Positions 1-64,000 of a stretch of 64,000 nt of DNA are shown piece after piece. Positions within the stretch are counted from its first letter, which is position 1, and each line of letters opens with the position of its first letter. The stretch is from the IMG/VR virus record IMGVR_UViG_3300046464_000709, positions 32,001-96,000 of that record. One strand, given 5' to 3'. This DNA comes from a virus. The notes under the pieces are model-generated. The model was not told where the DNA came from, ran no database searches, and saw nothing but the letters and a program-made list of their open reading frames with translations. The position numbers and the translations under genes were made by a program.

Positions 1-1
1 G

Positions 2-1885
2 AAATTTGGAGTCGTAGTTCCACTAAAATTAGCCCTAGAAGAGAGTGAAAAATTTGTTGACTGGTCTTCAAGCAACGCAGAAGTTTTTAACATAGCTTTG
101 AAGCTCGAAGGCTTAAATAAAAACACTGGAGTCCATCCAAGCGGAATAGCGATTTGTTTTGATAAAATTACAGACATATGCCCAATCCAAACTTCCAATG
201 ATGGAGCTTTAGTTACTGGGTACGATATGAATTGGGTTTCAGAGCTAATGGTTAAGTTTGATATTCTTGGACTAAGAACATTGAGTGTTATTTATGATGT
301 GTGCAAGAGTTTAAATATTAATTGCTCAGATATAGATTTAAGTGACGAAAAAATATATGAGCCGCTTCAATCCCTGACCGCGCCACACGGATTGTTTCAG
401 TTGGAATCTGATACAAACTTTAGGGTTTGCAAAAAAGTAAAACCAAGAAACCTTGAAGAGCTCAGCGCTGTAGTTGCAATAGGAAGACCTGGAGCTCTTG
501 ACTTTCTTGGGGATTATTCAACCTACCGAGATACAGGAGAAGCTCAAGTAATTCATGAGTTTTTCACAGATATCCTGGAGTACACAGGAGGAATACCGTT
601 ATATCAAGAACAATTAATGCAAATGGCAGTTAAGGTAGGATTTACTCTTGATGAGTCTGAGCAATTAAGGAGAATTGTCGGAAAAAAGAAAATAGACCAA
701 ATGCCTGAATGGAAAGCTAAAATTGAAGACAAGGTTAAAGAAAAAGATTTACCAAGAGAAGTTGGCGATATCCTGTGGAGAGTTGCAGAAGATAGTGCAA
801 ATTACTCTTTTAACAAGTCTCACTCAATCAGCTATTCGGTTTTGGCTGCATGGACGACACACTTAAAGTTTAAGCACCCCCAGCAATTTTTTCTCTCTCT
901 ATTGAAGATGACAAAATATGAACCCGCGCCTCAAGAAGAAATATCAAAAGTCTCTAAAGAGCTTTCTAGGTTTGGTTTAAAATTATTATCGCCGGACCTC
1001 GCAAAATCTGGAATGGATTTTTCCATAGAGGGCAAAAATATAAGATTTGGACTTAACAGTATAAAAGGAGTTAGTGAAAAGTCTCTAAAATCTCTTAAAG
1101 ATTTTAGGTCAAGCGATACACCAACGAAGTATGATATATTCTTAGCCGCAAAACAGGCAGGATTAAATATTGGAGTGTTAAGCGCATTGATTCAAGCGGG
1201 AGCGCTTGAAAGTAAAGGCTCGAACAGATCGCTCATGGTGCTAGAAGCTCAGGCATTCAATCAATTGACAGATAGAGAAAAAAGAAATTTTATATTGCTC
1301 GGAGAAGAATATAAATTCAAACTCTTAAATTGCATAGCTGATGCAAAAAAGGGTGAACTAGTAGGAGATGACGGAAAACCATTAATGAAGGAATCGAGAT
1401 TTCAAACCTTTAAAAAAAAGTATGATGTATATAAATCAATCTATGATAAAAATAAAGAATACGAAGATTTCGCTAACTGGTATTTTGAAACAGAGCTCCT
1501 CGGCTATAGTCATAGCTCTAATCTAAAAAGTTGCTTTGTGGATAGTTACAACTCTTTAAAAGATTCTAGAGACTTAAGAGTTATGGATTCAGATGAAAAA
1601 GGAAAATTCATAGGCGTCGTAGAAGATTGCATAAAAAGAACCTCAAGAAACGGAAATAAATATATGAAGCTTTCAATAGCGGATGAGTTTGGAAGATACG
1701 ACGCAATGCTTTTAAATTCAAGAAGAGGGAATTTTTATGACAGATATTTTGATTCAAAAAATAAAACCCCGCTTAAAAAGAGCATAGTTGTGGCCTTTGG
1801 AAGGAAAGGAGAAGATATAGTCTTCCTTGATTCGTTAAATATAATGAATGAAAAGATATATATGAAAATGTCGGACGTTAAATAA
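2..1885 (+). CDS. dnaE: DNA polymerase III alpha subunit, 5'-truncated by window edge
   Basis: Frame is open from base 2. Motifs GVHPSGI, VKFDILGLRTL, FQLES, YQEQLMQ, YSFNKSHS, IRFGLNSIKG and a C-terminal OB fold. Confidence 0.95.
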   Translation, partial: KFGVVVPLKLALEESEKFVDWSSSNAEVFNIALKLEGLNKNTGVHPSGIAICFDKITDICPIQTSNDGALVTGYDMNWVSELMVKFDILGLRTLSVIYDVCKSLNINCSDIDLSDEKIYEPLQSLTAPHGLFQLESDTNFRVCKKVKPRNLEELSAVVAIGRPGALDFLGDYSTYRDTGEAQVIHEFFTDILEYTGGIPLYQEQLMQMAVKVGFTLDESEQLRRIVGKKKIDQMPEWKAKIEDKVKEKDLPREVGDILWRVAEDSANYSFNKSHSISYSVLAAWTTHLKFKHPQQFFLSLLKMTKYEPAPQEEISKVSKELSRFGLKLLSPDLAKSGMDFSIEGKNIRFGLNSIKGVSEKSLKSLKDFRSSDTPTKYDIFLAAKQAGLNIGVLSALIQAGALESKGSNRSLMVLEAQAFNQLTDREKRNFILLGEEYKFKLLNCIADAKKGELVGDDGKPLMKESRFQTFKKKYDVYKSIYDKNKEYEDFANWYFETELLGYSHSSNLKSCFVDSYNSLKDSRDLRVMDSDEKGKFIGVVEDCIKRTSRNGNKYMKLSIADEFGRYDAMLLNSRRGNFYDRYFDSKNKTPLKKSIVVAFGRKGEDIVFLDSLNIMNEKIYMKMSDVK

Positions 1886-1901
1886 TTTAGAGTGTAAATC
1901 A

Positions 1902-4388
1902 ATGAAGATGACGCCAAAACCAAACTTTACGCCGCGAGCACAACAGGCAATTAATGAAGCTAAAAAAGTTGCCCAAAAGTACGGAAATGAGTATGTGACC
2001 CTAGATCATTTATTTTTCGGAATGGTCAGCCTGAACGCTGGAATTCTTAGCGAGATACTATTTTTATTACAAATTGATGACGAAAAACTAAAAGAAAAAA
2101 TAGAAAAATCTCTGTACATTGTTTCAGAAAACGAAAGCATTCAGTCTTTTTCGCCGGAGGATATAGACTCAGTGTACGACGAACACTTTCACTTAGTGCT
2201 AAAAGTATCAGCTTCTATAGCCGAGAAGCTAGGACATGAATATGTCGGAATAGAGCATATACTACTAGCTTTATTGAAGTACGAAGAATCTAATATATCC
2301 GAATACTTTGAATCATTTAACGCTTCAGAAAATGATATAATATCTCAAGTAAGAGAATATCTTCATATATCAAAAGACTCCGCTGCAGAAAGACACAAAA
2401 AAACAAGACCTATAAAAACCAAAATAGCCCCAAAAGAACCAAAAATTCAAAACCTAGAAAAATTTGCAACAAACTTAAACGCAATGGCTTTGCAGGGAAA
2501 GTTCGATAGTATTATAGGGAAAGAGTCTGAGATATATGACGTATGTGAAATACTTTGCAGGAGAACAAAAAATAATCCCGTACTATTAGGAGAGCCTGGG
2601 GTGGGGAAAACAGCCATAGTTGAAGGGTTAGCGCAGAATATAACGAAAGGAGAATGTTCTGATTTTCTTATTAGTAAAATTATATATTCCTTGGACCTAG
2701 GATCCCTTATAGCTGGAACTAAATACAGGGGGCAGTTTGAAGAAAGGTTGAAATTAATCATTGAAGAAGTGAAAAAGAATAAAGATATTATTCTTTTTGT
2801 TGATGAAATTCATACCTTAGTTGGGGCGGGAAGTGCAGAAGGAAGTATGGATGCCGCGAATTTACTAAAGCCCTTGCTCGCAAGAGGAGAAATAAAGTGC
2901 ATAGGAGCCACTACGCAAGATGAATACAAGAAATCAATATTAAAAGACGGAGCTCTAGACAGAAGATTTCAAGCTGTAAAGGTCATCGAGCCAACAAAAG
3001 AAGAAGCCAGGGAAATAATAAAAGGAATCAAGCATAAATACGAAGAATTTCATAGTATTCATTACCCAGAAGAGGTGTTAGATTTAGTGATAGACTTGAC
3101 CTCTAGATATGTACTCGACAAACAATTCCCAGATAAAGCAATAGATATACTCGATCAAGCTGGATCAAAAGTTAAAATAAAAAATATCGAAAGACCTCAG
3201 GCTGCAAAAGATATTGAACAGAGGTTAGAAGACCTAGCTTTAAAAGAATCAAGCTTAAGTTCTGAAGATTTTAGCTCTCACTACTCGATACTGCAAGACG
3301 AACAGCTTGATTTGCTAGAAAAGTATGACGAGATTATATCCAAATGGGCGAAGAAAACAATGAAGTATAAAATATCTGTAAAGAAAAAAGATATATATGA
3401 GGTAGTATCCTCTCGAACCGGAGTCCCTATTTCAGATATCTCAAAGAAAGATTCAGAAAAAATGCTCGGGCTATTCAACAAACTAAATAAAAAAATCGTA
3501 GGTCAGAGAGAAGCGCTGCAAGAAATTTCAGAATGCATACTTAGATCCAAGTCAGGACTTCAAGACAGCAACAAGCCAGTAGGAAGCTTTCTTCTTGTTG
3601 GAGCCAGCGGAACCGGAAAAACTTATACCGCAAAGTGTATAGCGGAATTTATATACGGAGATAAAAATAAGCTTATACAAATAGATATGAGTGAATTTTC
3701 TGAAAAAATATCGGCAAGTAGGCTAATTGGCGCGTCTCCAGGATATGTCGGCTATGAAGAAGGAGGAGAGTTGACAGAGAAAGTCAGAAGAAATCCTTAC
3801 AGCGTTGTTCTATTTGACGAAGTCGAAAAGGCTCACCCAGAAGTTTTAAACATATTACTGCAAATTTTAGAAGAAGGATCGGTAACAGATAACTCGGGAA
3901 GAAAAATCAACTTCGCTAATTGCACAATTATATTAACAGGTAATATTGGTAGTGAAAAAGTCGCAAAACCATATATCGGGTTTGGAGAAAAATCGAGCCC
4001 CACGAAAGACATGGAAAAGCTTAAAGAAGAACTAAAGACTTTCTTTAGGCCTGAATTCCTAAATAGATTAAATGAGATAATTTTATTTAAAAACTTCTCC
4101 ACAAAGGATATTCAAGACATAACCAAAATAGAAATCAATCACTTATCAAGCAAACTTTCTTGCAAGAAAATAAAGCTTTCTATTACCCCTAAGGTATGCA
4201 AACTTATAGCAGAGAAAGCTGAAGAAGAAAAAATGGGAGCAAGACCAATAAAAAGATTAATTCAGAAGAATATAGAAAATAAACTATCTAAACTAATTTT
4301 AAGTAAAGAATTAAAAGAAAATCAAGAAATAAAATTTTCAGTCTTGAAAGATTCTATTGTATATAATATTACGGAAGGATTGGCTTAA
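1902..4388 (+). CDS. clpC: ClpC/ClpA-type AAA+ ATPase (Clp protease ATP-binding subunit)
   Basis: Clp-N repeats, two Walker A motifs (GEPGVGKT, GASGTGKT), Walker B FVDEIH/FDEVEKAH, IGF loop (YIGFG). Confidence 0.9.
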   Translation: MKMTPKPNFTPRAQQAINEAKKVAQKYGNEYVTLDHLFFGMVSLNAGILSEILFLLQIDDEKLKEKIEKSLYIVSENESIQSFSPEDIDSVYDEHFHLVLKVSASIAEKLGHEYVGIEHILLALLKYEESNISEYFESFNASENDIISQVREYLHISKDSAAERHKKTRPIKTKIAPKEPKIQNLEKFATNLNAMALQGKFDSIIGKESEIYDVCEILCRRTKNNPVLLGEPGVGKTAIVEGLAQNITKGECSDFLISKIIYSLDLGSLIAGTKYRGQFEERLKLIIEEVKKNKDIILFVDEIHTLVGAGSAEGSMDAANLLKPLLARGEIKCIGATTQDEYKKSILKDGALDRRFQAVKVIEPTKEEAREIIKGIKHKYEEFHSIHYPEEVLDLVIDLTSRYVLDKQFPDKAIDILDQAGSKVKIKNIERPQAAKDIEQRLEDLALKESSLSSEDFSSHYSILQDEQLDLLEKYDEIISKWAKKTMKYKISVKKKDIYEVVSSRTGVPISDISKKDSEKMLGLFNKLNKKIVGQREALQEISECILRSKSGLQDSNKPVGSFLLVGASGTGKTYTAKCIAEFIYGDKNKLIQIDMSEFSEKISASRLIGASPGYVGYEEGGELTEKVRRNPYSVVLFDEVEKAHPEVLNILLQILEEGSVTDNSGRKINFANCTIILTGNIGSEKVAKPYIGFGEKSSPTKDMEKLKEELKTFFRPEFLNRLNEIILFKNFSTKDIQDITKIEINHLSSKLSCKKIKLSITPKVCKLIAEKAEEEKMGARPIKRLIQKNIENKLSKLILSKELKENQEIKFSVLKDSIVYNITEGLA

Positions 4389-4863
4389 CAGGGTCAGGTA
4401 GCTCTGGTTCCTTAACCTCCATGGGGTCTTCAAATTTTTCTCCTGGATTCTGTTGGTCGGCGGAGTCTTTTTGATTATCATTATAAATTGACATGCAAGC
4501 TCCAAAACGATCGGCCTGAACAGGATACCTCTTTTTCATGTTGGCATCAAGTATACAACGCGTAACAAATTGATCTCCCCCTTCTTGAGCTACAGGAACT
4601 GGAAACCTTTTATCTTGATTGGATAAGAAATTATTCTTTTCATTCTCAGGAGTTTCTTCTTTTTTATTGGGAAATATTTCCTCGTATTCAATAAATCGCA
4701 TAGCTTCGTCAATTAATTCGTAAGCTTGAGTTATATTTTTCTTTACCCAATCGTCGAGAGAAGGCTTTTCCTTCAAAGACTCATACATGATTCTTGCTTT
4801 TTTCCAAATATGAAATAATTCGGATTTCACTTTTTTAGTGTCATTTTCAGATAATTCGCTCAT
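4369..4863 (-). CDS. hypothetical protein
   Basis: 164-aa ORF, GTGTA motif 9 nt upstream. Confidence 0.75.
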   Translation of the reverse strand: MSELSENDTKKVKSELFHIWKKARIMYESLKEKPSLDDWVKKNITQAYELIDEAMRFIEYEEIFPNKKEETPENEKNNFLSNQDKRFPVPVAQEGGDQFVTRCILDANMKKRYPVQADRFGACMSIYNDNQKDSADQQNPGEKFEDPMEVKEPELPDPVKPILP

Positions 4864-4880
4864 AATTACATTTACACCTA

Positions 4881-5399
4881 TTAATTAGAATATTCGTCAA
4901 GGCTTGATCCTTGATTAGTTGAAGGAGAGTCCTTGCCTACTACTTGACTTGGCTTGGCGCCATACAAGTTATATGCATAAACAAGGTCTTTGATTCTTTC
5001 TTGAGATTTAGCATATGCGTCAAGATACGATTTAGCAGTAACATTTTTATTGGTTCTTTGAATCATAGAGTCTCCCTCTCGGATTACCTGAAAGTCAGAA
5101 TCTCCATTGCTGCCATCTATCCCCCTAAGAACTCTCCTGTGGGCCTTCCTGTTATATTCAGAGATATACATCTCTTTAAGTATTGACTGTTCCTCCAGAT
5201 TTAAACCTTCGGGGCTTTCTCCGCTAAAGCAAGTAAATATTAAATTGTTTAGCTCGCCCAAATGACCTTCTAGCCAACCAGATATTAAACCTACTTCTGC
5301 GTTTCTAACTTCCCCATGAGAATGAAATCCAATCTCTTGGTCGTAGATATTTACAGCCAATTTGCCTAGGTTTGTATCTGGGAACAGATCGTGTGCCAT
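4881..5399 (-). CDS. hypothetical protein, possible head-completion/structural protein
   Basis: 172-aa ORF downstream of the capsid gene. Function inferred from position only. Confidence 0.6.
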   Translation of the reverse strand: MAHDLFPDTNLGKLAVNIYDQEIGFHSHGEVRNAEVGLISGWLEGHLGELNNLIFTCFSGESPEGLNLEEQSILKEMYISEYNRKAHRRVLRGIDGSNGDSDFQVIREGDSMIQRTNKNVTAKSYLDAYAKSQERIKDLVYAYNLYGAKPSQVVGKDSPSTNQGSSLDEYSN

Positions 5400-5400
5400 T

Positions 5401-5820
5401 TTAATTATTCAAGAAATCTATAACCTTTGAATGCTGTGGGTTAGAAGGGTCAAGCTTAACTGGTTCTCCCATAACTTGAACACTACCTTTTCCGTGAAGG
5501 CTAGAATCAAATGCTCTTTTTATTTTATTTTTTAATACCGTTTTATTTCCAGAAGGGAAAACTCCAACTTTCACAGCAAAGGATTGAAGATCTGTAAGAT
5601 TCATGTCTTGCAACATGTCAGCGAATACGCGTTTATCATTTGTCTTGAATGGATTGATCTTTGCAATCCCTAAAATGTCCTCAAGTTCGCGTGCCTTAGC
5701 GACTTGATCTTCATAGCTTTTACCGTTTGTTTGTTGAAGATTGTCAAGTTTACTTTTCTTTTCTGTAGAAGTTTTTTTCGAAGAAGTAGACCTGCTCGAT
5801 TTTGTTTTTTTGTTTGCCAT
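5401..5820 (-). CDS. hypothetical protein with basic N-terminal tail
   Basis: 139-aa ORF, GTGTA motif and purine-rich leader upstream. Confidence 0.75.
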   Translation of the reverse strand: MANKKTKSSRSTSSKKTSTEKKSKLDNLQQTNGKSYEDQVAKARELEDILGIAKINPFKTNDKRVFADMLQDMNLTDLQSFAVKVGVFPSGNKTVLKNKIKRAFDSSLHGKGSVQVMGEPVKLDPSNPQHSKVIDFLNN

Positions 5821-5877
5821 AATTTATACCTTTTTCCTTATAGGGTTATACACTAATATATAGTAAATTGATAAAAT

Positions 5878-5907
5878 AAAAAATCCACCCCAGTTTCCTG
5901 AGGTGGA
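5878..5907 (-). terminator. intrinsic terminator after major capsid gene
   Basis: Hairpin TCCACCTCAG-GAAA-CTGGGGTGGA followed by a T-run on the minus strand. Confidence 0.8.
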
Positions 5908-5935
5908 CATTTTATAAAACGTTAATTTGTTTAAA

Positions 5936-7084
5936 TTAAACGATAAGACCAAGTAACACACGGTCATCGATGATCATTCGGCCTTCTTCAATAGAGCCAT
6001 AATAACCAATCTTTGATTGACGTGTTACAAATTGATCGTCGGATACAAGACTAAACTCATCTCCGGACTCGGAATCGGTAGCTACTGCACGAATCATTGA
6101 TTCACGACTAAGGTCGACACCAACAAGAATTTGTTCTTTGTCTGTACCTCCGTCAAACACTTTTGGAGTAGATGTTCCGCTAGCGTAGTGATCAGCATAC
6201 TGTGTGGTGTCTGCAGCGACGTCAAATACGTCGTTCCATTTTTGACCAGCGCCCATTTCGTTATATTCCTGAATGGATACGCCATAGAACTCAGGAATGC
6301 CAGCGCTATTAAAAATAGCGTCACGCATACTGTCTGTTCCTGCAATGCCATCTCCACCAGTAGGTGCGCCACCAGCGCCTCCACGACTATTAATCGGATT
6401 GTAAGCTAGCCCACGAATTTCTTCTACAATTTCAGGAGAAACAAGAAGATCTGTAATTCCACGTCCACGACGCTCAGCAGGAGTTCCTCCGGTCCAAGAA
6501 GTATTAATTCTTTTCGCTTTGGTGAACAACTTGTTAAGGTCGGAAAGTAAGAACCGTCCTGATTGAGCAGAACGCATAACGTGTTTTTCGCTATTTGTTG
6601 TAGCGCTAGCCAATGCAGTCATGATCATGCTGGCAGAAGTTTTCTCTTGCTTGAGAAGAATTTCTTGAGCCATGCGTGTGAATGTCTTGCTGACTACATC
6701 AAGTCTAGAACGAGAAGCATAACGCTTGTCGAAACTCAATGCGCTATCGAGAGTATAAGTTGTGAACTTAAGCTCGCTTTGTGATGGAGCGACTTGGTTG
6801 GTAGGAAGTCCGCCAGGAACTGATTGACTCCAAACTTGAATGTAATCTTCGTCAGTCATATCGTGATAAAGATCCAATGGAATACTTGGACTCTCTTCGC
6901 TGTTAAACTGAAGACTAGTAAACATGTTACTTACAGTAGGAGCTGTGTTAACAACTTCTGCTAAAACTGGACCAATAAATTCAGCCAATGCAGTTTGAGC
7001 TTCGTAAGCTACGTCTCTATTCTTTGAAGCCATAGCTTTAATAAGCTCGACTTGCTCGGGTGTTCTATCTAAAGTAATTTTCAT
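5936..7084 (-). CDS. major capsid protein (putative)
   Basis: 382 aa. Gene order terminase - protease/scaffold - decoration - this gene, followed by a terminator, with an SD-like AAAGGAAA upstream. Confidence 0.8.
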   Translation of the reverse strand: MKITLDRTPEQVELIKAMASKNRDVAYEAQTALAEFIGPVLAEVVNTAPTVSNMFTSLQFNSEESPSIPLDLYHDMTDEDYIQVWSQSVPGGLPTNQVAPSQSELKFTTYTLDSALSFDKRYASRSRLDVVSKTFTRMAQEILLKQEKTSASMIMTALASATTNSEKHVMRSAQSGRFLLSDLNKLFTKAKRINTSWTGGTPAERRGRGITDLLVSPEIVEEIRGLAYNPINSRGGAGGAPTGGDGIAGTDSMRDAIFNSAGIPEFYGVSIQEYNEMGAGQKWNDVFDVAADTTQYADHYASGTSTPKVFDGGTDKEQILVGVDLSRESMIRAVATDSESGDEFSLVSDDQFVTRQSKIGYYGSIEEGRMIIDDRVLLGLIV

Positions 7085-7102
7085 TTTTTTAAATTTCCTT
7101 TC

Positions 7103-7732
7103 TTAGAAGCTGACTTTGCAGAGATATTTCTTAGTTGTATTATCATCGCTTTCTTCTCCGATTGCGATAACAGTTCCAACTGCTGCACCAGAACTCTTCA
7201 CAGTAAGCTTTCCTCCGGTTGCGACTTCAAGTTCATCTCCAAGTGCGACAGTGCCACTTATAGCTCCTGCAGCGAGAAGAACGAGACCCTTTGTCAAAAC
7301 AGGAACTGTTTGACCAGGAAGAACTCCTTGAGCTTCATCAAGTTTTTGTTTGTAATAGAGCATTTTCTCTCCATTCTCGTCGAAAGCCAAGGTTTCACGT
7401 AATGTGATTCCAAGTCCACGACTGCCAGCAGCAGCAGGAGCAACGGTCATACCTGTGTTAGCGGGGTATCCGTTGAATCCAATATGCGCTCCGCTAAAAC
7501 TAGCGCCTAGATAGCCTCGGAGGGCATCGCTAGATTCAGCACGCAATTCGGAAACCTCACCAGGTAGAGCTCCCGCACTTACAGAAACGACAACGCCTGC
7601 ATCGAAATCTCCTGATCCATTAGAAACCATTCCAGCCAACGTTGTAGCTGTTGCGGATGATAAATCAAGAGAAAACAAATTAACAACATCGTGTTCACTG
7701 TAGTCTCGGTATGGTAGTATTCTTTTTGCCAT
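7103..7732 (-). CDS. capsid decoration/cement protein (putative)
   Basis: Gly/Ala/Val-rich 209 aa between scaffold and capsid genes, with a beta-rich C-terminus. Confidence 0.6.
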   Translation of the reverse strand: MAKRILPYRDYSEHDVVNLFSLDLSSATATTLAGMVSNGSGDFDAGVVVSVSAGALPGEVSELRAESSDALRGYLGASFSGAHIGFNGYPANTGMTVAPAAAGSRGLGITLRETLAFDENGEKMLYYKQKLDEAQGVLPGQTVPVLTKGLVLLAAGAISGTVALGDELEVATGGKLTVKSSGAAVGTVIAIGEESDDNTTKKYLCKVSF

Positions 7733-7751
7733 AATTTTTTTCTTCTATTTT

Positions 7752-9350
7752 TTAGTATGAAATTTTAACAGATTCTTTAAAAGTTTTTGCGAATCTATCT
7801 TTAAGGGAAACTTGGTCAGAAGAGCTTTCGTTGTTATTAACAACAGCAGCCTCTTCAACTTCGAGAGAGTCAAGAGCTTCAGAAACTTCGTCTGAACTTT
7901 CTTCTTGAGCTTCTGATGCTTGAGAAACCTCAACTTGTGTTTCTTCTTTTGTTGCGGCTTCGACTGTTTCGAGTCGTTTTGCAACTTCTGAAGCTACTCG
8001 ATCTTCAAATGCTTTTTGTTCAGCAGCGATGAAATCTTTATTTTTATGTTTCCAAACCTTGGCTAGTTTTTCTTGGTATCCAGCGAAACTCTCTTCAGTT
8101 TCGTCGAGACTAGAAAGCTCAGACGCCACAATTTTGGAATCTTCTTCATCAAGCTCATAAACTTCATTCAAGAGCTCCATGCGTGAATTAAATCTAACCT
8201 CAGCTTCGCGAGCTGCATTTTCTTCTTCAAGAGAAGTCAACTTTTCTTTTGTTGACTGTAGCTGTTGTTCAACTTCGCCCATTTTCTCTTGAAGAGAATT
8301 TTGAGCCAGAACAGCTTCTTCTTTTTCAGCTTTAGCTTTTTCGAGATCGGCGACATATTGTTCACCTTTCTCTCGGATAGCTTCGATAAAAACTTTGGAG
8401 ATGCTTGCGACACTCTCTTCAGAAAAATCTTGGCTGCCAAGCTTTTCGTCTAAAGCTGCTCGGAATTCATTTATAATTTGATCTTTATCCATAATAGTAT
8501 TATTAGGTTCTTTGTTTAGTACATTTTCTTTGGGTGAATGGGAAGTTTTTTTACTTCTTGTAATTAATTGGTCGATCGGCTTATTACTGCTTGACACTTC
8601 AGGCGTGGATTTTCCTTGGTCTGCGATAAGACCTTTTACATCTGCAGCAGGGTTAGAAGTAAAGCCTATACCTAAGGGGTAAATTTCTCCTACGATAAGT
8701 CGGTTAACTTTTCTTCCGTCTTTTAAAAGCCCTTTTCCTCCTAAAGATTTTAAATAAGGAGAATAAGCCTCGACTTCTTGAGGGTCGGAGATAATTGTCG
8801 AATCGCACAAATCATCACCTCCTACAGAAATAACGTAATCATTAAAACCTACCTCCCAGCTAGCAGAAACAGTTGAGTAGTAATCGCTGTCTTCATCAGT
8901 AGAACTTAAAACAAGGTCGGAAAACTCCTTGCTTGCTGTTTTATAAACTACAGCTGCGAGCGCAATATTGTAAGCATTCTCTTCAATTAAAGCTTCATCG
9001 TCACTCATCAAAGAGGAGGAATCATCATACTTTGAAAAGCCTGCGGAAACAATATGGCCAACAATCTTATCTCGATCATGTTCTATATTCGTAGGCTTAT
9101 GAATAAAAAAATCTTTAATTTTTACCGCCGCTTCACTATCTATACCATCTCCATTTTTATTAAATTTATTTACCACTGCAGCATTAAAAGCAACTCCAAG
9201 AAGGTCAATATTTTTTTCCAAGTTTATATCTTGAGGAATTAAAGGTCTAAGAGATTCCAATGAAGCTTTACTAATTGAGGACTTCTCTATGTCGCTTGAA
9301 GCGAAAACTACATTATCAAAAGTTGCGGTGTATTTATATTTTTTAGACAT
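7752..9350 (-). CDS. prohead protease / scaffold fusion (putative)
   Basis: N-terminal NKNGDG..NIEH..IVGH..SASWE..NPAA domain plus a long acidic coiled-coil C-terminus. Lies upstream of the capsid genes. Confidence 0.7.
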   Translation of the reverse strand: MSKKYKYTATFDNVVFASSDIEKSSISKASLESLRPLIPQDINLEKNIDLLGVAFNAAVVNKFNKNGDGIDSEAAVKIKDFFIHKPTNIEHDRDKIVGHIVSAGFSKYDDSSSLMSDDEALIEENAYNIALAAVVYKTASKEFSDLVLSSTDEDSDYYSTVSASWEVGFNDYVISVGGDDLCDSTIISDPQEVEAYSPYLKSLGGKGLLKDGRKVNRLIVGEIYPLGIGFTSNPAADVKGLIADQGKSTPEVSSSNKPIDQLITRSKKTSHSPKENVLNKEPNNTIMDKDQIINEFRAALDEKLGSQDFSEESVASISKVFIEAIREKGEQYVADLEKAKAEKEEAVLAQNSLQEKMGEVEQQLQSTKEKLTSLEEENAAREAEVRFNSRMELLNEVYELDEEDSKIVASELSSLDETEESFAGYQEKLAKVWKHKNKDFIAAEQKAFEDRVASEVAKRLETVEAATKEETQVEVSQASEAQEESSDEVSEALDSLEVEEAAVVNNNESSSDQVSLKDRFAKTFKESVKISY

Positions 9351-9367
9351 ATACAAAAATCTTACAC

Positions 9368-11239
9368 TTAGTTTATAAACATGGGAGTAAAAGTATAATT
9401 CACGTTATTAACTTTAGAGTTCATTATATCATAGTAAAGTTTAATCATCCAATTGCCAAGTATTAATGCAGAATAACTATCTTTTCTCGCTTTTTCTGGG
9501 CCGGTTTGACGCTTTAAACTAGGAGGAAGATCAAATGTTTGAGTTCCTCCTGCAGAAGTAGATATCTGAATTAAAGAACATTGAGTTTTAATAAGATTCA
9601 TCATATCAAATTGATGCTCAACAAAGTCAATCATTTTCGCTGCATTTGTTTGGCGCTCTAAACTTTGAGATGTTCTTAAAAATTTTAAATCCTGAATTGG
9701 TATTTTTTTATTTCTTTGTTCGTTATAAGCATCATCAATTGCTCTTGCCCCAAAGAATATCCGATGATGATCAAAGTTGGCCTGAAGCAACTCGTTCGCC
9801 AACCTAATCCACTGACTAGTAGGTTTGCGCAAATAACAAATCGTTTTATCTTCTAAATTATATTCTTTTTTCCCTTCTATTATTTTTTCTTGATAATGTT
9901 CTAAGTCATCAAAGTTAGTATTTAAACATTTTATATTCATTTTATTTTTCTTGAACAAACTACTTTCATTACAAGCATTAATAAACTGCACTCCTCCATT
10001 ATAATCTCCAACAATAGATACAATATTAAAATGAGTAAGTAAATAATAAAAATAAAAAATATGTTGTTTTAAATTTGTGCCGCTTAAAGCGTAGCTATGC
10101 ACGACAGTCCCAATCTTCTTGTCGTCGTTAAGCTTGAGCACCATCATAGCAAAGTCATCACTACTTTCACTTTCTGCCCAACTCGGATCAAATGCCAAAA
10201 TATATTTTTGCCCAACCTCCCCGCGCACTTCAATAGTTGGAGTCTCTCCATCTTTCAAAGTGCACGAAGCCATCTTGGAGGTCTTAAAATATCCGCTGCT
10301 ATCGTCAGTAAAAATTGAACCAAACTCTCTGTCGAACTGGCTCTGACTCATTGTAGACTTCGCCTGATCCAAAAGATTTTGGTCGTACAACTGCTTTGGG
10401 GCGCAGTCATAACTAAACTGCATGATAACCCTGTGCGCATCACTTTGTTTTGAGCTGCCTTGGCGAATCAAATCTTCAAATTGCTCGTAAGCTTTGTACA
10501 TGTACTCAAACTTATAACTTGCTGAAGAAAGAGCTATTAGCTTATTGTTGCGCCAAACGTGCCGCTCGTCTTCGTTCATCTTTCCTTGCTCAATTAAATT
10601 CGTCTCAAGGTTAAATAAAGCCTCCCTTTGAGTCGGGTTTTCGACCACACTCAAGAACGGTATTATAACCTCATTATAAATACGCTCGGGCATAAGGGCA
10701 AACTCGTCTATAATAATTCTATGAAAACGAAATCCTCGAAGCTTCTCTCCATCTCCAAGAGGTAGAGCTCGGATCCTACTGCTACCGATCTCAAGTAGCC
10801 ATTCATCGTTGCTTTTTGATTTATGCGTTATGCATTGAGCTAGATATGTTGCCCCAGGCTTCGAGGCAATATCTTCAATTTTTTTGAATATCATCTTGGC
10901 TTGCCGGAAGGATTTTGAGAGTATCCCTATCTCGACTCCTTGATTCATTATAGCGTCTAAATATGCATATATGGCAGTAGTGAATGACTTACTCATTCCT
11001 CGAGACCATACCCCCATGAAATAATCTGTTTCAAACATAGCCTTTATCGCCATATGCTGAAAAGGAAAAAGCTGAACTCCGCTAACTAAATCTGCAGTAA
11101 ATGTGATATTCTCCCTCAAGAACTTGTATAGTAAAATCTTAGCTTCTTTTTCTTCTATAAACCCTTTCATTTCTTCAAGTTGTTCATTGAAGTTTTTTTC
11201 TTCAGCCCTAGATAATTGATTTCCTGTTTCCCAAGTCAT
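9368..11239 (-). CDS. terL: terminase large subunit
   Basis: Walker A SRGMSKS, LRGFRFHRIIIDE Walker B, ALSSA coupling motif, RNase H-like AFDP...DDFA...KDSYSA. Confidence 0.9.
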   Translation of the reverse strand: MTWETGNQLSRAEEKNFNEQLEEMKGFIEEKEAKILLYKFLRENITFTADLVSGVQLFPFQHMAIKAMFETDYFMGVWSRGMSKSFTTAIYAYLDAIMNQGVEIGILSKSFRQAKMIFKKIEDIASKPGATYLAQCITHKSKSNDEWLLEIGSSRIRALPLGDGEKLRGFRFHRIIIDEFALMPERIYNEVIIPFLSVVENPTQREALFNLETNLIEQGKMNEDERHVWRNNKLIALSSASYKFEYMYKAYEQFEDLIRQGSSKQSDAHRVIMQFSYDCAPKQLYDQNLLDQAKSTMSQSQFDREFGSIFTDDSSGYFKTSKMASCTLKDGETPTIEVRGEVGQKYILAFDPSWAESESSDDFAMMVLKLNDDKKIGTVVHSYALSGTNLKQHIFYFYYLLTHFNIVSIVGDYNGGVQFINACNESSLFKKNKMNIKCLNTNFDDLEHYQEKIIEGKKEYNLEDKTICYLRKPTSQWIRLANELLQANFDHHRIFFGARAIDDAYNEQRNKKIPIQDLKFLRTSQSLERQTNAAKMIDFVEHQFDMMNLIKTQCSLIQISTSAGGTQTFDLPPSLKRQTGPEKARKDSYSALILGNWMIKLYYDIMNSKVNNVNYTFTPMFIN

Positions 11240-12162
11240 TATATTAGTTTTCGATCAAGATAGTACTGAAGGTCTACGTCCCAAAGCTGTTTTCCTAAAG
11301 TCAATATTTTTGGAATTAAATGTTCAGACTCCTCCCTGCTTCCCGTAAAAATGAACTGGCAGCTACCTTTGAATTTATGCGCTAGAGTACGCATGTTATG
11401 ATAAATATACTTCATGTTTGACATGTGTGGGGCCCATCGATTATTTTTTTCTATGCTGTTTATGCTTCCTTCAGTTACCACGAACAAATAACTATCAAAG
11501 TCTTTCGTTCGTTGAAGTTCGTACTCGAATCTATTTAAATTATTTTTGCTCAATGTGGATTTAAAATCTTGCTCGCTTTTTCTATCCGCGTAAGTATAAT
11601 CATAATGTTCTTTGCCTACAGCATAATCTCCAAAATCTAGCTTAAGAAACTCTGAATTAGGAAACTCTAAAGGCTGCTGCTCTCTTGTGTCTATAAAAAT
11701 TTTAACCGAATCATCAACCTTTCTTCCCCATTCTTTTGGCAATCGAGACCCAAACATTGGAAGAACCCCTGCGGCCTTACAAGCTTCGGTATAAGAGCCG
11801 AAATGTTTTTGATATAGTTCTATGGTAGGCATTTCATTTACCTCTAGCTCTATATGGGAAGGTCCGAACTTTAAGTTTTTATCTTCAACCCTATGCTTGA
11901 GCATTTTTAATATATATTCCCTAACAGTTTCATCTGATTGCGCGTTGCACCATTTTAATAACTGATCCCTGTTTGAAAAATCTCGCCCGAAGTATTGTTC
12001 TTTATTTTTAAATGGCAATAAATCTCCTGTATATAGATTATGACGCGGATAGTATTTTATGTAATATTCTGCGAGAGTAACCTTGTGAGACCTCAAGTGC
12101 ATATGAAGTTTTTTTTCGCTTTCAAATTCCAGCGAACATATCTTACAAACATTAAATGACAT
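11239..12162 (-). CDS. C2H2 zinc finger + ERCC4/XPF-type nuclease
   Basis: CKIC..HMHLRSH at the N-terminus; IFIDTREQQP...LDFGDY...DRKSEQDF...VVTEG. Confidence 0.75.
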   Translation of the reverse strand: MSFNVCKICSLEFESEKKLHMHLRSHKVTLAEYYIKYYPRHNLYTGDLLPFKNKEQYFGRDFSNRDQLLKWCNAQSDETVREYILKMLKHRVEDKNLKFGPSHIELEVNEMPTIELYQKHFGSYTEACKAAGVLPMFGSRLPKEWGRKVDDSVKIFIDTREQQPLEFPNSEFLKLDFGDYAVGKEHYDYTYADRKSEQDFKSTLSKNNLNRFEYELQRTKDFDSYLFVVTEGSINSIEKNNRWAPHMSNMKYIYHNMRTLAHKFKGSCQFIFTGSREESEHLIPKILTLGKQLWDVDLQYYLDRKLI

Positions 12163-13204
12163 CTTCTTTAGAAATGCCCAAAACCCTAGCTTTCCAGTCA
12201 GGCATCGATTCGAGTCTTCCAGCTTCTTCTTTTGCCGCCTCTCTTTGCAATCTCGCGATTTTTATCATAACCTCTCGCTCTTCCTCTTCCTGAAATAGTT
12301 GGACAAGCGACAACAAACTTGCATTTTGCTGGTGCTTGCTGGATATTCTTTTTGATCGGTCTCCCTGAAGTTTTTGAATCAATGACTCCATTCTTTTTTC
12401 GCACTGATTGTATTCTTCGCTTTTAGTTTTAAGCAATTCTGCTAATCTTACAGTTAAATCCTGTTGGTCTTCCGCTTCATCGAACATTCTATTTAACTTA
12501 TTAATTGCGCTTTGAATGTTTTTCAAATGAATGTAATCCATACACACGTTGATGTATAAATTAATCTCGTCACTTGTTAAGTCAGGCTTATCCCAGGTAG
12601 CCCTAACAAACTCTGCCTCAAATAAGTCTCTATCCGCCTGACTATCGTAAGTGTTGATTACCTGAATAAATCTAGGTGACGCTAAAAAGCCTCCCAAGGA
12701 TTCGATGCCCTTTCTCTCGGACATGGTGAGCTTTTCTTCGTTTATACTTGTTTGGGCATAGTCATTTATCTTTTTTATTATTTTACTAGAAGCCTTTGGA
12801 GGGGAGTATCTTTTATTTATTGCATCCTCAGATGCGGGAGTCTTTATTTCATCATTTTTATCAACGTATTCAAATACAGCTTGATATTCTTTTGAAGTAT
12901 GCGTTACTCGGATTTCCGGGAAAAGCACTGCTGCTGCTTGAGCGCAGGTCATACCATCTGAGACAGATTGGTCTACAAAGTCTTTTTGCTCCTGGGTTAA
13001 TATAATATCATCCTTCGGGTAGATGTGTTTTGTTTCATACTCTATCTCGTTATTCAATAAAAATTTCCTAACGGCCCTACCCTGTTTACTTCTTCCGTCA
13101 ACTTTATCAGAGTCGGGAAAAGCTAACTTGGTTAATTCGGTTAAATCAGAGACTTCATTTGCGTTAGACCTGATAACGTTTTTCTGTTCGTCGTTTAGCT
13201 CCAT
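12152..13204 (-). CDS. hypothetical protein (helical/coiled-coil; candidate small terminase)
   Basis: 350-aa ORF overlapping its neighbours, upstream of terL. Role inferred from position. Confidence 0.6.
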   Translation of the reverse strand: MELNDEQKNVIRSNANEVSDLTELTKLAFPDSDKVDGRSKQGRAVRKFLLNNEIEYETKHIYPKDDIILTQEQKDFVDQSVSDGMTCAQAAAVLFPEIRVTHTSKEYQAVFEYVDKNDEIKTPASEDAINKRYSPPKASSKIIKKINDYAQTSINEEKLTMSERKGIESLGGFLASPRFIQVINTYDSQADRDLFEAEFVRATWDKPDLTSDEINLYINVCMDYIHLKNIQSAINKLNRMFDEAEDQQDLTVRLAELLKTKSEEYNQCEKRMESLIQKLQGDRSKRISSKHQQNASLLSLVQLFQEEEEREVMIKIARLQREAAKEEAGRLESMPDWKARVLGISKEDVI

Positions 13205-13962
13205 GGAGGTACAGCCCTAACGGCGATAATGTCTTCTCTTTTCAAAATGTCTTGAGCTTTTTCTTTAAAAATTTTCTTTAAATTTTTTATCTGCTTATAT
13301 CCAGCTTTTCTTCCTTTTTCACTAGTTTTATACCCCATTTGTTCGGCAACCTCTTCTTCGTCAATATTATCAATAAAAAGCAACTTGTAAACTTGATACT
13401 GCTTGCTAGAAAGCTCTTTTTTCATATGCTTGTTTAATTTCTGCTGAGACTCGATTATATTGAAATTATGATCCTGCATAGCTCCGACCTCGTAAGAATG
13501 ATTCTCAAGAGCGAGCGCCATTTTTATTCCGTAAGCAGGCTTTTTTGTTCTTTCCCATTTTGCATAAAGAGGGCAAGAGGAGTCCTGTAATCCGCTTTTT
13601 GTAAAACCACATAAAGAAGCTTCTCCTCCGTCCTTTGTGGCGCATGATTGATTAAAAGGGCAGTTTAAACATGGTCTGACAAAGTTGCTGTAATTATTTC
13701 GCAATATATTTTTCATTTGATTGGTAATAATCTTATTGATCCAAGGCTTCAATGATCTAGATTGGTCCCATTGATGCCATTTTTTGTGAATGTGAGCCTT
13801 TATAATTTGCTCAACATCTTCAAAGTCAAACCAAGCGAGAGAATCAAGGAACCATTTACCCTTTCTTTTTCTTACTTCTAAGTCGATTTCGTCCGACTTG
13901 TCCTCGTATTTAAATTCAGGCTTTTTTTGGTCGTCCACGTTTTTTTGGTTTTTTTGGAGCAA
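13195..13962 (-). CDS. phage sigma70-family sigma factor with Cys-rich insert
   Basis: Region-2-like DFEDVEQ..WHQWDQSRSLKPWINKIITNQMKNILR and region-4-like LSSKQYQVYKLLF..EEVAEQMG. Confidence 0.7.
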   Translation of the reverse strand: MLQKNQKNVDDQKKPEFKYEDKSDEIDLEVRKRKGKWFLDSLAWFDFEDVEQIIKAHIHKKWHQWDQSRSLKPWINKIITNQMKNILRNNYSNFVRPCLNCPFNQSCATKDGGEASLCGFTKSGLQDSSCPLYAKWERTKKPAYGIKMALALENHSYEVGAMQDHNFNIIESQQKLNKHMKKELSSKQYQVYKLLFIDNIDEEEVAEQMGYKTSEKGRKAGYKQIKNLKKIFKEKAQDILKREDIIAVRAVPPWS

Positions 13963-14287
13963 CTTTTTCTGGGTCTAGATCTTCAAGTGGAATTAGATCT
14001 TTTAGGTTAAATTTATTTTTATCCTGTTCTACGCTGTACGATAGTTTAGATATTGACGGAACCTCATATACATCGCTTCCATCTGGGTCATAAGACTCGT
14101 CAAGCAACTCAGGAGATCTTCTAACCCTACGAGCGGGATTGGGCGTGAGAGTTTTTTTTGAAACGCTTGAGGTTGTTTTTGCTGCAGATAATATACTCAA
14201 ACCCTGCCCACAGCCACCACAAAATTTTGGAGCCTGGATAGAGTACATGTTCTTGAAGCCACAGTGAGGACAGTAAGAAAAAGCCAT
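13916..14287 (-). CDS. zinc-ribbon protein
   Basis: YCPHCG...KFCGGCG, basic C-terminus. Confidence 0.75.
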   Translation of the reverse strand: MAFSYCPHCGFKNMYSIQAPKFCGGCGQGLSILSAAKTTSSVSKKTLTPNPARRVRRSPELLDESYDPDGSDVYEVPSISKLSYSVEQDKNKFNLKDLIPLEDLDPEKVAPKKPKKRGRPKKA

Positions 14288-14314
14288 AATAATATATTAT
14301 AGCTTAAAAAAAAA

Positions 14315-14905
14315 TTATATCAAATAACCGCTTATTATTCTACTTTGCTTTCTCGAGAACTCTTCTGCTTCCTCGCTCCACTTTCTGTTTTCTTTTACAT
14401 ACTCAAAGCAAAGAACTCCCAAGATTTTTCCGTTTAAAGTTTTTACTGGCCGCGCAAAAAAACTTTTCACGCCTTTTTGCTCCAGAAAAGACTTGAATCC
14501 GATATCATCATTGTACTCTTCTAGATTAGGACACTTGAATGTTTTTTCCTGAGATACTGAATGCGTAAGTCCGTGAAAATTAGAAGTTCTTATATTTTGA
14601 AGGGTCTGACATTCGGAACTTATTCCTTCGCTAACGACCTCATAAGTGCAACTTAATTTTTGCTGACTTCTTCCGGAAAAATAATGCTCTCCATTATGAA
14701 ACTCTAAAATATATACTCTATCTGCATCAGCTTCATCGAGAACATAATTTAAGGCAGAAATTACATTGCTATGGCAATTAGGGTCGTAAACAAATTGTTT
14801 ACTTTTCTTTTCATCATATTTTATTTTCAACCACATACCGATAACCGCAGTTGCGGCAGAAACTACACCAGTAAGCACGCTTAATATATCTAGACCATTA
14901 TTCAT
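14315..14905 (-). CDS. membrane-anchored GAF-domain protein
   Basis: N-terminal TM helix; ADRVYILEFHNG...GVKSFFARPV...ILGVLCFEY GAF signature. Confidence 0.7.
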   Translation of the reverse strand: MNNGLDILSVLTGVVSAATAVIGMWLKIKYDEKKSKQFVYDPNCHSNVISALNYVLDEADADRVYILEFHNGEHYFSGRSQQKLSCTYEVVSEGISSECQTLQNIRTSNFHGLTHSVSQEKTFKCPNLEEYNDDIGFKSFLEQKGVKSFFARPVKTLNGKILGVLCFEYVKENRKWSEEAEEFSRKQSRIISGYLI

Positions 14906-15129
14906 TTTTTAAAAATTAAAGAAAAGAGCGAAATAAAAAAAACTAAACCTATTACCATTCCAAACCATATCCACGGCCCAGTATGATCATAATTCTGAGG
15001 ATCGCTCACTATAGATAGTACATTCGATTCGTCGCCAGGAGAATCTAATTTAGCAATTTCTTTTGGTTTCTGTATGATTTTTCTCGAACAAGAGAAGAAA
15101 AATAAAATTATCAGCCAGCAACCCCTCAT
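14902..15129 (-). CDS. lipoprotein with C-terminal TM helix (u-spanin-like architecture)
   Basis: MRGCWLIILFFFSC lipobox-like signal plus C-terminal hydrophobic helix ending KK. Confidence 0.5.
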   Translation of the reverse strand: MRGCWLIILFFFSCSRKIIQKPKEIAKLDSPGDESNVLSIVSDPQNYDHTGPWIWFGMVIGLVFFISLFSLIFKK

Positions 15130-15560
15130 CGACGCTTACTGGGAATCGCATAAAATCCAACAACCATGAAACACAAATCCATAAACGATGCAAGCATCAA
15201 GCCTCCTGTCATTTGAACTACTTCCCAGTCTTTTGCTCCGAATATCCAACTAAAAAACCCCCACTTTGTGCCTTCCCCTTTAGGGACAATTAAATTGTAT
15301 GTAATATGAGGATTCATTGCATAATAAATCATCAAGAAACACATGGTAAACGTGATACTCATAAAAAGTATTCTTCGGCTAACCTTCACAAAAGGATCTT
15401 TAGCATTTTCCGACTGACTAGAAATTAAAGCTTCTAGCATTTTTTCGTCTCGCGCGGCTAAAGCTAGCTGATCTTGCCTCTTTTGCTCTAGCCATGCGTT
15501 TATTAGATTGCAGGCCAATTTTATTCCCGCTCCTATAATAGTATTCAATATTGGGCCCAT
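15126..15560 (-). CDS. holin-like membrane protein (3TM-holin type)
   Basis: N-terminal amphipathic helix, coiled segment, two TM helices, VGFY..basic end. Confidence 0.55.
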   Translation of the reverse strand: MGPILNTIIGAGIKLACNLINAWLEQKRQDQLALAARDEKMLEALISSQSENAKDPFVKVSRRILFMSITFTMCFLMIYYAMNPHITYNLIVPKGEGTKWGFFSWIFGAKDWEVVQMTGGLMLASFMDLCFMVVGFYAIPSKRR

Positions 15561-15618
15561 ATAAATATATACACAAAAATAATTTTACAAAAAAATAAAT
15601 ATGTGTAATATATAGTAT

Positions 15619-15816
15619 ATGTCACAAAAATCTATCCTGGAAATGCTTAGTAAAAATTTAAACTCATACCAGTCTACATGTTGGTTAAAAACTGAAAATG
15701 CAAAATTAAATGGATCCACTCCTGCAGAATTGATGATGGAAAATCAAACAGACAAAGTATCAAGAATATTGCCAGAAGAAATAAAAAGAATAAAAAGTAA
15801 AAAAAATACTAATTAG
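15619..15816 (+). CDS. stand-alone MbcA/ParS/Xre antitoxin C-terminal (DUF2384-like) domain
   Basis: WLKTENAKLNGSTPAELM matches the W-L-x-x-P/E-N-x-x-L-x-G-x-T-P signature. GTGTA motif upstream. Confidence 0.65.
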   Translation: MSQKSILEMLSKNLNSYQSTCWLKTENAKLNGSTPAELMMENQTDKVSRILPEEIKRIKSKKNTN

Positions 15817-16424
15817 AAGGCCCAGGCGTACACCCAAAACTCTTGACTCTGCGCATCAGAAATAGGACAACGGAATAGAGCGTGATTGTCTTCGCTCAAA
15901 AAATGGGATTCATTTGACCTAGGAATTTTATTTGCCACATCAATATCATCATATTTAAATACATTCATTATGGGGTATTGCATATTCTCGAACACATAGT
16001 TTTTTTGGTCAGAAGGAAATCTCGACCATCCTCTCTCGTCTAGAAATTCTAAATTTGTTTGGTTCATTGTGAGAATAATGTTTTTGGCCTCTGGCGGAAC
16101 TAATTTTCCATCCTTGGCTATAAAATCAGCGACCCTTACGCTAATATAGGCATAATTATCTATTGCTATCTCATTAGGGTCCAAGGGAAGCTTCAAGCCT
16201 TCGTTCGTCAGCCTTTTCGGCGCAAAAGAAGGCTTTTGGTCAGGAGCAACATAATTCCACTCGTTTAATTCGCCGATATAATAAAAGTTAGCCACATCAA
16301 GCAATAAGTTGAAGCTTATAGTTCTCAATTGAAAATTTTCCTTTTGGATCAAAAATAAATCCTCCTCTGGAGAAAATTCACTTGGATTTAAGTCAGGCAA
16401 GGTCGATAGACTTTTACTTCTCAT
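15813..16424 (-). CDS. putative virion/fibre-associated protein, paralogue 3
   Basis: Shares the N-terminal LP..F.P..D.FL.QK motif with the next two ORFs. Confidence 0.65.
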   Translation of the reverse strand: MRSKSLSTLPDLNPSEFSPEEDLFLIQKENFQLRTISFNLLLDVANFYYIGELNEWNYVAPDQKPSFAPKRLTNEGLKLPLDPNEIAIDNYAYISVRVADFIAKDGKLVPPEAKNIILTMNQTNLEFLDERGWSRFPSDQKNYVFENMQYPIMNVFKYDDIDVANKIPRSNESHFLSEDNHALFRCPISDAQSQEFWVYAWAF

Positions 16425-16430
16425 GTCAAA

Positions 16431-17291
16431 TCACCCAAAATTAGAGTAAGCTATAACCTGAAAAGAATATATTTTACCAATATTATTGGAGGGAAAAGGA
16501 GAAAGTGAGACCGAGGTATTATCAATAGAATCTAGATTCGAGCTTTCGGGCCCTGTTGGGGTAAGACCTGTCAGTGTTAACGGGCCGACCTCTTTATGTC
16601 TATTTGGGTCTCGAGAAAAAAGATCGTTCATCGCAAAAGTTGCAGCAGGCGAAACGTTGGAGGTTGAATTTCCGAAAACCTGGTTCTCGTAAGGCAGATC
16701 TACGTCAGCCATGCTCGACCAAGGCCCTGTATTAAGATTACCTGGAATATTGTGTGAGTTATACTGCCATATGGTAGTCTCTTTTGTTGTAGGAATATTT
16801 TGAATATTTTCCATTGGAAAAATTGAAACATGCTTTTCGCCTCCAGGAATATCAAGAGAAAACTCGAACGATTGCCTCCATTTTATTTGAATTCTTACAT
16901 TCTCTGCAATTAACTTTATGAGGACCCTTCTAACCCCAGCAGGAACCCCAGATTGAAGGTCTGCAATTTTTACATTAAAACTTCCTTGACTATTTATTTC
17001 TAACGGATCGCTTAACGACATAGTTTCTGGTTGCCCGACGCTTGTAAGATACTTATCGCTTAAAGAAATCTTTGAAATCGGGCTTTCGATCACATTATTT
17101 TTTTCAAGAAACTTCCAGGATGTTTTTTCGCTAGGGCGCGCCCGAGTATTTAGAATAGACTGTATATCAAACAAAGTCGTGTAAAAAGTTTTTCCGTTTT
17201 GCTCGACCAGTATTTTATCATTAACTGGGTCAAAGTCTGAAGAGCTTAAAATTTCCGGTAAAGAGTCTATTTTCATATCAGGCCCAAGCAA
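16431..17291 (-). CDS. putative virion/fibre-associated protein, paralogue 2
   Basis: KIDSLPEI..DFDPVNDKILVEQNGKTF N-terminus. Confidence 0.65.
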   Translation of the reverse strand: MLGPDMKIDSLPEILSSSDFDPVNDKILVEQNGKTFYTTLFDIQSILNTRARPSEKTSWKFLEKNNVIESPISKISLSDKYLTSVGQPETMSLSDPLEINSQGSFNVKIADLQSGVPAGVRRVLIKLIAENVRIQIKWRQSFEFSLDIPGGEKHVSIFPMENIQNIPTTKETTIWQYNSHNIPGNLNTGPWSSMADVDLPYENQVFGNSTSNVSPAATFAMNDLFSRDPNRHKEVGPLTLTGLTPTGPESSNLDSIDNTSVSLSPFPSNNIGKIYSFQVIAYSNFG

Positions 17292-18054
17292 GCATTTTTA
17301 CGTAAAATAATTCAGAGTGATAATACGAATCTGAGACACTTGAGCTAAGTCCATCCCTCCCAGACCTGCGGCGATCCGAGCGTGCGGTTAAAAAATAAGC
17401 CTGAGTATCAATTTCAAAAGTAACACGAGAGCCGTCGTCAATAGCAATCTTGTTTCCGTGGCCCAGAGTTCGATCTTGCGGAATTCCGACGTGATCTACA
17501 ATAAACAAAGACTCAAGAGGCATTCCGTCTCCCGTTACAGAAGGTCCATGCTTATGCCAAGCTAGACGCATATGATCGTTTTTAGACCCTGTGAATTCGG
17601 AAAGTATTTTAATGTTGCTGACGGGTGTTGATCTTGCCCTAAAACACTTAAAGTTGCAGTCTCTCGTAAAGGCGGACATCAATACAGATCTAGCTGAAGA
17701 GGGAATGCTTGAAGCCTCTTTTTTTCCGTCGACTTCTTTTTGCAGCCAAGAAGCGCTGATCTTTTCTTTATGGCTGTTTGCCGGTGCCCGAGCTCCTCCA
17801 GTCGCTTCCGTAGCGAGGTTACCGGCCTTTCGCACAAAAGTGCCTCGATACCCAATCAAATCCTCTGGCTCATCTAGCCAGTTCCACGCCCAACTTTTCG
17901 TTCCCGGTAAATTGGCGCTAGGAGAGTCAATTAGGTGTGTTATGCTAGATTTATAAGTTCCCCCGCCTTTTTTCTGAACCAAAAAATTGTCTGTTGTGGG
18001 ATTAAAGTCCAACTTGTCTAATTTGCGGAGCTCATGTATTTGCTTGTTTGACAT
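17278..18054 (-). CDS. putative virion/fibre-associated protein, paralogue 1
   Basis: KQIHELRKL..DFNPTTDNFLVQKKGGGTY N-terminus. GTGTA motif 10 nt upstream. Confidence 0.65.
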   Translation of the reverse strand: MSNKQIHELRKLDKLDFNPTTDNFLVQKKGGGTYKSSITHLIDSPSANLPGTKSWAWNWLDEPEDLIGYRGTFVRKAGNLATEATGGARAPANSHKEKISASWLQKEVDGKKEASSIPSSARSVLMSAFTRDCNFKCFRARSTPVSNIKILSEFTGSKNDHMRLAWHKHGPSVTGDGMPLESLFIVDHVGIPQDRTLGHGNKIAIDDGSRVTFEIDTQAYFLTARSDRRRSGRDGLSSSVSDSYYHSELFYVKMLAWA

Positions 18055-18242
18055 TTATTCTATATACACTATTTTATACTTAAAAGATGCTTGCAGATAT
18101 CTTCTGCACATTATTATAATATTTTATTTTATATTTTATACTCAAACTATATTTAAACTATATTCAAATCATAAATTAATTGTTTTTATTTTTAGCTGTA
18201 TTTATTGAAAAACAAAAAAACAAAAGCTAGTATATAACATAC

Positions 18243-18440
18243 ATGAAAGATTCATTGAGCGTGGTTAGTGTTTTATTGGTTATATTTTATATGGGGTGGT
18301 TTATGTGGAAGCAGAGAGAGCTAATACAGTCGCAGAACGACTATATCGATCAACTCGAACATGACGCAATAATTCAAAATATATTATTACAGCAAGTAAT
18401 TCAAGAAAAAGAAAGTCCAATATATAAAAGAGCTATATAA
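18243..18440 (+). CDS. small membrane protein
   Basis: N-terminal TM helix; TTGAAA-17-TAGTAT promoter upstream. Confidence 0.65.
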   Translation: MKDSLSVVSVLLVIFYMGWFMWKQRELIQSQNDYIDQLEHDAIIQNILLQQVIQEKESPIYKRAI

Positions 18441-18503
18441 TTGCCGCGAAAACTAATCAATATTTTAGTTTAATTTTTTATATACTTTTATATAATAGTA
18501 CAT

Positions 18504-18824
18504 ATGACAGACGCAACACTAGAAAATCCAGAAGAAACTGAAAAGAAAAACGCCGAATCAACAGAAAACAAAGAGTTGACTGATGAGCAAAAACTAGATT
18601 ACGATATGGCTATTGCTGCTATAGCGAATCAATTTCTTGATAAAACTAATTTGGCAGAAGCTTTCAGCACTGTACCATTAAGTACGTTAATTCAATCGGT
18701 TCAAAGCCAGGCAGTCACACAAGCTAAAGAAACAATCAAGCAAATGCCCGCCGAAGACTATAACGGACTTGTTAATGACCTCAAAAATCAGTCAGAGAAC
18801 CAAGAAAGCGAAAAAACAGAATAA
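18504..18824 (+). CDS. acidic hypothetical protein
   Basis: 106-aa ORF followed by a terminator. Confidence 0.75.
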   Translation: MTDATLENPEETEKKNAESTENKELTDEQKLDYDMAIAAIANQFLDKTNLAEAFSTVPLSTLIQSVQSQAVTQAKETIKQMPAEDYNGLVNDLKNQSENQESEKTE

Positions 18825-18850
18825 ACTTTTAAAAATCTATATTCCATGAA

Positions 18851-18882
18851 GACCAACGGTGATCATTTGCCGTTGGTTTTTT
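18851..18882 (+). terminator. intrinsic terminator
   Basis: GACCAACGGTGA-TCAT-TTGCCGTTGGTT followed by a T-run. Confidence 0.75.
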
Positions 18883-19183
18883 ATTTTAATTTACTTATAA
18901 TGTAATTTAAATTGTCGCAAGTTATTTTATCGACCGAAATATCTGCACACTTATCAGTTTTTAAAGTAAATCCAGATTCTCTCTCAGTGTCTATTATTAG
19001 ATAGCTTATAAAGTCATGCGCGCCAAACCCTTTGAGCCAGCTCCAATACATACTACGAGTGCCTGGCGGGCATTCTAGAAGCACATCCTCGAACTTGTAT
19101 GTTCGAGCATATAATGTAACATCTCGAAAACAAGAAATTTCACTGGGAGGCTCACTCAAGCAGGACTCGATAATTAATTTCAT
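18881..19183 (-). CDS. hypothetical protein
   Basis: 100-aa ORF coupled to the upstream ORF. Confidence 0.65.
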   Translation of the reverse strand: MKLIIESCLSEPPSEISCFRDVTLYARTYKFEDVLLECPPGTRSMYWSWLKGFGAHDFISYLIIDTERESGFTLKTDKCADISVDKITCDNLNYIISKLK

Positions 19184-19413
19184 TTTTCTAATTTTTCGAA
19201 GAGTCGAACAACATCATTTCTTCTATCCTCCAAAAGTCTTTGAGTTTGTTCCCATCGTTCTGCATCTCTAGCTCCGTTTTTAGCTAAATCAACTTCCATT
19301 CTTCTTAGTTTCGATCCTAGTTTTTCGATTTTTAAGCTTTCTCTTTTTAAATAGAAGGCAATAATCGACACTAATATGCCAACTCCTATTATCAATATTT
19401 CTTGCATTTCCAT
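19180..19413 (-). CDS. small TM + coiled-coil protein
   Basis: ILIIGVGILVSIIAFYL helix; GTGTA motif 9 nt before ATG 19413. Confidence 0.65.
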   Translation of the reverse strand: MEMQEILIIGVGILVSIIAFYLKRESLKIEKLGSKLRRMEVDLAKNGARDAERWEQTQRLLEDRRNDVVRLFEKLEK

Positions 19414-19497
19414 ATACATAAATACACGCAAGACGGGGGAACCCTTAATACGAATTTTCTATAAATTAGTTTATGTAATTATTCTTAACAAAAAGAA

Positions 19498-19890
19498 TTA
19501 ATTAGAATTTTGCTGTTTTTGCTTATAAATTTTTCCCCTAATGATTGCGGGTTGACATAGAAAATCTCTACATATTCTTGGTCTATCTTTATATATTGAG
19601 CAAGACTTGATACCTTTATCTCCATCACCCTTTAATTGCTTGCATTTTAAGCAATGAGAACCACGCTTTAGTTTAGACTTGTCTTCGAATACGGCATCAT
19701 AAAGATCTTGAGCTTCTTTGTTCTTTGGGTCGTAAAAAAATAACTTGCAGCAATAATTCTTCTTCAAGCATCCTGACCAATTCGAGCTAGTACCATGTTC
19801 TTTGATATAAAGGTCGACCTCTCGCTTGGCCCCTTGCAATGAAATCTTTTTAGATGGCGAATAAAAAAAATATTGATCATCTTTGCTCAT
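19498..19890 (-). CDS. YkgJ-like cysteine-cluster (Fe-S/Zn) protein
   Basis: C..NYCC...CKQL...CSIYKDRPRICRDFLC. Confidence 0.7.
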   Translation of the reverse strand: MSKDDQYFFYSPSKKISLQGAKREVDLYIKEHGTSSNWSGCLKKNYCCKLFFYDPKNKEAQDLYDAVFEDKSKLKRGSHCLKCKQLKGDGDKGIKSCSIYKDRPRICRDFLCQPAIIRGKIYKQKQQNSN

Positions 19891-20630
19891 ACAAAATCTT
19901 TAAAAGTATATCGAGAAAAAGAGTCCAGCTCTTTCAAACTCATTGATGTCCTGCAGGAGCTTAGGGCAGCCGCCATAGAAGGAGCGTCCTCTTTAACCTC
20001 GGAGTGCCACTGATTGAATGTTGGTCCAAACGTAACAAAGAATACATTTCTTTCAGTATTTTCGCTAGTATTGGGCGTACCTTGATGCAACACTGCCGTA
20101 TCATAACAAAAAACAGAGCCAGCCTTTAATGAAATTTTTTTAATATTTGAATTTGAAAAATATTTTCTATAAAAATTATGTTCTCTTTGACTCTGAAAAT
20201 ACAAATCCTCAATACTTTTATTATTTTGATTTCGAAATATTCTCTGGCTTCCTGGAATATAATTGAAAGTTCCAGTTGAATAATTTATATCCGAAAGACA
20301 AATGCCAACAGTATACCATCTCATCAAATCATTTGGCGCATAATTATCTGCATGAATTGGCTGTCCCTGCTCTCCAGGCACAGTGGTCATCAAAATAGAC
20401 TCGCAGATATGATCATGAGTTAAACAGCAGGAAATTTGGTCTTTTATTTGCCTTATTGCCTTTTTTATAAATACAATAATATCTTGATTCAATTCAATAT
20501 TCTTCCAGAATCTAGTTCCAAATTTATGGGCACGCGGCTTTTTGGAAACAAGTAAAAGAAAATTTTTGATTTCCTCTGGTTTAAAAACTTGCTTCGAGTA
20601 TATTAATCCCTCATCAAGCAAATCAACCAT
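19887..20630 (-). CDS. 2OG-Fe(II) oxygenase, phytanoyl-CoA dioxygenase family
   Basis: QPIHAD, GTFNYIPGS, LKAGSV..YD..VLHQGTPN...R motifs. Confidence 0.8.
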   Translation of the reverse strand: MVDLLDEGLIYSKQVFKPEEIKNFLLLVSKKPRAHKFGTRFWKNIELNQDIIVFIKKAIRQIKDQISCCLTHDHICESILMTTVPGEQGQPIHADNYAPNDLMRWYTVGICLSDINYSTGTFNYIPGSQRIFRNQNNKSIEDLYFQSQREHNFYRKYFSNSNIKKISLKAGSVFCYDTAVLHQGTPNTSENTERNVFFVTFGPTFNQWHSEVKEDAPSMAAALSSCRTSMSLKELDSFSRYTFKDFV

Positions 20631-21651
20631 ACACGTCAGCGATATAAATCTGACTATTGGTAGGCGCTCCAATATCAGTCCATATATTTGTTAAATCTGC
20701 ATGATTCGTGAACAATTCATCTGCCGTATAACCGCCTAGATCACTTAAGATTGATGCCTCGGAGTATATGCTTGAATATTGGTTTCCTTTTGCATTGCTA
20801 TCACTTGTTATCATCAGCCCAAATCCAGCTTGCGGTTCTACCAGGCAAAAATAAAGTCTATCTATATTGGAATTATCGACTGCAGACCCAAGAAGTTGGG
20901 GCTGATTACCTCCATAGGATGAGTTTATTGAATTGAGACTGACCTTATAGTAATCTGATGGAACCCAAGCGCTAGACATCGTCATCTGAAGTATAGCATA
21001 AGAGCTAGTATTATTTTTAAATGTCGCAAATGAATACGAATAGTAACTACTTATATCAGATCGGCCCATGAATGGAAAATTTTTAGGGTCAGAACATATT
21101 TGGGTATAGGCAGTGCTAGCGCCTAAACCCGTTGCTTCTGGGCCTTTCGCCCGCATTGTTGCAACAATATTTCCTGAGCCACTACCGCTTCCTCCAGCAG
21201 ATGCAACAACTTTGATATATGGGTAAGTCGTAAAATTAGAGTTGCTTACATTATATGTGGCTCCAATATTTGGAATGAGCAATCCCTGACTACCTAGTAC
21301 AACTTGTATTGTGTTGCTAGTAATTAATGCTTGGCTTCCATAATCAGCTCTAGGAGCATCTGTCTGAGATATTTCATGATTTGATATATCTATAGCATCA
21401 GTTCCAGAGTTATCTTTTGCAGCATAAACATTGTAAACTAAATCTGTCGTTCCCAAATTGTGATCAAATTGCATTTTAGCTCCGTTCGCAACATCTGTTC
21501 CGCTTGCATCTTGATTTATCCATCCAGTGCTAAAATTTCCGCTTGTTCCTGCTACGCTTGCAATATCATAAATATTGTTTGCGCCTCGTTTTATGAATTT
21601 TTTACCTTTTATAGTAAAACTGTTTTCTCCGTTGTATGATGATAATGACAT
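20623..21651 (-). CDS. fibre/receptor-binding-like protein
   Basis: Ser/Gly/Thr-rich; shares the FSTGW..HNLGTTD module with the next ORF. Confidence 0.65.
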   Translation of the reverse strand: MSLSSYNGENSFTIKGKKFIKRGANNIYDIASVAGTSGNFSTGWINQDASGTDVANGAKMQFDHNLGTTDLVYNVYAAKDNSGTDAIDISNHEISQTDAPRADYGSQALITSNTIQVVLGSQGLLIPNIGATYNVSNSNFTTYPYIKVVASAGGSGSGSGNIVATMRAKGPEATGLGASTAYTQICSDPKNFPFMGRSDISSYYSYSFATFKNNTSSYAILQMTMSSAWVPSDYYKVSLNSINSSYGGNQPQLLGSAVDNSNIDRLYFCLVEPQAGFGLMITSDSNAKGNQYSSIYSEASILSDLGGYTADELFTNHADLTNIWTDIGAPTNSQIYIADVYG

Positions 21652-21663
21652 GATATTTTAAAA

Positions 21664-23139
21664 TTAAAAAACTATAAGTGAAATATAAGCGGAATCATAC
21701 CAGAGATTATTAGACCCCAGCCCAATTTTAATAGAATTGTTTCCCACATTATAGAGATCAGAATACAAAATAGGATGCCCATCTGATCTTTCTGAATTAT
21801 CATGAAACGCAACCGGATTCGGTACTGGACTAGTAAAAGTAACAGTATACTGACCAGCCTGATGGTCGGTAATACTTGACACATTAAAGCTATTAGAAGC
21901 ACTTAATTCTGTGGTCATATTTGATGCAGTTCCATCAAATTCTACATATGCGCGTGGGCCTGAGCCGCCACCGCCACCAGACGCAATGATTTTGATACGA
22001 TATGCTGTGTTCCCAACTATATTTAAGTAATTTAATTCTCCAGGTGTCGCGGCACTCTCTCCAAGAATTTTTTCAAATATACGTATTGTGCCAGTATTTG
22101 AATCAATAGGATTGTAATGCACTCCTGAGTCTGTACTCACACTCCATTCGTCTGACTGCAGGCCAATATTCTGCTCTTTTCCGGTAGATACATCTTGTAT
22201 GTAAACTTGTACTACAGGATATTTATTGCCAAGCATATGTGATATTGATAAGTCTGCGTAATTATCGCTAGAGCCGGCAGCATAATTTGGCACCTCCAGC
22301 CAACCACTATCAAAATTCCCTCCGCTGCTTCCGCCGCCACCACCGCCAGCCAATAAATTGGTTCCTACTACATCAGCGCATTCAGTTAAATCGAGGTATG
22401 CACCCCTAAAAGGCGAGGCGCCTTCAAAAAATCTTAATCGATTTTCACATTGATCAAAATGTACATAACTTCCTCCGAGCGTAGAATTCGGAGCTTTTTC
22501 GAAAGCCATTTCTCCACCTTCGTTTCCAGATACAATTCCAGAACCAACTATCATTCCTGGAGCAAAAAGATTGCTGCCATCAAATTTTAAATTTACATTG
22601 GCGCCAAATGCTCCATTGTCATTGAATTGAAGTTGACGATCTGATCCGGCAGGCGTTCCTCCTCCACCACCAGATCCCATTTTTGCAGATACAACAACTT
22701 TTACATATTTTGAAGCCCAGCTTTCTTTACTCCAGGTTCCAGAGCTGGAAACATTAAAAAATCCTCCAGCACCTAATTGAAGAGAAAGCTGGGTTTCGGA
22801 TATGTTATCAATAATAGCTCCATCCATTTTTGAGCCGGCACTAGATGCAGCGCTATCAGTAAATATTTGATACGCGTTGCTTCCCAACGAATCATGTGAT
22901 ACCCAAATTTGAATCACAAAATCTGTCGTTCCTAAATTATGATTAAAAGTCAAAGTCGCACCATCTGCAACTGCTGTGGTTCCATCTGTGTTGACCCATC
23001 CAGTACTAAATGCAGAACCATCTGTTCCTGCTGAGATATCATAAACCACTGCGCCGTTATCAACTCTTCGAGTATAAGTTTTTCCTCCAAATGAAAATGA
23101 ATTCATGGAGTTGTTGGTTAATGTATCTTTAATTGACAT
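21664..23139 (-). CDS. modular tail-fibre/receptor-binding protein
   Basis: Poly-Gly linkers; PAGSDRQLQFNDNGAFG and RAYVEFDG..SFNVSSITD..G.YTVTF modules. Confidence 0.75.
   Translation of the reverse strand: MSIKDTLTNNSMNSFSFGGKTYTRRVDNGAVVYDISAGTDGSAFSTGWVNTDGTTAVADGATLTFNHNLGTTDFVIQIWVSHDSLGSNAYQIFTDSAASSAGSKMDGAIIDNISETQLSLQLGAGGFFNVSSSGTWSKESWASKYVKVVVSAKMGSGGGGGTPAGSDRQLQFNDNGAFGANVNLKFDGSNLFAPGMIVGSGIVSGNEGGEMAFEKAPNSTLGGSYVHFDQCENRLRFFEGASPFRGAYLDLTECADVVGTNLLAGGGGGGSSGGNFDSGWLEVPNYAAGSSDNYADLSISHMLGNKYPVVQVYIQDVSTGKEQNIGLQSDEWSVSTDSGVHYNPIDSNTGTIRIFEKILGESAATPGELNYLNIVGNTAYRIKIIASGGGGGSGPRAYVEFDGTASNMTTELSASNSFNVSSITDHQAGQYTVTFTSPVPNPVAFHDNSERSDGHPILYSDLYNVGNNSIKIGLGSNNLWYDSAYISLIVF
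21875..21951. repeat. 77-bp exact direct repeat, copy 1 (copy 2 at 24456-24532)
   Basis: Identical nucleotide sequence in two fibre genes, encoding AYVEFDGTASNMTTELSASNSFNVS. Confidence 0.9.
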
Positions 23140-23142
23140 GAT

Positions 23143-23379
23143 TTATAGATTTTGTAATTTTTCTTTTAATTGCTCGGCATCTGTGCAAGCATCAATTTCG
23201 TCCTGCATGGTAGTATATTTTGCGCGAATTTTAACGCGCTCAGCTTCTGCATCATCGAAATCATTGCCTGGAATTTGTTTCATAATAATTTCGTCATACG
23301 ACTTAAATTCTTCGGCTCTAGCTTCACGACGAGCAGAATGTACAATTTCTTTTGCTTTTGGTAAATTAATTTTGATCAT
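23143..23379 (-). CDS. fibre-associated small protein
   Basis: MIKINLPKAKEI..RREAR; overlaps the stop of the upstream ORF. Confidence 0.65.
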   Translation of the reverse strand: MIKINLPKAKEIVHSARREARAEEFKSYDEIIMKQIPGNDFDDAEAERVKIRAKYTTMQDEIDACTDAEQLKEKLQNL

Positions 23380-24208
23380 CTTGATTTTCCTCGGGTTGTG
23401 GCTCAGATTCAACTTCTGGCTCGGGTTCTGGTTGAGGTTCTTCGTATCCTCTGCGACTTTCCAAAGGAAGCTTGGTTAATAATTCTTGTAATTTGCTTTC
23501 GCATTCAGCAACATCTGCTTGATATTGTTCAACCATAGCTTCAATTTCAGAAACTGCAGATTCAATAGATTCTGCAACACCTTTAAGGCTTTCAAGATCA
23601 GCTTTTTTCGAATCAAGTTCTGTAGTTGCTTCTGCAGCTGCTCGCTTTTTGGCAAACAAATCATCTTGAACTTTAAATGCTTCATCTGCAACCTTACGCA
23701 ATTCAATGGCGCTATTTTTTTGCTCTTCGGTTGGTTCTTCAGAATCTGCTACAACAGCTTCTGCAGCAGATAATTTGGTTTCCCAGTCTGTTTTTTTCTC
23801 GAAAGCTTCTGCTTTTACAACTTCCCATGCAGCAAGTAATTCTTCTTGTTTAGGTTCAAGCTCAGCAATTTCTTGCTTAAGCGATTCGATGCTTTCATTG
23901 TTTTTGGATAAATTTTCTTTTTCTTCGCTCAAACGTGATTCTACATATTTAAGGTTAGATTTGCAGTTTTCAAGTTTTGCTTGAGCTTCTACTTCGCCGC
24001 CAATTCCATCATTCAAATCGGCGTCATCAATATCCCAGGCGTCGCGAAATGTTCGGTCAGCAGGAACTTCGTCGGTTGTGCCGATTCTGTATAGTGTTCC
24101 GAATTTGAGCATTTTTTGCGCCTGCTCGTGAACTTTGTCAACCGATAAATTGTCCACAAAATGTGTGACGGCTACGGTTGGATCATTATATATTAATATA
24201 TTTTTCAT
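23366..24208 (-). CDS. fibre-associated protein with long acidic coiled coil
   Basis: N-terminal VPADRTFRDAW motif, ~190-aa coiled coil, PE-repeat tail. Confidence 0.7.
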   Translation of the reverse strand: MKNILIYNDPTVAVTHFVDNLSVDKVHEQAQKMLKFGTLYRIGTTDEVPADRTFRDAWDIDDADLNDGIGGEVEAQAKLENCKSNLKYVESRLSEEKENLSKNNESIESLKQEIAELEPKQEELLAAWEVVKAEAFEKKTDWETKLSAAEAVVADSEEPTEEQKNSAIELRKVADEAFKVQDDLFAKKRAAAEATTELDSKKADLESLKGVAESIESAVSEIEAMVEQYQADVAECESKLQELLTKLPLESRRGYEEPQPEPEPEVESEPQPEENQDDQN

Positions 24209-24217
24209 GATTAAAAA

Positions 24218-25822
24218 TTAGTGAACTATAAGCGAAACATAACTGGGATTATGGTGACTACCAAGGTTACCACCGCTATCTATTTCATTGATTCTGAGTA
24301 CTACAGCCGAGCTTGAAACGCTAGATATTCTGGCAAGAACATGATTATCGCTGCCAACGGAGGTGTTCGGGTTGAGGGCGTGCGCATTGACTACCGGGTT
24401 AGTTACTGGGCTTGTAAATGTGATAGTATAGATTCCAGTTCCACCATCTGTGATGCTTGACACATTAAAGCTATTAGAAGCACTTAATTCTGTGGTCATA
24501 TTTGATGCAGTTCCATCAAATTCTACATATGCACGCGGACCAGTTCCGCCACCACCGCCGCCATTTGCTTGAATCCATCCGCCAATTGAATCGGTATAAA
24601 CATAAAGTGCAGCGCTACTTTCGTCGTACCATAAATCTCCATCAGATGCGCTAGCTGGAACAGTCTCATCAGTACTAACACTTGCTCCGCCGCCTCCGCC
24701 GCCTCCGCCGCCTCCGCCGCCACCACCAGCATTAATTTTGAATATTGAAAGCCTACCTTTTAACGTGGGAACGTTATCGGAGCTACAGGTGTATTCAAAG
24801 TAAAGCTTATTCCCTGCATTTAAATATCTTGCGCCTGAAAAGTTTAAAGTTTCTTGGTTTTCTCCTGCTACTTGGCCTGCTGCAGCTAAATTTTCAGGAG
24901 AACCATTCGGAATGGTGTCTCCTGTGTGCAGTCGTAAGGAGATTGATGTAGAAGTATTTACATTAAGTTGAATTGACGCATTAAGTTGATAAAATCCACT
25001 ATCCGGCACGGTAAATACTGCGGCTCGATCAGTGCCCGTACCGCTTCCATTTCCTGTTGATAAACTGCTTGTATCATCTGTATGAATTGTTGCGGTAATA
25101 TTTGCAGCGCTATCGTCAAAGCAAAACCATCCTCCGCCTCCAGACATGTGGGCTGCATTTGCCGTAAATTCAGCATCAATATTTACCGCAGCACTTGATC
25201 CACCAACAGCTCCATTGGTTTGAATCCATGCATCTCTATCTGCAAAGTATACATACAATGAAGCAGTATCTGAATCCCACCATAAATCGCCATCGCTTGG
25301 CGAGCCAGGAGCATCTGTCGAAACAGAAATTGAACCACCGCCTGTACCGGGTGTGCCTCCAACACCTCCTTTTGTTATGATTTCATTTATTTTTGTACGA
25401 ATTTGATCAACAGAAACTGATGCTCGAGCTCCACCAAGATTATTTCCGGGCAATAAACCAGTACCGTATCCATCTTCAGGGCCACCATTTACGACTGGAT
25501 GAGAGACTTTTATCTTTCCATTCATTACAGGATGAGAACTACAAACATATGTATACGAACCTTCTCCAAGTAAATTTGCATCAGATATTAAAGCAATTTG
25601 TCCGTTCGATTCGGTCACTTGCCACGAAACATAATCTGCGCTCAAATTCATTACATGACCGCCGCTAGCATTGGTTATGGTTATATCGTCATCGCTGCGA
25701 ATATAAATTGTCGGATTTGGAGCATCTTCTAAACCGTGTCCGTTCCATAAATATGCAGAGTTGTCAGATGCAGCAGTAACAGTATAATTATACGATTTAG
25801 ATAAATTGGTTCGATTACTCAT
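24218..25822 (-). CDS. modular fibre/adhesin (cupredoxin-like, C1q-like and repeated DGDLW modules)
   Basis: YTYVCSSHPVMNGKI; FTVPDSGFYQLNASI; two DGDLW[WY]D..LYVY..W.Q.NG modules; Gly13 linker. Confidence 0.7.
   Translation of the reverse strand: MSNRTNLSKSYNYTVTAASDNSAYLWNGHGLEDAPNPTIYIRSDDDITITNASGGHVMNLSADYVSWQVTESNGQIALISDANLLGEGSYTYVCSSHPVMNGKIKVSHPVVNGGPEDGYGTGLLPGNNLGGARASVSVDQIRTKINEIITKGGVGGTPGTGGGSISVSTDAPGSPSDGDLWWDSDTASLYVYFADRDAWIQTNGAVGGSSAAVNIDAEFTANAAHMSGGGGWFCFDDSAANITATIHTDDTSSLSTGNGSGTGTDRAAVFTVPDSGFYQLNASIQLNVNTSTSISLRLHTGDTIPNGSPENLAAAGQVAGENQETLNFSGARYLNAGNKLYFEYTCSSDNVPTLKGRLSIFKINAGGGGGGGGGGGGGGASVSTDETVPASASDGDLWYDESSAALYVYTDSIGGWIQANGGGGGGTGPRAYVEFDGTASNMTTELSASNSFNVSSITDGGTGIYTITFTSPVTNPVVNAHALNPNTSVGSDNHVLARISSVSSSAVVLRINEIDSGGNLGSHHNPSYVSLIVH
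24456..24532. repeat. 77-bp exact direct repeat, copy 2
   Basis: Identical to 21875-21951. Confidence 0.9.
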
Positions 25823-25843
25823 TCTATTTGATTACACTATAGT

Positions 25844-26575
25844 CTATTTTTTGCTTTGAATTTTTGTTATTACAAATTTTAGTATTTCACTTCGCATGAT
25901 ATCTTCTGCGCCAAAGTGAAAAGTATGAACTCCTTGAGCTTTACTTTCTTCGTCATTAAATAATCGATACATATCTGCAAATCCACTTTTGCCATTAATG
26001 TCGCTCTGCATAGGATCACCGCAAATGATCAATTTGCTGCCCTCGCCAAGTCGAGTCATTAATGTTGTCAATTCTTTGAATGTGAAATTTTGAGATTCAT
26101 CCGCGATTACTATCTCATCACGCCAACTAGCTCCGCGCAAATAATTGACAGGCATACCTTTAACAATGTCTTTCTCTTTGACAATACTTGCTTGCCCAGG
26201 AATCAATAACTCGTCGAGCTTTTCATTCATTGGCATCATATATGGATTGATTTTCTCGGCCATTTCTCCGGGTAATGCGCCAAGACTTTTTTCGCCACTT
26301 TCAGCAATCGTGCGAACATATGTAATGCCGCGCTCATTTTTCATATTGTATAATTGTAATGCGCCGTAAATCGCGACATACGTTTTACTCGTTCCGGCGG
26401 GCCCACTTATAAATATTATCTTTGATTCACTGTCAAATATTATTTTTAATAATTGGTTTTGTTTTTCAGTTAAATTTATTTTCTTTAACTTGATGTTTAT
26501 TTTTGTTAATGATTTACGAATTTTTTCGATTTCGTCTTCATTCACGATTTCTGGTTTTTTCTTGCGTCGAGGCAT
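25844..26575 (-). CDS. phoH: PhoH-family ATPase
   Basis: GPAGTSKT, LGALPG..EKI.PY, YLRGASW..IADESQN, GDPMQSD. Confidence 0.93.
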   Translation of the reverse strand: MPRRKKKPEIVNEDEIEKIRKSLTKINIKLKKINLTEKQNQLLKIIFDSESKIIFISGPAGTSKTYVAIYGALQLYNMKNERGITYVRTIAESGEKSLGALPGEMAEKINPYMMPMNEKLDELLIPGQASIVKEKDIVKGMPVNYLRGASWRDEIVIADESQNFTFKELTTLMTRLGEGSKLIICGDPMQSDINGKSGFADMYRLFNDEESKAQGVHTFHFGAEDIMRSEILKFVITKIQSKK

Positions 26576-26741
26576 GATATATATTATTGTATAATAAAGT
26601 ACACCTTTTTTAAGTTTTTTTAAAAGGCGGGCCGGATGTTTAATAATTATAAATAGGTTATTTTATAAAGGGCCGCCGATTTTTTTCGAATCGAACATAT
26701 ATATTGTAATTTATAATATGAAATTCATATTGAAAAAAGGC

Positions 26742-26815
26742 ACCCCCCGCCGGTATTGCACAATTCAATTGAAAAATTAATCCATTTAATGGGTAGGGTC
26801 AGCCGGTGGGGGGGT
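26742..26815. repeat. GC-rich inverted repeat at the late/early boundary
   Basis: ACCCCCCGCCGG (26742-26753) versus CCGGTGGGGGGGT (26803-26815) in very AT-rich intergenic DNA. Confidence 0.7.
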
Positions 26816-26913
26816 ATAGTGCAATAAAATAGTTTAATCTTTTTTCACTTTTTTCTTGCGTTTTGGTCAGAATATGTTAGATTGTATATATAGTAAGTTA
26901 AACAATAAAAAAT

Positions 26914-27129
26914 ATGAAATTATCAAAACCACAATTCGCATCCAACCCTAACGCCGACATGATCCTTCATGCTCTTACACTTGAAGAGTTGAACGAAGAG
27001 TTTACTCTCGCTCGGTTGTCATTAATGGATCTTGAGGAAGGGTCTGAAGAATACGAAGAACGCGAAGCGTACCTCGAAACCCTTAACGATTTCAGAATCG
27101 AAGCAATCGGCATTTCTGAATTCGCTTAA
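26914..27129 (+). CDS. small acidic early protein
   Basis: 71 aa; TTGCGT-17-TAGATT promoter upstream. Confidence 0.7.
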   Translation: MKLSKPQFASNPNADMILHALTLEELNEEFTLARLSLMDLEEGSEEYEEREAYLETLNDFRIEAIGISEFA

Positions 27130-27168
27130 AGCTTGACACATTCACACAAACCCTTTATTCTCTATACT

Positions 27169-27390
27169 ATGACAGAAACAATTAAAACAATAAAAAAATA
27201 TCCAACTCTCGAATGCTCGCTTGCAATGGCTAAAGCCGAAGGCAATTTAAAGTTTCTTGCATCTGCTAACATGGCGACCTTTACGCAAGGCGAGGCAGTG
27301 CTTGACGCATTGCACGCATTACAACAAGCTCGCAAAGAGTTTGCCAAGGTAACCAAGGAAGTCGCTGAATTAAGAGACGGCTTAATTTAA
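27169..27390 (+). CDS. small early protein (AEGNL family, paralogue of 27907-28137)
   Basis: Start reassigned to ATG 27169, 7 nt after TTGACA-17-TATTCT. Confidence 0.75.
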   Translation: MTETIKTIKKYPTLECSLAMAKAEGNLKFLASANMATFTQGEAVLDALHALQQARKEFAKVTKEVAELRDGLI

Positions 27391-27461
27391 TGCTTGAAAT
27401 AATAATAATCTCATTCATGATAGGAATCATAACAGCACTAAAAGAATTATGCGAAAAGTAA
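27390..27461 (+). CDS. 23-aa hydrophobic peptide
   Basis: MLEIIIISFMIGIITALKELCEK; ATG overlaps the upstream TAA; similar to 31562-31630. Confidence 0.45.
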   Translation: MLEIIIISFMIGIITALKELCEK

Positions 27462-27757
27462 CACAACAAATTAAACAAGCATTTGAACGCGGCGAAGCCA
27501 AGACAGTTGGCAATACCACCACAGACGGCAACACCGTTTGGTTACATGGCAACGCGATTGTCAAGCGTGACCCTGACGGCTTGGTTAGATGGTCGCTTGC
27601 AGGATGGAACACACCCACCACACGCGAACGCGTCAATGGCATAGCCAATGCAGATGTCTGTCAATTCAAATTCGAGCCTGTACTAAACGGGCAAGTGATT
27701 GACTCATCCGATTGGTTCGCATCGCCACCCAAGTTGCCCGACCTTCTAGTGTTCTAA
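27449..27757 (+). CDS. hypothetical phage protein
   Basis: 102 aa, LHGN.I..GWNT.TT.ER.N motif. Confidence 0.75.
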   Translation: MRKVTQQIKQAFERGEAKTVGNTTTDGNTVWLHGNAIVKRDPDGLVRWSLAGWNTPTTRERVNGIANADVCQFKFEPVLNGQVIDSSDWFASPPKLPDLLVF

Positions 27758-27831
27758 GTAGCACAAGATCAACGACTTAGGGCAAATCGCCCTAGCCGTT
27801 TTCTCGTAACTCGTTGAATACCAACGGCTTA
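27755..27831. repeat. double-dyad element 1
   Basis: 25-bp dyads start at 27755 and 27807 (52-bp pitch). Confidence 0.9.
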
Positions 27832-27871
27832 CAACAAAATAAAAAAAAGTTAAAATAAATCAAAATAATGC

Positions 27872-27900
27872 TTGACTTTTGCCGTTTTGTCTGATACATT
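27872..27900 (+). promoter_or_regulatory. sigma70-type promoter, leaderless
   Basis: TTGACT-17-TACATT, ATG 6 nt downstream. Confidence 0.75.
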
Positions 27901-27906
27901 GTATAT

Positions 27907-28137
27907 ATGATTAAGAATAATAAAGTTGAAGAAATAAGAAAAGAATTGGATTTGGATCTCGACCTTGGCTTGGCATTGGCTGAAGCAGAAGGCAACTTGA
28001 ACCACTTGGCACGAGAATCAAATTCTGCTAATTGGAAAGGTTCGATCACTCAAGGCATGACTATCCTTGACGCATTGAACGCAGTACAAAAAGCAAGAAA
28101 AGCTTTTCAACAAATAAAGCAAAATAAAACAAAATAA
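27907..28137 (+). CDS. small early protein (AEGNL family)
   Basis: LALAEAEGNL..TQG..ILDAL.A.Q.ARK. Confidence 0.75.
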   Translation: MIKNNKVEEIRKELDLDLDLGLALAEAEGNLNHLARESNSANWKGSITQGMTILDALNAVQKARKAFQQIKQNKTK

Positions 28138-28206
28138 AGTTTGCAATTACGCCCCAACTGTGTTACCTTTAGGTATAAGATAAATTAAATAATAACAATA
28201 AAAATT

Positions 28207-28392
28207 ATGAACTCAACATTAATAAAATTCCGAATCAGCGAGACTGAAAGAAATCTCCGAAACGCTACCGACTCGCAAGAGATCGCTCAACTTGAGAAGG
28301 ATCTCAAGGGGTGGAAGACTCATTTGCACAACACCGAAATGATTGAATTCGAAGAGCGTGTCGGCTTCAAGTCAATGGAGCGTAACGCTTAA
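28207..28392 (+). CDS. hypothetical protein
   Basis: 61 aa, own promoter. Confidence 0.65.
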   Translation: MNSTLIKFRISETERNLRNATDSQEIAQLEKDLKGWKTHLHNTEMIEFEERVGFKSMERNA

Positions 28393-28443
28393 ATAAATAA
28401 AAATAAAGCTCGACTTTTACAAATAAATACATTAGATTAAGAT

Positions 28444-28638
28444 ATGATTAAAAATAAAATACAAGTAAGAATCAAAGAGTGGTCAACTCATTGGTCAGTA
28501 AAAATCTTCGATCAAGGTATCGACTCAGATGGCAATGATCGCCCACGAGTAAGGACTGCATCAAGTCAATCGCATCTTGATAAGATCATGCGAGACGAAG
28601 GCCTTAATCAGTTTCGTTTTAATGTTGTTTTTCAATAA
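28444..28638 (+). CDS. hypothetical protein
   Basis: 64 aa; TCGACT-17-TAGATT 5 nt upstream. Confidence 0.7.
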   Translation: MIKNKIQVRIKEWSTHWSVKIFDQGIDSDGNDRPRVRTASSQSHLDKIMRDEGLNQFRFNVVFQ

Positions 28639-28679
28639 TAAAGCTTGACTTGCCAAAATAAACTCATTAGTATAGTAAA

Positions 28680-28961
28680 ATGTTAAAGAATAAAAAATTC
28701 ATCGCAAATGTTCATGTTTCTTCTATAGAGGGAAGACAAAAGCTTCCTTTGTGGAATACGAACACAAATTCGTTCATTGATACGCACATGACAAATAACA
28801 TCTTTGAAATCGAAGCTGAAGACAAGCACGAAGTAAGAAGAAAAGTTAAGGCTCTCGTGAATAAGCTTCAAACCAAAGTTCAATTCAAGCGTGGTCTTGT
28901 GGGCAAAGAAGGCGATAATGCTATGTGGTACATCAACAGAATAACAGAAAAAAACTCTTGA
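28680..28961 (+). CDS. hypothetical protein
   Basis: 93 aa; TTGACT-17-TAGTAT 6 nt upstream. Confidence 0.7.
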   Translation: MLKNKKFIANVHVSSIEGRQKLPLWNTNTNSFIDTHMTNNIFEIEAEDKHEVRRKVKALVNKLQTKVQFKRGLVGKEGDNAMWYINRITEKNS

Positions 28962-28992
28962 CTCTATCGCAAAAATTTGCTTTAATAATAAA

Positions 28993-29148
28993 ATGATAAA
29001 CGTATTCAGAAATCCGAATTTCTCAAATTGGTTTAATGTCGCCTTTAATGGCAAGCTAATTGACGGAGCAAGAACTCATGCACAAGCTATTGAAATAGCT
29101 AATCGTTTAAGCGTAAAGTACAAGTCACCTATTCTCTCGAGTAAGTAA
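28993..29148 (+). CDS. 51-aa hypothetical protein (not in ORF track)
   Basis: MINVFRNPNFSNWFNVAFNGKLID...; TTGACT-17-TTTAAT 6 nt upstream. Confidence 0.65.
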   Translation: MINVFRNPNFSNWFNVAFNGKLIDGARTHAQAIEIANRLSVKYKSPILSSK

Positions 29149-29167
29149 ACAAAACTGCAGTTTTCCC

Positions 29168-29244
29168 CAAGTCGCTAAGTATCAACGACTTAGGGCAAAC
29201 CGCCCTCCGGAGTTTTCCGTAACTCGTTGAGCGGCAACGACTTA
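29168..29244. repeat. double-dyad element 2
   Basis: Dyads at 29168 and 29220. Confidence 0.92.
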
Positions 29245-29403
29245 CAACAAAATCGATACAGATTCCGTGCCAATCTTCCAAGAAAATCGCAGCCAAATCG
29301 TGCAATAAAATAGTCGAAAGGTAAGTGAAAAAACCTCTTGACTTTGCTCCATTTTCTGATACATTGTATATATAACATTAAATTAATATAACAAAAATAA
29401 ATT

Positions 29404-29529
29404 ATGAATTACGACATCTTGCTTCTTTTAACTTTTATTCCTGCTTTCTTCTTTATGTACAAATCTATGACAGAAAAGAAAATTGATCTTTTTTCAGATG
29501 TGAGTAAAGAAAAGCTTGACACAAAATAA
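29404..29529 (+). CDS. 41-aa membrane peptide (not in ORF track)
   Basis: MNYDILLLLTFIPAFFFMYKS... Confidence 0.55.
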   Translation: MNYDILLLLTFIPAFFFMYKSMTEKKIDLFSDVSKEKLDTK

Positions 29530-29579
29530 AATTACTATAATATAAAATACTATAAAGTTAATTGCTAAAAATAAAAAAT

Positions 29580-30125
29580 ATGAAAATTAAAATATCTGAA
29601 GCTTGGAATAAACATCATGGAAAAAACTCTGTAAAGAGTAACCGAACAGATCTCGATCTCGGAGATATGCTGAAAATTTCAGAACAAATTCAAATCCAAT
29701 CAGAGCTTGAGGGAATCGAAAAATTGCAAAAGATGATCGAAGCAAAAAAGAAAGAGATTGCAAACATCAAAGAAAAATACAAAAAAATAAGAAACAAAAT
29801 TGCTCACGACCCAAAAGTGGAAATGTTGACAGAATCACAAGAAAGACACTGCTTTCTTAAATCAATTTCAAATCTTGGAGTAAGAAAAAAGAGTCTTGGA
29901 TGCTCGCTCGATCAATTCAGAATATTCTTAGATGTTCAACTCGAAGACGGCAAGTCTTGGTCTAATTGGACAAATAAAAATGTAGACAACGCTTGGAACA
30001 TTGATCACATACAAGAGCGACAAAGTGGAGGAGGAAATCATTGGTCAAACTTCGTACCTCGTGACAGAAAAGAAAATCTTAATAAAGGCAAACTCGAAAG
30101 TGCATTTAATCATTTCTTAAAATAA
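29580..30125 (+). CDS. HNH-type endonuclease domain protein
   Basis: LGCSLDQF..W.N..WNIDHI..NHWSNFVP..ENLNKG. Confidence 0.65.
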   Translation: MKIKISEAWNKHHGKNSVKSNRTDLDLGDMLKISEQIQIQSELEGIEKLQKMIEAKKKEIANIKEKYKKIRNKIAHDPKVEMLTESQERHCFLKSISNLGVRKKSLGCSLDQFRIFLDVQLEDGKSWSNWTNKNVDNAWNIDHIQERQSGGGNHWSNFVPRDRKENLNKGKLESAFNHFLK

Positions 30126-30173
30126 TTCACATTCACGCTTGACAGAAACAAAAAAATAGATTAGATTATACTT

Positions 30174-30368
30174 ATGAACGAAAAACAAAGACTACAAAAA
30201 ATAATTGACGAAAATCTCGAAGATGCAGAAAATGGCTCTTCATCGGCTAGGATGTGCGTAATCGCAGCTCAGGCAGATCTTGACAGAATCGCACAAGCAG
30301 AGGTTAGCGAGTTAGAGGCGTACATTGCTAGCACTCCACTGCCTGACCCGTTAATTTTGGTTGACTAG
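30174..30368 (+). CDS. hypothetical protein
   Basis: TTGACA-17-TAGATT, ATG 6 nt downstream. Confidence 0.7.
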   Translation: MNEKQRLQKIIDENLEDAENGSSSARMCVIAAQADLDRIAQAEVSELEAYIASTPLPDPLILVD

Positions 30369-30370
30369 CG

Positions 30371-30447
30371 TAAAGCGTTAGTAACCAACGACTTAGGGCA
30401 AACCGCCCTCCGGAGTTTTCCGTAACTCGTTGAGCGGCAACGACTTA
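30371..30447. repeat. double-dyad element 3
   Basis: Dyads at 30371 and 30423; near-identical to element 2 and its flank. Confidence 0.92.
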
Positions 30448-30576
30448 CAACAAAATCAATACAGATTCCGTGCCAACTTCGCAAGAAAACCGCAGTCGAA
30501 TTGTGCAAAAACATAGTTGAAAGGTAAGTGAGAAAAAGCTTGCAATTCACTAAAAAATAGATTAGATTACTTGTAT

Positions 30577-30780
30577 ATGATTAAGACAAAAGAAACACTA
30601 ATAAAAGAAATAGACTTCGGAACTAAGCTTGCACAAATGGAGGGAGCAATAGACTTTCTTCATTATATGCAAACAGAGAAAAAGGATTCCGACAGAACCT
30701 TGAGCGAAGAAATGACCACCAAAGGACTTCTTGAAAAGGTTCAAGAGCTTAGAAAAATATTCAAAGAATTACAAAAATAA
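30577..30780 (+). CDS. hypothetical protein (weakly AEGNL-like)
   Basis: TTGCAA-17-TAGATT, ATG 8 nt downstream. Confidence 0.7.
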   Translation: MIKTKETLIKEIDFGTKLAQMEGAIDFLHYMQTEKKDSDRTLSEEMTTKGLLEKVQELRKIFKELQK

Positions 30781-30829
30781 TTCACTTTGTGCTTGCAATT
30801 TACGAAAAAATAGATTAAATTAAATACAT

Positions 30830-31018
30830 ATGATTAAGAAAATTAAATTCAAAAAAGGCGATGTTCTCATCTCACGAGATAATAAAGTCTTTCAATTTAT
30901 TCAAGCTACCAAGCACGACACGCTTGGAATTATCGCAATGGTTCGCCCATACAGAACCAATCGCAAGGTTGGCATCCGATTTGAGGATGTAAAAATTCAC
31001 CCACTTTTTGCAAAATAA
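30830..31018 (+). CDS. small basic beta-rich protein
   Basis: FKKGDVL..; own promoter. Confidence 0.65.
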   Translation: MIKKIKFKKGDVLISRDNKVFQFIQATKHDTLGIIAMVRPYRTNRKVGIRFEDVKIHPLFAK

Positions 31019-31057
31019 GTTTGACAAACTCACATAATTAATCCATAATACTGAAAT

Positions 31058-31345
31058 ATGAATAACATTGATCTCATTCGCCAAGCAATCGAAAACGCAA
31101 AAGATGCTCCTATCTCAAAGGATGTTTCTAACTTTATACAAGACATGAAAGCCGAAATTATGGCTGAAGAGTTAGTTGTAGAGCATGGACTTCTTCAAGT
31201 CTCAAAAGAAGAAGTCCAAGACCAAGTCTCAGAATTCGCTTCTTCAGAAGATAAAGCTGACGAGGATGACGACTTTGACAATGACGAAAATCTCCACGAT
31301 ATGGATTCAGTCAGTCCATCCATGCGAGCAATCTTTGAAGATTGA
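31058..31345 (+). CDS. highly acidic small protein
   Basis: D/E-rich C-terminus; TTGACA-17-CATAAT upstream. Confidence 0.7.
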   Translation: MNNIDLIRQAIENAKDAPISKDVSNFIQDMKAEIMAEELVVEHGLLQVSKEEVQDQVSEFASSEDKADEDDDFDNDENLHDMDSVSPSMRAIFED

Positions 31346-31382
31346 TCTCGACAAGTCGCCCTTAATATGGTATAATACAAGC

Positions 31383-31556
31383 ATGAATAAAGCAATAATA
31401 GAAAAAATCGAAACACTAATCAGCACACTTCAGGCTCTAACAATTCAAAGAGTTAAAGCCTTGAGTCTCGGCAAGCAAGAAAAAGCAAGCCAAATTCAAG
31501 CCGTGCAAATAGACATTGATAATAAAATCCAAGAATTGGAAAGGTCAATGTCCTAG
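31383..31556 (+). CDS. small coiled-coil protein
   Basis: Start reassigned to ATG 6 nt after TCGACA-17-TATAAT. Confidence 0.65.
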   Translation: MNKAIIEKIETLISTLQALTIQRVKALSLGKQEKASQIQAVQIDIDNKIQELERSMS

Positions 31557-31561
31557 TGGAT

Positions 31562-31630
31562 ATGTTAACAATTATGATAATCGCATCGTTAATTGGAATC
31601 TTTAGAGGCTTAACAGATTGTGCTTTTTAA
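31562..31630 (+). CDS. 22-aa hydrophobic peptide
   Basis: MLTIMIIASLIGIFRGLTDCAF, similar to 27390-27461. Confidence 0.45.
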   Translation: MLTIMIIASLIGIFRGLTDCAF

Positions 31631-31674
31631 TTGCACGATGTCCTTGTAGGAAAATAAAAAAGTTCAGTTTTCTC

Positions 31675-31802
31675 TAAGTTGTTGAACATCAATGGCTTAG
31701 GGAAAACCGCCCAAGGCGTTTTCTTGTAACTCGTTGAACATTAACCACTTAGGGAAAACCGCCCTAGGCTTTTTTCGCAAGTCGTTGATTGTCAACAAGT
31801 TC
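31675..31802. repeat. triple-dyad element 4 at the transcription convergence point
   Basis: Dyads at 31675, 31727 and 31778 (52- and 51-bp pitch). Confidence 0.92.
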
Positions 31803-31905
31803 GGATTTCTTAGTTTAAATCATTATTTATGTATTTGTATTTACCAATTAAATATTTGATATTTCAATATTTGGTATTTGCTGCCTACAGAATTGTATTT
31901 GATGT

Positions 31906-32067
31906 TTACATTCTTGCCGTTCGTTTGACCAATGCAATTGTATAAGGTGAATGTTCAGTCGCTCGATCAAGATTTGATTCAAGGTTGCGAATGGCATTTA
32001 CAATATAATCGAGTGTGCCCACAATTCCGGCGGACTCTCCGTTTTTAAGTATTTGGTAACTAATCAT
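31906..32067 (-). CDS. 53-aa hypothetical protein (not in ORF track)
   Basis: MISYQILKNGESAGIVG...; overlaps the stop of the upstream gene. Confidence 0.55.
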   Translation of the reverse strand: MISYQILKNGESAGIVGTLDYIVNAIRNLESNLDRATEHSPYTIALVKRTARM

Positions 32068-32425
32068 GACTTACTCTTTCTTTGTGTTTTGCGTCTAGTT
32101 CGTCATTAAAATCTTGCCTAATTGAATGCAAAAGTTTTTCTTGTTGGAATCCATCTTGTTGGAATTGACTCATTAACTTAGAAACTTGCATTCTATCTTG
32201 CCAACCAAGTACATCGTCACAGATCTGTAATGGAACAAAATCTCCACGCTGATTGAAAATCGCGACTTCATAAGTGTCAGGATGATTTCCGTAAAAAGAA
32301 CTTCCTCCGTCCACATTGGATACAGCACTAATCGCGTAACCATTATCGAAAGTTATGCTCGCTTGAATGCCCAAATCTTTCGCACTTGGGTGAGGGTTAA
32401 ATGTTAAGTCATCAAAGGTCTTCAT
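32060..32425 (-). CDS. hypothetical phage protein
   Basis: FDNGY..S.V..YG..TYEVAI motif. Confidence 0.75.
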   Translation of the reverse strand: MKTFDDLTFNPHPSAKDLGIQASITFDNGYAISAVSNVDGGSSFYGNHPDTYEVAIFNQRGDFVPLQICDDVLGWQDRMQVSKLMSQFQQDGFQQEKLLHSIRQDFNDELDAKHKERVSHD

Positions 32426-32612
32426 GGTAGATGTATATTGGATTATTGTTGTGTGTGAGTGTTGCGTGTTTTACGAATGTTTTACTTGCGATGTTTTTCT
32501 TGAAAGTAGACTCAGAGATAAAGACATCGGTATGTTCGGTCTTCTTTTCTGCTTTGACAAGCACAACGCATCCGTCTTTACTTTTGGTGATTAAATGTTT
32601 TTCCTTGTTCAT
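32412..32612 (-). CDS. hypothetical protein
   Basis: 66 aa, packed in operon. Confidence 0.6.
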   Translation of the reverse strand: MNKEKHLITKSKDGCVVLVKAEKKTEHTDVFISESTFKKNIASKTFVKHATLTHNNNPIYIYHEDL

Positions 32613-32855
32613 TTAGTTGCGATAATGAGACGAGTCTTGTGATTCAGTGAGAGTTTCATAAGCGTGTGCTTTCTGAGCAATGCACTTTAAGGCACTGCCA
32701 ACTACATTCAACATTGAAAGTTGACCATTGTCAAGCATATTCTTGTCGGTCATTGGCTCAATCATGTTGTCGTGAATGAATGCCATCACTAATTCGTTTG
32801 CTTCGAGCGAGTCAATATCTTGGACTTGCAAGTGGTTTGGGTCGTTAAGGTACAT
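32613..32855 (-). CDS. hypothetical protein
   Basis: 80 aa, packed in operon. Confidence 0.65.
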   Translation of the reverse strand: MYLNDPNHLQVQDIDSLEANELVMAFIHDNMIEPMTDKNMLDNGQLSMLNVVGSALKCIAQKAHAYETLTESQDSSHYRN

Positions 32856-32970
32856 AAGTCAGTTTGGTTTTGTGTTTTAGTTTCCTATCAAGGATTTTGT
32901 TTTTCATCTTGAAAGGTCGAGCCTTAGTGAAAAGGATTTGATGTCTGAGCTTTATCTTTTTCGCCTTCAT
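32845..32970 (-). CDS. small basic protein
   Basis: MKAKKIKLRHQ...; ATG 7 nt after TTGACT-16-CATACT. Confidence 0.55.
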   Translation of the reverse strand: MKAKKIKLRHQILFTKARPFKMKNKILDRKLKHKTKLTYVP

Positions 32971-33033
32971 AAGTATTAGTATGACAGAATTTTTTGTGAA
33001 GTCAAGCGTTTTTTTGGTGAATAATAAAATGAT

Positions 33034-33135
33034 ACCAAACACGGAGGGAGTCGAACCCACAAGAGTATAATTAGGACTGCAATCCGCACCTCTCTTAATC
33101 ACCACTAATTTGCAGATTAGTTTGATCGTGTTGGT
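33034..33135 (-). ncRNA. tRNA-like small RNA with complementary loops
   Basis: Closing stem ACCAACACG/CGTGTTTGGT, T-arm GTGGG-TTCGACT-CCCTC, loops CTGCAA and TTGCAG; begins 7 nt after TTGACT-16-CATACT. Confidence 0.65.
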
Positions 33136-33201
33136 AAGTATTAGTATGTCAGAATCTCAAGCTAAGTCAACCCCTAAATGCAAAAAAAATAAAAATAGTT
33201 G

Positions 33202-33278
33202 TAAGCTCTTGATGCTCAATGACTTGCGCGAAACCGCCCAGGGCTTTTTGCCCTAACTAGTTCATAACCAACAGTTTA
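33202..33278. repeat. double-dyad element 5
   Basis: Dyads at 33202 and 33254. Confidence 0.85.
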
Positions 33279-33522
33279 TGACATCTGCATAAATACATAA
33301 TAAAATATATGCACTAAAGGTTAATAAAATTGATGTAAATAATAATGCTTTAATCATTTTAATATCCTAACCATTCCAATACTTTTTGTGCATTATACTC
33401 TTCTTTGTCGCCCATGTCCAAAATAAATTGATGAATATCTTGGCAACCATGTTTTGAGAGTTCCTCAAACGCTCTTGTTTGGCTAATCATTAAATCTTCG
33501 GCTGAATCGTAATATGTTTCAC

Positions 33523-34266
33523 TCATGAGTTTATCCCTTCCTTTACAAATCCTGTACTATCCTTTTTTGCCATGCCTTTCTCGATAAGACCAACGACCAC
33601 ACCTTGCTTGTCTAAAAAGCGAAGGTCATTATCATCACCATTAACAACCTCAAAACCTTTCCATGTCTTGGGTAATTGATTGCGAAATACAACGGCAACA
33701 TTGCCACCCATTGAAAGAACCATCTCGCATTTTGTATCGTTTGTTTCCGAGCGACTAAAAGTCAAGTGGTAATTAGAGGGAAACTTTGCCTCGCCCTTAA
33801 TAAAAGGCTTGTCGAGAAAAGAACACATTCTTTTAAATGATTTCGTATAATCATAAAACTGAACATCCGAAAATTTATCAAAGATTGACTTTGGCTGATC
33901 TTCGTTAAAGAAAACAGATTCCCACATAACATCGCTTGTGAGATTGAGCCGAAAGACTGACTTCATCCCTTTCTTTGTTGCACTCTTAATTGAATTAGAA
34001 ATTTCTTTCGATAGCTTGGCAAGAAAATCTAATTGATGATTGAAGAATAACTTTGTCTTGGCGACACGAGATTCTTGAATAGAATTCATTTGCCCACGAC
34101 CTGCTGTATTGAGGCAAGATGCCGTGCAACCTTTTGAACGCCAACGGCAAACTTCGAAGCCTGAAAGACTTGCTGGGGCAAAGTGAATGCCTTTCGTTAT
34201 GTAACCTAATTTCTCGCCTTTGAGAATTTTTTGATTACCTGATGTGAGAAGTGTTGTCTTAATCAT
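33523..34266 (-). CDS. GP88-like phage protein (Cys-cluster)
   Basis: C..SKGCTASCL..AGRG, FRLNLTSD, FYDYTK, YHLTFSRSE, GD..DLRFLD; leaderless ATG at 34266. Confidence 0.75.
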   Translation of the reverse strand: MIKTTLLTSGNQKILKGEKLGYITKGIHFAPASLSGFEVCRWRSKGCTASCLNTAGRGQMNSIQESRVAKTKLFFNHQLDFLAKLSKEISNSIKSATKKGMKSVFRLNLTSDVMWESVFFNEDQPKSIFDKFSDVQFYDYTKSFKRMCSFLDKPFIKGEAKFPSNYHLTFSRSETNDTKCEMVLSMGGNVAVVFRNQLPKTWKGFEVVNGDDNDLRFLDKQGVVVGLIEKGMAKKDSTGFVKEGINS

Positions 34267-34339
34267 GTATTCCATTATGACAGAATAAGGTGCGAAGTCA
34301 ACCCCTAAATGCAAAAAAAGTAAAAAAAGTTTTGTTGCG

Positions 34340-34416
34340 GATGTCGTTGATACGCAAAGGCTTACGAAAAAAAGCCTAGGCCCGTTTTCCATAACTGCCT
34401 GGCCTGCAACGACTTA
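34340..34416. repeat. double-dyad element 6
   Basis: Dyads at 34340 and 34392. Confidence 0.85.
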
Positions 34417-34437
34417 CGAAACAATAATTCAAGATGC

Positions 34438-34463
34438 AAAAAAGCCTCCCCGAAGGGAGGCTT
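34438..34463 (-). terminator. intrinsic terminator with UUCG tetraloop
   Basis: AAGCCTCCC-TTCG-GGGAGGCTT followed by T-run on the minus strand. Confidence 0.85.
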
Positions 34464-34489
34464 GAGCCTACTCGTTTCCGAGCTTGCGA

Positions 34490-34720
34490 TTAACCAACTG
34501 ACCTCTTAAAAGATTTGTTAGCACAAGTCGCACGAAGAACATGGCGACGATTAACTCGACGATTTGCTCCATTCATGTCCGAAAACATAACATGACGAGA
34601 AGTCACGCTATTGACTTTAGCAGAGAAGACCTTGCGTTGCTCACCTTGCTTGACAAGAAGAGAAACGAAACGACCTTTGAGACTATCAACTACATTTTTG
34701 AGTTTTGCTTGATTTTTCAT
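34490..34720 (-). CDS. small basic protein
   Basis: 76 aa, followed by terminator. Confidence 0.7.
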   Translation of the reverse strand: MKNQAKLKNVVDSLKGRFVSLLVKQGEQRKVFSAKVNSVTSRHVMFSDMNGANRRVNRRHVLRATCANKSFKRSVG

Positions 34721-34768
34721 AATTTTAATTTTTGTTAGGTTTGTGTTTTGGTTTTTGATTAAGAATGA

Positions 34769-35506
34769 TTACTTTACAAGTGCGACTTCGGAGTCAAGAA
34801 CACCATGCAATGCGAGAGAACGATTTGGTAAGGCATGAACTCCACCTTTAAGGACATGAGTAAAGCCGTTGTACAATGAGTGCATATTCCGAGCAGAAAA
34901 GTCATCATGTTCGGGTTTGTGCCATTGCTCAACTACATCAGCGATTTTGCCCTTGCTGATAGCACCATTTTGAAAAGCACGGATAACAAGGTCATGGGCT
35001 TGCTCGTTGCCAAGTTCGTACTCTTTGTACGCTTCGATGCGTTTCTCATCGCTTGCCCATGTCTCAGTCATCTTGCCGAGAGTGCGAGCGATAACTTGAG
35101 ACAAGTCAGTCAAAATGTTTTTTGTATGCCGTCTTGCAAGAGTCACTTCGTTAGTGAAGATAAGGTTGGAGCAAACAAATGGAGCATTGCCCATGCACAA
35201 ACCTGCTGGAAAGCATTTGTCGTGCGAGTTGCGAAGACCGAGAACTGTGCCACGATCATCAGCATCAGAACCTGTGTTCTTGACATGGAAGAGACCGAAG
35301 TAACGCTGACCGAATCGGTGAAGAGAATGGTAAGTGTCAACAATTTCCCAACCATTTTCTTGGATTTGGTTTTGCACACGATCAACAAGGAACGCATGAC
35401 CGATTGGTTGCCAAGACTCAGTCTTTTCGGGAGTCTGCACGGACTTTACTTCGCTAAAGTCAATTCTTTTTGTGCCACATACGGAGAGATCAATTTTTTT
35501 ATTCAT
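34769..35506 (-). CDS. DUF932-family protein
   Basis: LGLRNSHDK...FVCSNL..RRHT...LYNGFT motifs. Confidence 0.8.
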   Translation of the reverse strand: MNKKIDLSVCGTKRIDFSEVKSVQTPEKTESWQPIGHAFLVDRVQNQIQENGWEIVDTYHSLHRFGQRYFGLFHVKNTGSDADDRGTVLGLRNSHDKCFPAGLCMGNAPFVCSNLIFTNEVTLARRHTKNILTDLSQVIARTLGKMTETWASDEKRIEAYKEYELGNEQAHDLVIRAFQNGAISKGKIADVVEQWHKPEHDDFSARNMHSLYNGFTHVLKGGVHALPNRSLALHGVLDSEVALVK

Positions 35507-35704
35507 AATTTTTAGTGTTGGTTTATCGTCTTTGATGGGTTAATTATACGAAAGTTTTGGGGTTTTGTCAAGCTTTTTTTCTTCGATTAAGTTTTTTTTG
35601 TTTCGACTAATTTTTTTTAAGTTCAGTTATCGTCTTGATGTATACTAGTATGACAGAAAATAATGCAATGTCAACCCCTTTTTTTTATAAAGTTAAAGTT
35701 TTCG

Positions 35705-35781
35705 TAAGCTGTTGGATATCAATGAGTTAGGCCAAACCGGCCAGGGCGATTTTTCGTAAGTCGTTGAATGGCAAAGGCTAA
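35705..35781. repeat. double-dyad element 7
   Basis: Dyads at 35705 and 35757. Confidence 0.88.
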
Positions 35782-35982
35782 GGCGAGCTTGGATTGACCA
35801 AGCCCGCCCCATAATTAAACCCTTTTTTCGAGAGAATAAAGTTCGCCAAGAAGAAGGTTGTGAGCCAATTTTTTGGCAAACAATTCCTTCCCTCTTAAGC
35901 CTCGCAATTCAGCTTGAGCCAAAGCGTAGCCCATATTGCGAACTTTATTCCTAAGATTTTCAATTCGAGAATTTCGCATATC

Positions 35983-36192
35983 TTATCCTTGGTTAGGTTG
36001 TGAATAGTGGTTGTAAGATTGTTCTGCTTCTTGGGCAGAGTCAAAACTTACTGCAATTAAATCCCTTGAGTCGTAAGGATGCCAAGGTGTGTCAGACTCC
36101 TCAAAGTACAACTCCCATAGCTCGGTGTCTTCGTTAAAACTTGGTTTATCAAGAGGTTCTCCCTCGCATACTGCATCAATATATTCGTTCAT
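35983..36192 (-). CDS. small acidic protein
   Basis: 69 aa. Confidence 0.65.
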   Translation of the reverse strand: MNEYIDAVCEGEPLDKPSFNEDTELWELYFEESDTPWHPYDSRDLIAVSFDSAQEAEQSYNHYSQPNQG

Positions 36193-36194
36193 TC

Positions 36195-36392
36195 TTATCC
36201 TTTCATGTGTTTGATTAATTGGTCAAGAACAGATTGCTTATTGCCCTTGAATCCGAATTCAGATTTTACAATCGAGTAGCAACTTTGACCTCTTGACATT
36301 TTCATGCCGTGAATTTCCATCTTTAAACCTCTTGCGAGAGTCCGTAATCGGAATGCGTTAATTTGTTGTGGTGTGTCTAATATCATGCTCAT
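36195..36392 (-). CDS. hypothetical phage protein
   Basis: LKMEIHGMKMSRG; leaderless promoter. Confidence 0.7.
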   Translation of the reverse strand: MSMILDTPQQINAFRLRTLARGLKMEIHGMKMSRGQSCYSIVKSEFGFKGNKQSVLDQLIKHMKG

Positions 36393-36430
36393 AATGTATA
36401 GTTTGTCAGATTTTCAGCGAAAGTCAAGCC

Positions 36431-36838
36431 TTAATACCAACAAGAGTAAAAAATTCTGTGCTTTTTCTCAAGCATTTTCCTTGCTTCCTTGATGAATGCT
36501 AAGTCAGATTCCTTGTACCAATAATCGTTATCGGCATGAGGTTCATCATTTTCGTCAGTCCAAAAATAAGAATCAGAACCAAAAAAGAATCCATTCGTTT
36601 GGGGTAGCTCAAAGTTAAGAATTGCCTCCTCAAGAGAATCAATATCTTCAGATGTGAGTGGTAATACTGCACAATTAAAATCACCATCTTCGCTTGCGTT
36701 TGGACAACCTTTGCTTTGCCAAAGACCTTCCATCCAACCTTGCAAGCGATTATGTTTTCTCCACTCGCCAATTTGAATATCGTTATCTGAATTGCGTTTG
36801 CGTGGTGGTCGTGCGTATGCGTATTGATCTAATCCCAT
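36431..36838 (-). CDS. phage protein, MGLD...WRK.N type
   Basis: MGLDQY..WRKHN.L.GW..LP.T.GFFFG..YSCWY. Confidence 0.8.
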   Translation of the reverse strand: MGLDQYAYARPPRKRNSDNDIQIGEWRKHNRLQGWMEGLWQSKGCPNASEDGDFNCAVLPLTSEDIDSLEEAILNFELPQTNGFFFGSDSYFWTDENDEPHADNDYWYKESDLAFIKEARKMLEKKHRIFYSCWY

Positions 36839-36854
36839 GATTTTTTCCTTGTGT

Positions 36855-37103
36855 TTATAGTTGTGCTGATTGAAATGAAGACTCTATTCTAAGCTCATTT
36901 TGCAATGATGTCAAACTTAAAATGATGTCTTCTAAAACTTCTTCGGCTGATTGAAATGTACTTCCAAGTGGAAACTTTTCGGGATGACGCTCGTTCTGCT
37001 CCAAGCATACCTTGGACATTGGATCTGCATATGCCATTTCTCCTCGAACGATGTTCAAAATGTTTTCTCTAATTTTTGCTTGCGTCATGATTAATTTTTC
37101 CAA
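36855..37103 (-). CDS. hypothetical protein
   Basis: ORF in operon; start uncertain. Confidence 0.6.
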   Translation of the reverse strand: MEKLIMTQAKIRENILNIVRGEMAYADPMSKVCLEQNERHPEKFPLGSTFQSAEEVLEDIILSLTSLQNELRIESSFQSAQL

Positions 37104-37236
37104 TCTACTGAATCGATATCTTCTTCGCCTTGTCCAAAAATCATCTCAAAGATTTTAATGAGCTCAGGTGGTGATAAAATAGGAAGGTTCTCTTGGATTT
37201 CCTTTAGGAGTTGCGTTTTGGTTGTTTGTGTTTCAT

Positions 37237-37635
37237 TCATAATACTGCTAATACTTGTTTGGGTTCTAATCTTACGGCAATAGCATAGTCTACCATTTGT
37301 TCCGTGTCCTTGTCAACAAAATTCTCATACTTATATGGATTGTAAGAAACAGGTCGTGCGGTGGGATGAGAATCCCTCCAATCGCCCATTTGCCAATTCT
37401 CTATATAGCCTTCGACTCCTGCGTGAACATTTTTACGCTGTTCTTTTAAAACTCTTTCTCGCCCACTCTTGCTAACCTTGAAAGTGCAACTATGCATTGC
37501 CAATAATTTAGTGTGAGCCTTGACCAATCCATCTTGCTTGATACTCCAACATTTTTTGTGAAGATTCTTGTAAACAAAAACAGGACTGCCAAAGTCAATC
37601 TTATATCTTTTTTCGTTAGGCTTTGTCTCGATCAT
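37237..37635 (-). CDS. hypothetical phage protein
   Basis: VY.NLHK.CWS..F.VS..GRERVL.E.RKNVHA..V.YNPYK; leaderless promoter. Confidence 0.8.
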   Translation of the reverse strand: MIETKPNEKRYKIDFGSPVFVYKNLHKKCWSIKQDGLVKAHTKLLAMHSCTFKVSKSGRERVLKEQRKNVHAGVEGYIENWQMGDWRDSHPTARPVSYNPYKYENFVDKDTEQMVDYAIAVRLEPKQVLAVL

Positions 37636-37737
37636 AAATACAAGTATGACAGGTTTTCACCTCAAGTCAACCTTTTTCTTCATTTTTTTCTAAACCTATT
37701 CCCAATTTATGTCGACTCTGTCGACAGGTCAAGCCGT

Positions 37738-37770
37738 ATATGTCGATAAAATTAGATTTTATCGACATAT
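37738..37770. repeat. perfect inverted repeat with 15-bp arms
   Basis: ATATGTCGATAAAAT-TAG-ATTTTATCGACATAT. Confidence 0.85.
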
Positions 37771-37800
37771 TGAAGTCAGGGCATCCTTTTTAAAACATTG

Positions 37801-37877
37801 CAAGTCGTTGGTAGCCAATTAGTTATGAAAAAACGCCTAGGCGGATTTTCCGCAACTTGTTGATATACAATGACTTA
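37801..37877. repeat. double-dyad element 8
   Basis: Dyads at 37801 and 37853. Confidence 0.88.
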
Positions 37878-38087
37878 TGTAATTTTTAATTTTATTCTTT
37901 TTTTTCTGAATTTATTTACATTTTACTTCCTTTATTTGGATTGTTATTTGTTTCCCCCTTATTTGTAATATATATAATTGGTATTTGGTTGTTATATTTG
38001 AAGGAGTAGACTTTTATTCCTTATCGTCGTAGTAACCTCGAACCATTCCTATTAAAAATGCAGCGCAGATCAGTAAAGTTAACTCCA

Positions 38088-38663
38088 CTATGCTGTCTTG
38101 CTGTATTGCTTCCAGATTTCAAGATCAAGATCAGTAACGGATTTACCTAATTGGCGAGCAATGTTCTTGAAAATATTCGCGAAATAATGGTATGTATTCT
38201 CCTTCGTTGGCGTGCTCTTTGGGGCGTCCGTGTATCCTTGATCACGAAGGAACCTGAGGATATGAGTGTCGAGCATTGGTTCATCAAAGTCTTCGCGGCT
38301 ATGAGAGAGAAAGAACCTTGCTGTCTTAAGCCCGATACCAGCGACTTCTAAAAGCCTGTTTAATGTAACCGTTTGAAGATCTTGAATCTTTGATACAGCA
38401 ACATAAGAGTTGTATCTTTGCTTGTATGGACTAAGCTTAGCCCAATGCATAATCTCTTGGAGCCGGCCCAATTTAATTAATTTTCTTATACAATTAAATG
38501 GACTTGTTTCTTTTGTTATGTTTTTTGCTCTCTCTATGAACACTTCTAATTTAGGTGCTTCGATTGAACTTTTCTTTCCTGCTACATTAATACAGAATAG
38601 GATAAATTCTTCTAATTCGTTGTGTGATCTATTATAGTTTGTTACTTCAGCTGGATTAATCAT
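38088..38663 (-). CDS. HhH-GPD superfamily DNA glycosylase-like protein
   Basis: HhH VAGIGLKTARFFL, LDTHILRFL, C-terminal LDLEIW. Confidence 0.75.
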   Translation of the reverse strand: MINPAEVTNYNRSHNELEEFILFCINVAGKKSSIEAPKLEVFIERAKNITKETSPFNCIRKLIKLGRLQEIMHWAKLSPYKQRYNSYVAVSKIQDLQTVTLNRLLEVAGIGLKTARFFLSHSREDFDEPMLDTHILRFLRDQGYTDAPKSTPTKENTYHYFANIFKNIARQLGKSVTDLDLEIWKQYSKTA

Positions 38664-38681
38664 ATGTTTTTTTGTTTATGG

Positions 38682-38936
38682 TTATTGTGCAATGTGAAAT
38701 GCTTTACGAAGGTTGTCGCATTCTTGTCCACAAAGAAATACTTCTCTGCAATAGTCAATGTTTTTTGACTCAATATGCTTGATGAGTTTTACTGCTTGAT
38801 GAGCAGGAACTCGATCACGAGGCATGCCTCCCCATTTGATCACTACCCTCATGTGAGGAAAGTGTTCGTTGATTTCAGCAAGTTGAGCTGAGTTGATGTA
38901 TCCGTAGTTCGCAAGAATGTTTTTTATTGTTTCCAT
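38682..38936 (-). CDS. hypothetical protein
   Basis: Start reassigned to ATG 38936, 7 nt after TTGACA-16-CATACT. Confidence 0.7.
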   Translation of the reverse strand: METIKNILANYGYINSAQLAEINEHFPHMRVVIKWGGMPRDRVPAHQAVKLIKHIESKNIDYCREVFLCGQECDNLRKAFHIAQ

Positions 38937-38973
38937 GATATCTAGTATGACAGAATTAAAAGCAATGTCAAAC

Positions 38974-39015
38974 AAAAAAACCTGCCCAAGGAGAGAAAGA
39001 AAAACCTTGGACAGG
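38974..39015 (-). terminator. intrinsic terminator
   Basis: CCTGTCCAAGG...CCTTGGGCAGG followed by T7. Confidence 0.8.
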
Positions 39016-39360
39016 TCTGAATGCATGATTAAGAAATAGATGTGGGAAGGGATTACTGTATACCCTCGACTTTTCGGGATGAACATCAGTTCATTGTGTA
39101 CCTACTTTGCACTACAAATTAGACTTGGCATTCGTCATCGACTCATCCGATTGGACTCTATCGCTCCACCACAGAGAATTTGCATACCTTAGCCCGCTCA
39201 TCACAGGCTTGCTCAGTCACCCACAGGAAGGATTATAAGCCCTTCCAAATAGAATGGAACGAGTCAATGTCCGATACTCAGCTATCAACTCATTGTTCCA
39301 AAAGTGTTTAAAATGTTAAAGATCGATTATTTATTTTGATTAAGTTTGTTTCTTAATTAT
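38974..39360 (-). ncRNA. putative ~390-nt structured non-coding RNA
   Basis: Consensus promoter, no ATG at +1, GC-richer multi-hairpin body, terminator. Confidence 0.65.
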
Positions 39361-39366
39361 GTATCT

Positions 39367-39395
39367 ATTATACTCTATTATTTGTTATTTGTCAA
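39367..39395 (-). promoter_or_regulatory. consensus sigma70 promoter driving the ncRNA candidate
   Basis: TTGACA-17-TATAAT. Confidence 0.85.
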
Positions 39396-39657
39396 GTACT
39401 TTTTTATTATTTGATGTTCTATTTATTCTTAATAAGTCTTCTTGTATTTGATTAATATATTTGTATGTATTATTTGCATCAATTATTTTATTGTTTGGAT
39501 ATTGTGTGCAATGATAAAGATCAGCAATAAATTCATTTAGCTTGGCGAGCTTAACATAAACATATTCTTTTTCAGTTAGCTCGTTACGAAGTTCTTGTTC
39601 TGTGGCGAACATCGAGGCTTTTGGGGATAGTGGCTTAATCATATGAATATTGAGCAA
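39385..39657 (-). CDS. hypothetical protein
   Basis: ORF in operon; start uncertain. Confidence 0.6.
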   Translation of the reverse strand: MLNIHMIKPLSPKASMFATEQELRNELTEKEYVYVKLAKLNEFIADLYHCTQYPNNKIIDANNTYKYINQIQEDLLRINRTSNNKKVLDK

Positions 39658-40120
39658 GTTTATTTAAGTTTTTTTTGTTTGCTTTTAACAAAGAATATGT
39701 TTGAAAAAGATCAGAAATAGATTTCTTTTTCGTGCTACAATTATTGTATTTTGGTAGGTAATTTAAAATAAATTTTCTTTCTGTTTCATTCATCCAAATA
39801 GTGCAAAGACTAGGATTAGGTTTACGAAGAGATATTCTTTTGGTTGAATTTTTACTTACAAGTTTAGCCTCTTTTTCTACTTTGCTCGGAGGAAGCAAAT
39901 AATAAACTTTACTAAAATTTTTGTTCGATTGATGCGACCCCACTCTTTGAAGTAGATTTGCTGTTTGCCCAACATAAACCACCTCATCTTCTTCTGAAAC
40001 CAAGAAATAAACGCAACAAAATTCTTTTGCTTCTCCCTTGAATCTTCTTAATCTGCCAATCTTTTTAATTGATTGTCTGAATTCGGGGTTGATTATTTTT
40101 ATAAACTCTTCCGTTATCAT
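39635..40120 (-). CDS. GIY-YIG nuclease-like protein
   Basis: CVYFL..VVYVGQT.NL..R..SH...E..I...PKYN. Confidence 0.75.
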   Translation of the reverse strand: MITEEFIKIINPEFRQSIKKIGRLRRFKGEAKEFCCVYFLVSEEDEVVYVGQTANLLQRVGSHQSNKNFSKVYYLLPPSKVEKEAKLVSKNSTKRISLRKPNPSLCTIWMNETERKFILNYLPKYNNCSTKKKSISDLFQTYSLLKANKKNLNKLAQYSYD

Positions 40121-40338
40121 TACGCAAAGAATCTCCTTCCCAATCTTGCTTTGCTTGCCTCGATTCGATCTAGTCTAGCTTGATCGGCTTTTTGAGATAG
40201 TTTTGTTGAATAGTAAACACTATCCTCGGCAACTGATCCATAATTTGCAAACTTACCTTGCTTGTTCGCAGGTGTGTGTTTACCACTTTTAATATCTGCC
40301 ATTACTTGGCTCGCTCTCGCATTTTTCGCAATACTCAT
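40120..40338 (-). CDS. small basic protein
   Basis: 72 aa. Confidence 0.65.
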   Translation of the reverse strand: MSIAKNARASQVMADIKSGKHTPANKQGKFANYGSVAEDSVYYSTKLSQKADQARLDRIEASKARLGRRFFA

Positions 40339-40428
40339 AATTTTATATAATTTTTAGGTTAATTAGTTTTAGCAATTTGTTTTATGTATTCTAGTATATC
40401 AGAATGTAATATATTGTCAAGTCTTTTT

Positions 40429-40617
40429 TTAAGAAACGAATCCGTATGTTGGCAAATCAAATTCATGATCGAACATTCCTACTTCGTCCCATCCATAAAG
40501 AATTAGTGCTTGATCGAGATCGTCTTTCATTAAATCTTTTCTGTCAATCACTGCAAGCTCGCTACCATTTGGTATCATGCCGTCAACATTTTTTATGTCG
40601 ATTTCTTGAAATGTCAT
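40429..40617 (-). CDS. hypothetical protein
   Basis: 62 aa, coupled to the upstream ORF. Confidence 0.6.
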   Translation of the reverse strand: MTFQEIDIKNVDGMIPNGSELAVIDRKDLMKDDLDQALILYGWDEVGMFDHEFDLPTYGFVS

Positions 40618-40871
40618 AGTACTTTTCCTCCGACTCTATAGACAGACCATGTTTCTTCACCCTTGTATTGGCTTAGTCGAAAGTTGTTGTCTGTTTCTGC
40701 CCAATCGACTGCACTCTGTAGTGAACGAAAATAAAGAGGCGATTCGCTCGGACTCGCATCATCTACTAACATATATACTCCTTCTGCGAGATCGCATGGG
40801 TTGGTATTCTTTTCTTTTTCTACTTGAGCTTGCCACTCAAGATATTCTAGTTGTTCTTCGCAATAGTTCAT
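40614..40871 (-). CDS. hypothetical protein
   Basis: Leaderless promoter TTGACA-16-TATACT. Confidence 0.7.
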   Translation of the reverse strand: MNYCEEQLEYLEWQAQVEKEKNTNPCDLAEGVYMLVDDASPSESPLYFRSLQSAVDWAETDNNFRLSQYKGEETWSVYRVGGKVL

Positions 40872-41299
40872 GCCCTCTAGTATATCAGATTAGGATTTGT
40901 TGTCAAGTCTTTTTTTATTGAACTTGCTTTTTCCTCCGAATGCACCTGTTGGAGTAGCTTGTCCGCCCTTGTGCCCAACCATTCCTTTTCCGCTTTTCTT
41001 TTTTCCAACTAAATATTTATTATGATTCATATTTTATTAAATTTTGTTTGCGATTAACCTATATGCTCTATCTACTGCAAGAGACATTAATGTTAAAATT
41101 GTTATTGCTCCTACGCAACTTACTATTGAATGTATTATTTCGTATATCATATTGTATAAATTATTTTGTATAATTAAGTGTTTATTTGAGTTATATTGTT
41201 TTGCTTTTTATATCATGCAATTGTATTGTTTATTTAGTATATTGTATTGTATAAGAGTAAATACTATAATAAAGCATTTTATATCATGCAAAAATTTGT

Positions 41300-41440
41300 T
41301 TATTTATTTCTTAATATTTGGGCAATCAACATTAGTGTTTTATTTAAATCAGATAATTCTTTTCTTACATCATCTGTATATCCATTCGAGATAGATATTT
41401 GGTCTTTTATCTTTTGCAATTCCTTTGTTATTTCGTCCAT
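41300..41440 (-). CDS. 46-aa coiled-coil peptide (not in ORF track)
   Basis: MDEITKELQKIKDQ...; ATG 7 nt after TTGACA-17-CATACT. Confidence 0.55.
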   Translation of the reverse strand: MDEITKELQKIKDQISISNGYTDDVRKELSDLNKTLMLIAQILRNK

Positions 41441-41484
41441 GATTAATAGTATGGCAGAAAGTTTGGCGGTTGTCAAGCCTTATT

Positions 41485-41697
41485 TTATTTGCCGTAAATA
41501 TTTGTGCAATTAAATTCGGGCGAGTCAGTCCACATTCCCTTGGCATATTTGCCGTTATTTGTCTTGAGATTGATTGTCTCGTATAAGTGTTTTAGCATTG
41601 CCTTGTCATCTTTGTTTTCTTTATTTGATGTTTTATTTTTTGCAATTATTTCGCTTATTTGATCTAATATATGATCTATTTCTCTTCGTGCGTGCAT
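41485..41697 (-). CDS. hypothetical protein
   Basis: 70 aa, coupled. Confidence 0.55.
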   Translation of the reverse strand: MHARREIDHILDQISEIIAKNKTSNKENKDDKAMLKHLYETINLKTNNGKYAKGMWTDSPEFNCTNIYGK

Positions 41698-41924
41698 TAT
41701 TTATATTTGTTGTTCTTTAATTTTATTAAATATTTTTTTAAATTGAGTGCTTCTATATATGCTCTATCTATATTATCATTCTCTACATGAAAAGATATAC
41801 TCTCATTACTTGTAATAACATTCTCTGTCTCATCATCATTAAAACATGAAATATTTTGTTCAATTAATTGTATTATTTCATAAGATAATTGCAATACATC
41901 ATCTTCATTATATTTATTTGTCAT
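41697..41924 (-). CDS. hypothetical protein (tandem paralogue)
   Basis: Aligns with 41914-42120. Confidence 0.6.
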   Translation of the reverse strand: MTNKYNEDDVLQLSYEIIQLIEQNISCFNDDETENVITSNESISFHVENDNIDRAYIEALNLKKYLIKLKNNKYK

Positions 41925-42120
41925 TATTTACTATATTATTTAATATTTGTAATGTATATTTCGCTTCCCATAATGCTTTCTCTCGCTCGCCTAATTCCAT
42001 GTAAAAATTCATGCTATTATTGCAGAGATTTATAGTTTCAGCTTGGTCTTCAGATAGTTTTCCTACCTTTGTATTGAATATTTCTATTATTTCGCTACTT
42101 ATTTTTTGCAATTCATCCAT
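41914..42120 (-). CDS. hypothetical protein (tandem paralogue)
   Basis: Aligns with 41697-41924. Confidence 0.6.
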   Translation of the reverse strand: MDELQKISSEIIEIFNTKVGKLSEDQAETINLCNNSMNFYMELGEREKALWEAKYTLQILNNIVNNDK

Positions 42121-42738
42121 GATTTAATTTAATTATTTTTTTTATTCAATTGATCTAGGTTATTTTGCATCTGCTTTCTTATTTCTTCTGTTGGTGCAGT
42201 CTTTATTGCTTGTTCTAGCATCTTTTTCTGTTGCTCTTCGTCTAAACGAGGAGGAGTCGGTAAGTTATTTGTGTTTTCTTTATTCATAATATACTATATA
42301 CTATACAATAATACAAAAGACAAGTCAAGAATAAATGTAAATTATTATAATAAATTGTAAATATTTGAAAGATAATGACTTATATTGTAATCATTTGAGA
42401 ATCGTTGGAAAGCCGTGAGAATTTCGCACGACTTGCTTGCGAGGCTCACTTGGCTCTATATTTACTCGCTTGATCCGCCTTATTTGATAAAATATTTTTT
42501 GCAATTGAGTGCGAATGAATGTCGCTAATTTTATTAATTTTTTCATTGAATTAGTAATTTTATATTTATTTTTGTTGTTTTGACTTGTTTGCTCGCAGTT
42601 TATTTTATACAATATTATAATGAATTATAGTTTATTTTATATATTATTTTGTGTTATTTGCCGTGACTTTTTCTAGTTTTTTCTTTTGTAGAGAATATAT
42701 AATAGTATGAATTATTTTATATATTTAAGTCGCGTACT

Positions 42739-42772
42739 CCACTATCACCCATTTTAAACCATTTTACTCCAC
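42739..42772 (-). promoter_or_regulatory. MraZ-box-like direct repeat (4 x RTGG at 10-bp period)
   Basis: Minus strand GTGG-agtaaa-ATGG-tttaaa-ATGG-gtgata-GTGG. Confidence 0.5.
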
Positions 42773-42903
42773 ACAATATTTTATATATTTATTACAGAGA
42801 ATGATGTATTTTTATATATATTATATATTTACGATTGATATAGTATTGTATATTGTTGTATAATATGTACTATATATGTTTTGTATATGTTGGTAATCAT
42901 ATT

Positions 42904-44094
42904 CTATTCGTAATCTCTGAAACCGATAGCATAAGGAAATCGTGGAATTCCATCGGGAGTAAGTTGAAAATACTTAATGGTTGCTAACTTACCAATATAA
43001 TCTTTGCGATTATCATAGATTTCTTTGAGGTAGTCAAATGAACCTTTGATGTTGCTATTGAATGTGGTTTTTGTTTTCGGACAATAACACACTAAATGCT
43101 TTGCAGTTCCACTACGATTGCCGTTTCCAATATTAATATCTACAACTTTATATTCTGCATCAATAAATTCTTTTCTTTTTAATAATGATGTACTTCTCTT
43201 GTTATCATATTTACTTGAATTCTTGCGAACCATTTGTCCTTCGTATCCTTGTTCAAGATATTGACCATACAAACTATTTAAATTGCCGAGAGAATATACT
43301 TCATTTGTTTCGACTAATACAATATGTTTGTTTGTCATTAATTTGGCTTTTAATTCATCTATTCTAAAGTCAAATGATTGATTTTCATTTATTACATCAT
43401 TTATTCTTGGTGCATCATATACATGATATTGAATTGTATCTTCTGCTTCTGCGAGTCGTTCTTGATATTCAGTTTGCTTTTTGGCAAATGCTTTATCAGT
43501 CATGCTTGCTGACTTGGTTGGTCTTTGCTTGCGAACAAGCGAAGTGATCTTGTTAAAGTTTTCACGCAAATCATGGTTGTATAGTTCACCATCAAGAATA
43601 GCTTTAGGATGAGCGAGAAAGAACCCATTTAGGCTTTTAAGGATATGAGGTATGCACTCTATCTCCTTGCCATTGCGAGTCCTTCCAATGAGCGTATCGC
43701 CTTCTTTGCGTACTATGCAACGAATGCCATCTAATTTTGGTTGCGAATAACAAGGATACTTTCCAACCAATTCATCTTGACGATCCTTGAAGTTGTGTGC
43801 GAGCATCGGCTCATAGAACTTTTTTTTCTGTGCATCTATCTCATTTAGTGCATATCCACTATCTAATTTCTTTTGGAATTTAGCTTGAGCTTGCAACTCT
43901 GCTTGACCTTCGGGAGTTGTTTCATTACTTCGCCCAACATTCTTGGCGATTGTGGTTGTGGCTTTATCTTGAGTCTTCTTACCATCAACCAAACCTTTGA
44001 CTGCATAAAAGGATGCACCATCAATGTGCATCGTCCATTCACGCAATTTTCCTTTAGTATCTATCTTGTATAATGTCTGCAATGTTTTTGTCAT
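42904..44094 (-). CDS. lig: ATP-dependent DNA ligase
   Basis: PMLA, QPKLDGIRC, LDGELY, GYEGQMVR, LLKRK, G.PRFP. Confidence 0.92.
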   Translation of the reverse strand: MTKTLQTLYKIDTKGKLREWTMHIDGASFYAVKGLVDGKKTQDKATTTIAKNVGRSNETTPEGQAELQAQAKFQKKLDSGYALNEIDAQKKKFYEPMLAHNFKDRQDELVGKYPCYSQPKLDGIRCIVRKEGDTLIGRTRNGKEIECIPHILKSLNGFFLAHPKAILDGELYNHDLRENFNKITSLVRKQRPTKSASMTDKAFAKKQTEYQERLAEAEDTIQYHVYDAPRINDVINENQSFDFRIDELKAKLMTNKHIVLVETNEVYSLGNLNSLYGQYLEQGYEGQMVRKNSSKYDNKRSTSLLKRKEFIDAEYKVVDINIGNGNRSGTAKHLVCYCPKTKTTFNSNIKGSFDYLKEIYDNRKDYIGKLATIKYFQLTPDGIPRFPYAIGFRDYE

Positions 44095-44125
44095 AATATA
44101 AATATAGTTGATTTTTTAAAGTCTG

Positions 44126-44782
44126 TCAAGACAATTTTATTAATTTAAGTTTTTCTATTGAATCGAGCAATATTTTTAATGAAATTAAATTCCCGCCATT
44201 TATTGGGAGTATCTGATTTTGATTATCCATAGGAATGCCCAAGCTATATTGAATAAATGACATTGTACTTAAAGCAACCCCTTCTGCAATCCCATAATAT
44301 GTTTTCCATCTTGCATGAGTCGGAATTTCAGTTAGTTTTCCTTTACATAAATACAAACTTTTCGATCCACCGAATGTAAGTTTATTAATATTTCGTTTGT
44401 TGGGTCGCAAAAAGGCGGTATGACCAAAATATAGCTTGCGTTCGTCCTCTTTAGTAAATTCTGTTGATGGAGAATAAGAGATTACATGACCACATTTTAA
44501 GGTTAAATTAAAACCATCTTTTTTTAAATCGAATTGTAAAACATCATTCTGATTGACCATTCCTTTGCAGACTTCAAACTGATAGTTATCGAAAGACAAC
44601 TCAGACTGAAAGAATTTTTTACTATAATTAGAGCGATGGGCTTTTAATCTTTGTTTTAAGTTTTTCGAGAAACCTACATAATTTTTTATAACATTACCTT
44701 CAACTCCTATAAGGTTATATATCTTATTACCAAGATAATTTCTGTCTGACTCAATTCTTTTTTTCTTTTGCAACTTAATCAT
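44126..44782 (-). CDS. GIY-YIG domain protein
   Basis: KIYNL..NYVGFSKNLKQRLKAH. Confidence 0.6.
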   Translation of the reverse strand: MIKLQKKKRIESDRNYLGNKIYNLIGVEGNVIKNYVGFSKNLKQRLKAHRSNYSKKFFQSELSFDNYQFEVCKGMVNQNDVLQFDLKKDGFNLTLKCGHVISYSPSTEFTKEDERKLYFGHTAFLRPNKRNINKLTFGGSKSLYLCKGKLTEIPTHARWKTYYGIAEGVALSTMSFIQYSLGIPMDNQNQILPINGGNLISLKILLDSIEKLKLIKLS

Positions 44783-44821
44783 AGTTATAACTATAAGAAA
44801 TTATTCGTTCATTGTCAATCC

Positions 44822-45016
44822 CTAAATTAGTTTTTGTAAAATTTTTAATTCTTTGATTCCTAAGTGTTTAGATAAATACAAGCAAAAATCTATTAAATTA
44901 GCCCGATTTGAGAATACAATATCATGCCGAATGTAATCTGCGACTTGAGCATATTGTCCATCTTGCCAACGCTCTGTTAATTGCAAGAATAAATTGCTTT
45001 GATTATCTTGATCCAT
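44822..45016 (-). CDS. hypothetical protein
   Basis: 64 aa. Confidence 0.6.
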   Translation of the reverse strand: MDQDNQSNLFLQLTERWQDGQYAQVADYIRHDIVFSNRANLIDFCLYLSKHLGIKELKILQKLI

Positions 45017-45190
45017 TGTTTAATTAACTTCTGAATCTAAATGATCCCAAGGAAATCCCTCTATTTGATCTAAAACTTCGTTCAGACAACTTAATTCTGA
45101 AATGTACGCTTGTTCTTCTGCTTGGCAATTTGTGTGTGCATTTGCACAAAATTCCATTCTTTCGTATATTTTATTTATTATTTCTTGCAT

Positions 45191-45373
45191 TTATTTTTTT
45201 CTCCATCTTGTTTGTTTTAATGAAAGTTTTATTTGTTTGAAATTCAAGTAAACATGATTTAATGTATTTAAATAATTTATGTTTTTATTTAAGTAAGCAA
45301 TCATGTTCTTTTCTGTATGAAAGTTTATTTGTTTGTCTTCTTCGTTATCCTTGTATGAAATGTTGTACTTCAA
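45191..45373 (-). CDS. hypothetical protein
   Basis: 60 aa, coupled. Confidence 0.55.
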   Translation of the reverse strand: MKYNISYKDNEEDKQINFHTEKNMIAYLNKNINYLNTLNHVYLNFKQIKLSLKQTRWRKK

Positions 45374-45672
45374 AATGGAATCTCGTCTCTTGGGTCTTGT
45401 TTGAAACTTCTAATATCTTTCTTTTTGTTCATCTTCTCTGCAAATGTTCTTGTGTTATGTTTAATGTAACGCTTGTTGCCGTGCTTGTCAAGTTTATTAT
45501 AAGCTACTGCAAAGCCTAATTGCTTTAGGGACTCAAGGTCAACATCATCAATAGTTTGATTACGAACCATATTATTAATCGCTTCCTTGTGGATAGAAGT
45601 TACTATATAAATCGGACGATCATAGTCATCCATCTCTCCATCTTTTTTTTCAACTAAAATTTCGTCTTTCAT
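45370..45672 (-). CDS. hypothetical protein ending DEIPF
   Basis: 100 aa; SSB-like C-terminal tip. Confidence 0.65.
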   Translation of the reverse strand: MKDEILVEKKDGEMDDYDRPIYIVTSIHKEAINNMVRNQTIDDVDLESLKQLGFAVAYNKLDKHGNKRYIKHNTRTFAEKMNKKKDIRSFKQDPRDEIPF

Positions 45673-45929
45673 TTCGATCCACCATTTATATTTTCTAAGT
45701 AATTTTCTTGAGCTTGCTTTCTTTTGGCTTCATTAATTTCTTCTTGCAATAAAGTATTGACTTTGTCCATATCCTCGATGTAAACTTCGGGATAATACTT
45801 TTCAATTACATTCGCAATCTCTTCTGTGCAATCATAAAATGTTTTCATTGTTTTGTCGTGATCTTCTGTTTTCATTGGCAATTTTGAGCTTTGTCTAATA
45901 CAACCTTCTATTATTGAGTAATCGCACAT
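45669..45929 (-). CDS. hypothetical protein
   Basis: 86 aa, coupled. Confidence 0.6.
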   Translation of the reverse strand: MCDYSIIEGCIRQSSKLPMKTEDHDKTMKTFYDCTEEIANVIEKYYPEVYIEDMDKVNTLLQEEINEAKRKQAQENYLENINGGSK

Positions 45930-46486
45930 TTTTCTTTATTCATTAATTTTTTAATTACAGATTTAGTTTGACTCCAATGTTCATCTGTATCCTCTATTAT
46001 TCTTGATATGCTATAATTATACCATACATCACATATCTTGTCAATGTTTTTATCGTCAGCTTTTACTTTAAAATGATTCCAATTTTTTTCTCCATCAATT
46101 ATTTCTTGCTCAATCCATTCCGCAGTTAAGCCGAAAGGAAAATACATTAAATTATTATCTAACGCAAATTTTTGTGCAACTGAAACAAAACTTCCCTCTG
46201 TTTTATGACATTCATAATAGTTTGAATCTTCACCCCAAGACTCGTAAACGCTAATGTAGAATTGAAAACTACCTTTTACTGCAACATCTTCTTGTCGCCA
46301 TTTTTGCAACTCTTCGTCTCCATGCTCAATCAATTCAACACTATATTCTTCGCCATACCATTTCATGTGAGACATGATCTTTTTGCTAGAATAAACCAAT
46401 GCTTTGAACTCTTGTAAGAGTTCTTGGTTCGATTTAGTCGTTGTTATTGTTCTTCTAAAAGTTACCGATAATCCTTCACCACTCAT
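45911..46486 (-). CDS. hypothetical protein
   Basis: 191 aa. Confidence 0.7.
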   Translation of the reverse strand: MSGEGLSVTFRRTITTTKSNQELLQEFKALVYSSKKIMSHMKWYGEEYSVELIEHGDEELQKWRQEDVAVKGSFQFYISVYESWGEDSNYYECHKTEGSFVSVAQKFALDNNLMYFPFGLTAEWIEQEIIDGEKNWNHFKVKADDKNIDKICDVWYNYSISRIIEDTDEHWSQTKSVIKKLMNKEKCAITQ

Positions 46487-46489
46487 CTT

Positions 46490-46717
46490 TTATTCTCCTC
46501 TGATATACTTTCCAAACTCATCATTATCCATGCTAGATGTTCCACCAAGAGGTTCGCAAAATGAAACTTCTGCATTTTGCTTCCACGCTTTACTAATCTC
46601 CCAATCTCCATCCATTTCCGATAAAGCCAATTCTTGAGCCTTTTCCGCTGATTCAGCTTCAACTTGGAATGTGCGATATGTTGTGCTTGCAATTTCTACT
46701 TCAAATGTTTTGTTCAT
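46490..46717 (-). CDS. hypothetical protein (V.AES.E.A motif)
   Basis: Leaderless ATG 46717 after TTGACA-17-TATTCT. Confidence 0.7.
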   Translation of the reverse strand: MNKTFEVEIASTTYRTFQVEAESAEKAQELALSEMDGDWEISKAWKQNAEVSFCEPLGGTSSMDNDEFGKYIRGE

Positions 46718-46830
46718 AATTAAAGAATAAAGCAAATCCTAGTTCTTGTCAAGCATTTTATTTTCTAATATAAAAATCAATTATAAATGCCAATGCAAGG
46801 CAACAAATAAAAATAGTAGGTAAGATAAAA

Positions 46831-47094
46831 TCATTCATTTGAATACTTTCTGAGTTCTTTATTTTTTAAATTTAATTCTCTTTCTATTTCTTTGGCAACA
46901 TTTTCGCCAACAGATATTTCGTGATCTCTCGATAAGGAATCTAATAATTGCACTAAATTTTTTCCTATTTTAATTCTCTCTTCATCACCAACTAAAAATA
47001 AATTCTCAGCATTCACAAGCATAAGATCATCTATTTTGACGATGATATGATTGATTGCATCTGTGCTTCCTCGTATTCCTAATTTTATTTTCAT
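46831..47094 (-). CDS. hypothetical protein
   Basis: 87 aa. Confidence 0.6.
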   Translation of the reverse strand: MKIKLGIRGSTDAINHIIVKIDDLMLVNAENLFLVGDEERIKIGKNLVQLLDSLSRDHEISVGENVAKEIERELNLKNKELRKYSNE

Positions 47095-47383
47095 ATTTTA
47101 AATATTTGCACGGAGAGTATCCGTGACTAACTCCAATATAGTAGTAATCGAATTACTTGCTAGTCTTTTTCTGCTGATCGGACATGGTAGCTCTTGCTCA
47201 TTCAATAAGATCAAGTTACTAGCAAACTATCACGAATTACTGAAATCACTCACATTAAGAGGTGAACCTATTTTTAATCTCCAAAAGAATTTGTTACGAT
47301 TAAGGCAAACAATAAAACCAATACACAAGCAGTGATTACATTGATTGCATAAAAAACATCGGGTAAATTATAAATTAAATTGT

Positions 47384-47665
47384 TCATAAAGAATTTCCAT
47401 GTTCGTCATCGCAAGCAATTCTTCCACCACTAGATTCCCACAATGCTTGTGCGTGAGACATTTCGTTCAAGTGCTGATTAGAACCTTTATCGTGACATTC
47501 ATATTCTTCTTCATGTTCATTTAATGCTTTTTCAATAACACTAGCAAGAACCATGCTTTCGCCATATTCTAGCATACTATATCCTTCGCCAACAAAAATA
47601 GAACGATTTTCACATTCAACATAAATTTCTGCTCCACCTTTTCGAGTTTCTGTTTTCCACTTCAT
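47384..47665 (-). CDS. hypothetical protein
   Basis: 93 aa. Confidence 0.65.
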   Translation of the reverse strand: MKWKTETRKGGAEIYVECENRSIFVGEGYSMLEYGESMVLASVIEKALNEHEEEYECHDKGSNQHLNEMSHAQALWESSGGRIACDDEHGNSL

Positions 47666-47726
47666 TTTTTAATTTCTTTAAGTTTGTGTTGTTTTGCGAA
47701 TTCAATATCTGATCGAACAAAAATTC

Positions 47727-48320
47727 TCATGCAACTAACTCTATACCTTGCTGATGAGGAACTAAGACTTCAAAAAGAAATCTACGAACTGATTCGGTTA
47801 TATCTAATAACTCGGAAAATTCGTTGTAACTAAGTGAATTGCTATCTCCTTGTCCACCATAACAAATTCGATAACCTTCTTCAAGAGGGCAAATGTTCTG
47901 ACCTCTTTTCTTGGTATAGTGTCCATTCTGACCTTGACTCCATGTCCATTCGCAATGAAATGAATTTATGTAAATCAATATATTAACTCGCCCAAGATTA
48001 TTGCCAACGCTATCTTTTCTGTGAGTGCAATCGACAAAGTCAACATTCGCACTAGGAAACTCTGATTTAACATCTTTGAGTTGTACATGAACTGCACGAT
48101 AATTTTCATTTGTATGATACGAACCCCATGAACTCGTATGCAATTTACCATTCGTCTTTTTGCACATTTGTGCATCACGATCACTCTTGCTTTTATAACT
48201 CAACACATTTTCTTGTGGCATTAACTTTTTAATAACATTATTACTTTTAAATATAATGTCTTCGGGACTCCATGTGTTCCAATTTACTTTCGCATTTTTA
48301 AAATAATTCATTTTTTTCAA
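47727..48320 (-). CDS. hypothetical protein
   Basis: 197 aa. Confidence 0.7.
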   Translation of the reverse strand: MKKMNYFKNAKVNWNTWSPEDIIFKSNNVIKKLMPQENVLSYKSKSDRDAQMCKKTNGKLHTSSWGSYHTNENYRAVHVQLKDVKSEFPSANVDFVDCTHRKDSVGNNLGRVNILIYINSFHCEWTWSQGQNGHYTKKRGQNICPLEEGYRICYGGQGDSNSLSYNEFSELLDITESVRRFLFEVLVPHQQGIELVA

Positions 48321-48370
48321 TTTGGTTTTATTGTTTATTCTTTGTATACTAGACTATAAATTATAATGTG

Positions 48371-48688
48371 TCAATCTTTTTTTTGTTCTATTCTTGTTAA
48401 GTTATATTCTTCTTCTGTGATGTAGCTATAACTTGATAAAAAATCGTCTTTACTTAACTTCTCGAAATCTTTCATCTTCTCTTCGTCATCACAAAAATCA
48501 GTATGACTTATTTCGGGATTCCACTCTTCTTCCCAAAGTTGAATGTCTTGACCTTCCCAATTAAGAAATTTACGCAAAATCTTTAAGGCTTTCATTACTT
48601 CTCGACTATTCTCATTCTCTGAATAATCTCCAAGAGCAGATGACTCTGCTTCATTCAAGACTAATTCTATCGCCCTAGATAATCTCAT
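48371..48688 (-). CDS. hypothetical acidic protein
   Basis: 105 aa, coupled. Confidence 0.65.
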   Translation of the reverse strand: MRLSRAIELVLNEAESSALGDYSENENSREVMKALKILRKFLNWEGQDIQLWEEEWNPEISHTDFCDDEEKMKDFEKLSKDDFLSSYSYITEEEYNLTRIEQKKD

Positions 48689-48906
48689 TCTTCTTCTGAT
48701 TCTTCAATCGTTCCAATGACCAATAATTTTATGCAATTTCCTTCTCCCGATAATCCGAAATGAGAAATCGTTTCATTAAAAATAACCCCATCTTCGGGGT
48801 TTACAGAAATCCAAGAACAATTTTGTTTTCTGCCTTCTGCTTCAATTTCTACGATGTCCCAACCAAACTCAATTAATTCATTCTTCTGTGCTTTTGTTAA
48901 TTTCAT
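48685..48906 (-). CDS. hypothetical protein
   Basis: 73 aa. Confidence 0.6.
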   Translation of the reverse strand: MKLTKAQKNELIEFGWDIVEIEAEGRKQNCSWISVNPEDGVIFNETISHFGLSGEGNCIKLLVIGTIEESEEE

Positions 48907-48918
48907 GTTAAAATTTGT

Positions 48919-49143
48919 TTAATAATGTTCTTTCCATACTTCATCAAATCCAACTAATGCTTCGGTATCTCCACCGATATAATCTCCATCGAATCCATTT
49001 TTGTTTTCAACTATCAATGCTCCTCTTGATTGAATCTGTTTTACTTTTCCACATTGTTCAATGTCGCATTTAAATCCAACCCAATCGCCAACATTGACTT
49101 CAAACTCTTCGTCCCATTTGTTCTTAATTTTCATAAATCCCAT
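48919..49143 (-). CDS. small SH3-like phage protein
   Basis: VGDWVGFKCDIEQCGKV. Confidence 0.65.
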   Translation of the reverse strand: MGFMKIKNKWDEEFEVNVGDWVGFKCDIEQCGKVKQIQSRGALIVENKNGFDGDYIGGDTEALVGFDEVWKEHY

Positions 49144-49322
49144 TCTCCATTTTTTACATTGTCAATATCTTGCATTGCTTTGTCGTAAGCAGTTTCATTG
49201 CTATGATCTTCAGCCTCGTCATCATACAATTCAACTATGTCTTTTGCATAATTAACATTAAATGATTCTTGTTTAACCAATCTTTGCAACTCTTCTATTA
49301 GTGCTTGTCTGTATGTTTGCAT
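49131..49322 (-). CDS. hypothetical protein
   Basis: Leaderless promoter TTGACA-17-CATACT. Confidence 0.65.
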   Translation of the reverse strand: MQTYRQALIEELQRLVKQESFNVNYAKDIVELYDDEAEDHSNETAYDKAMQDIDNVKNGEWDL

Positions 49323-49344
49323 GAGTATAAGTATGTACTAAATT

Positions 49345-49548
49345 TTAATCTTTGTCAACCCCAAAAAGTTGATCCCATTCTTCTTTAATTTCAAGATCAG
49401 AAATGTTATCTAGTCCCTCGTATCCATCAATAAGCAAACTAATAATGTCAGAGACATTCATGTTCATTGCTTCTGCTTCTGCGAGGTCATAACGCATATC
49501 GTCCACGCTTGGTTCTTTATCTCTCATTTGTCGTTCAGTTGTTCTCAT
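49345..49548 (-). CDS. small acidic protein
   Basis: 67 aa. Confidence 0.6.
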   Translation of the reverse strand: MRTTERQMRDKEPSVDDMRYDLAEAEAMNMNVSDIISLLIDGYEGLDNISDLEIKEEWDQLFGVDKD

Positions 49549-49771
49549 CGCTAATTTTATCTAATTTTTCGTATAGTTCGTCAATTTGTTTTTCTAGGCT
49601 AGAAATATATTTTATCTCATCGGGTTCTCTTGAATACATAAACTCAAGTTCCATTTCTAAATCTTTGATATGCTTGTGCGTATCTTTAATTGTATCAATT
49701 TCTTCTTGCACTTTTCTTAGGATTTTGTGATTCATATTCTTTGATAAATTGTTCATAAGTTGGATGGTCAT
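49535..49771 (-). CDS. coiled-coil hypothetical protein
   Basis: ORF in operon; start uncertain. Confidence 0.55.
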   Translation of the reverse strand: MTIQLMNNLSKNMNHKILRKVQEEIDTIKDTHKHIKDLEMELEFMYSREPDEIKYISSLEKQIDELYEKLDKISDENN

Positions 49772-49950
49772 CGCCTATGATGGGAGGAAACCTACCATAG
49801 TTTCCCATTCCGTCATAATCCATATCGTTATATTCCATATCGTCACCGATTCGTTCAATAAGGGATTCGTTTTTACTGATAGATTCAGCAATTAGTTCAT
49901 CCATTTGCTTTTTATTGAGCTTTGGGGTAGACTTAAAGACACTAAAAATT

Positions 49951-50241
49951 TTAGAAAATAAATTCATCATACATAAAAATAGGTTTGTTTTTGTCTTCCA
50001 TTCCATTAAATGTTCCAAGAGTATTAAACTCAAACCATTCAAGTGCTTCTTGCTCATCCATGCCATCTTCATCCATCAATGCACGAATAATCTTGGTTAC
50101 TGAATATACAATTCTGCAATCAGTATCGCTTCCGATAATCGCACGATTAAAGGTTGATCTAGGCTCAAGTACGACTGCCTCTTCGTTAATATCTGACAAC
50201 TCTTCTAGGATTTGATCTCCTTCTGTAATTTCGTTTTGCAT
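49951..50241 (-). CDS. hypothetical phage protein
   Basis: AIIG..VYS..II..L..DGM..EA.EWFEFN..G motif. Confidence 0.75.
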   Translation of the reverse strand: MQNEITEGDQILEELSDINEEAVVLEPRSTFNRAIIGSDTDCRIVYSVTKIIRALMDEDGMDEQEALEWFEFNTLGTFNGMEDKNKPIFMYDEFIF

Positions 50242-50253
50242 GATAATATCTTA

Positions 50254-50460
50254 TTAAACTTCTGCGAGATTGTCAACAACTAAATTCATGGAATCTGATA
50301 AAGTTGAGTCTTCCTCAATTTCTTTGATTGAAATAGAAATTCGATCATCAAACTCCTCAAGCTCTGTTGGTAAAAAATTAAACTTGATATGCTCTCCATC
50401 TTTAATGGACGAAATTTCTTGTGAAGTTAAGCCCAATGTTATGTTATATTCTTTTTTCAT
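50254..50460 (-). CDS. hypothetical protein
   Basis: 68 aa. Confidence 0.6.
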   Translation of the reverse strand: MKKEYNITLGLTSQEISSIKDGEHIKFNFLPTELEEFDDRISISIKEIEEDSTLSDSMNLVVDNLAEV

Positions 50461-50625
50461 TTTTATGATTTAATTTTATTTAAAAAATTCTTCATTAATT
50501 TTACATGATGGTGCATTGCATCCAATTCATACTGATCGTATTGATCTGTAATGTGACCAATAAGTAAATAATGTTCTGTGCAATCAATGAGGTCTTGCAA
50601 AGCGTAAAATTCTTCGTTGTTCATG

Positions 50626-51381
50626 TTAAACCTCTAAGCAGTAACTCCAATAGCGAGAATTTCTTCTGCCTTGAACCTTGTTCCAATACATTTCTCTTGC
50701 AACATTTGGGGAAATGCCATACTTGTTGCAACGAGCAAGCCACTCGTTTTCCATCTCCTCATAAACCTTGAGGCTACTTGCATGACCTTTCTTCAGATCG
50801 TGACCCATGAAACGCAATAAGTGAACATCCAAGCAACAAAGTTGTGCTTCTGTTGGATAACTTAATGCGAGAGCATAAGTTGTCTTTGCGTTACCTAGCC
50901 CATAAATTGTTCCAATTAAACGATTGCGACATTCTTGCCATGTCTCATCATCTTGTTTTTTGAACTGATCGGGGTTTTCACGAAACTTAGTTACCAAGTC
51001 CCACAATCCACGCTCTCTACGCTCGTACAAGCCAACCTTAGCCTTTACAATCATTTGCTTGAGCTTGTCCTTGGATAAAGTCCAAGAAAGGTCGCTCATG
51101 GCAATCTCGTAGCCTCGCACATTGCTTTCCCAAGTTGTGTGAACGCTCATAATGGCGAAGACCCAACGAGCAAACATTTCTGCATCATCTTGAGGAATGA
51201 GATTTGTCCAATACTCTTGTTCGGAATGAACTGCACCGAATTTAAGATTGGCGAAGAAACGATCCACATTTTTACGAGGATCAACTTTTGGTTGAGTCTG
51301 CTCGATACGCTCTTTAATTGGAGCGATTGAGTTCTCTAATAATAAAACTTGTTTGTTCAATGTATCTTTTGCAATGTTCAT
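50626..51381 (-). CDS. HhH-GPD superfamily DNA glycosylase-like protein 2
   Basis: FAIMSVHTTW, IYGLGNAKTTYAL, CLDVHLLRF; leaderless ATG 51381. Confidence 0.7.
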   Translation of the reverse strand: MNIAKDTLNKQVLLLENSIAPIKERIEQTQPKVDPRKNVDRFFANLKFGAVHSEQEYWTNLIPQDDAEMFARWVFAIMSVHTTWESNVRGYEIAMSDLSWTLSKDKLKQMIVKAKVGLYERRERGLWDLVTKFRENPDQFKKQDDETWQECRNRLIGTIYGLGNAKTTYALALSYPTEAQLCCLDVHLLRFMGHDLKKGHASSLKVYEEMENEWLARCNKYGISPNVAREMYWNKVQGRRNSRYWSYCLEV

Positions 51382-51468
51382 GGTTATAAGTATGACATAA
51401 TCCAAAGAAATGTCAAGAGTTTTTTTGTGTTTTAGTTTTTTTGTTTTAAGTATGTGGTATTCAGTAAT

Positions 51469-51876
51469 TTAAACTTCGCAAAAATCAAATATGATAGGAG
51501 AATCGTCTATCGCTCCACAATTTTGAGGATTAATATCAAGTCTCTCGCAAATGTTTATACCTAATTCTTCTAAAATTTGTTTGTAATTAAGTTCTGAGTT
51601 TTCTGTATTTGCTTTTTGTTGTATCACAATTCTTTCGTCAATATAATATGGTTTAATATAATAGTTTTTTATTTCGCTTGGAACACTTGCAAATTCATCG
51701 TTGAGGGAGTTGGCTATTTTAATAACATAACCTAACTTTTTTTTAGAGTAAACTGACTTGTAACTTCCAAGACCAATTTCTTTAAACCCTCTAGCGATGA
51801 TTTGCTGAATGAATTTTTCTGTATTTTTTTCTAGTTCCAAGTAAAGATTAAAAATCTTCGACTTGGTTTGCCTCAT
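51469..51876 (-). CDS. minimal protein-kinase-like protein
   Basis: IGLGSYKSVY, VIKI, DINPQNCG, IIFDF. Confidence 0.6.
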   Translation of the reverse strand: MRQTKSKIFNLYLELEKNTEKFIQQIIARGFKEIGLGSYKSVYSKKKLGYVIKIANSLNDEFASVPSEIKNYYIKPYYIDERIVIQQKANTENSELNYKQILEELGINICERLDINPQNCGAIDDSPIIFDFCEV

Positions 51877-51878
51877 TG

Positions 51879-52130
51879 TTATGAGACTCCAATTAAAGCA
51901 TCATGTATTAGATGTCGAGTCTTATAGTCTAATATTCGTCCTTCTTCATCTTGGGGAAGACTGCCAAGTATGTTTTCAAAATCTTGATTCAAGACCTCAC
52001 ACATACAAGCAACCTTTCGATAGATTCCGATTTCTTTATATTTAAGTATCGCCCACATCGAGTCTACTTGAGCCTCGTTCGCTTGAGAAATTTTTTCAAG
52101 CAACTCTATTTGTTCTGTTTCTGTATTCAT
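51879..52130 (-). CDS. hypothetical protein
   Basis: 83 aa. Confidence 0.65.
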   Translation of the reverse strand: MNTETEQIELLEKISQANEAQVDSMWAILKYKEIGIYRKVACMCEVLNQDFENILGSLPQDEEGRILDYKTRHLIHDALIGVS

Positions 52131-52150
52131 AATTTTATCAAATTAATTGT

Positions 52151-53287
52151 TTAATTAAACTCAACTCTCCACATAGATCGAGGTAAATCTTCATCTTCAA
52201 AAATGTCATATCCAAGATCAATTACTATATCTTGTATTTCGCCACAAGTCAACTCTGAACCTTTCATTCTGCTTTGAATTTGTTTGAGCATTGGACATTC
52301 TCCATCTTCATGCTTGTTTTCAATGTAATTTCTGATTGAAAGATAATCGTTGGGCATATCTTCTAATGGCTCATTGTAATCATCATCATCATAGTTTTCG
52401 GGAAGATAAACTTTTGGTTCTCCATGTTCGTCAAGATCATAATTATCATCATCAGAGAAATCGCAATCACAATCTTCACAAGAATCTGATCCATAGATAG
52501 GCTTATTAGCCTCGTAGATGGGCTTATCAATCTCTTTGCGAGTTTCAGTAATGTCAGACACTACCTTGTACTTTGAAACCCTAAGTTTCTGAAAATTGCA
52601 ATCAGTAGGAACGCTAACTGCATCTGATGGATCAAATTCAACGACAAGTAATTTGCCGTCTGATCCCGCCCAATCGTTAGCGTAATCGTAACTACCCACA
52701 TGAAGACCAAAAGAACAATGATGATCCTTGTTATCGTCTACACATCTCCGAGCAACTTCAATCGTTGCACCAACTTCGTTGAGAATTTGATGTCTACCAT
52801 TAGTCTCGCCTTGTAATACGATTGTATCTGCATTACCTGTTTGTGACCAATAATCTCCCGAAACTCCCTTATACCCCAACACTTTTCCTTCGGGAGTATT
52901 TGGTAGGGATTTATAACTCAAGAAAGAATACAATTCATTTACAGAATTTGCACTTGGATTGGATTGCAAACGAGTGATAAAGTTTACAAGAGGAGCAGAA
53001 TCTTTCATTCCACTACGAAGCATTTCTAGCAACTTGTCAACGACAACTCCATGCAAACGATTGTTCTTGTAATAAACAACTTCGTCACGCACTTCAATAT
53101 CTCCTTCGATAAAGTTTTCGACTGACTTTTTGATGTCAATGAGATCGCCAAGATCATCATATCTAGCATCAAACAATGCCTTGCGTACAAGTTGGAAATT
53201 TGGATGGTCACTACGAAGAGTGTATGGCTTGCCGTCCCAAAAGATCGTTACTGAATTTTCGCTTAATGTATATGGTACTTTTTTCAT
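52151..53287 (-). CDS. rIIB: rIIB-like protein
   Basis: L..NPS..VNELY.FL..T..G..LGYKGV..G..V.R..VDD...HCSFGLHVGS.DYA..DAVSVP.D..KLRV.KY; downstream of rIIA. Confidence 0.85.
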   Translation of the reverse strand: MKKVPYTLSENSVTIFWDGKPYTLRSDHPNFQLVRKALFDARYDDLGDLIDIKKSVENFIEGDIEVRDEVVYYKNNRLHGVVVDKLLEMLRSGMKDSAPLVNFITRLQSNPSANSVNELYSFLSYKSLPNTPEGKVLGYKGVSGDYWSQTGNADTIVLQGETNGRHQILNEVGATIEVARRCVDDNKDHHCSFGLHVGSYDYANDWAGSDGKLLVVEFDPSDAVSVPTDCNFQKLRVSKYKVVSDITETRKEIDKPIYEANKPIYGSDSCEDCDCDFSDDDNYDLDEHGEPKVYLPENYDDDDYNEPLEDMPNDYLSIRNYIENKHEDGECPMLKQIQSRMKGSELTCGEIQDIVIDLGYDIFEDEDLPRSMWRVEFN

Positions 53288-53323
53288 TATTCTAATATAA
53301 TATATTTTTGTTTGTTTGTCAAG

Positions 53324-55612
53324 TTAATTTTTATCACAGAGTAAAATATAATCTATAATATCTTTAAAAAGTTTTTCATCTGCTCTGTATGAATTTACAC
53401 TATTTGATACATAATCGAGGAAGGAATACTTTTCTCTGATTGTATCTATATCTTTTGCGAATTGCTTCGCAGAGAATCCATTGTCAAGATTGAATTTGAG
53501 CCAATCTTTATCGAACTTAGAAATGAATGCGATTGCAGAAGAACATTGAGGGCAAGCACCTTCATTGATAACGATCTGAAAGTTGCCTTTGATTTTTCGT
53601 ATCAAATTATCTTTTGGTAACTTGTTGAATTTAATTCTAGTTGAATTCATAATGTATGCAAGATTGTATCTGCAATCAGCAATAGATTTCTGAATGTCCG
53701 TATCATCGTGATGAAGAGAGTCTACGCTAAACTTAATGTACGATTTTTTTGCTTCAGTTAAGTTTGAGAGTAAATAATCTTTAGAGTTTTGAAGAAGAAA
53801 ATCTTCAAAAGAAATCCAAGAATCTGAATCTAATTTAGATACATCTCCACTACGAATTCCGAATAAGCGGAACTTTTTCGCATCTGATTTTTCATCTGAT
53901 CTTCTACGCACTCTACCGCATAAATCATATACCTTGCTGAGATTATAGTCATCGCTATCAATCTTGTAATTCTTGATTTTTACATATACAAGTTTACCAT
54001 CAATAGCACCATCAGTATCATCTTGGATTTTGTCAATATCTTCTTTGACATTTTTCCAATAATCTATATTGCGGTAGCTAGGTCTATCTTGAACCATTTC
54101 AAATAATGGAATGTTTGCACGACTACCATTAGATTTGCGTACTCCATTGTATTGAATTTTTTCTTTAACTACATTGGATGTAAAGCGAATATGTTTTTTG
54201 TCTACAAGATCGAAATTCCATTCATCTTTGATGTAATCCTTTGCAGATTTAGTCAATGGATTAATGAAAAATATATTATTCAACTTTTCGTTTTCATTAA
54301 ATATGGTTCTTGCACGAAGATTGTTGCCGTGTGAAGATTCTATATCTTGCATAAGAAAAATTGTCTCATCATCACAATGTATTCGAGTAACTTTATTCGA
54401 GCGAACTTTAAATCCATTTCTTGCAGAAGAGTCGTTATCCCTAGTTGTTTGAGTAAGAATTAAATCATCATACATTTTATGATCTCGATGAAATGTTGCC
54501 GATTGAATCTTGATACCATTCCACTCGAAAGCGTTTTCAAAAATTTGCCTCATGTTATATGGCATAGAATTAACTATTCTTGCATAGTTACTTTTTGCCT
54601 CAAAAAGATCATTTGAATCTGCGAGTTTTTCTTTAGCTATTTCTTGCACTTCATCGCAAGCCTTCAACATTGCACCAATAATCTTTTGTTGGGTAGCTTT
54701 GTTGTATTCCAATGACTCTCTGCTATGATGCAATTTGACTGCACCTAATGGTAGTCGCAAATAAAAATTTGTTTGACCAAGTAGGTTGTAGATAATATCT
54801 TTCTTTCTTGAACTCTCTACAAAATTATCAACTTGAACAGAGTTTTTATCTAGTGGATAGGCAACTCTTCCCATGATAATGTGAGCATTATAACTTCTTT
54901 GACTATAATAAGAATCATTGCGTTCATCTTCCAAGAAAAACCAAGAACCATTCTTCGATTCAATAACCTTACTTCTATTTCTAATAAAAGTTCCATCGTC
55001 ACCAATAAACTTTGGCATTTCTTTATCAGAAAAGAACTCAAAAAAGTTTTTAATTATCTTGCGAAAATCATCTACATCTGATTCTGCAACTGCAACCTCA
55101 ATACAAAGACCACTTGGCTCATTGCTTGGTTCGGGTTCTTGTAACTCTACAATTTTTGTGTCATCATCGTCATTAACAAAGACATTGTATGAACTCTTGA
55201 GTCCACCATTATAGGAAACGCAAGTAAAGTTGTCTCCATAAGAAAGAGGAGCAAATTTACCAATGCCAAATGCACCAATATAATTGTTCGATTGTCTCTT
55301 GGTACTCTTGCCATACTTAGAATATAAGCCGAATACATCTTCTTTGCTTAGTCCACCGCCAAAGTCACGAACTCTGAAAGTAGGACTTAGCTTGCTAGGG
55401 ATTGAGATTTCAATCGGTCGAGTTTCGTTTGCTTCGACATTCGCATCTAGTGCGTTGGCACTAATCTCACGAACGACTGCAAGTCGAGTGTTAGAGTAAT
55501 TGTTTCGCAAGAGCGAAGCAACATAACGCATATCTTCCGCATCAATCGTGCAATTTACTGATTCAAAATCGTGCGATTGCACAATGGTTTTTTTATCTTT
55601 TTCAATTATCAT
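53324..55612 (-). CDS. rIIA: rIIA-like protein (GHKL ATPase N-domain)
   Basis: YSN..AVVREISANALDA, VRDFGGGLS, YGKSTK..N..IGAFGIGKFAP. Confidence 0.88.
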   Translation of the reverse strand: MIIEKDKKTIVQSHDFESVNCTIDAEDMRYVASLLRNNYSNTRLAVVREISANALDANVEANETRPIEISIPSKLSPTFRVRDFGGGLSKEDVFGLYSKYGKSTKRQSNNYIGAFGIGKFAPLSYGDNFTCVSYNGGLKSSYNVFVNDDDDTKIVELQEPEPSNEPSGLCIEVAVAESDVDDFRKIIKNFFEFFSDKEMPKFIGDDGTFIRNRSKVIESKNGSWFFLEDERNDSYYSQRSYNAHIIMGRVAYPLDKNSVQVDNFVESSRKKDIIYNLLGQTNFYLRLPLGAVKLHHSRESLEYNKATQQKIIGAMLKACDEVQEIAKEKLADSNDLFEAKSNYARIVNSMPYNMRQIFENAFEWNGIKIQSATFHRDHKMYDDLILTQTTRDNDSSARNGFKVRSNKVTRIHCDDETIFLMQDIESSHGNNLRARTIFNENEKLNNIFFINPLTKSAKDYIKDEWNFDLVDKKHIRFTSNVVKEKIQYNGVRKSNGSRANIPLFEMVQDRPSYRNIDYWKNVKEDIDKIQDDTDGAIDGKLVYVKIKNYKIDSDDYNLSKVYDLCGRVRRRSDEKSDAKKFRLFGIRSGDVSKLDSDSWISFEDFLLQNSKDYLLSNLTEAKKSYIKFSVDSLHHDDTDIQKSIADCRYNLAYIMNSTRIKFNKLPKDNLIRKIKGNFQIVINEGACPQCSSAIAFISKFDKDWLKFNLDNGFSAKQFAKDIDTIREKYSFLDYVSNSVNSYRADEKLFKDIIDYILLCDKN

Positions 55613-55684
55613 TTTTATTCAATTAGTTTTGTTTTAAGTAAGACTCTATTATAATATAGGTTTTAAAGTTTGTCAAGAAAAAAG

Positions 55685-55909
55685 TTATTGCCGTCTTCCG
55701 TTGCCATCTAAGACATTACGCAAACAACTTGATTGACCCTTTCTTGAGGAAACCGATTTAGCTTGGTTGAAGCTATCTGCACTAGCGTACTGCACTAAAA
55801 TTGGAGTGCTTTTATCTAAATATACCATCATACCCTTGCGAGGTTGCGAGGCTAACTCTTTTTCATGCTTCTTGATTGAAGCGTTCATGTCTGCAATAAA
55901 ATCTATCAT
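55685..55909 (-). CDS. hypothetical protein
   Basis: Leaderless ATG 55909. Confidence 0.6.
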   Translation of the reverse strand: MIDFIADMNASIKKHEKELASQPRKGMMVYLDKSTPILVQYASADSFNQAKSVSSRKGQSSCLRNVLDGNGRRQ

Positions 55910-55968
55910 TCCTAAAGTATGGCACAAAAACAAAATTGTGTCAAGTCTTTTTTGAAAAAATTTGTAAG

Positions 55969-56235
55969 TTATTGTTCTTGAGTTATTTGAGTAAGAATAT
56001 CACTCTCATCAGCCCATCTATGTGTCGATGCGTATGGAGAGAAAGTTTTTCTTTCGAGGCTCACCAATTCTATTTCCCAATGTTTGTGATCCATCATTTC
56101 GAGTTGGTACTCAACTGCTTTTTCAGCGTTTTCTGCGAGATAATAATGATAATTATGACCTTGCGAATTTCTGCTAATATATTTTATTCTGTACTCAAAT
56201 AATTTTTGTTCTTTATTTGAGTTATTTTTTTTCAT
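55969..56235 (-). CDS. hypothetical protein
   Basis: 88 aa. Confidence 0.6.
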   Translation of the reverse strand: MKKNNSNKEQKLFEYRIKYISRNSQGHNYHYYLAENAEKAVEYQLEMMDHKHWEIELVSLERKTFSPYASTHRWADESDILTQITQEQ

Positions 56236-56236
56236 T

Positions 56237-56695
56237 TTATTTTAAATCTTCTAAATCTAGTTCTTCTACTTCTTCAACTGCTTTATTTAATTCTTTTCTT
56301 TCTTCAGTTATCTTTTCTCTACTGAATCCCCAAAATGTTATTTCCCATAATACATGAGCAACAATAGTAGTTTGATTAAATTTTTTAGGAGCAACAACTT
56401 CGCAGTCGATTATCTCGCCCCAATCCATAAAATCTAAAGCATAGTGTTCGTCTTGCTTATCATCAAAAAAGCATACATCTATTATTTGCTCTCCTTCATC
56501 CTCTATTTCATTTAAAGAAACTAAATTTTTTGTTTTATTCTGTTGTTCAATATTCTTTAATTCTCTGAATGCTTTTTCAAATTTTATTGATAGATCAACA
56601 ATTCTGTCTTGAGGGTGATCTTTTAAGAAAGTTTTATATATAACATTAAAAATATTTTTATATGATTTTCTGTACAATAATTCTCTTAATGTCAT
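56237..56695 (-). CDS. hypothetical protein
   Basis: YALDF.DW..AHVLWEITFWGF; GTGTA motif 9 nt upstream. Confidence 0.75.
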   Translation of the reverse strand: MTLRELLYRKSYKNIFNVIYKTFLKDHPQDRIVDLSIKFEKAFRELKNIEQQNKTKNLVSLNEIEDEGEQIIDVCFFDDKQDEHYALDFMDWGEIIDCEVVAPKKFNQTTIVAHVLWEITFWGFSREKITEERKELNKAVEEVEELDLEDLK

Positions 56696-56720
56696 ATATT
56701 TATATACACCTTATTTGCTA

Positions 56721-56912
56721 TTATAGATTTTCGTCAGTCCAATATATATTGGAGAATAATACAAGATCAACGACATTTTCATTTTCTATTTCTATTCCGA
56801 CTGCATCTCCTTCGGGCACAACTTCATCTGAACCTTCGTAGAAAAATTCTTCTGCATCAGACGCACAAGTTACTTGCCAATTATTCATATTTTTTATTTG
56901 TTTATTATTCAT
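56721..56912 (-). CDS. small acidic protein
   Basis: 63 aa. Confidence 0.55.
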   Translation of the reverse strand: MNNKQIKNMNNWQVTCASDAEEFFYEGSDEVVPEGDAVGIEIENENVVDLVLFSNIYWTDENL

Positions 56913-57161
56913 TTAAAATTCATCATGGAAATTGTCTAAATCTAAAAATTTAAAAAGCCAATCACTAAATTCTTGTAAATCATATAAAAATCTTTTTGTG
57001 TTATTATTTGCTACCCAAAACATTTGTTGTTGCAATAACATTCCATGTCTTTCTGATATTTCTTCTAATTTAGAAACAGGTAAATCTTCGGTGCAAGTTT
57101 CATACATTAAGTTGATGGCTTCCATTTTTCTATCAATTTCTTCTTCATAATTTTCTTGCAT
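56913..57161 (-). CDS. hypothetical protein
   Basis: 82 aa. Confidence 0.6.
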   Translation of the reverse strand: MQENYEEEIDRKMEAINLMYETCTEDLPVSKLEEISERHGMLLQQQMFWVANNNTKRFLYDLQEFSDWLFKFLDLDNFHDEF

Positions 57162-57364
57162 ATTTATTCTCCTATGGTGGATAATTCTATCATTTCTGAA
57201 ATATGCTTTTGTAGTTCGAGTTCTATTTTATTTGCTAGAATTTCTCTAGCACTTTCGCTTTTTATATTTATTTGTGAGTCTTGCAACTCCTCTAAAACTT
57301 TAAGGATTATTTCTTTCATATTCATCTATTATAGCATATCTATTATTATTTGTCAAGAATATTT

Positions 57365-57589
57365 TTAGCCTTCGTAATCGTCAAATTCTTTTGATTCGGG
57401 ATCAAAGATCGGGAAGAGGTAACTTATTTGTGTACCATCGCTTTCTTCTTCCATTACCGCTTCGTACCTTATTTCTCCATTCGCTTCATGCCATAGTCCA
57501 CCTACCATAATTCCGTTTTTAAAAACAGATGAATATGTATGATCCATGTGGAATCTGACATATCTTTTACTCCTCTCTCCTACATCCAT
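57365..57589 (-). CDS. hypothetical protein
   Basis: 74 aa. Confidence 0.6.
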   Translation of the reverse strand: MDVGERSKRYVRFHMDHTYSSVFKNGIMVGGLWHEANGEIRYEAVMEEESDGTQISYLFPIFDPESKEFDDYEG

Positions 57590-57881
57590 TTGACTCTTTC
57601 AAGCATAAAGCTAGTGATTCTAAATCGAACCGAGATTGGGTAAGAGTATGAAAGCAATGTCTGTTATCCATCTGATTCCATATTTGCTCGCATAAAGAAA
57701 TTTTTTCAATTAGAGGTAAATTCGTCATTGTTTCAACAATTTTCTTCCAAAACTTATAGGAAATTCTTTTATGTATTTGTTTGTCTTTGTGGAAAGTTGT
57801 TATTTTATTTGAATCAATTAAATCTTCAAAATCTAAAATTTTAAAAGATGTGAGTTTTTTATTTATGCATACTTCTCTCAT
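57567..57881 (-). CDS. hypothetical protein
   Basis: 104 aa, coupled. Confidence 0.6.
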   Translation of the reverse strand: MREVCINKKLTSFKILDFEDLIDSNKITTFHKDKQIHKRISYKFWKKIVETMTNLPLIEKISLCEQIWNQMDNRHCFHTLTQSRFDLESLALCLKESNGCRREE

Positions 57882-58105
57882 CTACCCTTATTTGCTATTG
57901 TTCCATTTTTAATTAACTGCTCGAATACATTCCACATTTTTTGATAGCGAGTGTCGTGCATTTGTTTCATGCCAATCAACATATTTAATAGTTGGTCTTC
58001 TGTATGTTTGATCGGAGAGTCTCCAATCGCATATATAATTGTTTCTATGTCTTCGCCTATTTGGTGAAGATTGCTCATTGCGTCTTCTAATTCAAATCTG
58101 TTCAT
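57878..58105 (-). CDS. hypothetical phage protein
   Basis: MNRFELED..; leaderless ATG 58105. Confidence 0.7.
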   Translation of the reverse strand: MNRFELEDAMSNLHQIGEDIETIIYAIGDSPIKHTEDQLLNMLIGMKQMHDTRYQKMWNVFEQLIKNGTIANKGR

Positions 58106-58142
58106 GCAAATACAATACAATATTTTTAAAACTTTGTCAAGC

Positions 58143-58331
58143 CTAATCTTCTGTTGACTTTATTATTTTTGAAATTGATGCAGTATATAGCCTTTTTCTC
58201 TCAAGTAATTGCTTGTATTTTTTCTTGGCTTTATCTAAAGAGTTAAATATTTGCCACTCGTTTATATGCAAGGGGCTTTGTTTGATAGTTGAAGACCATG
58301 TAACAACATACTTTTGAGTATCTGATGTCAT
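58143..58331 (-). CDS. hypothetical protein
   Basis: 62 aa. Confidence 0.55.
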   Translation of the reverse strand: MTSDTQKYVVTWSSTIKQSPLHINEWQIFNSLDKAKKKYKQLLERKRLYTASISKIIKSTED

Positions 58332-58603
58332 TCAATTTGATCTTTAGTAAGCCTATGTAGAGTTTCTAGTCTATCTTCTGCGTCAGCAAGCAAAGATAGA
58401 GCCTCTTCTGCATTTTTATAAAAGTCTTCGGTGGAATGATCCCCAATTCCGACTGCGTTATTTCCTAGCAAATCAAGACTCAATTTGGCTTTTGCTATAT
58501 CTGCTTTTGCGGATGTTTTTAACATTTGATATAAATTATTATTCATTTTCATTCGTAAATAGTAACATAAAACTTGCCCAAATGCAATAACAAAGTACGC
58601 CAA
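58328..58603 (-). CDS. hypothetical phage protein
   Basis: N.VGIG.HS motif; start probably downstream of the called one. Confidence 0.65.
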   Translation of the reverse strand: MAYFVIAFGQVLCYYLRMKMNNNLYQMLKTSAKADIAKAKLSLDLLGNNAVGIGDHSTEDFYKNAEEALSLLADAEDRLETLHRLTKDQIE

Positions 58604-58638
58604 TCGCCAAAAAAGCTCCTTTAATCCAATCTAAAAAT

Positions 58639-58914
58639 TTATTCATTTAAATAAGGTTTTACATCTTTGTTTAGAAGAATTTTCTTGTCTTCGTAATCGG
58701 AAATTAGTCTTCTATATAGTTCCATTTTTGCACATTCTAATGCCCCGATAATGTCATTATATGTTTGATAGCTTTCTTTATTTTGAGATATATATCTCGA
58801 AACTATTTGGTGAATTGTATAATTCAATCCTCCCGAATCTTTAATTTCAGATAAATTTAGGGCAATTAAGCCTCTGTCTATCTCTTCTTTTTGTGATGTT
58901 GGTATATACGGCAT
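58639..58914 (-). CDS. conserved phage protein (MPYI...G.LNY..IG.LEC.K.ELYRR)
   Basis: Motif plus TTGACA-17-TATAAT with ATG 6 nt downstream. Confidence 0.8.
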   Translation of the reverse strand: MPYIPTSQKEEIDRGLIALNLSEIKDSGGLNYTIHQIVSRYISQNKESYQTYNDIIGALECAKMELYRRLISDYEDKKILLNKDVKPYLNE

Positions 58915-58952
58915 GAAGACATTATATTTGATTTGCTTGAAAATGTCAAGTG

Positions 58953-59606
58953 TTATTTTTCTTGTTGTTTATAAATACTATATTTGTGTGTTTTTGATAA
59001 TGCATTTTTAAAGTATGTAAAAAATTCTGCTTCTCTAGCATGAATATTGTAACCATCGTTATCGAATATTCTATATAGTGATGTTTTAAATCTCATAGGT
59101 AAATATAAATTTTCTTTCATGCATTTCTTGATGAATAAAACTGCATGATCTAATACTTTTCGGGATATTTTATTTGCTTTAAATTTGTTTTTAATAAATT
59201 CTAAATACTCTTGTTTTTCTTTGTTTCTTGCCTTTGCTATATATTTATCATACGCAGATTCTCTGCTTGCAATATCTCGTCCGACATCTTGTTCTGTTGT
59301 GAATTTTTTAGAAGTTTTTTTTTCGCTTATTTTATTTCGACATTCTATATTTGATTTATACATTTCCTTTTGTCGCTTTAATTCGAGATCGTTATCTTGC
59401 ATTTTAAGTATGGCTTTGTTTTCAGTCATTTTTCCATCAAGAACCTCTCTAACGCAAATTTGCACTATACTCGTTGTGACTCTGTAAGGATAATTTCTGC
59501 AAATGAATTTATAAAACTTACCACTTATTTTGCCGTGCTTTAATTTTTTATGCAAGTATCTTCTGTAGTTGCAATTTTTTGTATTGTGCAATGTTTTCAT
59601 GTACAT
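58953..59606 (-). CDS. basic hypothetical protein
   Basis: 217 aa, Lys-rich. Confidence 0.65.
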   Translation of the reverse strand: MYMKTLHNTKNCNYRRYLHKKLKHGKISGKFYKFICRNYPYRVTTSIVQICVREVLDGKMTENKAILKMQDNDLELKRQKEMYKSNIECRNKISEKKTSKKFTTEQDVGRDIASRESAYDKYIAKARNKEKQEYLEFIKNKFKANKISRKVLDHAVLFIKKCMKENLYLPMRFKTSLYRIFDNDGYNIHAREAEFFTYFKNALSKTHKYSIYKQQEK

Positions 59607-59658
59607 ATTTTAGCTTTTTATCGACATATATTTAAAATGTGTCGATTTTGTAAGCATA

Positions 59659-59865
59659 TTATTTTTGTTTATTTGCGTTTGTTATTAACATTTCTCTTTT
59701 TTTCGGTCTTAATTTACAAAACTCTAAAAAGGTCATTTTTTTATCAAAATTAAATTTTTTCCATTGCTCATGTAGCTTAACTCTTTTTGGGATGAACTTT
59801 CTCTGATTTTTTCTGACTTGCTTTGAGAACTCTATTGATATTTCATTATCGAATCCGCCCATCAT
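59659..59865 (-). CDS. hypothetical protein
   Basis: 68 aa. Confidence 0.55.
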   Translation of the reverse strand: MMGGFDNEISIEFSKQVRKNQRKFIPKRVKLHEQWKKFNFDKKMTFLEFCKLRPKKREMLITNANKQK

Positions 59866-60084
59866 TTATTTTTGTTTATTTGTTTTTTTATCTCCCCAAA
59901 AGCCACAAACACATGGCTTATTATTTTTTTGATTTGCTCCTTCTTGAAAGCCTTTTTCGTATGATTGATTTGCGTTTTTACTTAATATTTTTTCAAATTT
60001 TTTAGATAATATTTCTTGTGCATCTGCGAAGCCTTTATCGTATCCTTTTTGGAAGTATATATCTTCTGTCATTTGCTCAATCAT
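59866..60084 (-). CDS. small protein with GYxxG repeats
   Basis: KGYDKGF, SYEKGFQEG. Confidence 0.6.
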   Translation of the reverse strand: MIEQMTEDIYFQKGYDKGFADAQEILSKKFEKILSKNANQSYEKGFQEGANQKNNKPCVCGFWGDKKTNKQK

Positions 60085-60129
60085 TTTGCTTTTCTATTAT
60101 ACTAAATATTATTTGATTTGTCAAGGATT

Positions 60130-60318
60130 TTATTTATCTTCGTGCAACTTTCTTTTATTTATTGTCATTTTCCAAACCTTGTGATCTGTATCTAGCTCCA
60201 TGCTCCAATACATTATTTTACTATAGACAGGATATAAGAAAGCAAATAAATCACAACGCAATAAAAAACTTAATGCGTGACCGCAATAATATAAAAAATT
60301 ACTTGCAATTAACTTCAT
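60130..60318 (-). CDS. small hydrophobic protein
   Basis: 62 aa. Confidence 0.55.
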   Translation of the reverse strand: MKLIASNFLYYCGHALSFLLRCDLFAFLYPVYSKIMYWSMELDTDHKVWKMTINKRKLHEDK

Positions 60319-60589
60319 CTATTTTAGCTTGCACTGCTTCTTCGCAGAGTTCATTAAATGTTATATTTTTTTCGTGTGCGAATTTCATGTATTTGAGCAA
60401 TTCTTCTTCATCGAATTCTAGTTCTACATTTTCGTATTTTACTTTTTTAATAATAAATGCTTCGTCTTGAGGAATGAATTTTAAATCATCCCCTTCTTCC
60501 CAACCCAAACGATTCAAAACATCATCGGGGAGGCGGAAATATAATTCACCATTGAAACTTTCTTTAATTTCTAATTCTGATATTTTCAT
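60299..60589 (-). CDS. AbrB/MazE/SpoVT-type DNA-binding protein
   Basis: LYFRLPDDVLNRLGWEEGDDL.F....IIKK signature. Confidence 0.75.
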   Translation of the reverse strand: MKISELEIKESFNGELYFRLPDDVLNRLGWEEGDDLKFIPQDEAFIIKKVKYENVELEFDEEELLKYMKFAHEKNITFNELCEEAVQAKIDEVNCK

Positions 60590-60784
60590 TTATATGTCTT
60601 TTCTGCTCTTGATTGATGCAATGATACATTTAGCTCCATGCTCGTTTGAGGTCATTAAAGCTTCTCCGTTGGACATCATTATTTTGTACATTAATTTTCC
60701 AGAATGAATTCTTTCTTTTACATAAATTACTTGCTTAGGGTTTATGTAATATTTTTCGTTATTTGCGTCTTCTATTGTTATCAT
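60590..60784 (-). CDS. FlbD-like small protein
   Basis: YYINPKQV.YV..I.MSNGE. Confidence 0.55.
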   Translation of the reverse strand: MITIEDANNEKYYINPKQVIYVKERIHSGKLMYKIMMSNGEALMTSNEHGAKCIIASIKSRKDI

Positions 60785-60786
60785 TT

Positions 60787-61158
60787 TTAGTTGAACATAT
60801 CGTCCACTTGATTGTAAAGATCGTCTTGAAATTTTTGCACTTTATCTTGATGTTTTGCTTCATCCCAACCTTTTGCATAACCTTCGTTATATTTTTTCAT
60901 AAAATCTTCTTCTTGTGCAAGATACATTGGATGGTCGGGGTCAGTATAATTATATTTTGTGTGACCTTGTCGATTTTCATCTATTTCTTCTTGTGTGAAC
61001 CATTTATATTCTGTATTGAATAATTCATCAACATTACTTGGATGGTATCCCATACCGACAAGTAAGCCCTTGAACATATCTCCAACGCTTTCTAAGTCTG
61101 CATCGTTATCATATTCAACGCTATAAGTTTTATCGTAATTTGTAATTGTTATTTTCAT
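60787..61158 (-). CDS. hypothetical protein
   Basis: 123 aa. Confidence 0.7.
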   Translation of the reverse strand: MKITITNYDKTYSVEYDNDADLESVGDMFKGLLVGMGYHPSNVDELFNTEYKWFTQEEIDENRQGHTKYNYTDPDHPMYLAQEEDFMKKYNEGYAKGWDEAKHQDKVQKFQDDLYNQVDDMFN

Positions 61159-61339
61159 TATTTATTTCCAATTTTTTTCTAGTATATATTTCTTTGCAAC
61201 TCTATTCATTTTAAATGCTTTATTTTTTTCTTGTGCTTCATATTTTGATAACATTGCACTGCTTAGTTTTGCGTAGGATGCTCGTGCGGTTGTATCAATT
61301 AATATGTATTTGTATAATTTTGGATTGTTTTCTATCATT

Positions 61340-61660
61340 TTAGTATTTTAATTTTACTCCGCCTTGTATGTAATTTTGTTCTTGTTTTATCCAATTTGGT
61401 AAATCTAATCTTTTTACTCTTGCATACTCTCTAAGAAAAAACATGAATGCTTGTTCGTCATCGTTTATTTGAGCTATTCTTATTTCTTCGAGGTATATTT
61501 TTTCTTCATATTTGTAGGATGCATCTAGTGCAAGAAGGTCATCTATTTCTTGTTGCATTTCTGCTGAACGAGAAACTTTTGTGTCTTCGGGTTTAAGTAT
61601 AGCAGAATGATTGCATCCTGTCAACACCGAAATTAAAAATAAATTAATAATCGTTTTCAT
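61340..61660 (-). CDS. putative lipoprotein
   Basis: MKTIINLFLISVLTGC lipobox. Confidence 0.7.
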   Translation of the reverse strand: MKTIINLFLISVLTGCNHSAILKPEDTKVSRSAEMQQEIDDLLALDASYKYEEKIYLEEIRIAQINDDEQAFMFFLREYARVKRLDLPNWIKQEQNYIQGGVKLKY

Positions 61661-61773
61661 TTTTTAAACTTATTGTCAATCCAAACCTTGTAGGTATAAA
61701 GAGCCATCAACATAAAAGTCAACATCAAGCCGTCTCCCCAAGATAAATTCCACAACTCTATTATTTGATCCAT
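61657..61773 (-). CDS. 38-aa membrane peptide (not in ORF track)
   Basis: MDQIIELWNLSWGDGLMLTFMLMALY...; leaderless promoter; ATGA overlap with the next gene. Confidence 0.55.
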   Translation of the reverse strand: MDQIIELWNLSWGDGLMLTFMLMALYTYKVWIDNKFKK

Positions 61774-62004
61774 GAAACTATTTTATCACTTGTCTTTTAT
61801 TTTGTCAAGCGTTTTTTTGATTTTGCTCCATTTTATTTTGGAGTAATTGTCTTGAAATTGTTTTGATGTATTATTTCGTGGCGAGTCGCCTTTGCCATTT
61901 TGATTATTTGATGATTTGCCTTTTGTCATTTTACATAAAATATATAAACATAATTATTATACCTACAACAATACCCAATTCAATAAAGAATGTTAGTCTG
62001 CTCT

Positions 62005-63024
62005 TCATCCATATAACGCTTTTTGCAGTAAGCGAATAGCTTTGTCTTTACCTTTAACTTCGCATTCCCACTTTACGGGTCTATCTACATCTATCGCAAT
62101 ATGAGGGGGGGTATTTCCAAGAGCGAAATAATCTGCGTGTGCTCTTGGTTTTTCGGGCTTACCTTCAGACCAATGAAATACAGGAGCAAAATAATCTGCC
62201 ACTGCCTCGCATTCATCGCTATGCGGTTTATCTGTATTTACCCATGTGTAAGCACATCTCTCTGCTTGAAGTGTAATATTGCGTTCTTTTGATGGATTGC
62301 AAAAATCATGCAAATTGTCATAGCAGACAGGTATTTGCGCTCCGAATGTATCGTATAAGTGGTCGCTAAATTTAATGCAATTATCTACATTAAAGAAGCC
62401 TTTGTCTTCGTTTTCTATAGTTATTCGTTTGTAAACTCCTTTATCGCACATAGAAAGATTGCGGAAGAATCTGGTAGCAACGATCTCTAATGTTTCATCT
62501 GCTTGTGGAGTATAATTAATGTGAATATTCATTGGAGCATTATGATCTTGAGGTAAGCCTAATTGGTCAAGAACGCTTGCTTGAAAATTTAATTCATTTA
62601 TCGTTCGCTTTACTGCATCTTTATTATTTGACGCAAGAACATTAAATTGATCGGGGTGAGAGCCGATAGAAATCCTCAATGTTTGAGCGATTAATCCTGC
62701 TTGCCTTAATTCTTGTTTGATCGTGGCGTAATTCGGAAGGTCTTCAAGAGATATTTCCAAAGTTTGATCGGTAAGGAGAGGAAAAAGAGAAGAGCTAAGA
62801 CGATAATGCCTAATATTTGTGGCACTACAATGATTGATAATATATTGAGTAACAATAACATTGTGCAAAATTCTTTCAGAGAGTTGATTAAGGGCTTCAT
62901 TTCTACTTTCTGAGTTACACAAATCATTGAATCTCTTGCGAGTCATTGTGCGAAATGAGTATTTCTTTTTGTCTTTATCTTTTAGTTCTTCGCTGATGCA
63001 AGTTAGTCCTAGTGTTGTTGTCAT
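62005..63024 (-). CDS. uvsE: UV-damage endonuclease
   Basis: YRLSS.LFP, HPDQFNVLAS, NIH, RITIENEDK, YDNLH, FHWSE, HADY, ECEVK.KDKA. Confidence 0.92.
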   Translation of the reverse strand: MTTTLGLTCISEELKDKDKKKYSFRTMTRKRFNDLCNSESRNEALNQLSERILHNVIVTQYIINHCSATNIRHYRLSSSLFPLLTDQTLEISLEDLPNYATIKQELRQAGLIAQTLRISIGSHPDQFNVLASNNKDAVKRTINELNFQASVLDQLGLPQDHNAPMNIHINYTPQADETLEIVATRFFRNLSMCDKGVYKRITIENEDKGFFNVDNCIKFSDHLYDTFGAQIPVCYDNLHDFCNPSKERNITLQAERCAYTWVNTDKPHSDECEAVADYFAPVFHWSEGKPEKPRAHADYFALGNTPPHIAIDVDRPVKWECEVKGKDKAIRLLQKALYG

Positions 63025-63100
63025 GCTCTAATTGTACCACATATTTACGATCCTGTCAAGATATTTGAGTGTAATAATGTATAACACAATAAAAATTATT

Positions 63101-63187
63101 ATGCAAACACTCGTTGATCTGTGGAACTTATTTCTTATCGCTTATGTGGTATTCGCATTGGGTATGATATTTTTACCCCGAAAATAG
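63101..63187 (+). CDS. 28-aa membrane peptide
   Basis: MQTLVDLWNLFLIAYVVFALGMIFLPRK; GTGTA motif upstream. Confidence 0.45.
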   Translation: MQTLVDLWNLFLIAYVVFALGMIFLPRK

Positions 63188-63292
63188 TTAATATCCTCTA
63201 AAATATTTTATAATAGGCTCAATTAAAAGGTAATACCAAAAAGCGAAGGTCATTAAAGTAAAATCAAATAATTTTCTTAAAATTTTCTTCAC
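63188..63292 (-). CDS. 34-aa membrane peptide
   Basis: GTG start 9 nt after GTGTA; MKKILRKLFDFTLMTFAFWYYLLIEPIIKYFRGY. Confidence 0.45.
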   Translation of the reverse strand: MKKILRKLFDFTLMTFAFWYYLLIEPIIKYFRGY

Positions 63293-63305
63293 TCATATAT
63301 TTACA

Positions 63306-63998
63306 CTATTGTTTGTATTTTGATAGTGCTTCTTCTAGTGCTTCTATTGCTGTTCTTGTTTTAATATATTGTTCGATTTTTGTTGTATCAAGAACGCAAT
63401 TTGATCGTGGAGCAATTGTTTCTTTGCCGAAAGATTCTAAATCATCAAAAAACTTAAAATCTTTATTTGACAAATTATGTTTTTTAATTAACTCTACAAC
63501 ATCTTTTGTTGTGACGCCACCTTTATTTGTAACATTATAAATTCCATGCGGTACTTCTTGGTTAATTAACTGCATTACATATTTAGCAAAATCTGCACGA
63601 TGAGATAAAGAATTTTCTGCATCTAGCAAAGTGTCATAAGATAATAATTTAGTCAAGTAATTTCTTGGAGATTCACATTCATCGAAAGGAATACGCAATC
63701 TGAACACATAACTATTTGGATTATTTTGAAGCACAACTTTCTCTGCAAGAGCTTTTGTTCCGCTATAAAAACTACCATTTTGGAAATCAAAATTGGGAGT
63801 ATCTTTTTCAGTAAAATGTTTTTCGTATCCACCATAAATACAACCCGAAGATATTTGCGTGAATTGATATTTCTTTTCGCAACATAATTGAGCAAGCATT
63901 AAAGGTAGCAAAACATTACCTTCGATGCAATCTGCTTTCTCCAATTCACAAGCATCAACATTTGGTTTGCCGATATATCCTGCACAATTAATTATATG
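63306..63998 (-). CDS. NDP-sugar epimerase/reductase (RmlD / NRS-ER-like), 5'-truncated by window edge
   Basis: INCAGYIGKPNVDACE, SSGCIY, SFYSGTKALAE, RLRIP. Confidence 0.85.
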   Translation of the reverse strand, partial: HIINCAGYIGKPNVDACELEKADCIEGNVLLPLMLAQLCCEKKYQFTQISSGCIYGGYEKHFTEKDTPNFDFQNGSFYSGTKALAEKVVLQNNPNSYVFRLRIPFDECESPRNYLTKLLSYDTLLDAENSLSHRADFAKYVMQLINQEVPHGIYNVTNKGGVTTKDVVELIKKHNLSNKDFKFFDDLESFGKETIAPRSNCVLDTTKIEQYIKTRTAIEALEEALSKYKQ

Positions 63999-64000
63999 CA

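Follow-up and report, generated by a model that had tools for sequence, protein, structure and literature searches.

The IHF-stimulated early promoters lambda pL and Mu Pe have a bend site ~80–90 bp upstream of a strong promoter, and the Correia elements of Neisseria are small intergenic repeats with an IHF site; the former are single sites, the latter are chromosomal and MITE-like, and neither constitutes a paired module placed at every early unit. Among the other closest known systems, the PeSLs of T4-type phages (RB49/phi1, PST/T4 and nt-1/KVP40) join a stem-loop or terminator-like piece to a sigma-70-type early promoter, recur at borders between small ORFan units within a plastic region, and flank cassettes that distinguish close relatives (PMC2839356, PMC4122927). 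The phage locus described here is alike in each of these respects. However, the dyad pair upstream of the promoter, which is its best-conserved part, is not described in the available text of the two PeSL papers, and the term IHF has 0 occurrences in that of PMC2839356. Moreover, in place of the PeSL stem-loop there is here a GC-rich spacer whose folding into a hairpin mostly does not exceed chance, and whereas PeSLs reside in T4-type phages, the phage of the window has a DnaE-type polymerase, with just 9 weak ORF matches between its relative G002 and the T4-like Stenotrophomonas phage DLP6. The BIME-1/REP sequences of E. coli are likewise intergenic repeats in which an IHF site is combined with palindromic units rich in GC, and BIME/REP sequences are reported to act as terminators, mRNA stabilizers and topological insulators and to bind IHF, Pol I and gyrase (PMC3333891). 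Their architecture is inverted relative to ours, being REP, linker with IHF site and inverted REP as opposed to IHF-like dyad, GC spacer and IHF-like dyad, and they are chromosomal rather than phage-borne.

In the window, i.e., the whole 64-kb stretch of viral DNA analyzed here, we verified every start of the 17 25-bp dyads listed in the original prediction, as well as its element-to-element spacings and its within-element pitch (52 bp in eight intervals and 51 bp in one, from 31727 to 31778). A symmetrized PWM built from the 17 dyads scores them at 18.7–32.5 as against 13.7 for the runner-up position, with 17 of the 21 positions scoring at least 10 being listed dyads; no other position of the window comes near the listed dyads in score. 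As this PWM is circular, having been built from the sites that it scores, we independently ran the degenerate consensus YAA-N4-TTG-N5-CAA-N4-TTR with at most one mismatch over the 64-kb window and 100 shuffles. This yielded 20 matches as compared to 2.21 ± 1.54 in the shuffles (maximum 7; 0/100 reach 20), of which 14 are listed dyads and the remaining six lie elsewhere in the window; the dyads at 27755, 29168 and 34340 have more than one mismatch. The variation does not fall specifically in the N4 positions: it is greatest in the central 3–5 nt and at dyad positions 4 and 7 with their mirrors, and the positions of N4 are 59–84% conserved across 1672 half-sites, the third being A in 84%.

The dyads constitute eight elements. 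Element 1 (27755..27831) comprises dyads 27755–27779 and 27807–27831 around a 27-nt spacer; the first TAA of its dyad is the stop codon of ORF 27449–27757, and its spacer with the end of dyad 1 is terminator-like on the + strand (27777–27795, 7 pairs, then CCGTTTTCTC). It lies 40 nt upstream of a TG-extended sigma-70-type promoter on the + strand (27872..27900; TTGACT, 17, TACATT) with an ATG at 27907. Element 2 (29168..29244; dyads at 29168 and 29220) is prolonged to the right by a 151-nt repeat (29183–29333 and 30386–30536; 91%) and lies 93 nt upstream of a promoter-like site at 29338..29365 (+); element 3 spans 30371..30447 (dyads at 30371 and 30423). Other indels in this region, at 28143–28391 and 30776–31007, sit at repeated promoters without a dyad. 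Element 4 (31675..31802) is the triple unit (dyads at 31675, 31727 and 31778), and its second spacer is terminator-like on the + strand (31748–31768, then CTTTTTT). As predicted, it sits where transcription converges, between the last + ORF (end 31556) and the first − ORF (end 31906). Element 5 (33202..33278; dyads at 33202 and 33254) shows its best similarity to elements 1–3 in inverted orientation (inverted repeats I1, I3 and I4), and its edge is 31 nt from a TG-extended − strand promoter of repeat family D3 (33143..33170; TTGACT, 16, CATACT). The remaining promoters are also on the − strand: 34274..34301 at 38 nt from the edge of element 6 (34340..34416; dyads at 34340 and 34392), 35647..35674 (TTGACA, 16, CATACT) at 30 nt from that of element 7 (35705..35781; dyads at 35705 and 35757), and 37643..37670 at 130 nt from that of element 8 (37801..37877; dyads at 37801 and 37853, spacer core CGCCTAGGCG), with a weaker candidate at 37704–37732, 68 nt from the same edge. 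The intergenic placement of all elements is borne out. ORF 33523–34392(−) overlaps the element at 34340; however, its initial ~42 codons are probably not coding, because its Pfam match begins only at residue 48 and there is a promoter followed by an ATG near 34266, and the true start of the GP88-like gene is probably near 34266, after the promoter at 34274..34301.

Across relatives, strict promoters in the unique flanks point away from the element in 81 of 722 cases as compared to 15 pointing towards it, and in 38 of these 81 the −35 starts 30–39 nt from the dyad edge. Under a looser model 168 of 719 flanks qualify, these being the only ones with a recognizable promoter, and their gaps peak at 20 (11 flanks), 30–31 (40) and 40–41 nt (26), with several pitch classes represented. 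The Rayleigh statistic for these gaps reaches a similar height at 11 and at 10, and the periodicity covers just three periods; collapsing similar spacers leaves 90 cases with R = 0.39. Hence, a single broad mode with homologous copies may account for the pattern as an alternative to a 10-bp periodicity. In the window, three of the seven promoter-bearing elements have gaps of 68–130 nt. The family to which it belongs has 8–13 elements over 10–15 kb, and in G002, a 211-kb relative rated complete, 25 of the 27 hits scoring at least 13 fall in one 15-kb block (1.9–16.7 kb). This distribution bears on the proposal that the elements serve as a replication origin, as a parS partition cluster or as a packaging signal. 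Such a role would account for protein sites repeated in arrays, and the 36.5-kb phage G006 has one array of three half-sites in a divergent intergenic region. However, the sites follow promoters and unit borders across 10–15 kb, the G006 array likewise precedes a hairpin and a promoter-like site, and the Pfam scan of window ORFs between 26.9 and 41 kb recovered no ParB-like family. We therefore consider this suggestion, part of which came with the original prediction, a poor fit and extremely unlikely.

The original prediction spoke of a "conserved geometry". The intergenic placement is conserved in relatives, but the 52-bp pitch is not: they show 34, 40–43, 46–51, 53–55, 58 and 60 bp, within an overall range of 34–68 bp that includes half-integral helical turns and has its minimum of 34 bp in 5 elements from 4 loci. 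The 52-bp pitch is specific to the window's lineage. The spacer is conserved among relatives chiefly as GC-rich DNA, folds no better than shuffles in most pitch classes, and passes a terminator scan in only two of nine window cases, the total for the region being 9 against a shuffle mean of 9.0; a terminator role of the elements is thus weak.

The symmetry of the dyads might alternatively be seen as acting in RNA, with dyad stem-loops and the spacer hairpin terminating, stabilizing or processing early transcripts as RNase III-type sites or bidirectional terminators. Indeed, an 11-bp stem can be drawn for every dyad, some elements adopt a three-hairpin fold, two spacers pass the terminator scan, metatranscriptome assemblies contain the stretch, and the DLP6 half-site is placed directly 5′ of predicted Rho-independent terminators in Table 1 of PMC5349666. 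Nevertheless, among 731 unique 25-mers from the window and 200 IMG/VR loci the mutual information between mirrored positions is just 0.000–0.041 bits, with Watson–Crick combinations at positions 4/22 and 7/19 in 321/731 and 315/731, respectively. The halves of a dyad form 7.54 of 11 pairs as compared to 7.75 when re-paired within the locus (555 dyads, 50 loci), and in a sub-lineage (L020 and L048) the inner half-sites have drifted with loss of pairing, yet the AA..TG..CAA..TTA positions are kept. Likewise, comparing dyad 1 with the reverse complement of dyad 2 gives 16.10 matches of 25 within an element as against 16.65 between elements of the same locus; the "palindrome of palindromes" thus stems from the consensus common to the dyads and not from pairing. 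Furthermore, the folds vary between elements and between strands, in most lineages the GC-rich spacers lack T-tracts and do not fold better than shuffles, the symmetry is maintained despite one-directional transcription, and no element matches an Rfam family. We hence regard the RNA-level explanation as very unlikely. With neither covariation nor excess pairing in silico, the dyads behave as double-stranded candidate protein-binding sites rather than hairpins, in line with the earlier preference for a protein-binding system over simple duplication.

What might bind them is suggested by the family-wide half-site logo (1672 half-sites, collected with a window-built PWM that at the R position favors G by ~2.8 bits relative to C/T): W 76%, A 45%, T 77%, C 88%, A 99%, R 99% (A 81, G 18), N4, T 95%, T 98%, R 97%. 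This recapitulates the IHF consensus WATCAR-N4-TTR (WATCAANNNNTTR in PMC1874591, 10.1101/382655 and PMC5829579), with its W/R/R degeneracies. The two kinks that IHF introduces into DNA fall at ApA steps separated by 9 bp, one being the AA of WATCAA (same sources); T8–T9 and A17–A18 of the dyad are exactly 9 bp apart, with N4-TTR outward of each. Additionally, the smallest pitch in this family equals the size of an IHF site, 34 bp according to PMC1874591. With the logo and the ApA spacing, the resemblance of the half-dyads to IHF sites is closer than the original prediction could show from the window. The full 13-nt consensus occurs in only 4 of 34 window half-sites (CAA-N4-TT in 26/34) and in only 340 of the 1672. 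Moreover, while canonical IHF sites are asymmetric in the sources cited, with the consensus in one half and in many cases an A-tract in the other, the dyads have the consensus in both halves, and the conservation of their N4 exceeds what the published consensus demands. N4 is CGAC in both this family and the sites of DLP6. This conservation could reflect a different, more specific protein or the horizontal spread of one module.

In the unrelated cultured phage DLP6, the half-site AATCAACGACTTA occurs 29 times on the + strand (at most two mismatches), including 14 tandem pairs at 25–26 bp; downstream of every pair come a GC hairpin, a TTTACT −35 and a TATAAT-like −10. The "phage promoters" reported for DLP6 (KU682439.2; PMC5349666) would correspond to these half-site pairs, which precede gene clusters and have a GC hairpin and then a sigma-70-type promoter after them; 25 were predicted with PHIRE, 22 of them grouped in twos (PMC5349666). 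From positions and counts, we infer that they are the motif described here, although in its available text the paper speaks of promoters, with no mention of IHF. The DLP6 copies are direct repeats that both lie upstream of the hairpin, whereas the palindromic dyads of the window flank a GC spacer. Other IMG/VR contigs have arrays of 2–5 half-site copies at ~21–26 bp. These spacings are below the 34-bp IHF site, excluding full simultaneous wrapping, and the arrangement is more reminiscent of iterons for a small monomeric binder.

Accordingly, a tentative alternative, which we judge possible though on the unlikely side, is that the dyads are operators of a non-IHF sequence-specific regulator—an unrecognized small protein of the phage or some other conserved factor of the host—that binds one half-site per subunit and switches early units on or off. 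The conserved N4, with CGAC identical in unrelated phages, is consistent with such a regulator, as is the operator- or iteron-like use of the half-site in inverted dyads, 25-bp tandem pairs and ~22-bp arrays of 3–5 copies. The sites also keep to the early block of small genes, most of whose ORFs have no family assignment and could hide the binder. Against this, no candidate protein is common to G002 and DLP6 at E <= 1e-4 (the 9 hits are metabolic or tail-like), no DNA-binding family turned up between 26.9 and 41 kb, where 37 ORFs were scanned against Pfam and 33 against PHROG, site centers ~68–88 bp upstream of the start and off the promoter are unusual for a repressor, and the W/R/R degeneracies of the logo specifically suit IHF. 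PF00216, the IHF/HU family, has no match in DLP6, the three CheckV-complete relatives or the scanned window ORFs, and the binder would seem to be a host rather than a phage factor.

The elements are conserved far more than the intervening genes. At three places, the diverged loci L025 and L030 share only the elements with the window. As anticipated, gene content between elements varies among relatives, with the elements as breakpoints. In 13 loci, the cassette order is constant on one side (2-3-4-0) and differs on the other, where cassette 5 is swapped for 11 or 8; cassette 9 is present in three loci, absent in six with the triple dyad, and absent in four more-diverged loci without a triple there. 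In L001, L003 and L005, a promoter and a 62-aa ORF lie between two double elements, and at the position of the L001 pair the window has the fused triple. Judging from these loci, the triple dyad of element 4 is the fusion or scar of a promoter-plus-ORF cassette retained in relatives, a parallel to RB49 ORF192 versus the single PeSL of phi1. Given that gain and loss borders fall inside dyads, that elements mark cassette replacement and reordering, and that the 77-bp unit has terminal inverted symmetry, they might be sites of a dedicated site-specific recombinase or mobile in the manner of integron attC-like cassettes or MITE-like insertions. However, neither tyrosine (PF00589) nor serine (PF00239) recombinases are detected in the scanned window ORFs or in any of the three complete relatives, with controls being detected; every cassette has its own promoter; element positions are syntenic and restricted to one block; and the two indels at repeated promoters have no dyad. 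Homologous recombination would suffice for crossovers in 80–95 bp of ~60–80% identity (~90% in the closest pair), and we hold a dedicated recombinase or mobility to be highly improbable.

We therefore favor, with moderate confidence, viewing the elements as PeSL-like early-unit boundary modules with candidate IHF-type sites in a large uncultured marine phage. The module would run from a 25-bp dyad through a GC-rich spacer, a second 25-bp dyad and an A/T-rich tract of ~20–40 bp to an extended −10 promoter of the sigma-70 type, each element forming the upstream border of one early transcription unit. The binder would most likely be a host IHF/HU-family DNA-bending protein, with one dimer per dyad in either orientation and, as calculated from the gap peaks, the promoter-proximal dyad centered near −68, −78 or −88. 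A sharp bend at the proximal dyad could fold upstream DNA onto RNA polymerase, thereby raising early transcription, while two bends around the GC spacer could separate neighboring heavily transcribed units; in the window's lineage, the short hairpin and T-tract of the spacer may additionally act as a weak terminator. Since the same ~80–95 bp module is present at every unit border, it may also offer a crossover point for homologous recombination, which would delete, insert, replace and reorder cassettes in the manner of the PeSLs of T4-type phages.

The genes of this uncultured marine phage include rIIA/rIIB, an ATP-dependent ligase, PhoH, a ClpB-like ATPase, a DnaE-type polymerase fragment and a large terminase with a T4-type N-domain. 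In our scan of the window the DnaE-type (Pol III alpha) fragment lies at 2–1885 (+), the ClpB-like double AAA+ ATPase at 1902–4388 (+) and a weak match to sigma-70 region 2 at 13195–13962 (−), which together make an unusual gene set beside rIIA/rIIB. No record among 50,697 of cultured phages showed a DNA match to 27000–39000 (megablast) or to 31600–31900 (blastn), and the best cultured-phage protein identities for TerL, the GP88-like protein and rIIA are 24–46%; the stretch itself is present in seawater runs from at least 12 studies. From 26.9 to 41 kb the window consists of a block of small ORFs, most without an assignable family (ORFans), with transcription running rightward up to 31556 and leftward from 31906 onward.

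This early block is punctuated between 27755 and 37877 by eight elements, each formed by 25-bp dyads around a GC-rich spacer; seven are pairs of 77 bp, and the fourth is a triple (dyads at 31675, 31727 and 31778) situated where the two directions of transcription converge. The 17 dyads of the original prediction are all in place, and a position weight matrix (PWM) built from the window gives them scores of 18.7–32.5 as against 13.7 for the next best position, which bears out the claim that the window holds no others. With one mismatch allowed, the degenerate consensus first proposed for them finds 20 sites against 2.2 expected, a number reached by 0 of 100 shuffles, and 14 of the 20 are the listed dyads. 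The within-element pitch (dyad-to-dyad distance) is, as described, 52 bp in eight instances and 51 bp in one. The intergenic placement also holds for all elements once a spurious N-terminal extension is removed from one gene: the GP88-like gene (PF17338), taken as its longest ORF (33523–34392, −), runs through element 6, and since its Pfam match begins at residue 48 and a promoter and ATG are found near 34266, its first ~42 codons are probably untranslated. At 39037–39246 (−), in the early region right after the last element, the Rfam manA RNA motif (RF01745) is matched over its full length (71.3 bits versus a gathering score of 55.2, E = 8.8e-17).

The elements are associated with promoters in a directional manner. 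Within the window, sigma-70-type promoters with a TG-extended −10 begin 30, 31, 38 and 40 nt past four elements; two further elements have one 92–93 nt out and another at 68 or 130 nt, while the triple has none. Across all loci a strict promoter is found on 81 of 722 flanks pointing away from the element, as compared to 15 pointing towards it, and in 38 of those 81 the −35 begins 30–39 nt out. A looser promoter model (168 of 719 flanks) gives distance peaks at 20 (11 cases), 30–31 (40) and 40–41 nt (26), which recur over several pitch classes and many loci and by arithmetic from the gaps place the centre of the proximal dyad near −68, −78 and −88. A 10-bp periodicity of the dyad–promoter distance is only suggestive, as just three periods are available, periods of 10 and 11 give equally high Rayleigh statistics, and R is 0.39 for the 90 cases left once similar spacers are collapsed. 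In the first genes of many early units the start codon lies 6–8 nt past the −10 box (e.g., 27872–27909, 34264–34301 and 37237–37260), so that their mRNAs look leaderless; several of these genes open with identical letters, ATGATTAAGA, and a Shine-Dalgarno-like motif is found in only 8 of 51 window ORFs. A near-consensus dyad is present in more than 143 IMG/VR stretches. In the complete 211-kb relative G002 (CheckV), 25 of 27 positions scoring at least 13 fall within 1.9–16.7 kb, which indicates that the elements belong to one early-gene block rather than to a genome-wide architecture.

The symmetry of the dyads might be that of a folded strand, namely a structured RNA or RNase III-type hairpin, or that of a site read on duplex DNA. 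To distinguish these, we drew on 865 sites of the window and 200 IMG/VR loci, which reduce to 731 distinct 25-mers. Mutual information between mirrored positions of the distinct 25-mers is 0.000–0.041 bits, and the variable positions 4/22 and 7/19 are Watson–Crick in only 321 and 315 of the 731. Among 555 dyads from 50 loci with at least five each, a half pairs with its own partner at 7.54 of 11 positions, as compared to 7.75 when halves are re-paired within the locus. The whole 77-bp unit behaves likewise: the first dyad matches the reverse complement of the second at 16.10 of 25 positions within an element and 16.65 between elements, and the corresponding match for spacer halves is 0.568 within an element versus 0.626. 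In one sub-lineage (L020 and L048) the inner half-sites have drifted and pairing is lost, with the AA..TG..CAA..TTA positions retained. An Rfam search returned no family matching the elements. With neither compensatory change nor surplus pairing in the dyad or the full unit, we reject the hairpin; as pairing is lost or no better than after re-pairing, the symmetry reflects a consensus recognised in double-stranded DNA. The sequence evidence thus favours the protein-binding site suggested by the original prediction.

The half-site (one arm of the dyad) points to a candidate for the protein. Over 1672 half-sites, collected by a window-derived PWM that mildly prefers G over C/T at R, the logo runs W (76%), A (45%), T (77%), C (88%), A (99%) and R (99%; A 81, G 18), followed by N4 and by T (95%), T (98%) and R (97%). 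Letter for letter, degenerate positions included, it reads as the IHF consensus WATCAR-N4-TTR. Of these half-sites, 1152 match CAA-N4-TT, 885 match TCAA-N4-TTR and 413 the full WATCAR-N4-TTR, the respective figures for the 34 in the window being 26, 14 and 4; a match to all 13 letters is seen in only 340 of the 1672. The N4 is itself partly conserved (c 59, g 70, A 84, c 61; n = 1672), which exceeds the demand of the IHF consensus. In the accounts of IHF cited here, the protein introduces two kinks 9 bp apart, usually at ApA steps, with WATCAR between the kinks and TTR in the flank, the central T of the latter being 6 bp from the nearer kink (PMC1874591; 10.1101/382655; PMC5829579). On this geometry the AA of CAA coincides with one kink. 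Within the dyad, T8–T9 and A17–A18 (A 99%, then R 99%) form mirrored steps 9 bp apart, each with N4-TTR outward, and the dyad would thus be a symmetrised IHF-type site. The closest dyad centres, at 34 bp (5 elements, 4 loci), equal the size given for an IHF site. Unlike IHF sites with an A-tract opposite the consensus, the dyads have no such tract, the opposite half being the mirrored consensus; the sources describe the A-tract as an optional feature (10.1101/382655; PMC1874591). The PF00216 (IHF/HU) profile found no match in three complete relatives, G002 among them, nor in the cultured Stenotrophomonas phage DLP6, so that any IHF or HU involved would have to be the host's and the phage-encoded version earlier envisaged finds no counterpart. 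Taking these points together, we put the chances that IHF or HU is what binds the dyads at somewhat below even.

The reading of the 52-bp pitch as a fixed geometry of five helical turns does not survive comparison with relatives. Among 57 loci gathered by a homologue of the GP88-like gene, 38 have at least five dyads at a score of 16, nine have 1–4 and ten have none. The window and the 200 loci together yield 383 distinct paired elements, of which 107 (22 loci) have a pitch of 52, 57 of 50, 49 of 42, 24 of 48, 23 of 41, 21 of 46, 19 each of 47 and 51, 17 of 58 and 10 of 55, with a few others within 34–68. Pitch is uniform within a lineage and varies freely between lineages, and as the values include half-integral helical turns, five turns is no conserved constraint. 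The spacers have 58–97% G+C in phages of 35–45% G+C, and in most pitch classes fold no better than composition-matched shuffles; the exceptions are pitch 58, which shows a clear hairpin (−14.2 versus −9.2 kcal/mol), along with pitches 40 and 49 and, to a mild degree, 52. Spacers of the window's lineage are built of an A-run, a GC core with CCTAGG often at its centre, and a T-run; the GC-rich spacers of most lineages are without T-tracts. A terminator scan flagged two of the nine window spacers (27777–27795 and 31748–31768), with the total of 9 for the region equalling the shuffle mean of 9.0. Hence, we read the spacer as a putative weak terminator confined to the window's lineage. CCTAGG or a one-letter variant stands at the centre of many spacers (e.g., 37834–37843, 31760–31767 and 34373–34380), including those of pitch-49 and pitch-55 lineages, and might serve as a further protein site or as a target of restriction or methylation.

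The suggestion that gene cassettes turn over with elements at their borders is borne out among relatives. In L001 two double elements 326 bp apart flank an A-rich tract, a promoter and a 62-aa ORF, and by the cassette map and the positions of their dyads L002, L003 and L005 have the same enclosed unit. It is missing from the window, L004, L007 and L045, where fusion of the two elements gives the triple dyad. In a map of 13 loci, with cassettes numbered by single-linkage clusters at 50% cover that possibly merge paralogues, the order is constant on one arm (2-3-4-0) and variable on the other (e.g., 6-5-1, 1-5-1-7, 5-8-7-7 and 1-5-8-7). On the variable arm, L001, L003 and L005 carry the 249-bp cassette 9, which is missing from the six triple-dyad loci, and four more diverged loci have neither it nor the triple at that place; cassette 5 is exchanged for 11 (L045) or 8 (L012 and L008). 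At three places, the match of the diverged L025 and L030 to the window is restricted to the elements. Further early-region indels, at 28143–28391 and 30776–31007, occur at repeated promoters without dyads. The window has promoter-bearing mini-units here, a 269-bp repeat (27850, 28119 and 28388) and a 253-bp repeat (30538 and 30791), each with an ORF of 61–76 aa. As relatives lack one mini-unit copy at these indels, cassettes turn over at dyad-less promoters too. A 151-nt repeat of 91% identity (29183–29333 and 30386–30536), which also recurs in relatives, spans the second dyad of elements 2 and 3 and ~90 nt rightward; its right-hand 96 nt fold as RNA no better than shuffles (z = −0.04).

Site-specific recombination of the attC, lox or dif type could in principle underlie these exchanges, as could a phage tyrosine recombinase of the kind originally envisaged. 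However, PF00589 or PF00239 matched 0 of 3 complete relatives, while control genomes matched in 14/14 and 12/14, and we reject this alternative. Homologous recombination between repeated regulatory modules would be enough for all the cassette changes, and has also been proposed for the promoter-early stem-loops (PeSLs) of T4-type phages in the reports cited (PMC2839356; PMC4122927). Three ORFs in or beside the block (29562–30125, +; 39635–40120, −; and 44126–44782, −), two with a GIY-YIG domain (Pfam E 1.3e-7 and 3.7e-6, above the cut-off) and one with a weak HNH-like match, are candidate homing endonucleases, which might also promote local gene exchange.

The half-site is also found in other phages in other arrangements. 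A literature search on the motif letters, with subscription journals outside its coverage, matched among phage papers only the terminator table of DLP6, where the half-site lies immediately 5′ of the hairpins (PMC5349666). The same source gives 25 PHIRE-predicted ‘phage promoters’ for this phage, 22 of them paired ahead of gene clusters (PMC5349666). On the + strand of DLP6 (KU682439.2) we find 29 copies with up to two mismatches, as 14 pairs at 25–26 bp and a single copy that by annotation is inside a gene; the − strand has four, three of them grouped as a triple and the fourth alone. Downstream of every pair come a GC hairpin, a −35 of TTTACT and a −10 resembling TATAAT, a layout that makes it a PeSL-type cassette. 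DLP6 and G002 have only nine weak ORF matches in common, and BLAST of a DLP6 cassette against cultured phages returned DLP6 itself and one 30-nt match at chance level. Beyond these, 38 IMG/VR stretches (L259–L296) carry the half-site as direct tandem arrays of 2–5 copies at intervals of ~21–26 bp, with a GC hairpin and then a TTTACA-type promoter behind them. G006 (L297), a complete record of 36.5 kb, has a sole array, of three copies, in the divergent intergenic region (10667–10721), with a hairpin and a promoter-like site after it. Recurrence of this site in unrelated phages, with its arrangement varying, speaks for a conserved host protein; the tight spacing of the tandem forms would be the main argument against a classical, fully wrapped IHF.

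A search of 185,579 species genomes with the 20-nt core of the dyad gave 34 stretches, by our own estimate about chance level for terminator-type hairpins, and pointed to no host. Most are single perfect palindromes by tRNA genes or gene ends in unrelated phyla, and the remainder are phage-like contigs binned into MAGs (L205/L206/L215 and L213). The full 25-bp consensus dyad occurs in single copies in Akkermansia (L217, L222, L225 and L231) and Fibrobacter (L214, L216 and L226) MAGs. A second palindrome with GGAACATTCC-like letters lies near it in six of these seven loci and does not appear in the displayed flanks of L214. Further single copies adjoin tRNA genes in Bacteroidota and Proteobacteria. 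We took most of the Akkermansia/Fibrobacter and tRNA-side dyads for ordinary terminator hairpins, a reading that does not explain the shared motif pair.

Several known systems bear comparison with the elements. REP/BIME repeats consist of two inverted GC-rich REP hairpins around a linker, with a GTAG tag and many copies genome-wide, whereas here the order of parts is inverted, with dyads outside and the GC piece inside, and copies are within one 15-kb block of a 211-kb genome. Replication-origin iterons form a single cluster of direct repeats beside an initiator gene and AT-rich DNA, while the window family has 8–13 paired inverted sites that are dispersed and individually linked to promoters. 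We rejected both, and dropped the nut-like (boxA + boxB) and DnaA-box readings as a poor fit to the palindromic symmetry and variable spacer. PF00940, which would mark a T7-type RNA polymerase as the reader of the motif, matched 0 of 5 records, with no control genome matching either. Among assembled metatranscriptome contigs from four runs, none of the 32 listed pieces (151–681 nt) spans a whole element; offering neither joints nor start or end calls, they are evidence in neither direction. Of known kinds the PeSL of T4-type phages comes nearest, and the ‘promoters’ of DLP6 are an instance of it already in print, though unrecognised. As with PeSLs, indels and replacements between close relatives in the window family are bordered by the motif. 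PeSLs join a stem-loop or terminator-like piece directly to a sigma-70-type early promoter; here promoters are found 30–40 nt past four of the eight window elements and 68–130 nt past three, and the spacer hairpins are weak. Excised mini-circles, which arise by recombination between flanking motifs, are a further PeSL trait. PeSLs belong to hyperplastic regions between the core modules of T4-type phages; the window has a small-ORFan block, rIIA/rIIB and the T4-type terminase N-domain, but DnaE too. A literature search on IHF with phage early promoters or intergenic repeats, likewise with subscription journals outside its coverage, found nothing on such elements. What appears to be new is the conserved, putatively IHF-type site itself, which a large family of marine phages carries as paired palindromes and which lies at favoured distances ahead of early promoters.

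Accordingly, we consider it probable, going by the sequence comparisons, that the elements are protein-bound modules upstream of promoters and at unit boundaries that double as crossover points. The half-site occurs as paired dyads in ~200-kb marine DnaE phages, as 25-bp tandem pairs in the T4-like soil phage DLP6 and as ~22-bp arrays in the 36.5-kb phage and other IMG/VR contigs. A bolder proposal, which we regard as rather unlikely, is that one 12–13-nt site (ATCAACGACTTA and close variants) is a portable early-promoter upstream module recruiting a single conserved host protein in unrelated phages of different hosts. The protein would then be IHF acting in an unusual way, symmetrically or in arrays, or some other protein, and the module might be enhancer, unit insulator and recombination handle at once, with cassettes moving between phages pre-wired for expression. 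Most of the unknown genes with which large phages take over the host or counter its defences are located in early regions, and outside T4 little is understood of how these genes are expressed and exchanged. The module provides a sequence signature for early units and their borders in uncultured phages, and leads to a testable proposal, that phage early promoters incorporate a host architectural protein, for which DLP6 on Stenotrophomonas offers a cultured system. If the binder is not IHF, the site would be a handle on an unknown, widely used DNA-binding protein.

Follow-up and report, generated by a model that had tools for sequence, protein, structure and literature searches.

What is the small RNA gene on the minus strand of this viral DNA, whose product has the outline of a tRNA and yet carries two hairpin loops that are exact complements of each other? 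Phages are known to carry tRNAs, and the two stable RNAs of phage T4 have been left unexplained since the 1970s. A preliminary description of the locus proposed a non-canonical, promoter-driven tRNA-like RNA. This characterization holds: the RNA has its own promoter and possesses neither a D arm nor a 7-nt anticodon loop.

The window, by which we mean the whole stretch of 64,000 nucleotides that was analysed, encodes a large terminase, tail fibre-like proteins, rIIA, rIIB and an ATP-dependent DNA ligase, as well as a Clp-type ATPase, PhoH, UvdE and GIY-YIG endonucleases. Its terminase is at most about 24% identical to that of any cultured phage, and related IMG/VR records judged to be complete measure 137–211 kb. 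The DNA sequencing runs that contain at least 87% of the sampled words are, possible source samples aside, seawater metagenomes from several studies. The stretch comes from a large marine phage of the lytic type that has not been cultured.

The gene for the tRNA-shaped RNA covers 102 nt (33034–33135; this and all features below lie on the minus strand). It scores 114.5 bits with our covariance model R1 and has 30 distinct homologues. The RNA is held together by a 9-bp closing stem (helix 1), in which the 5' strand ACCAACACG (33127–33135) pairs with the 3' strand CGTGTTTGGT (33034–33043); the latter contains one bulged base according to RNAalifold and the alignment of 30 sequences. Arm 1 (33098–33126, helix 2) consists of a 4-bp outer stem, an internal loop with a 1-nt bulge and a GG, and a 5-bp inner stem plus closing pair. 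The GG (33102–33103) is kept in 29 of 30 distinct sequences, and the hexaloop at the tip, CTGCAA (33110–33115), is identical in 29 of the 30 distinct homologues. A single linker base separates this arm from arm 2 (33061–33096), which is built from helices of 5, 3 and 3 bp (helices 4–6) with internal loops between them. Its hexaloop TTGCAG (33077–33082), identical in 28 of 30, is the reverse complement of the first. A tRNA-type T arm with a 5-bp stem, GTGGG-TTCGACT-CCCTC (33044–33060, helix 7), completes the junction. The U-rich tail that begins with ATCATTTTATTATT (33016–33033) may be a region of termination or 3'-end formation; a U-rich tract also lies 3' of the closing stem in the homologues, and a scan for consensus terminators after the RNA found none. 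Promoter, arms, T arm and closing stem are all found where the preliminary description had located them, and the exact reverse complementarity that it had pointed out between the loops is confirmed in the sequence.

How is this RNA transcribed? An early promoter directly precedes it (33143–33170). As read from the sequence, it combines the -35 element TTGACT (33165–33170), a 16-nt spacer with a TG and the -10 element CATACT (33143–33148), followed by AATACTT (33136–33142). Nine minus-strand copies of the pattern TTGAC-N12-17-TGNCAYAMT occur in the 64-kb window, where 0.02 are expected. In seven of the nine an ATG begins 6–7 nt past the -10 element, so the early genes of this phage look leaderless. 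A second, near-identical promoter (32978–33005) lies between the RNA and the next gene; that the same -10 and spacer stand ahead of this gene's ATG had been noticed before, and the ATG, at 32970, holds the same place behind the second promoter as the first base of the RNA behind the first. Judged by the promoter-to-ATG spacing in the seven copies, transcription of the tRNA-shaped RNA would start at A33135, the first base of the closing stem, and the exact 5' and 3' ends of the 102-nt molecule are likewise predicted ones. A subgroup of homologues (L047, L070, L075, L077 and L165) has a leader of about 23–28 nt between promoter and stem, and CGCCTTT is conserved after the closing stem in this subgroup and in L079. 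There are hints that the leader-bearing RNAs may be processed at the 5' side to the same end as the putative +1 of the RNA in the window.

Contigs of four metatranscriptome runs map to the stretch, bearing in mind that DNA may be present in such libraries. Contig X17 spans 32904–33132 and with it nearly the whole RNA, although contigs cannot show ends. X15 and X18 extend from within the RNA into the next gene, and further RNA-library contigs reach across the upstream gene as far down as 33143 or 33189. No RNA-library contig crosses 33133–33142, and X15 and X17 stem from one study. The contigs that bridge the RNA and the next gene suggest a 3' end that may be leaky or produced by processing.

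To place the RNA in an evolutionary context, homologues were collected by several routes. An exact 27-mer of the T arm and the 3' stem is present in eight IMG/VR contigs. Around the upstream gene of the GP88 family (PF17338) 57 loci were fetched, and the covariance model R1 was built from nine sequences, after blastn. The RNA is found in 18 of 58 sources around the GP88 neighbour (the window and 17 loci, with one copy each), in 20 of 80 loci around a conserved 55-aa gene just upstream, and in 14 of 27 new loci recovered by viral pattern scans. A metagenome scan matched at least 120 stretches, with 18 real members among the 80 loci listed. The resulting 31 matches, on contigs of viruses and metagenomes, represent 30 distinct sequences. 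Thirteen of the 30 rows were obtained through synteny combined with blastn or the model, free of any loop constraint (L079 was also recovered as L155); the other 17 come from pattern scans, three of them with both loops fixed and 14 with eight loop bases fixed and four free.

Does the RNA adopt the fold described above? When folded alone, its minimum-energy structure is a four-way junction. Its folding energy is unremarkable (z = -1.12, with 25 of 200 shuffles folding equally well), so single-sequence thermodynamics proves nothing for this RNA and the real support for its fold lies in the comparative data. For the first nine sequences RNAalifold gives 36 pairs, 18 of them with compensatory changes. 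The pairing test on all 30 distinct sequences, with the loop–loop helix added as a pseudoknot, comprises 1223 cells. Standard pairs occupy 95.4% of these cells, compared to 39–46% with the 3' partners slid by 1–3 columns, in an alignment that was fitted to the model's structure and is therefore biased towards it, and with which an independent MAFFT/RNAalifold analysis agrees. In 28 of 41 pairs both sides have changed, and none of 500 shuffles reached the observed pairing values.

Covariation is present in all four arms and in both pairs that close the hexaloops. Both sides have changed in eight of the nine pairs of the closing stem (98.1% of its cells are paired), in nine of ten pairs of arm 1, in eight of 11 in arm 2 and in two of five in the T arm. 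The hexaloop of arm 1 is closed by U-A, A-U or C-G and that of arm 2 by A-U or U-A. The second T-stem pair, U.U in the window, is C-G, G-U, A-U or U-A in homologues, and the T loop reads TTCGAYT in most of them, with TTAGATT in L037 and TTCAATT in L161. The bulge in the closing stem is a U, A or C and is missing in four A5 sequences (L064, L207, L213 and L266). Arm lengths are near-constant across the homologues. On this comparative evidence the four-way-junction fold is real.

A structured RNA with a T arm immediately raises the question whether it is a tRNA, or at least a known RNA. As the preliminary description had anticipated, tRNA detection passes it by. Rfam passes it by as well. ARAGORN calls zero tRNA or tmRNA genes in the 64-kb window and none at the RNA in nine homologous loci. 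At gathering thresholds Rfam yields a single match in the window, manA at 39037–39246, and none at the RNA; at E ≤ 10 there are three matches in 32700–33500 (E 5.5–7.5), none of them relevant and none to RF00005. The RF00005 matches in the related records G006–G008 sit elsewhere and not on this RNA. Regarding tmRNA, only a tmRNA_permuted trace appears, on the opposite strand and with 11.8 bits against a gathering threshold of 47. A blastn search with 2.5 kb of the window returned only two unrelated short matches, and no paper describing this RNA family was found in the literature searched, the coverage of which is incomplete with few subscription journals.

The likeness to a canonical tRNA lies in the T arm with its TTCGAnT loop, in the four-way-junction topology and in the GG, which sits where the GG of a D loop would be. 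The differences are equally clear: a D arm is missing, closed hexaloops replace the 7-nt anticodon loop, the terminal stem has 9 bp and a bulge instead of being a 7-bp acceptor stem, and there is neither a CCA nor a conserved discriminator, the following bases being variable (A, T, C, G). Going by its sequence, the RNA cannot decode, because it lacks a 7-nt anticodon loop and a CCA or conserved discriminator and ends in a bulged 9-bp stem. With zero ARAGORN calls and no RF00005 match at the RNA, an ordinary or decayed tRNA was rejected.

How widely is the gene distributed? It is absent (E ≤ 1) from all five complete related genomes (184–211 kb, GP88 67–79% identical), and each of the three positive-control records has exactly one copy. 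Since five complete relatives do without it, the gene is dispensable; it is an accessory gene. Where the RNA is missing, the flanking genes abut or another cassette is present. The inserted unit is the promoter plus the RNA, about 165 bp, placed ahead of the next gene's own promoter. A search for a partner gene by neighbourhood yielded no candidate: the 55-aa gene lacks the RNA in 60 of 80 loci and the GP88 gene in 40 of 57, and downstream neighbours vary, with at least five kinds in 13 loci. One of them, a gene of 37–41 aa, also occurs without the RNA. A Pfam scan of 28 window proteins identified no RNA-handling family. Among 185,579 bacterial and archaeal species, represented by one genome each, the strict pattern gave zero matches and a looser one 20 stretches, none of which passed the model (E ≤ 1). 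Within the collections searched, the RNA family is restricted to phages. A fragment of a tRNA at the attP site of a temperate phage was considered as well and rejected, as no integrase is among the 38 proteins scanned and no family member is cellular.

Could the locus still hold a tRNA in disguise, or a mere appendage of something else? A tRNA that works despite odd features (no D arm, an anticodon loop of 8 or 6 nt, a long variable arm), or else a tRNA-Cys pseudogene in decay, would explain the canonical T arm with the GG, the 5-bp stem in arm 1 that bears CUGCAA(A), and the tip of arm 2, which resembles a Cys anticodon arm. We consider this very improbable: an odd tRNA sits badly with a molecule that neither ARAGORN nor RF00005 calls and that has the bulged 9-bp stem and no CCA or discriminator, and a decaying gene would not be expected to preserve 28 pairs in which both sides have changed, nor to have a promoter of its own. 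Least probable of all the readings weighed here is that the RNA acts in cis, as a leader or processing signal of the downstream gene, or that it is the remnant of a tRNA-type attachment site. The RNA-library contigs that bridge its 3' part and the next open reading frame are what a leader would produce, and attP sites typically carry tRNA 3' halves. However, a second full promoter intervenes before the next ATG, and neither the variety of downstream neighbours nor the RNA-free occurrences of the 37–41-aa gene are expected of a leader; an attachment site is countered by the lytic-type gene content (rIIA/rIIB, ligase, terminase) with no integrase among the proteins scanned, and by the lack of family members among the cellular genome representatives.

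The preferred reading, a gene in its own right for a non-decoding RNA, directs attention to the two hexaloops. Full complementarity of two given hexaloops has a chance of 1/4096. Both loops are identical (CUGCAA and UUGCAG) in 28 of 30 sequences, despite widely diverged stems. Of the deviating sequences, L165 was found by the covariance model in a synteny locus, without loop constraint. It has CUGCGA and UCGCAG, a compensated exchange of A-U for G-C in the loop–loop helix, for which a G-U intermediate is possible. L270 carries AUGCAG in arm 2 and thereby an uncompensated A.A mismatch in the terminal loop–loop pair. Four of the six loop–loop pairs are invariant, and another is AU in all but one of the 30 sequences, L165 having GC. 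The predicted energies of the loop duplex are -6.1 kcal/mol with the common loops, -7.8 with those of L165 and -5.7 with the G-U intermediate. In a simulation, two of three deviations in 360 loop cells formed a compensated pair with a probability of about 0.003, a rough figure that takes deviations as random and ignores how the rows were collected. Three viral scans, in which the free loop pairs were 5–6, 1–2 and 3–4, so that each of the six was freed once, returned known members and the L165 contig, and no uncompensated variant. More loop variants may exist in metagenomes. The complementarity that was first seen in the window is thus kept in homologues, with one compensated lineage, thin variation and the mismatch in L270.

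The near-invariance of the loops could equally mean that each is read for its sequence by something else. With so little variation, the case for pairing rests on the one compensated event in this family and on another one in the family of T4 RNA C. In T4, rnaC (species 1 RNA, 139 nt; NC_000866, 70908–71046) is annotated beside rnaD and eight tRNAs. Its predicted fold comprises a closing stem, a T arm and two further arms, one long (about 24 bp) and one of 10 bp. At the tips of these two stand TTGACG and CGTCAA, exact complements and each a closed hexaloop. An alignment of eleven homologues from several genera of Tevenvirinae shows both sides changed in 13 of 17 pairs of the arm stems, while the loops stay constant. 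The exception is found in the Tegunavirus isolates TG1, phiR1-RT and fHe-Yen9-01 (Yersinia phages), which have TTGATG and CATCAA, a compensated change from C-G to U-A; the three belong to one genus and count as one evolutionary event. The loop–loop helix is 100% paired in the 11 sequences.

A blastn search with rnaC matched 748 records, mostly of enterobacteria phages. In IMG/VR, nine of 48 stretches were judged to be relatives by eye and without a model, all of them with the common loops; the remainder are other tRNA-like genes or matched by chance. Within the tRNA region of T4, the model R1 gives rnaC 15.6 bits and tRNA-Leu 15.5 bits, which means no detectable homology to the marine RNA beyond the T arm. 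RNA C is reported as a late RNA in PMC9697503, and the roles of RNAC and RNAD are given as unknown in PMC3014915, PMC9697503 and PMC12685909. In the literature searched, with its incomplete coverage, no paper on loop–loop pairing in T4 RNA C was found. One design is thus common to two unrelated families, and a double change has preserved the complementarity in each of them, which is the strongest reason to regard the pairing as functional. It is likely that the loops do pair, either within one molecule or between molecules.

If the loops pair, where do they find their partner? Hardly any bases of the junction are left unpaired, and arms 1 and 2 stand next to each other with similar, conserved lengths. 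In such a geometry neighbouring arms can lie alongside one another, as they do in other four-way-junction RNAs. We therefore lean, with some caution, to an intramolecular pairing that would lock the lower half of the molecule. Rather unlikely, but worth keeping in view, is a pairing between molecules, hand in hand as in the prohead RNA of phi29-like phages, which would result in dimers or larger assemblies. Complementarity and compensated change fit such a contact equally well, both loops contain the palindrome UGCA with predicted self-pairs of -4.5 kcal/mol, and the unequal arms of T4 RNA C (about 24 versus 10 bp) make an intramolecular contact harder there. The similar and conserved arm lengths of the marine RNA, on the other hand, suit a side-by-side contact within one molecule, and nothing ties its gene to packaging or to another assembly; it stands among early genes and is dispensable.

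A less likely reading still leaves the loops unpaired and takes each as a sequence-specific site, for instance for a dimeric protein or for anticodon loops of host tRNAs. It draws on the 12 loop bases being near-invariant while all stems drift, and on a relation to tRNA-Cys: loop 1 has the sequence of a CUGCAA-type anticodon loop of tRNA-Cys, and loop 2 is complementary to such a loop. In a related phage record, the anticodon loop of tRNA-Cys is CTGCAAA, of which the first six bases are the arm 1 loop, and most homologues show the full 7-mer in arm 1. What speaks against separate sites is L165, which alters both loops together (GCG/CGC), a change unexpected with fixed targets, as well as the T4 RNA C family, where different loop sequences show the same complementarity and a compensated change. 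In L165 a GCA-like loop has turned into GCG along with its partner, so complementarity appears to matter more than identity with the Cys anticodon, which also argues against a strict mimic of the tRNA-Cys anticodon.

The explanation that we favour as the probable one is a stand-alone early phage gene for a non-decoding, tRNA-derived RNA of about 102–110 nt whose loops kiss and which plays the part of a tRNA look-alike. The RNA would be transcribed from A33135 by one of the phage's consensus early promoters. It folds into a four-way junction whose closing stem and T arm preserve the tRNA top half, and two hairpins of similar length, tipped by the hexaloops CUGCAA and UUGCAG, take the place of the D and anticodon arms. 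The 6-bp kiss of these loops, most simply intramolecular, would lock the lower half. Such a look-alike could occupy or divert a factor that recognizes the shape of tRNAs early in infection; candidate targets are enzymes of tRNA processing or modification and defence nucleases directed at tRNAs. A decoy for tRNA-targeting nucleases or for the translation machinery is also what the preliminary description had tentatively proposed. That the RNA mimics tRNA shape and engages a tRNA-recognizing host factor early in infection is our best guess and a tentative one. It is suggested by the position of the gene among early, variable and dispensable genes and by the retention of T arm, GG and terminal helix, elements that tRNA-binding enzymes use. 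It is suggested as well by precedent, since other phage RNAs and tRNAs counter host defences.

How does this RNA compare with systems that are already known? The preliminary description had drawn a comparison with Y RNAs and YrlA, non-coding RNAs which, like the marine RNA, have a tRNA-like module. In some jumbo phages, according to PMC7824862, the genome carries Ro/TROVE and a tRNA-like partner for it. This comparison does not carry: the marine RNA has no Rfam match and no evident Ro-binding stem, and TROVE (PF05731) matched none of the five related phage records searched, while both control genomes matched. A Y RNA acting with Ro was rejected on these grounds.

The pRNA of phi29-type phages is likewise a phage-encoded structured RNA with two mutually complementary loops per molecule. 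It lacks a tRNA-like T arm and comes from small podoviruses, where it serves DNA packaging. The pairing of its loops is intermolecular, and the loops vary among phages, whereas those of the marine RNA are almost invariant; Rfam gives no pRNA match at E ≤ 10 in 32700–33500.

Much closer at hand is a second tRNA-like cassette, which we call family B and which occupies the same locus in L111, L123 and L124. It shares with the marine RNA the tRNA top half, a remodelled lower half and the phage origin, and it has promoter and 5' leader in common with one subgroup of the family. In contrast, family B RNAs have another sequence and another lower-half architecture; they do score as tRNAs (37.7–41.4 bits) and carry a 47-nt insert in the anticodon loop; no clear complementarity was seen between their loops.

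By architecture, the closest analogue is T4 RNA C, which the earlier comparison had not included. Both RNAs combine a closing stem and a canonical T arm with two hairpins that stand in for the D and anticodon arms; both have complementary hexaloops that are conserved while the stems drift, with one compensated change each. They differ in size and proportion, RNA C having 139 nt and very unequal arms and the marine RNA 102 nt and similar arms, as well as in the sequences of their loops. They also differ in genomic setting: RNA C sits in a tRNA gene cluster, whereas the marine RNA has its own early-type promoter among small early genes, with no tRNA in the 64-kb window. The marine RNA is real and uncatalogued, a phage RNA derived from a tRNA and built to the design of T4 RNA C; by analogy, it may also work like RNA C.

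A bolder thought, which we put forward as a speculation, is that the two are sequence-unrelated members of a widespread and unrecognized class of phage RNAs, which would retain the tRNA top half and have a conserved 6-bp kiss of hexaloops as functional core, with the kiss either locking a tRNA decoy against host immunity that targets tRNAs or linking molecules hand in hand into dimers or rings. If this were true, RNA C, an orphan for 50 years, would become a tractable laboratory model for the whole class. The compact RNA adds an uncatalogued family to the annotation of marine viromes. That an unrelated marine lineage has such an RNA on the plan of T4 RNA C also provides a first structural handle on what these molecules share, a tRNA top half combined with a self-paired lower half, and the likeness to RNA C makes their role approachable by experiment in T4 and E. 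coli.

At seven of the nine early-promoter copies (TTGAC-N12-17-TGNCAYAMT) on the minus strand of the window, an ATG begins 6–7 nt past the -10 hexamer. The seven sites lie directly 3' of the promoters, at 32970-32977, 34266-34273, 37635-37642, 38936-38943, 41440-41447, 51381-51388 and 55909-55915 on the minus strand, and judging from this spacing the mRNAs of the phage's early genes appear to be leaderless. At the copy at 35647-35674 (minus), ATC rather than ATG occupies the +1 position; in the region downstream, to about 35600, this promoter might drive a further non-coding RNA or else a gene whose mRNA has a leader.

An ORF of the GP88 family (289 aa) extends over 33523-34392 on the minus strand, and its true start is probably the internal ATG at 34266, with a product beginning MIKTTLL. 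This ATG is the +1 of the minus-strand promoter at 34274-34301, and homologues mostly start at the matching position.

Other elements also accompany the early promoters. Dyad-symmetric elements, for example around AAGTCATTGAGCATCAAGAGCTTAC, stand at 33180-33260 (minus) ahead of the promoter of the kissing-loop RNA, the tRNA-shaped RNA with complementary hexaloops, and homologous loci carry similar sequences ahead of this promoter. Dyad-symmetric elements are likewise seen upstream of other early promoters of the window. Just upstream of the promoter at 38944-38971, also on the minus strand, Rfam matches a manA RNA motif (RF01745; 39037-39246, minus; 71.3 bits, E 3.8e-16).

Where the kissing-loop RNA belongs to the subgroup with a 5' leader, it has a conserved CGCCTTT tail behind it. 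The stretch beyond this tail (L047:5165-5260, L165 ~3488-3560 and, at a locus with a different RNA, L111 ~3410-3490) is itself conserved and contains GTCGCAAGCGAC inside a longer inverted repeat. It is apparently structured; at E <= 0.1 Rfam gave no match to it in L111, L123 or L124. In these three loci of related phages the place of the kissing-loop RNA is taken by a second tRNA-like gene, family B (L123:3330-3445, L124:3296-3410, L111 ~3292-3420), which has the same promoter type and 5' leader but encodes a different RNA. Family B scores 37.7-41.4 bits with RF00005 (L123, L124), while ARAGORN makes no call on it. A 47-nt insert, predicted to fold into two hairpins, stands in place of the anticodon loop.

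A canonical tRNA and the kissing-loop RNA occur together in the related phage record G007 (complete, 137.7 kb). Its sole canonical tRNA is a tRNA-Cys(GCA) (L334:1498-1572), whose anticodon loop, CTGCAAA, equals the arm 1 loop of the kissing-loop RNA plus the next base.

A conserved region of roughly 150 nt, shared by three IMG/VR contigs (L347, L353 and L391), holds TTGATG...CATCAA and a T arm; unrelated to RNA C of phage T4, it may represent a further tRNA-like or tmRNA-like phage RNA. Our literature search found no paper on complementary hexaloops in RNA C or on their compensated change. In T4 rnaC (L340:1409-1547; homologues in L341-L346, L373, L374, L395 and L396), which has the same layout as the kissing-loop RNA, the two closed hexaloops TTGACG and CGTCAA are exact complements, and three Tegunavirus isolates show a compensated change, TTGATG together with CATCAA.

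What the first reader, a model, noticed from the sequence alone, without database searches (positions are those of the whole stretch)
38974..39395. Stand-alone ~390-nt structured non-coding transcription unit
Seen: a perfect TTGACA-17-TATAAT promoter (39395-39367, minus strand). Unlike its neighbours it has no ATG at +1. It is followed by a GC-richer body and a strong terminator (39015-38974), and the next gene has its own promoter directly after. Helices visible (plus-strand coordinates): TGGAAC 39255-60 / GTTCCA 39295-300; GGAAGG 39226-31 / CCTTCC 39241-46; long-range TGTGGG 39041-46 / CCCACA 39220-25 closing a multibranch domain; ATGAAC-atca-GTTCAT 39079-94; AGGG..CCCT 39048-66; CTCT..AGAG 39157-77; AGCC..GGCT near 39191-39209. 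CCCTTCC (39240-46) can alternatively pair with GGAAGGG (39045-51), which suggests two conformers. Inference: a phage-encoded structured RNA (sRNA, protein decoy or ribozyme) that I cannot assign to tmRNA, RNase P, SRP or 6S.
Basis: partly seen in the sequence, partly recalled or inferred. Interest (0 to 1): 0.8.

Follow-up and report, generated by a model that had tools for sequence, protein, structure and literature searches.

The report
Phage manA RNA as own gene
The flagged stretch is a real folded RNA gene of an uncultured marine phage, but it belongs to the already catalogued manA RNA family; what it adds is that here the RNA has its own promoter, an rRNA-style leader and its own terminator.

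Summary
There is a 12/12 sigma-70 promoter (39395-39367, minus strand) with no ATG behind it, a structured body, a strong hairpin plus T-run (39018-38972), and then the next gene's own promoter.

The body is not unassigned. Window 39246-39037 matches Rfam manA RNA (RF01745) over the whole model, at 71.3 bits against a gathering score of 55.2.

New here is the packaging, which recurs in 41 distinct units from viral contigs:
- a promoter;
- a leader with a hairpin and a boxA-like word (GATCTTTAACA; 14 of 17 letters identical to the E. coli rrn boxA-spacer);
- an optional inserted hairpin;
- manA;
- a terminator whose sequence varies (38 of 41 units, against 6 of 184 control windows).

Four RNA libraries hold contigs of the unit. 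I found no conserved short ORF and no antiterminator complementarity, and the proposed second conformer is not conserved.

Best reading: an autonomous early phage RNA gene rather than a 5'-UTR switch. This fits a 2026 preprint showing that manA RNAs self-assemble into cages in vitro. This scan has already met manA-type RNAs on other DNA many times.

Verdict: new member of a known kind, moderate interest.

The parts
39367..39395 (-). sigma-70-type promoter: -35 TTGACA 39395-39390, 17-nt spacer, -10 TATAAT 39372-39367. The start of the RNA is inferred at about 39360.
   Evidence: 12 of 12; sequence. A TTGAC[AT] -35 with a -10 at 16-17 nt was picked upstream of the leader in 36 of 41 distinct units.
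39341..39357 (-). Leader hairpin, in the boxB-like position: TTAAG-AAACAAA-CTTAA.
   Evidence: Relatives have TTGAG...CTCAA (30 of 41 units). The window, L136, L072 and L069 have TTAAG...CTTAA, a change on both sides.
39309..39325 (-). boxA-like word plus spacer, CGATCTTTAACATTTTA; the core GATCTTTAACA is at 39324-39314.
   Evidence: One search gives the position; 14 of 17 letters identical to the E. coli rrn boxA-spacer printed in PMC2724277 Table 1. The core matches 10 of 11 positions of the consensus GYTCTTTAANA of PMC5725501. Conserved upstream of manA in relatives.
39255..39300 (-). Inserted hairpin domain between the boxA spacer and manA P1: outer stem UGGAAC/GUUCCA, inner 8-bp stem, and a small conserved CUGA-GUA-UCGG hairpin.
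   Evidence: The same predicted architecture, with changed stems, is found in L126 and L158. The insert is identical in L094. It is absent from about half of the units (distances).
39037..39246 (-). manA RNA core (Rfam RF01745).
   Evidence: 71.3 bits, gathering score 55.2, model positions 1-192 of 192; 94.9% of cells paired against 40-54% when the partners are slid; 24 of 50 pairs change on both sides; 0 of 500 shuffles reach this.
39168..39171 (-). L5 loop word UGGU, complementary to the L7 loop word GCCA at 39129-39126.
   Evidence: Across 38 distinct cores the variable pair is U-A in 25, C-G in 5, U.G in 1 (the window) and U.U in 7.
38972..39018 (-). Intrinsic terminator: 14-pair hairpin with a 13-nt loop, then a run of U.
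   Evidence: -23.6 kcal/mol, z -6.45; a hairpin plus T-run of -14.5 kcal/mol or better lies within 260 nt downstream in 38 of 41 units, against 6 of 184 control windows.
38682..38971 (-). Context, not part of the RNA: the next promoter (38971-38944) and the 84-aa gene it starts, with its ATG at 38936 (leaderless layout).
   Evidence: The same 84-aa family follows manA in 27 of 37 units where an ORF was found. It has no Pfam or PHROG family.

Best explanation
The stretch is a gene for a manA-family RNA (RF01745) in an uncultured large marine phage.

Host RNA polymerase starts at a consensus early promoter (inferred). The first roughly 55 nt form a small hairpin followed by a boxA-like word, in the same order as in rRNA operon leaders. 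I infer that this recruits the host Nus factors, which shield the untranslated transcript from Rho and help it fold. Next come an optional inserted hairpin and the 210-nt manA core. Transcription ends at the RNA's own intrinsic terminator, which rrn-type antitermination does not override. The expected product is a free RNA of about 387 nt.

The RNA is therefore made as a product in its own right, not as the 5' UTR of the next gene, which has its own promoter and no leader.

What the free RNA does is not shown. The most likely mode, by family membership, is self-assembly through loop-loop contacts into closed oligomers, as a 2026 preprint reports for other manA RNAs in vitro.

Shown: family membership, the fold, the conserved unit architecture, and presence in RNA libraries. 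Inferred: the start site, Nus recruitment, and assembly in vivo.
For: Family: full-length match above the gathering score. The same call is made in 40 of 41 distinct related units: 11 of 12 loci, 15 of 16 and 15 of 15.

Fold: one search gives 94.9% of cells paired, and 24 of 50 pairs change on both sides (0 of 500 shuffles reach this).

Autonomous unit:
- Promoter.
- Terminator in 38 of 41 units against 6 of 184 control windows, with stems that differ in sequence.
- A further promoter within 80 nt of the T-run in 27 of 41 units, with the ATG 6-7 nt after its -10 in 25.
- No complementarity between the terminator's 5' arm and manA beyond shuffles: 38 units, mean z -0.2, none below -2.
- One manA per genome in 4 of 4 related virus records, three of them rated complete.

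Independent context: in cyanophage S-CREM1, manA lies between tRNA-Leu (which ends 1 nt before it) and tRNA-Asn (which starts at its last base).

Leader:
- 14 of 17 letters identical to the E. coli rrn boxA-spacer (PMC2724277 Table 1).
- Among 29 distinct units fetched by words inside manA, the best match to GYTCTTTAANA upstream is exact in 6, has one mismatch in 16 and two in 7. None of the 29 has one mismatch or fewer in the 250 nt downstream.
- rrn antitermination acts only on Rho-dependent terminators (PMC2724277, introduction).
- Non-coding RNAs are considered likely Rho targets (PMC4807359, introduction).

Expression: contigs from 4 of 4 RNA libraries laid (3 studies) lie on 39041-39343.

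Assembly: the preprint 10.64898/2026.07.01.735769 reports manA 60-mers, decamers and octamers held by L5-L7' and L8-L9' kissing loops. Here the L5 and L7 words are complementary and covary, and ACUG/CAGU in L8/L9 is kept in 37 of 38 cores.
Against: - Two RNA-library contigs run through the terminator into the next gene: X15 record 3 (38787-39070) and X16 record 11 (38492-39242). Termination may therefore be incomplete, or these contigs may come from DNA carried over into the library.
- Three of 41 units (L003, L032, L144) have no terminator. In L003 an ORF starts 15 nt after manA. In cyanophage P-SSM2 purL starts 15 nt after manA. The family therefore also occurs in 5'-UTR-like positions.
- The same 84-aa gene follows in 27 of 37 units, so a functional link to it is not excluded, although relatedness alone could explain the synteny.
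- The boxA-like word is not surprising on its own in this AT-rich window (1 match, 1.9 expected). The window's copy has A where the consensus has C or T. The host and its boxA are unknown, and no binding was tested.
- My helix numbering may not be that of the preprint, whose figures and tables I could not see.
- Contigs cannot show RNA ends, strand or level.
Confidence: 0.62

Rival explanations
1. Riboswitch-type cis-regulator, as in the 2010 proposal for manA. The manA fold binds a metabolite and thereby sets how much transcription passes the terminator into the 84-aa gene and the genes beyond it.
For: - Rfam files manA as cis-regulatory, and Weinberg et al. 2010 (PMC2864571, passages read) rate it a probable riboswitch.
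- The 84-aa gene follows in 27 of 37 units.
- RNA-library contigs bridge the terminator.
- In L003 and P-SSM2, manA lies 15 nt before an ORF.
Against: - The terminator lies 4-175 nt beyond the fold, does not overlap it, and shows no complementarity to it beyond shuffles.
- The next gene has its own promoter directly after the T-run and starts at its ATG, so there is no UTR to act on.
- In S-CREM1, manA lies between two tRNA genes.
- The papers I searched report no ligand.
Confidence: 0.17
2. A free RNA that acts as a monomer, for example as a decoy or sponge for a host protein or as a base-pairing regulator, with oligomerisation only an in vitro property.
For: The evidence for an autonomous unit is the same as for the best explanation. 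The preprint shows assembly only after refolding at about 3 mg/mL with 10 mM MgCl2 (methods passage) and contains no in vivo data ('in vivo' occurs 0 times).
Against: The loop words that would make the contacts are conserved and L5/L7 covary. That can also be read as an intramolecular pseudoknot, so this rival is weakened only slightly.
Confidence: 0.15
3. A short protein-coding gene: the 30-codon ORF at 39204-39112 (VMSGLRY...).
For: The ORF is open in the window, and 12 of 38 relatives keep a stop at codon 30.
Against: - It stops at codon 12 in 4 relatives, and its length ranges from 12 to 37 codons.
- Stretches differ by frame shifts that follow helix changes.
- The first codon is GTC or TTC in many relatives.
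- Substitutions preserve base pairs, not codons.
Confidence: 0.02

Closest known systems
manA RNA motif (Rfam RF01745; Weinberg et al. 2010, PMC2864571)
   Same: Full-length model match above the gathering score. It shares the P1 hairpin, the long-range P2, the multi-stem junction, the conserved words GUGACUGA and GGUAUACAGUAAUCC, and a marine phage setting.
   Different: - The outer stem of the model's long P8 helix is not formed (non-standard pairs marked).
- P1 carries a 7-nt loop with the palindrome UUAUAA instead of the usual GACG loop: 24 of 38 cores, against 7 with GACG.
- The RNA has a leader of about 115 nt and its own terminator. In P-SSM2 and P-SSM4 the fold starts a few bases after the promoter and has no such terminator.
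rRNA operon leader (boxB hairpin, boxA, spacer) and Nus-factor antitermination
   Same: The order is hairpin and then boxA, shortly after a strong promoter and ahead of an untranslated structured RNA. 14 of 17 letters are identical to the E. coli rrn boxA-spacer. The unit ends at an intrinsic terminator, which rrn antitermination does not suppress (PMC2724277).
   Different: Position 2 of the core is A rather than C or T. The host is unknown and no binding was tested. A subset of relatives adds a pseudoknot between the hairpin loop and the linker, which I do not know from rrn leaders (recalled, not checked).
ROOL, GOLLD and OLE RNAs (Kretsch et al. 2025, PMC12286853; listing and start of abstract seen)
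   Same: Structured RNAs without a known function that form RNA-only homo-oligomers. That ROOL and GOLLD are often phage-borne and lie near tRNA genes is recalled, not checked here.
   Different: No sequence or model match. manA is far smaller, about 200 nt.
Enlarged or doubled manA-like phage RNAs noted earlier in this scan (e.g. e1-5362657, e1-6108937)
   Same: Stand-alone phage RNA genes related to manA. Some are described as having a boxA-like leader and a terminator.
   Different: Those are reported as not detected by Rfam. This one is an ordinary single-core manA that Rfam finds. I did not check those notes.

Membership tests
manA RNA (RF01745) | Covariance-model score at or above the curated gathering score over the whole model | tested here: met
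   71.3 bits against 55.2, model positions 1-192 of 192, E 3.8e-16 for the whole window.
manA RNA (RF01745) | P1 hairpin, long-range P2 and a multi-stem junction kept by compensatory changes | tested here: met
   on 38 distinct cores: 94.9% of cells paired and 24 of 50 pairs changed on both sides. P2 never varies, so it says nothing either way.
manA RNA (RF01745) | Long P8 helix with a 7-bp outer stem | tested here: not met
   The outer stem positions are marked as non-standard pairs. Only the inner hairpin UGAAC/GUUCA is kept (helix 10). This is a peripheral variant and does not stop the model from scoring above its cut-off.
manA RNA (RF01745) | Loop-loop complementarity (the 'pseudoknot?' of the 2010 figure legend; L5-L7' in the 2026 preprint) | tested here: met
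   UGGU in L5 and GCCA in L7. The variable pair is U-A in 25, C-G in 5, U.G in 1 and U.U in 7 of 38 cores. Sequence alone cannot tell whether the contact is within or between molecules.
manA RNA (RF01745) | Position in the 5' UTR of a gene (Rfam type Cis-reg) | tested here: not met
   A terminator and a separate promoter lie between the fold and the next gene in the window and in most relatives.
manA RNA (RF01745) | Self-assembly into closed oligomers (preprint 10.64898/2026.07.01.735769) | not testable with these tools
   No RNA complex prediction is on hand.
rrn-type boxA antitermination leader | Match to the boxA consensus GYTCTTTAANA (PMC5725501) | tested here: inconclusive
   The window matches 10 of 11 positions (A at the Y position). 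Among 29 independently fetched relatives, 6 are exact, 16 have one mismatch and 7 have two. A single match in the window is no more than chance gives.
rrn-type boxA antitermination leader | Hairpin, then boxA, then spacer, close behind the promoter of an untranslated RNA | tested here: met
   Hairpin 39357-39341 and boxA 39324-39314, beginning about 3 nt after the inferred start.
rrn-type boxA antitermination leader | Binding of NusB/NusE and resistance to Rho | not testable with these tools
   This needs a reporter assay or a binding assay.
Riboswitch with a terminator expression platform | Alternative pairing between the aptamer and the terminator's 5' arm | tested here: not met
   38 units, mean z -0.2, none below -2, and 2 with at most 5% of shuffles as good. 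The control used mononucleotide shuffles, so the test is weak.
Riboswitch with a terminator expression platform | A ligand that the fold binds | not testable with these tools
   None is reported in the papers found.

The most novel reading that the evidence does not exclude
In this phage lineage manA is built like a miniature rRNA operon, with a strong early promoter, a boxB/boxA leader, a structured RNA and an intrinsic terminator. This lets the infected cell produce large amounts of a correctly folded RNA, which then assembles through its L5-L7 and L8-L9 loop contacts, and possibly a palindromic P1 loop, into an RNA-only shell or scaffold with a role in infection. That would be the first biological setting for the manA cages so far seen only in vitro.
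Probability: 0.22. Interest if true: 0.8.

Novelty: new member of a known kind. Interest (0 to 1): 0.35.

Why it matters
manA has been listed since 2010 as a probable riboswitch because it usually lies ahead of genes. A 2026 preprint shows that it forms RNA cages in vitro but says nothing about its biology.

This locus and its roughly 40 relatives show the RNA packaged as a self-contained gene with an rRNA-like leader and its own terminator. In S-CREM1 it lies between tRNA genes. Both layouts argue that the free RNA is the product.

That gives the structural work a concrete native transcript to study, about 387 nt with leader and insert. It also gives testable loop pairs and a testable link to host Nus factors.

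The family itself is not new, and this scan has met manA-type RNA genes on other DNA before.

Tried and rejected
Homologues by BLAST. blastn of the unit or of the manA core against deposited phages found nothing useful: one search gave one spurious 62-nt Staphylococcus phage match, one search gave none, and one search found only S-CREM1 itself. I therefore fetched relatives by exact words from viral contigs.

Whole genome. None is held for the window.

Phage identity. A tail-fibre-like protein has no match. The terminase is about 24% identical to Clostridium-group phages, rIIA is at most 32%, and the ligase is 43% to Caulobacter phage Cr30 and 36-37% to roseobacter phages. This is too weak to name a host.

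Parts without cover in RNA libraries. None of the four runs laid has cover on 39438-40007, and X17 covers only 39043-39343 of the 3.4 kb laid. Contigs end at 39324 (X15), 39329 (X18, followed by adapter letters) and 39343 (X17), which is 17-36 nt short of the inferred start. No DNA run was laid beside them and contigs cannot show ends, so I do not count this as evidence for a start site or for silence upstream. Contig depths were not used to rank genes.

Two conformers: not conserved. Short ORF: not conserved. Antiterminator: none found.

boxA in the window alone: not significant.

P1 loop palindrome. UUAUAA occurs in 24 of 38 cores and UUGCAA in one. This hints at self-pairing of the loop, but there is a single changed case, and the other P1 forms (GACG in 7, GAUA in 6) are plain tetraloops on longer stems. 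It remains a lead only.

Rows dropped:
- Of 55 BLAST-positive loci, L163 and L145 (short partial matches) and L097 and L061 (cut by the end of the locus) were left out. That leaves 51 loci plus the window, 41 distinct units.
- Alignment A1 holds 38 of 39 distinct cores. L118 dropped out through a script filter.
- In one search, five promoter picks (L105, L122, L022, L032, L090) fell inside the leader hairpin. For four of them the true TTGACA-17-TAATAT is visible.

Counts corrected. My notebook gives 26 and 24 for the next promoter and its ATG; recounting the output gives 27 and 25.

Supplements. The supplements of Weinberg 2010, the S-CREM1 paper and the preprint were closed. They hold the manA alignments, the gene contexts and the sequences of the imaged RNAs, and they may bear on the helix numbering and on how often terminators follow manA.

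Full report
WHAT IS THERE

On the minus strand the sequence reads in this order:
- a -35 TTGACA (39395-39390), 17 nt, and a -10 TATAAT (39372-39367);
- a small hairpin TTAAG-AAACAAA-CTTAA (39357-39341);
- an A-rich linker;
- the word GATCTTTAACA (39324-39314);
- a 46-nt hairpin domain (39300-39255);
- 210 nt of dense structure (39246-39037);
- an 18-nt spacer;
- a 14-pair hairpin with a run of U (39018-38972);
- immediately afterwards another TTGACA promoter (38971-38944), whose ATG (38936) lies 7 nt after its -10.

The promoter scan confirms the 12 of 12 match, one of two in 34-44 kb. The scan missed the terminator because its loop is 13 nt. Folded, the hairpin gives -23.6 kcal/mol, z -6.45, with 0 of 200 shuffles as good.

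There is no ATG within 60 nt after the -10. In contrast, 17 of 36 minus-strand promoter-like sites in the window have an ATG 5-9 nt after the -10 that opens an ORF of at least 30 codons.

WHAT IT IS

Rfam's covariance models give one match above gathering score in the whole window: manA RNA (RF01745) at 39246-39037. It scores 71.3 bits against a cut-off of 55.2, and all 192 model positions are matched.

The window comes from a large phage. It carries rIIA, a T4-type large terminase, an ATP-dependent ligase and a ClpB-like ATPase. Its protein matches to cultured phages are distant: the tail-fibre-like protein finds none, and the other three reach at most 24-43% identity.

RELATIVES AND ARCHITECTURE

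Three exact words from the unit fetched viral contigs. BLAST with the window's core found 55 loci. After four were dropped, 52 units remained, 41 of them distinct. Rfam calls manA above its cut-off in 40 of the 41; L158 is the exception. Four related virus records, three of them rated complete at 184-214 kb, each hold exactly one manA.

The packaging is conserved:
- Promoter. A TTGAC[AT] promoter lies upstream; the script picked it in 36 of 41 units, and four of the five mis-picks are visible by eye.
- Terminator. A hairpin plus T-run of -14.5 kcal/mol or better lies within 260 nt downstream in 38 of 41 units. The same test finds one in 6 of 184 same-strand control windows and in 7 of 41 reverse complements. 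The stems have unrelated sequences.
- Next gene. A further promoter follows within 80 nt in 27 of 41 units, with the ATG 6-7 nt after its -10 in 25.
- Exceptions. L003, L032 and L144 have no terminator. In L003 an ORF begins 15 nt after the fold.

FOLD

On 38 distinct cores (alignment A1), 94.9% of cells form standard pairs, against 40-54% when the partners are slid by one to three columns. 24 of 50 pairs change on both sides, and 0 of 500 shuffles reach this. P2 never varies.

The 30-codon ORF is not kept. It stops at codon 12 in four relatives, its length varies, and some stretches are frame-shifted.

LEADER

- The E. coli rrn boxA-spacer printed in PMC2724277 (Table 1) and the window's 17 letters agree at 14 positions.
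- The core matches 10 of 11 positions of the consensus GYTCTTTAANA of PMC5725501.
- In this AT-rich window one such match is what chance gives. The weight comes from conservation. Among 29 distinct units fetched by words inside manA, the best upstream match is exact in 6, has one mismatch in 16 and two in 7. None has one mismatch or fewer downstream.
- The hairpin before it keeps its stem through a change on both sides (TTGAG/CTCAA to TTAAG/CTTAA).
- In 11 units a longer loop is matched by a complementary insert in the linker, with seven different word pairs. That is a pseudoknot supported by covariation.
- rrn leaders have the same order, hairpin and then boxA, and their antitermination acts only on Rho-dependent terminators (PMC2724277, passages). 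Non-coding RNAs are seen as likely Rho targets, and the Nus/SuhB complex is proposed to aid rRNA maturation (PMC4807359, passages).

The unit thus reads like a miniature rRNA operon. Binding was not tested and the host is unknown.

INSERT

About half of the units carry a hairpin domain between the boxA spacer and P1 (distances). The window's insert is identical in L094, whose core is only 87% identical. L126 and L158 keep the same predicted architecture with changed stems.

SWITCH OR PRODUCT

Weinberg et al. 2010 (PMC2864571, passages) proposed a riboswitch because manA lies ahead of genes.

Against that reading here:
- The terminator does not overlap the fold and shows no complementarity to it beyond shuffles.
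- The next gene has its own promoter and no leader.
- In S-CREM1, manA is flanked directly by two tRNA genes.

For it:
- The same 84-aa gene follows in 27 of 37 units.
- Two RNA-library contigs bridge the terminator.
- In P-SSM2, purL starts 15 nt after the fold.

P-SSM2 and P-SSM4 also have a TTGACA-17-TATAAT promoter a few bases before the fold. Syn9 and S-RSM4 have no manA.

EXPRESSION

Twenty of 24 listed runs hold the stretch or part of it, and six of those are recorded as RNA. Contigs from all four RNA libraries laid (three studies) lie on 39041-39343. Contigs cannot show ends, strand or level.

LINK TO STRUCTURE WORK

The preprint 10.64898/2026.07.01.735769 reports manA 60-mer cages, decamers and octamers. 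I read its abstract, sections 8 and 13, and further passages. The assemblies are built from pentamers held by L5-L7' and L8-L9' kissing loops. It calls manA a putative cis-regulator and gives no in vivo data.

In my numbering the L5 word UGGU faces the L7 word GCCA. The variable pair is U-A in 25 cores, C-G in 5, U.G in 1 and U.U in 7. ACUG/CAGU in L8/L9 is kept in 37 of 38 cores. Whether my numbering equals theirs I could not check.

VERDICT

This is a true RNA gene and a member of a known family. Its conserved autonomous, rRNA-like packaging argues for the free RNA as the product. This scan has already reported manA-type RNA genes on other DNA (349 notes hold the search words). I did not check those notes.

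Noticed in passing
window, whole minus strand (e.g. 38971-38936, 40906-40871, 44129-44094): Leaderless layout of early genes: 17 of 36 minus-strand promoter-like sites have an ATG 5-9 nt after the -10 that opens an ORF of 30 or more codons. The same layout follows manA in 25 of 41 related units.
   Followed up: partly
L023, L007, L021, L118, L107, L090, L005 and others: leader upstream of manA: In 11 of 41 units the leader hairpin has a longer loop whose 4-5 letters are complementary to an insert 12 nt after the hairpin (GGAT/ATCC, GGGC/GCCC, GAGGC/GCCTC, AGAT/ATCT, GGGT/ACCC, GGGGT/ACCCC, AAGCT/AGCTT). This is a pseudoknot with covariation. The window has the short-loop form without it.
   Followed up: partly
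window 39300-39255; L094, L126, L158, L001, L004: The domain inserted between the boxA spacer and manA comes in several unrelated forms of about 50-205 nt. The window's form is identical in L094 although the cores are only 87% alike, which suggests exchange of modules. Several forms share the small hairpin CUGAGUA(A)UCGG.
   Followed up: partly
window 38682-38936 (minus): The 84-aa protein directly after the unit has no Pfam or PHROG family and is conserved in that position in 27 of 37 units. The next gene (38088-38663) matches phrog_11575 and, just above Pfam's cut-off, an Ogg-type HhH domain.
   Followed up: partly
window 39635-40120 (minus); L013 1-348: A GIY-YIG endonuclease-like ORF lies two genes upstream of the manA unit. 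S-CREM1 also has a GIY-YIG endonuclease next to its tRNA/manA block.
   Followed up: no
L003 10941-11374: A related viral contig carries a tmRNA gene (RF00023, 102.6 bits) about 8.7 kb from its manA.
   Followed up: no
L025 1085-1258 (P-SSM4 record 164884-165057): The annotated hypothetical CDS PSSM4_169.1 overlaps the manA RNA at 164829-165014 and is probably not a gene.
   Followed up: no
window 39228-39301: One RNA-library contig (X16) replaces this stretch with 19 other letters. It comes from a relative without the inserted hairpin and with a GAUAUC-type P1, present in the same library (tables 5 and 5c).
   Followed up: no
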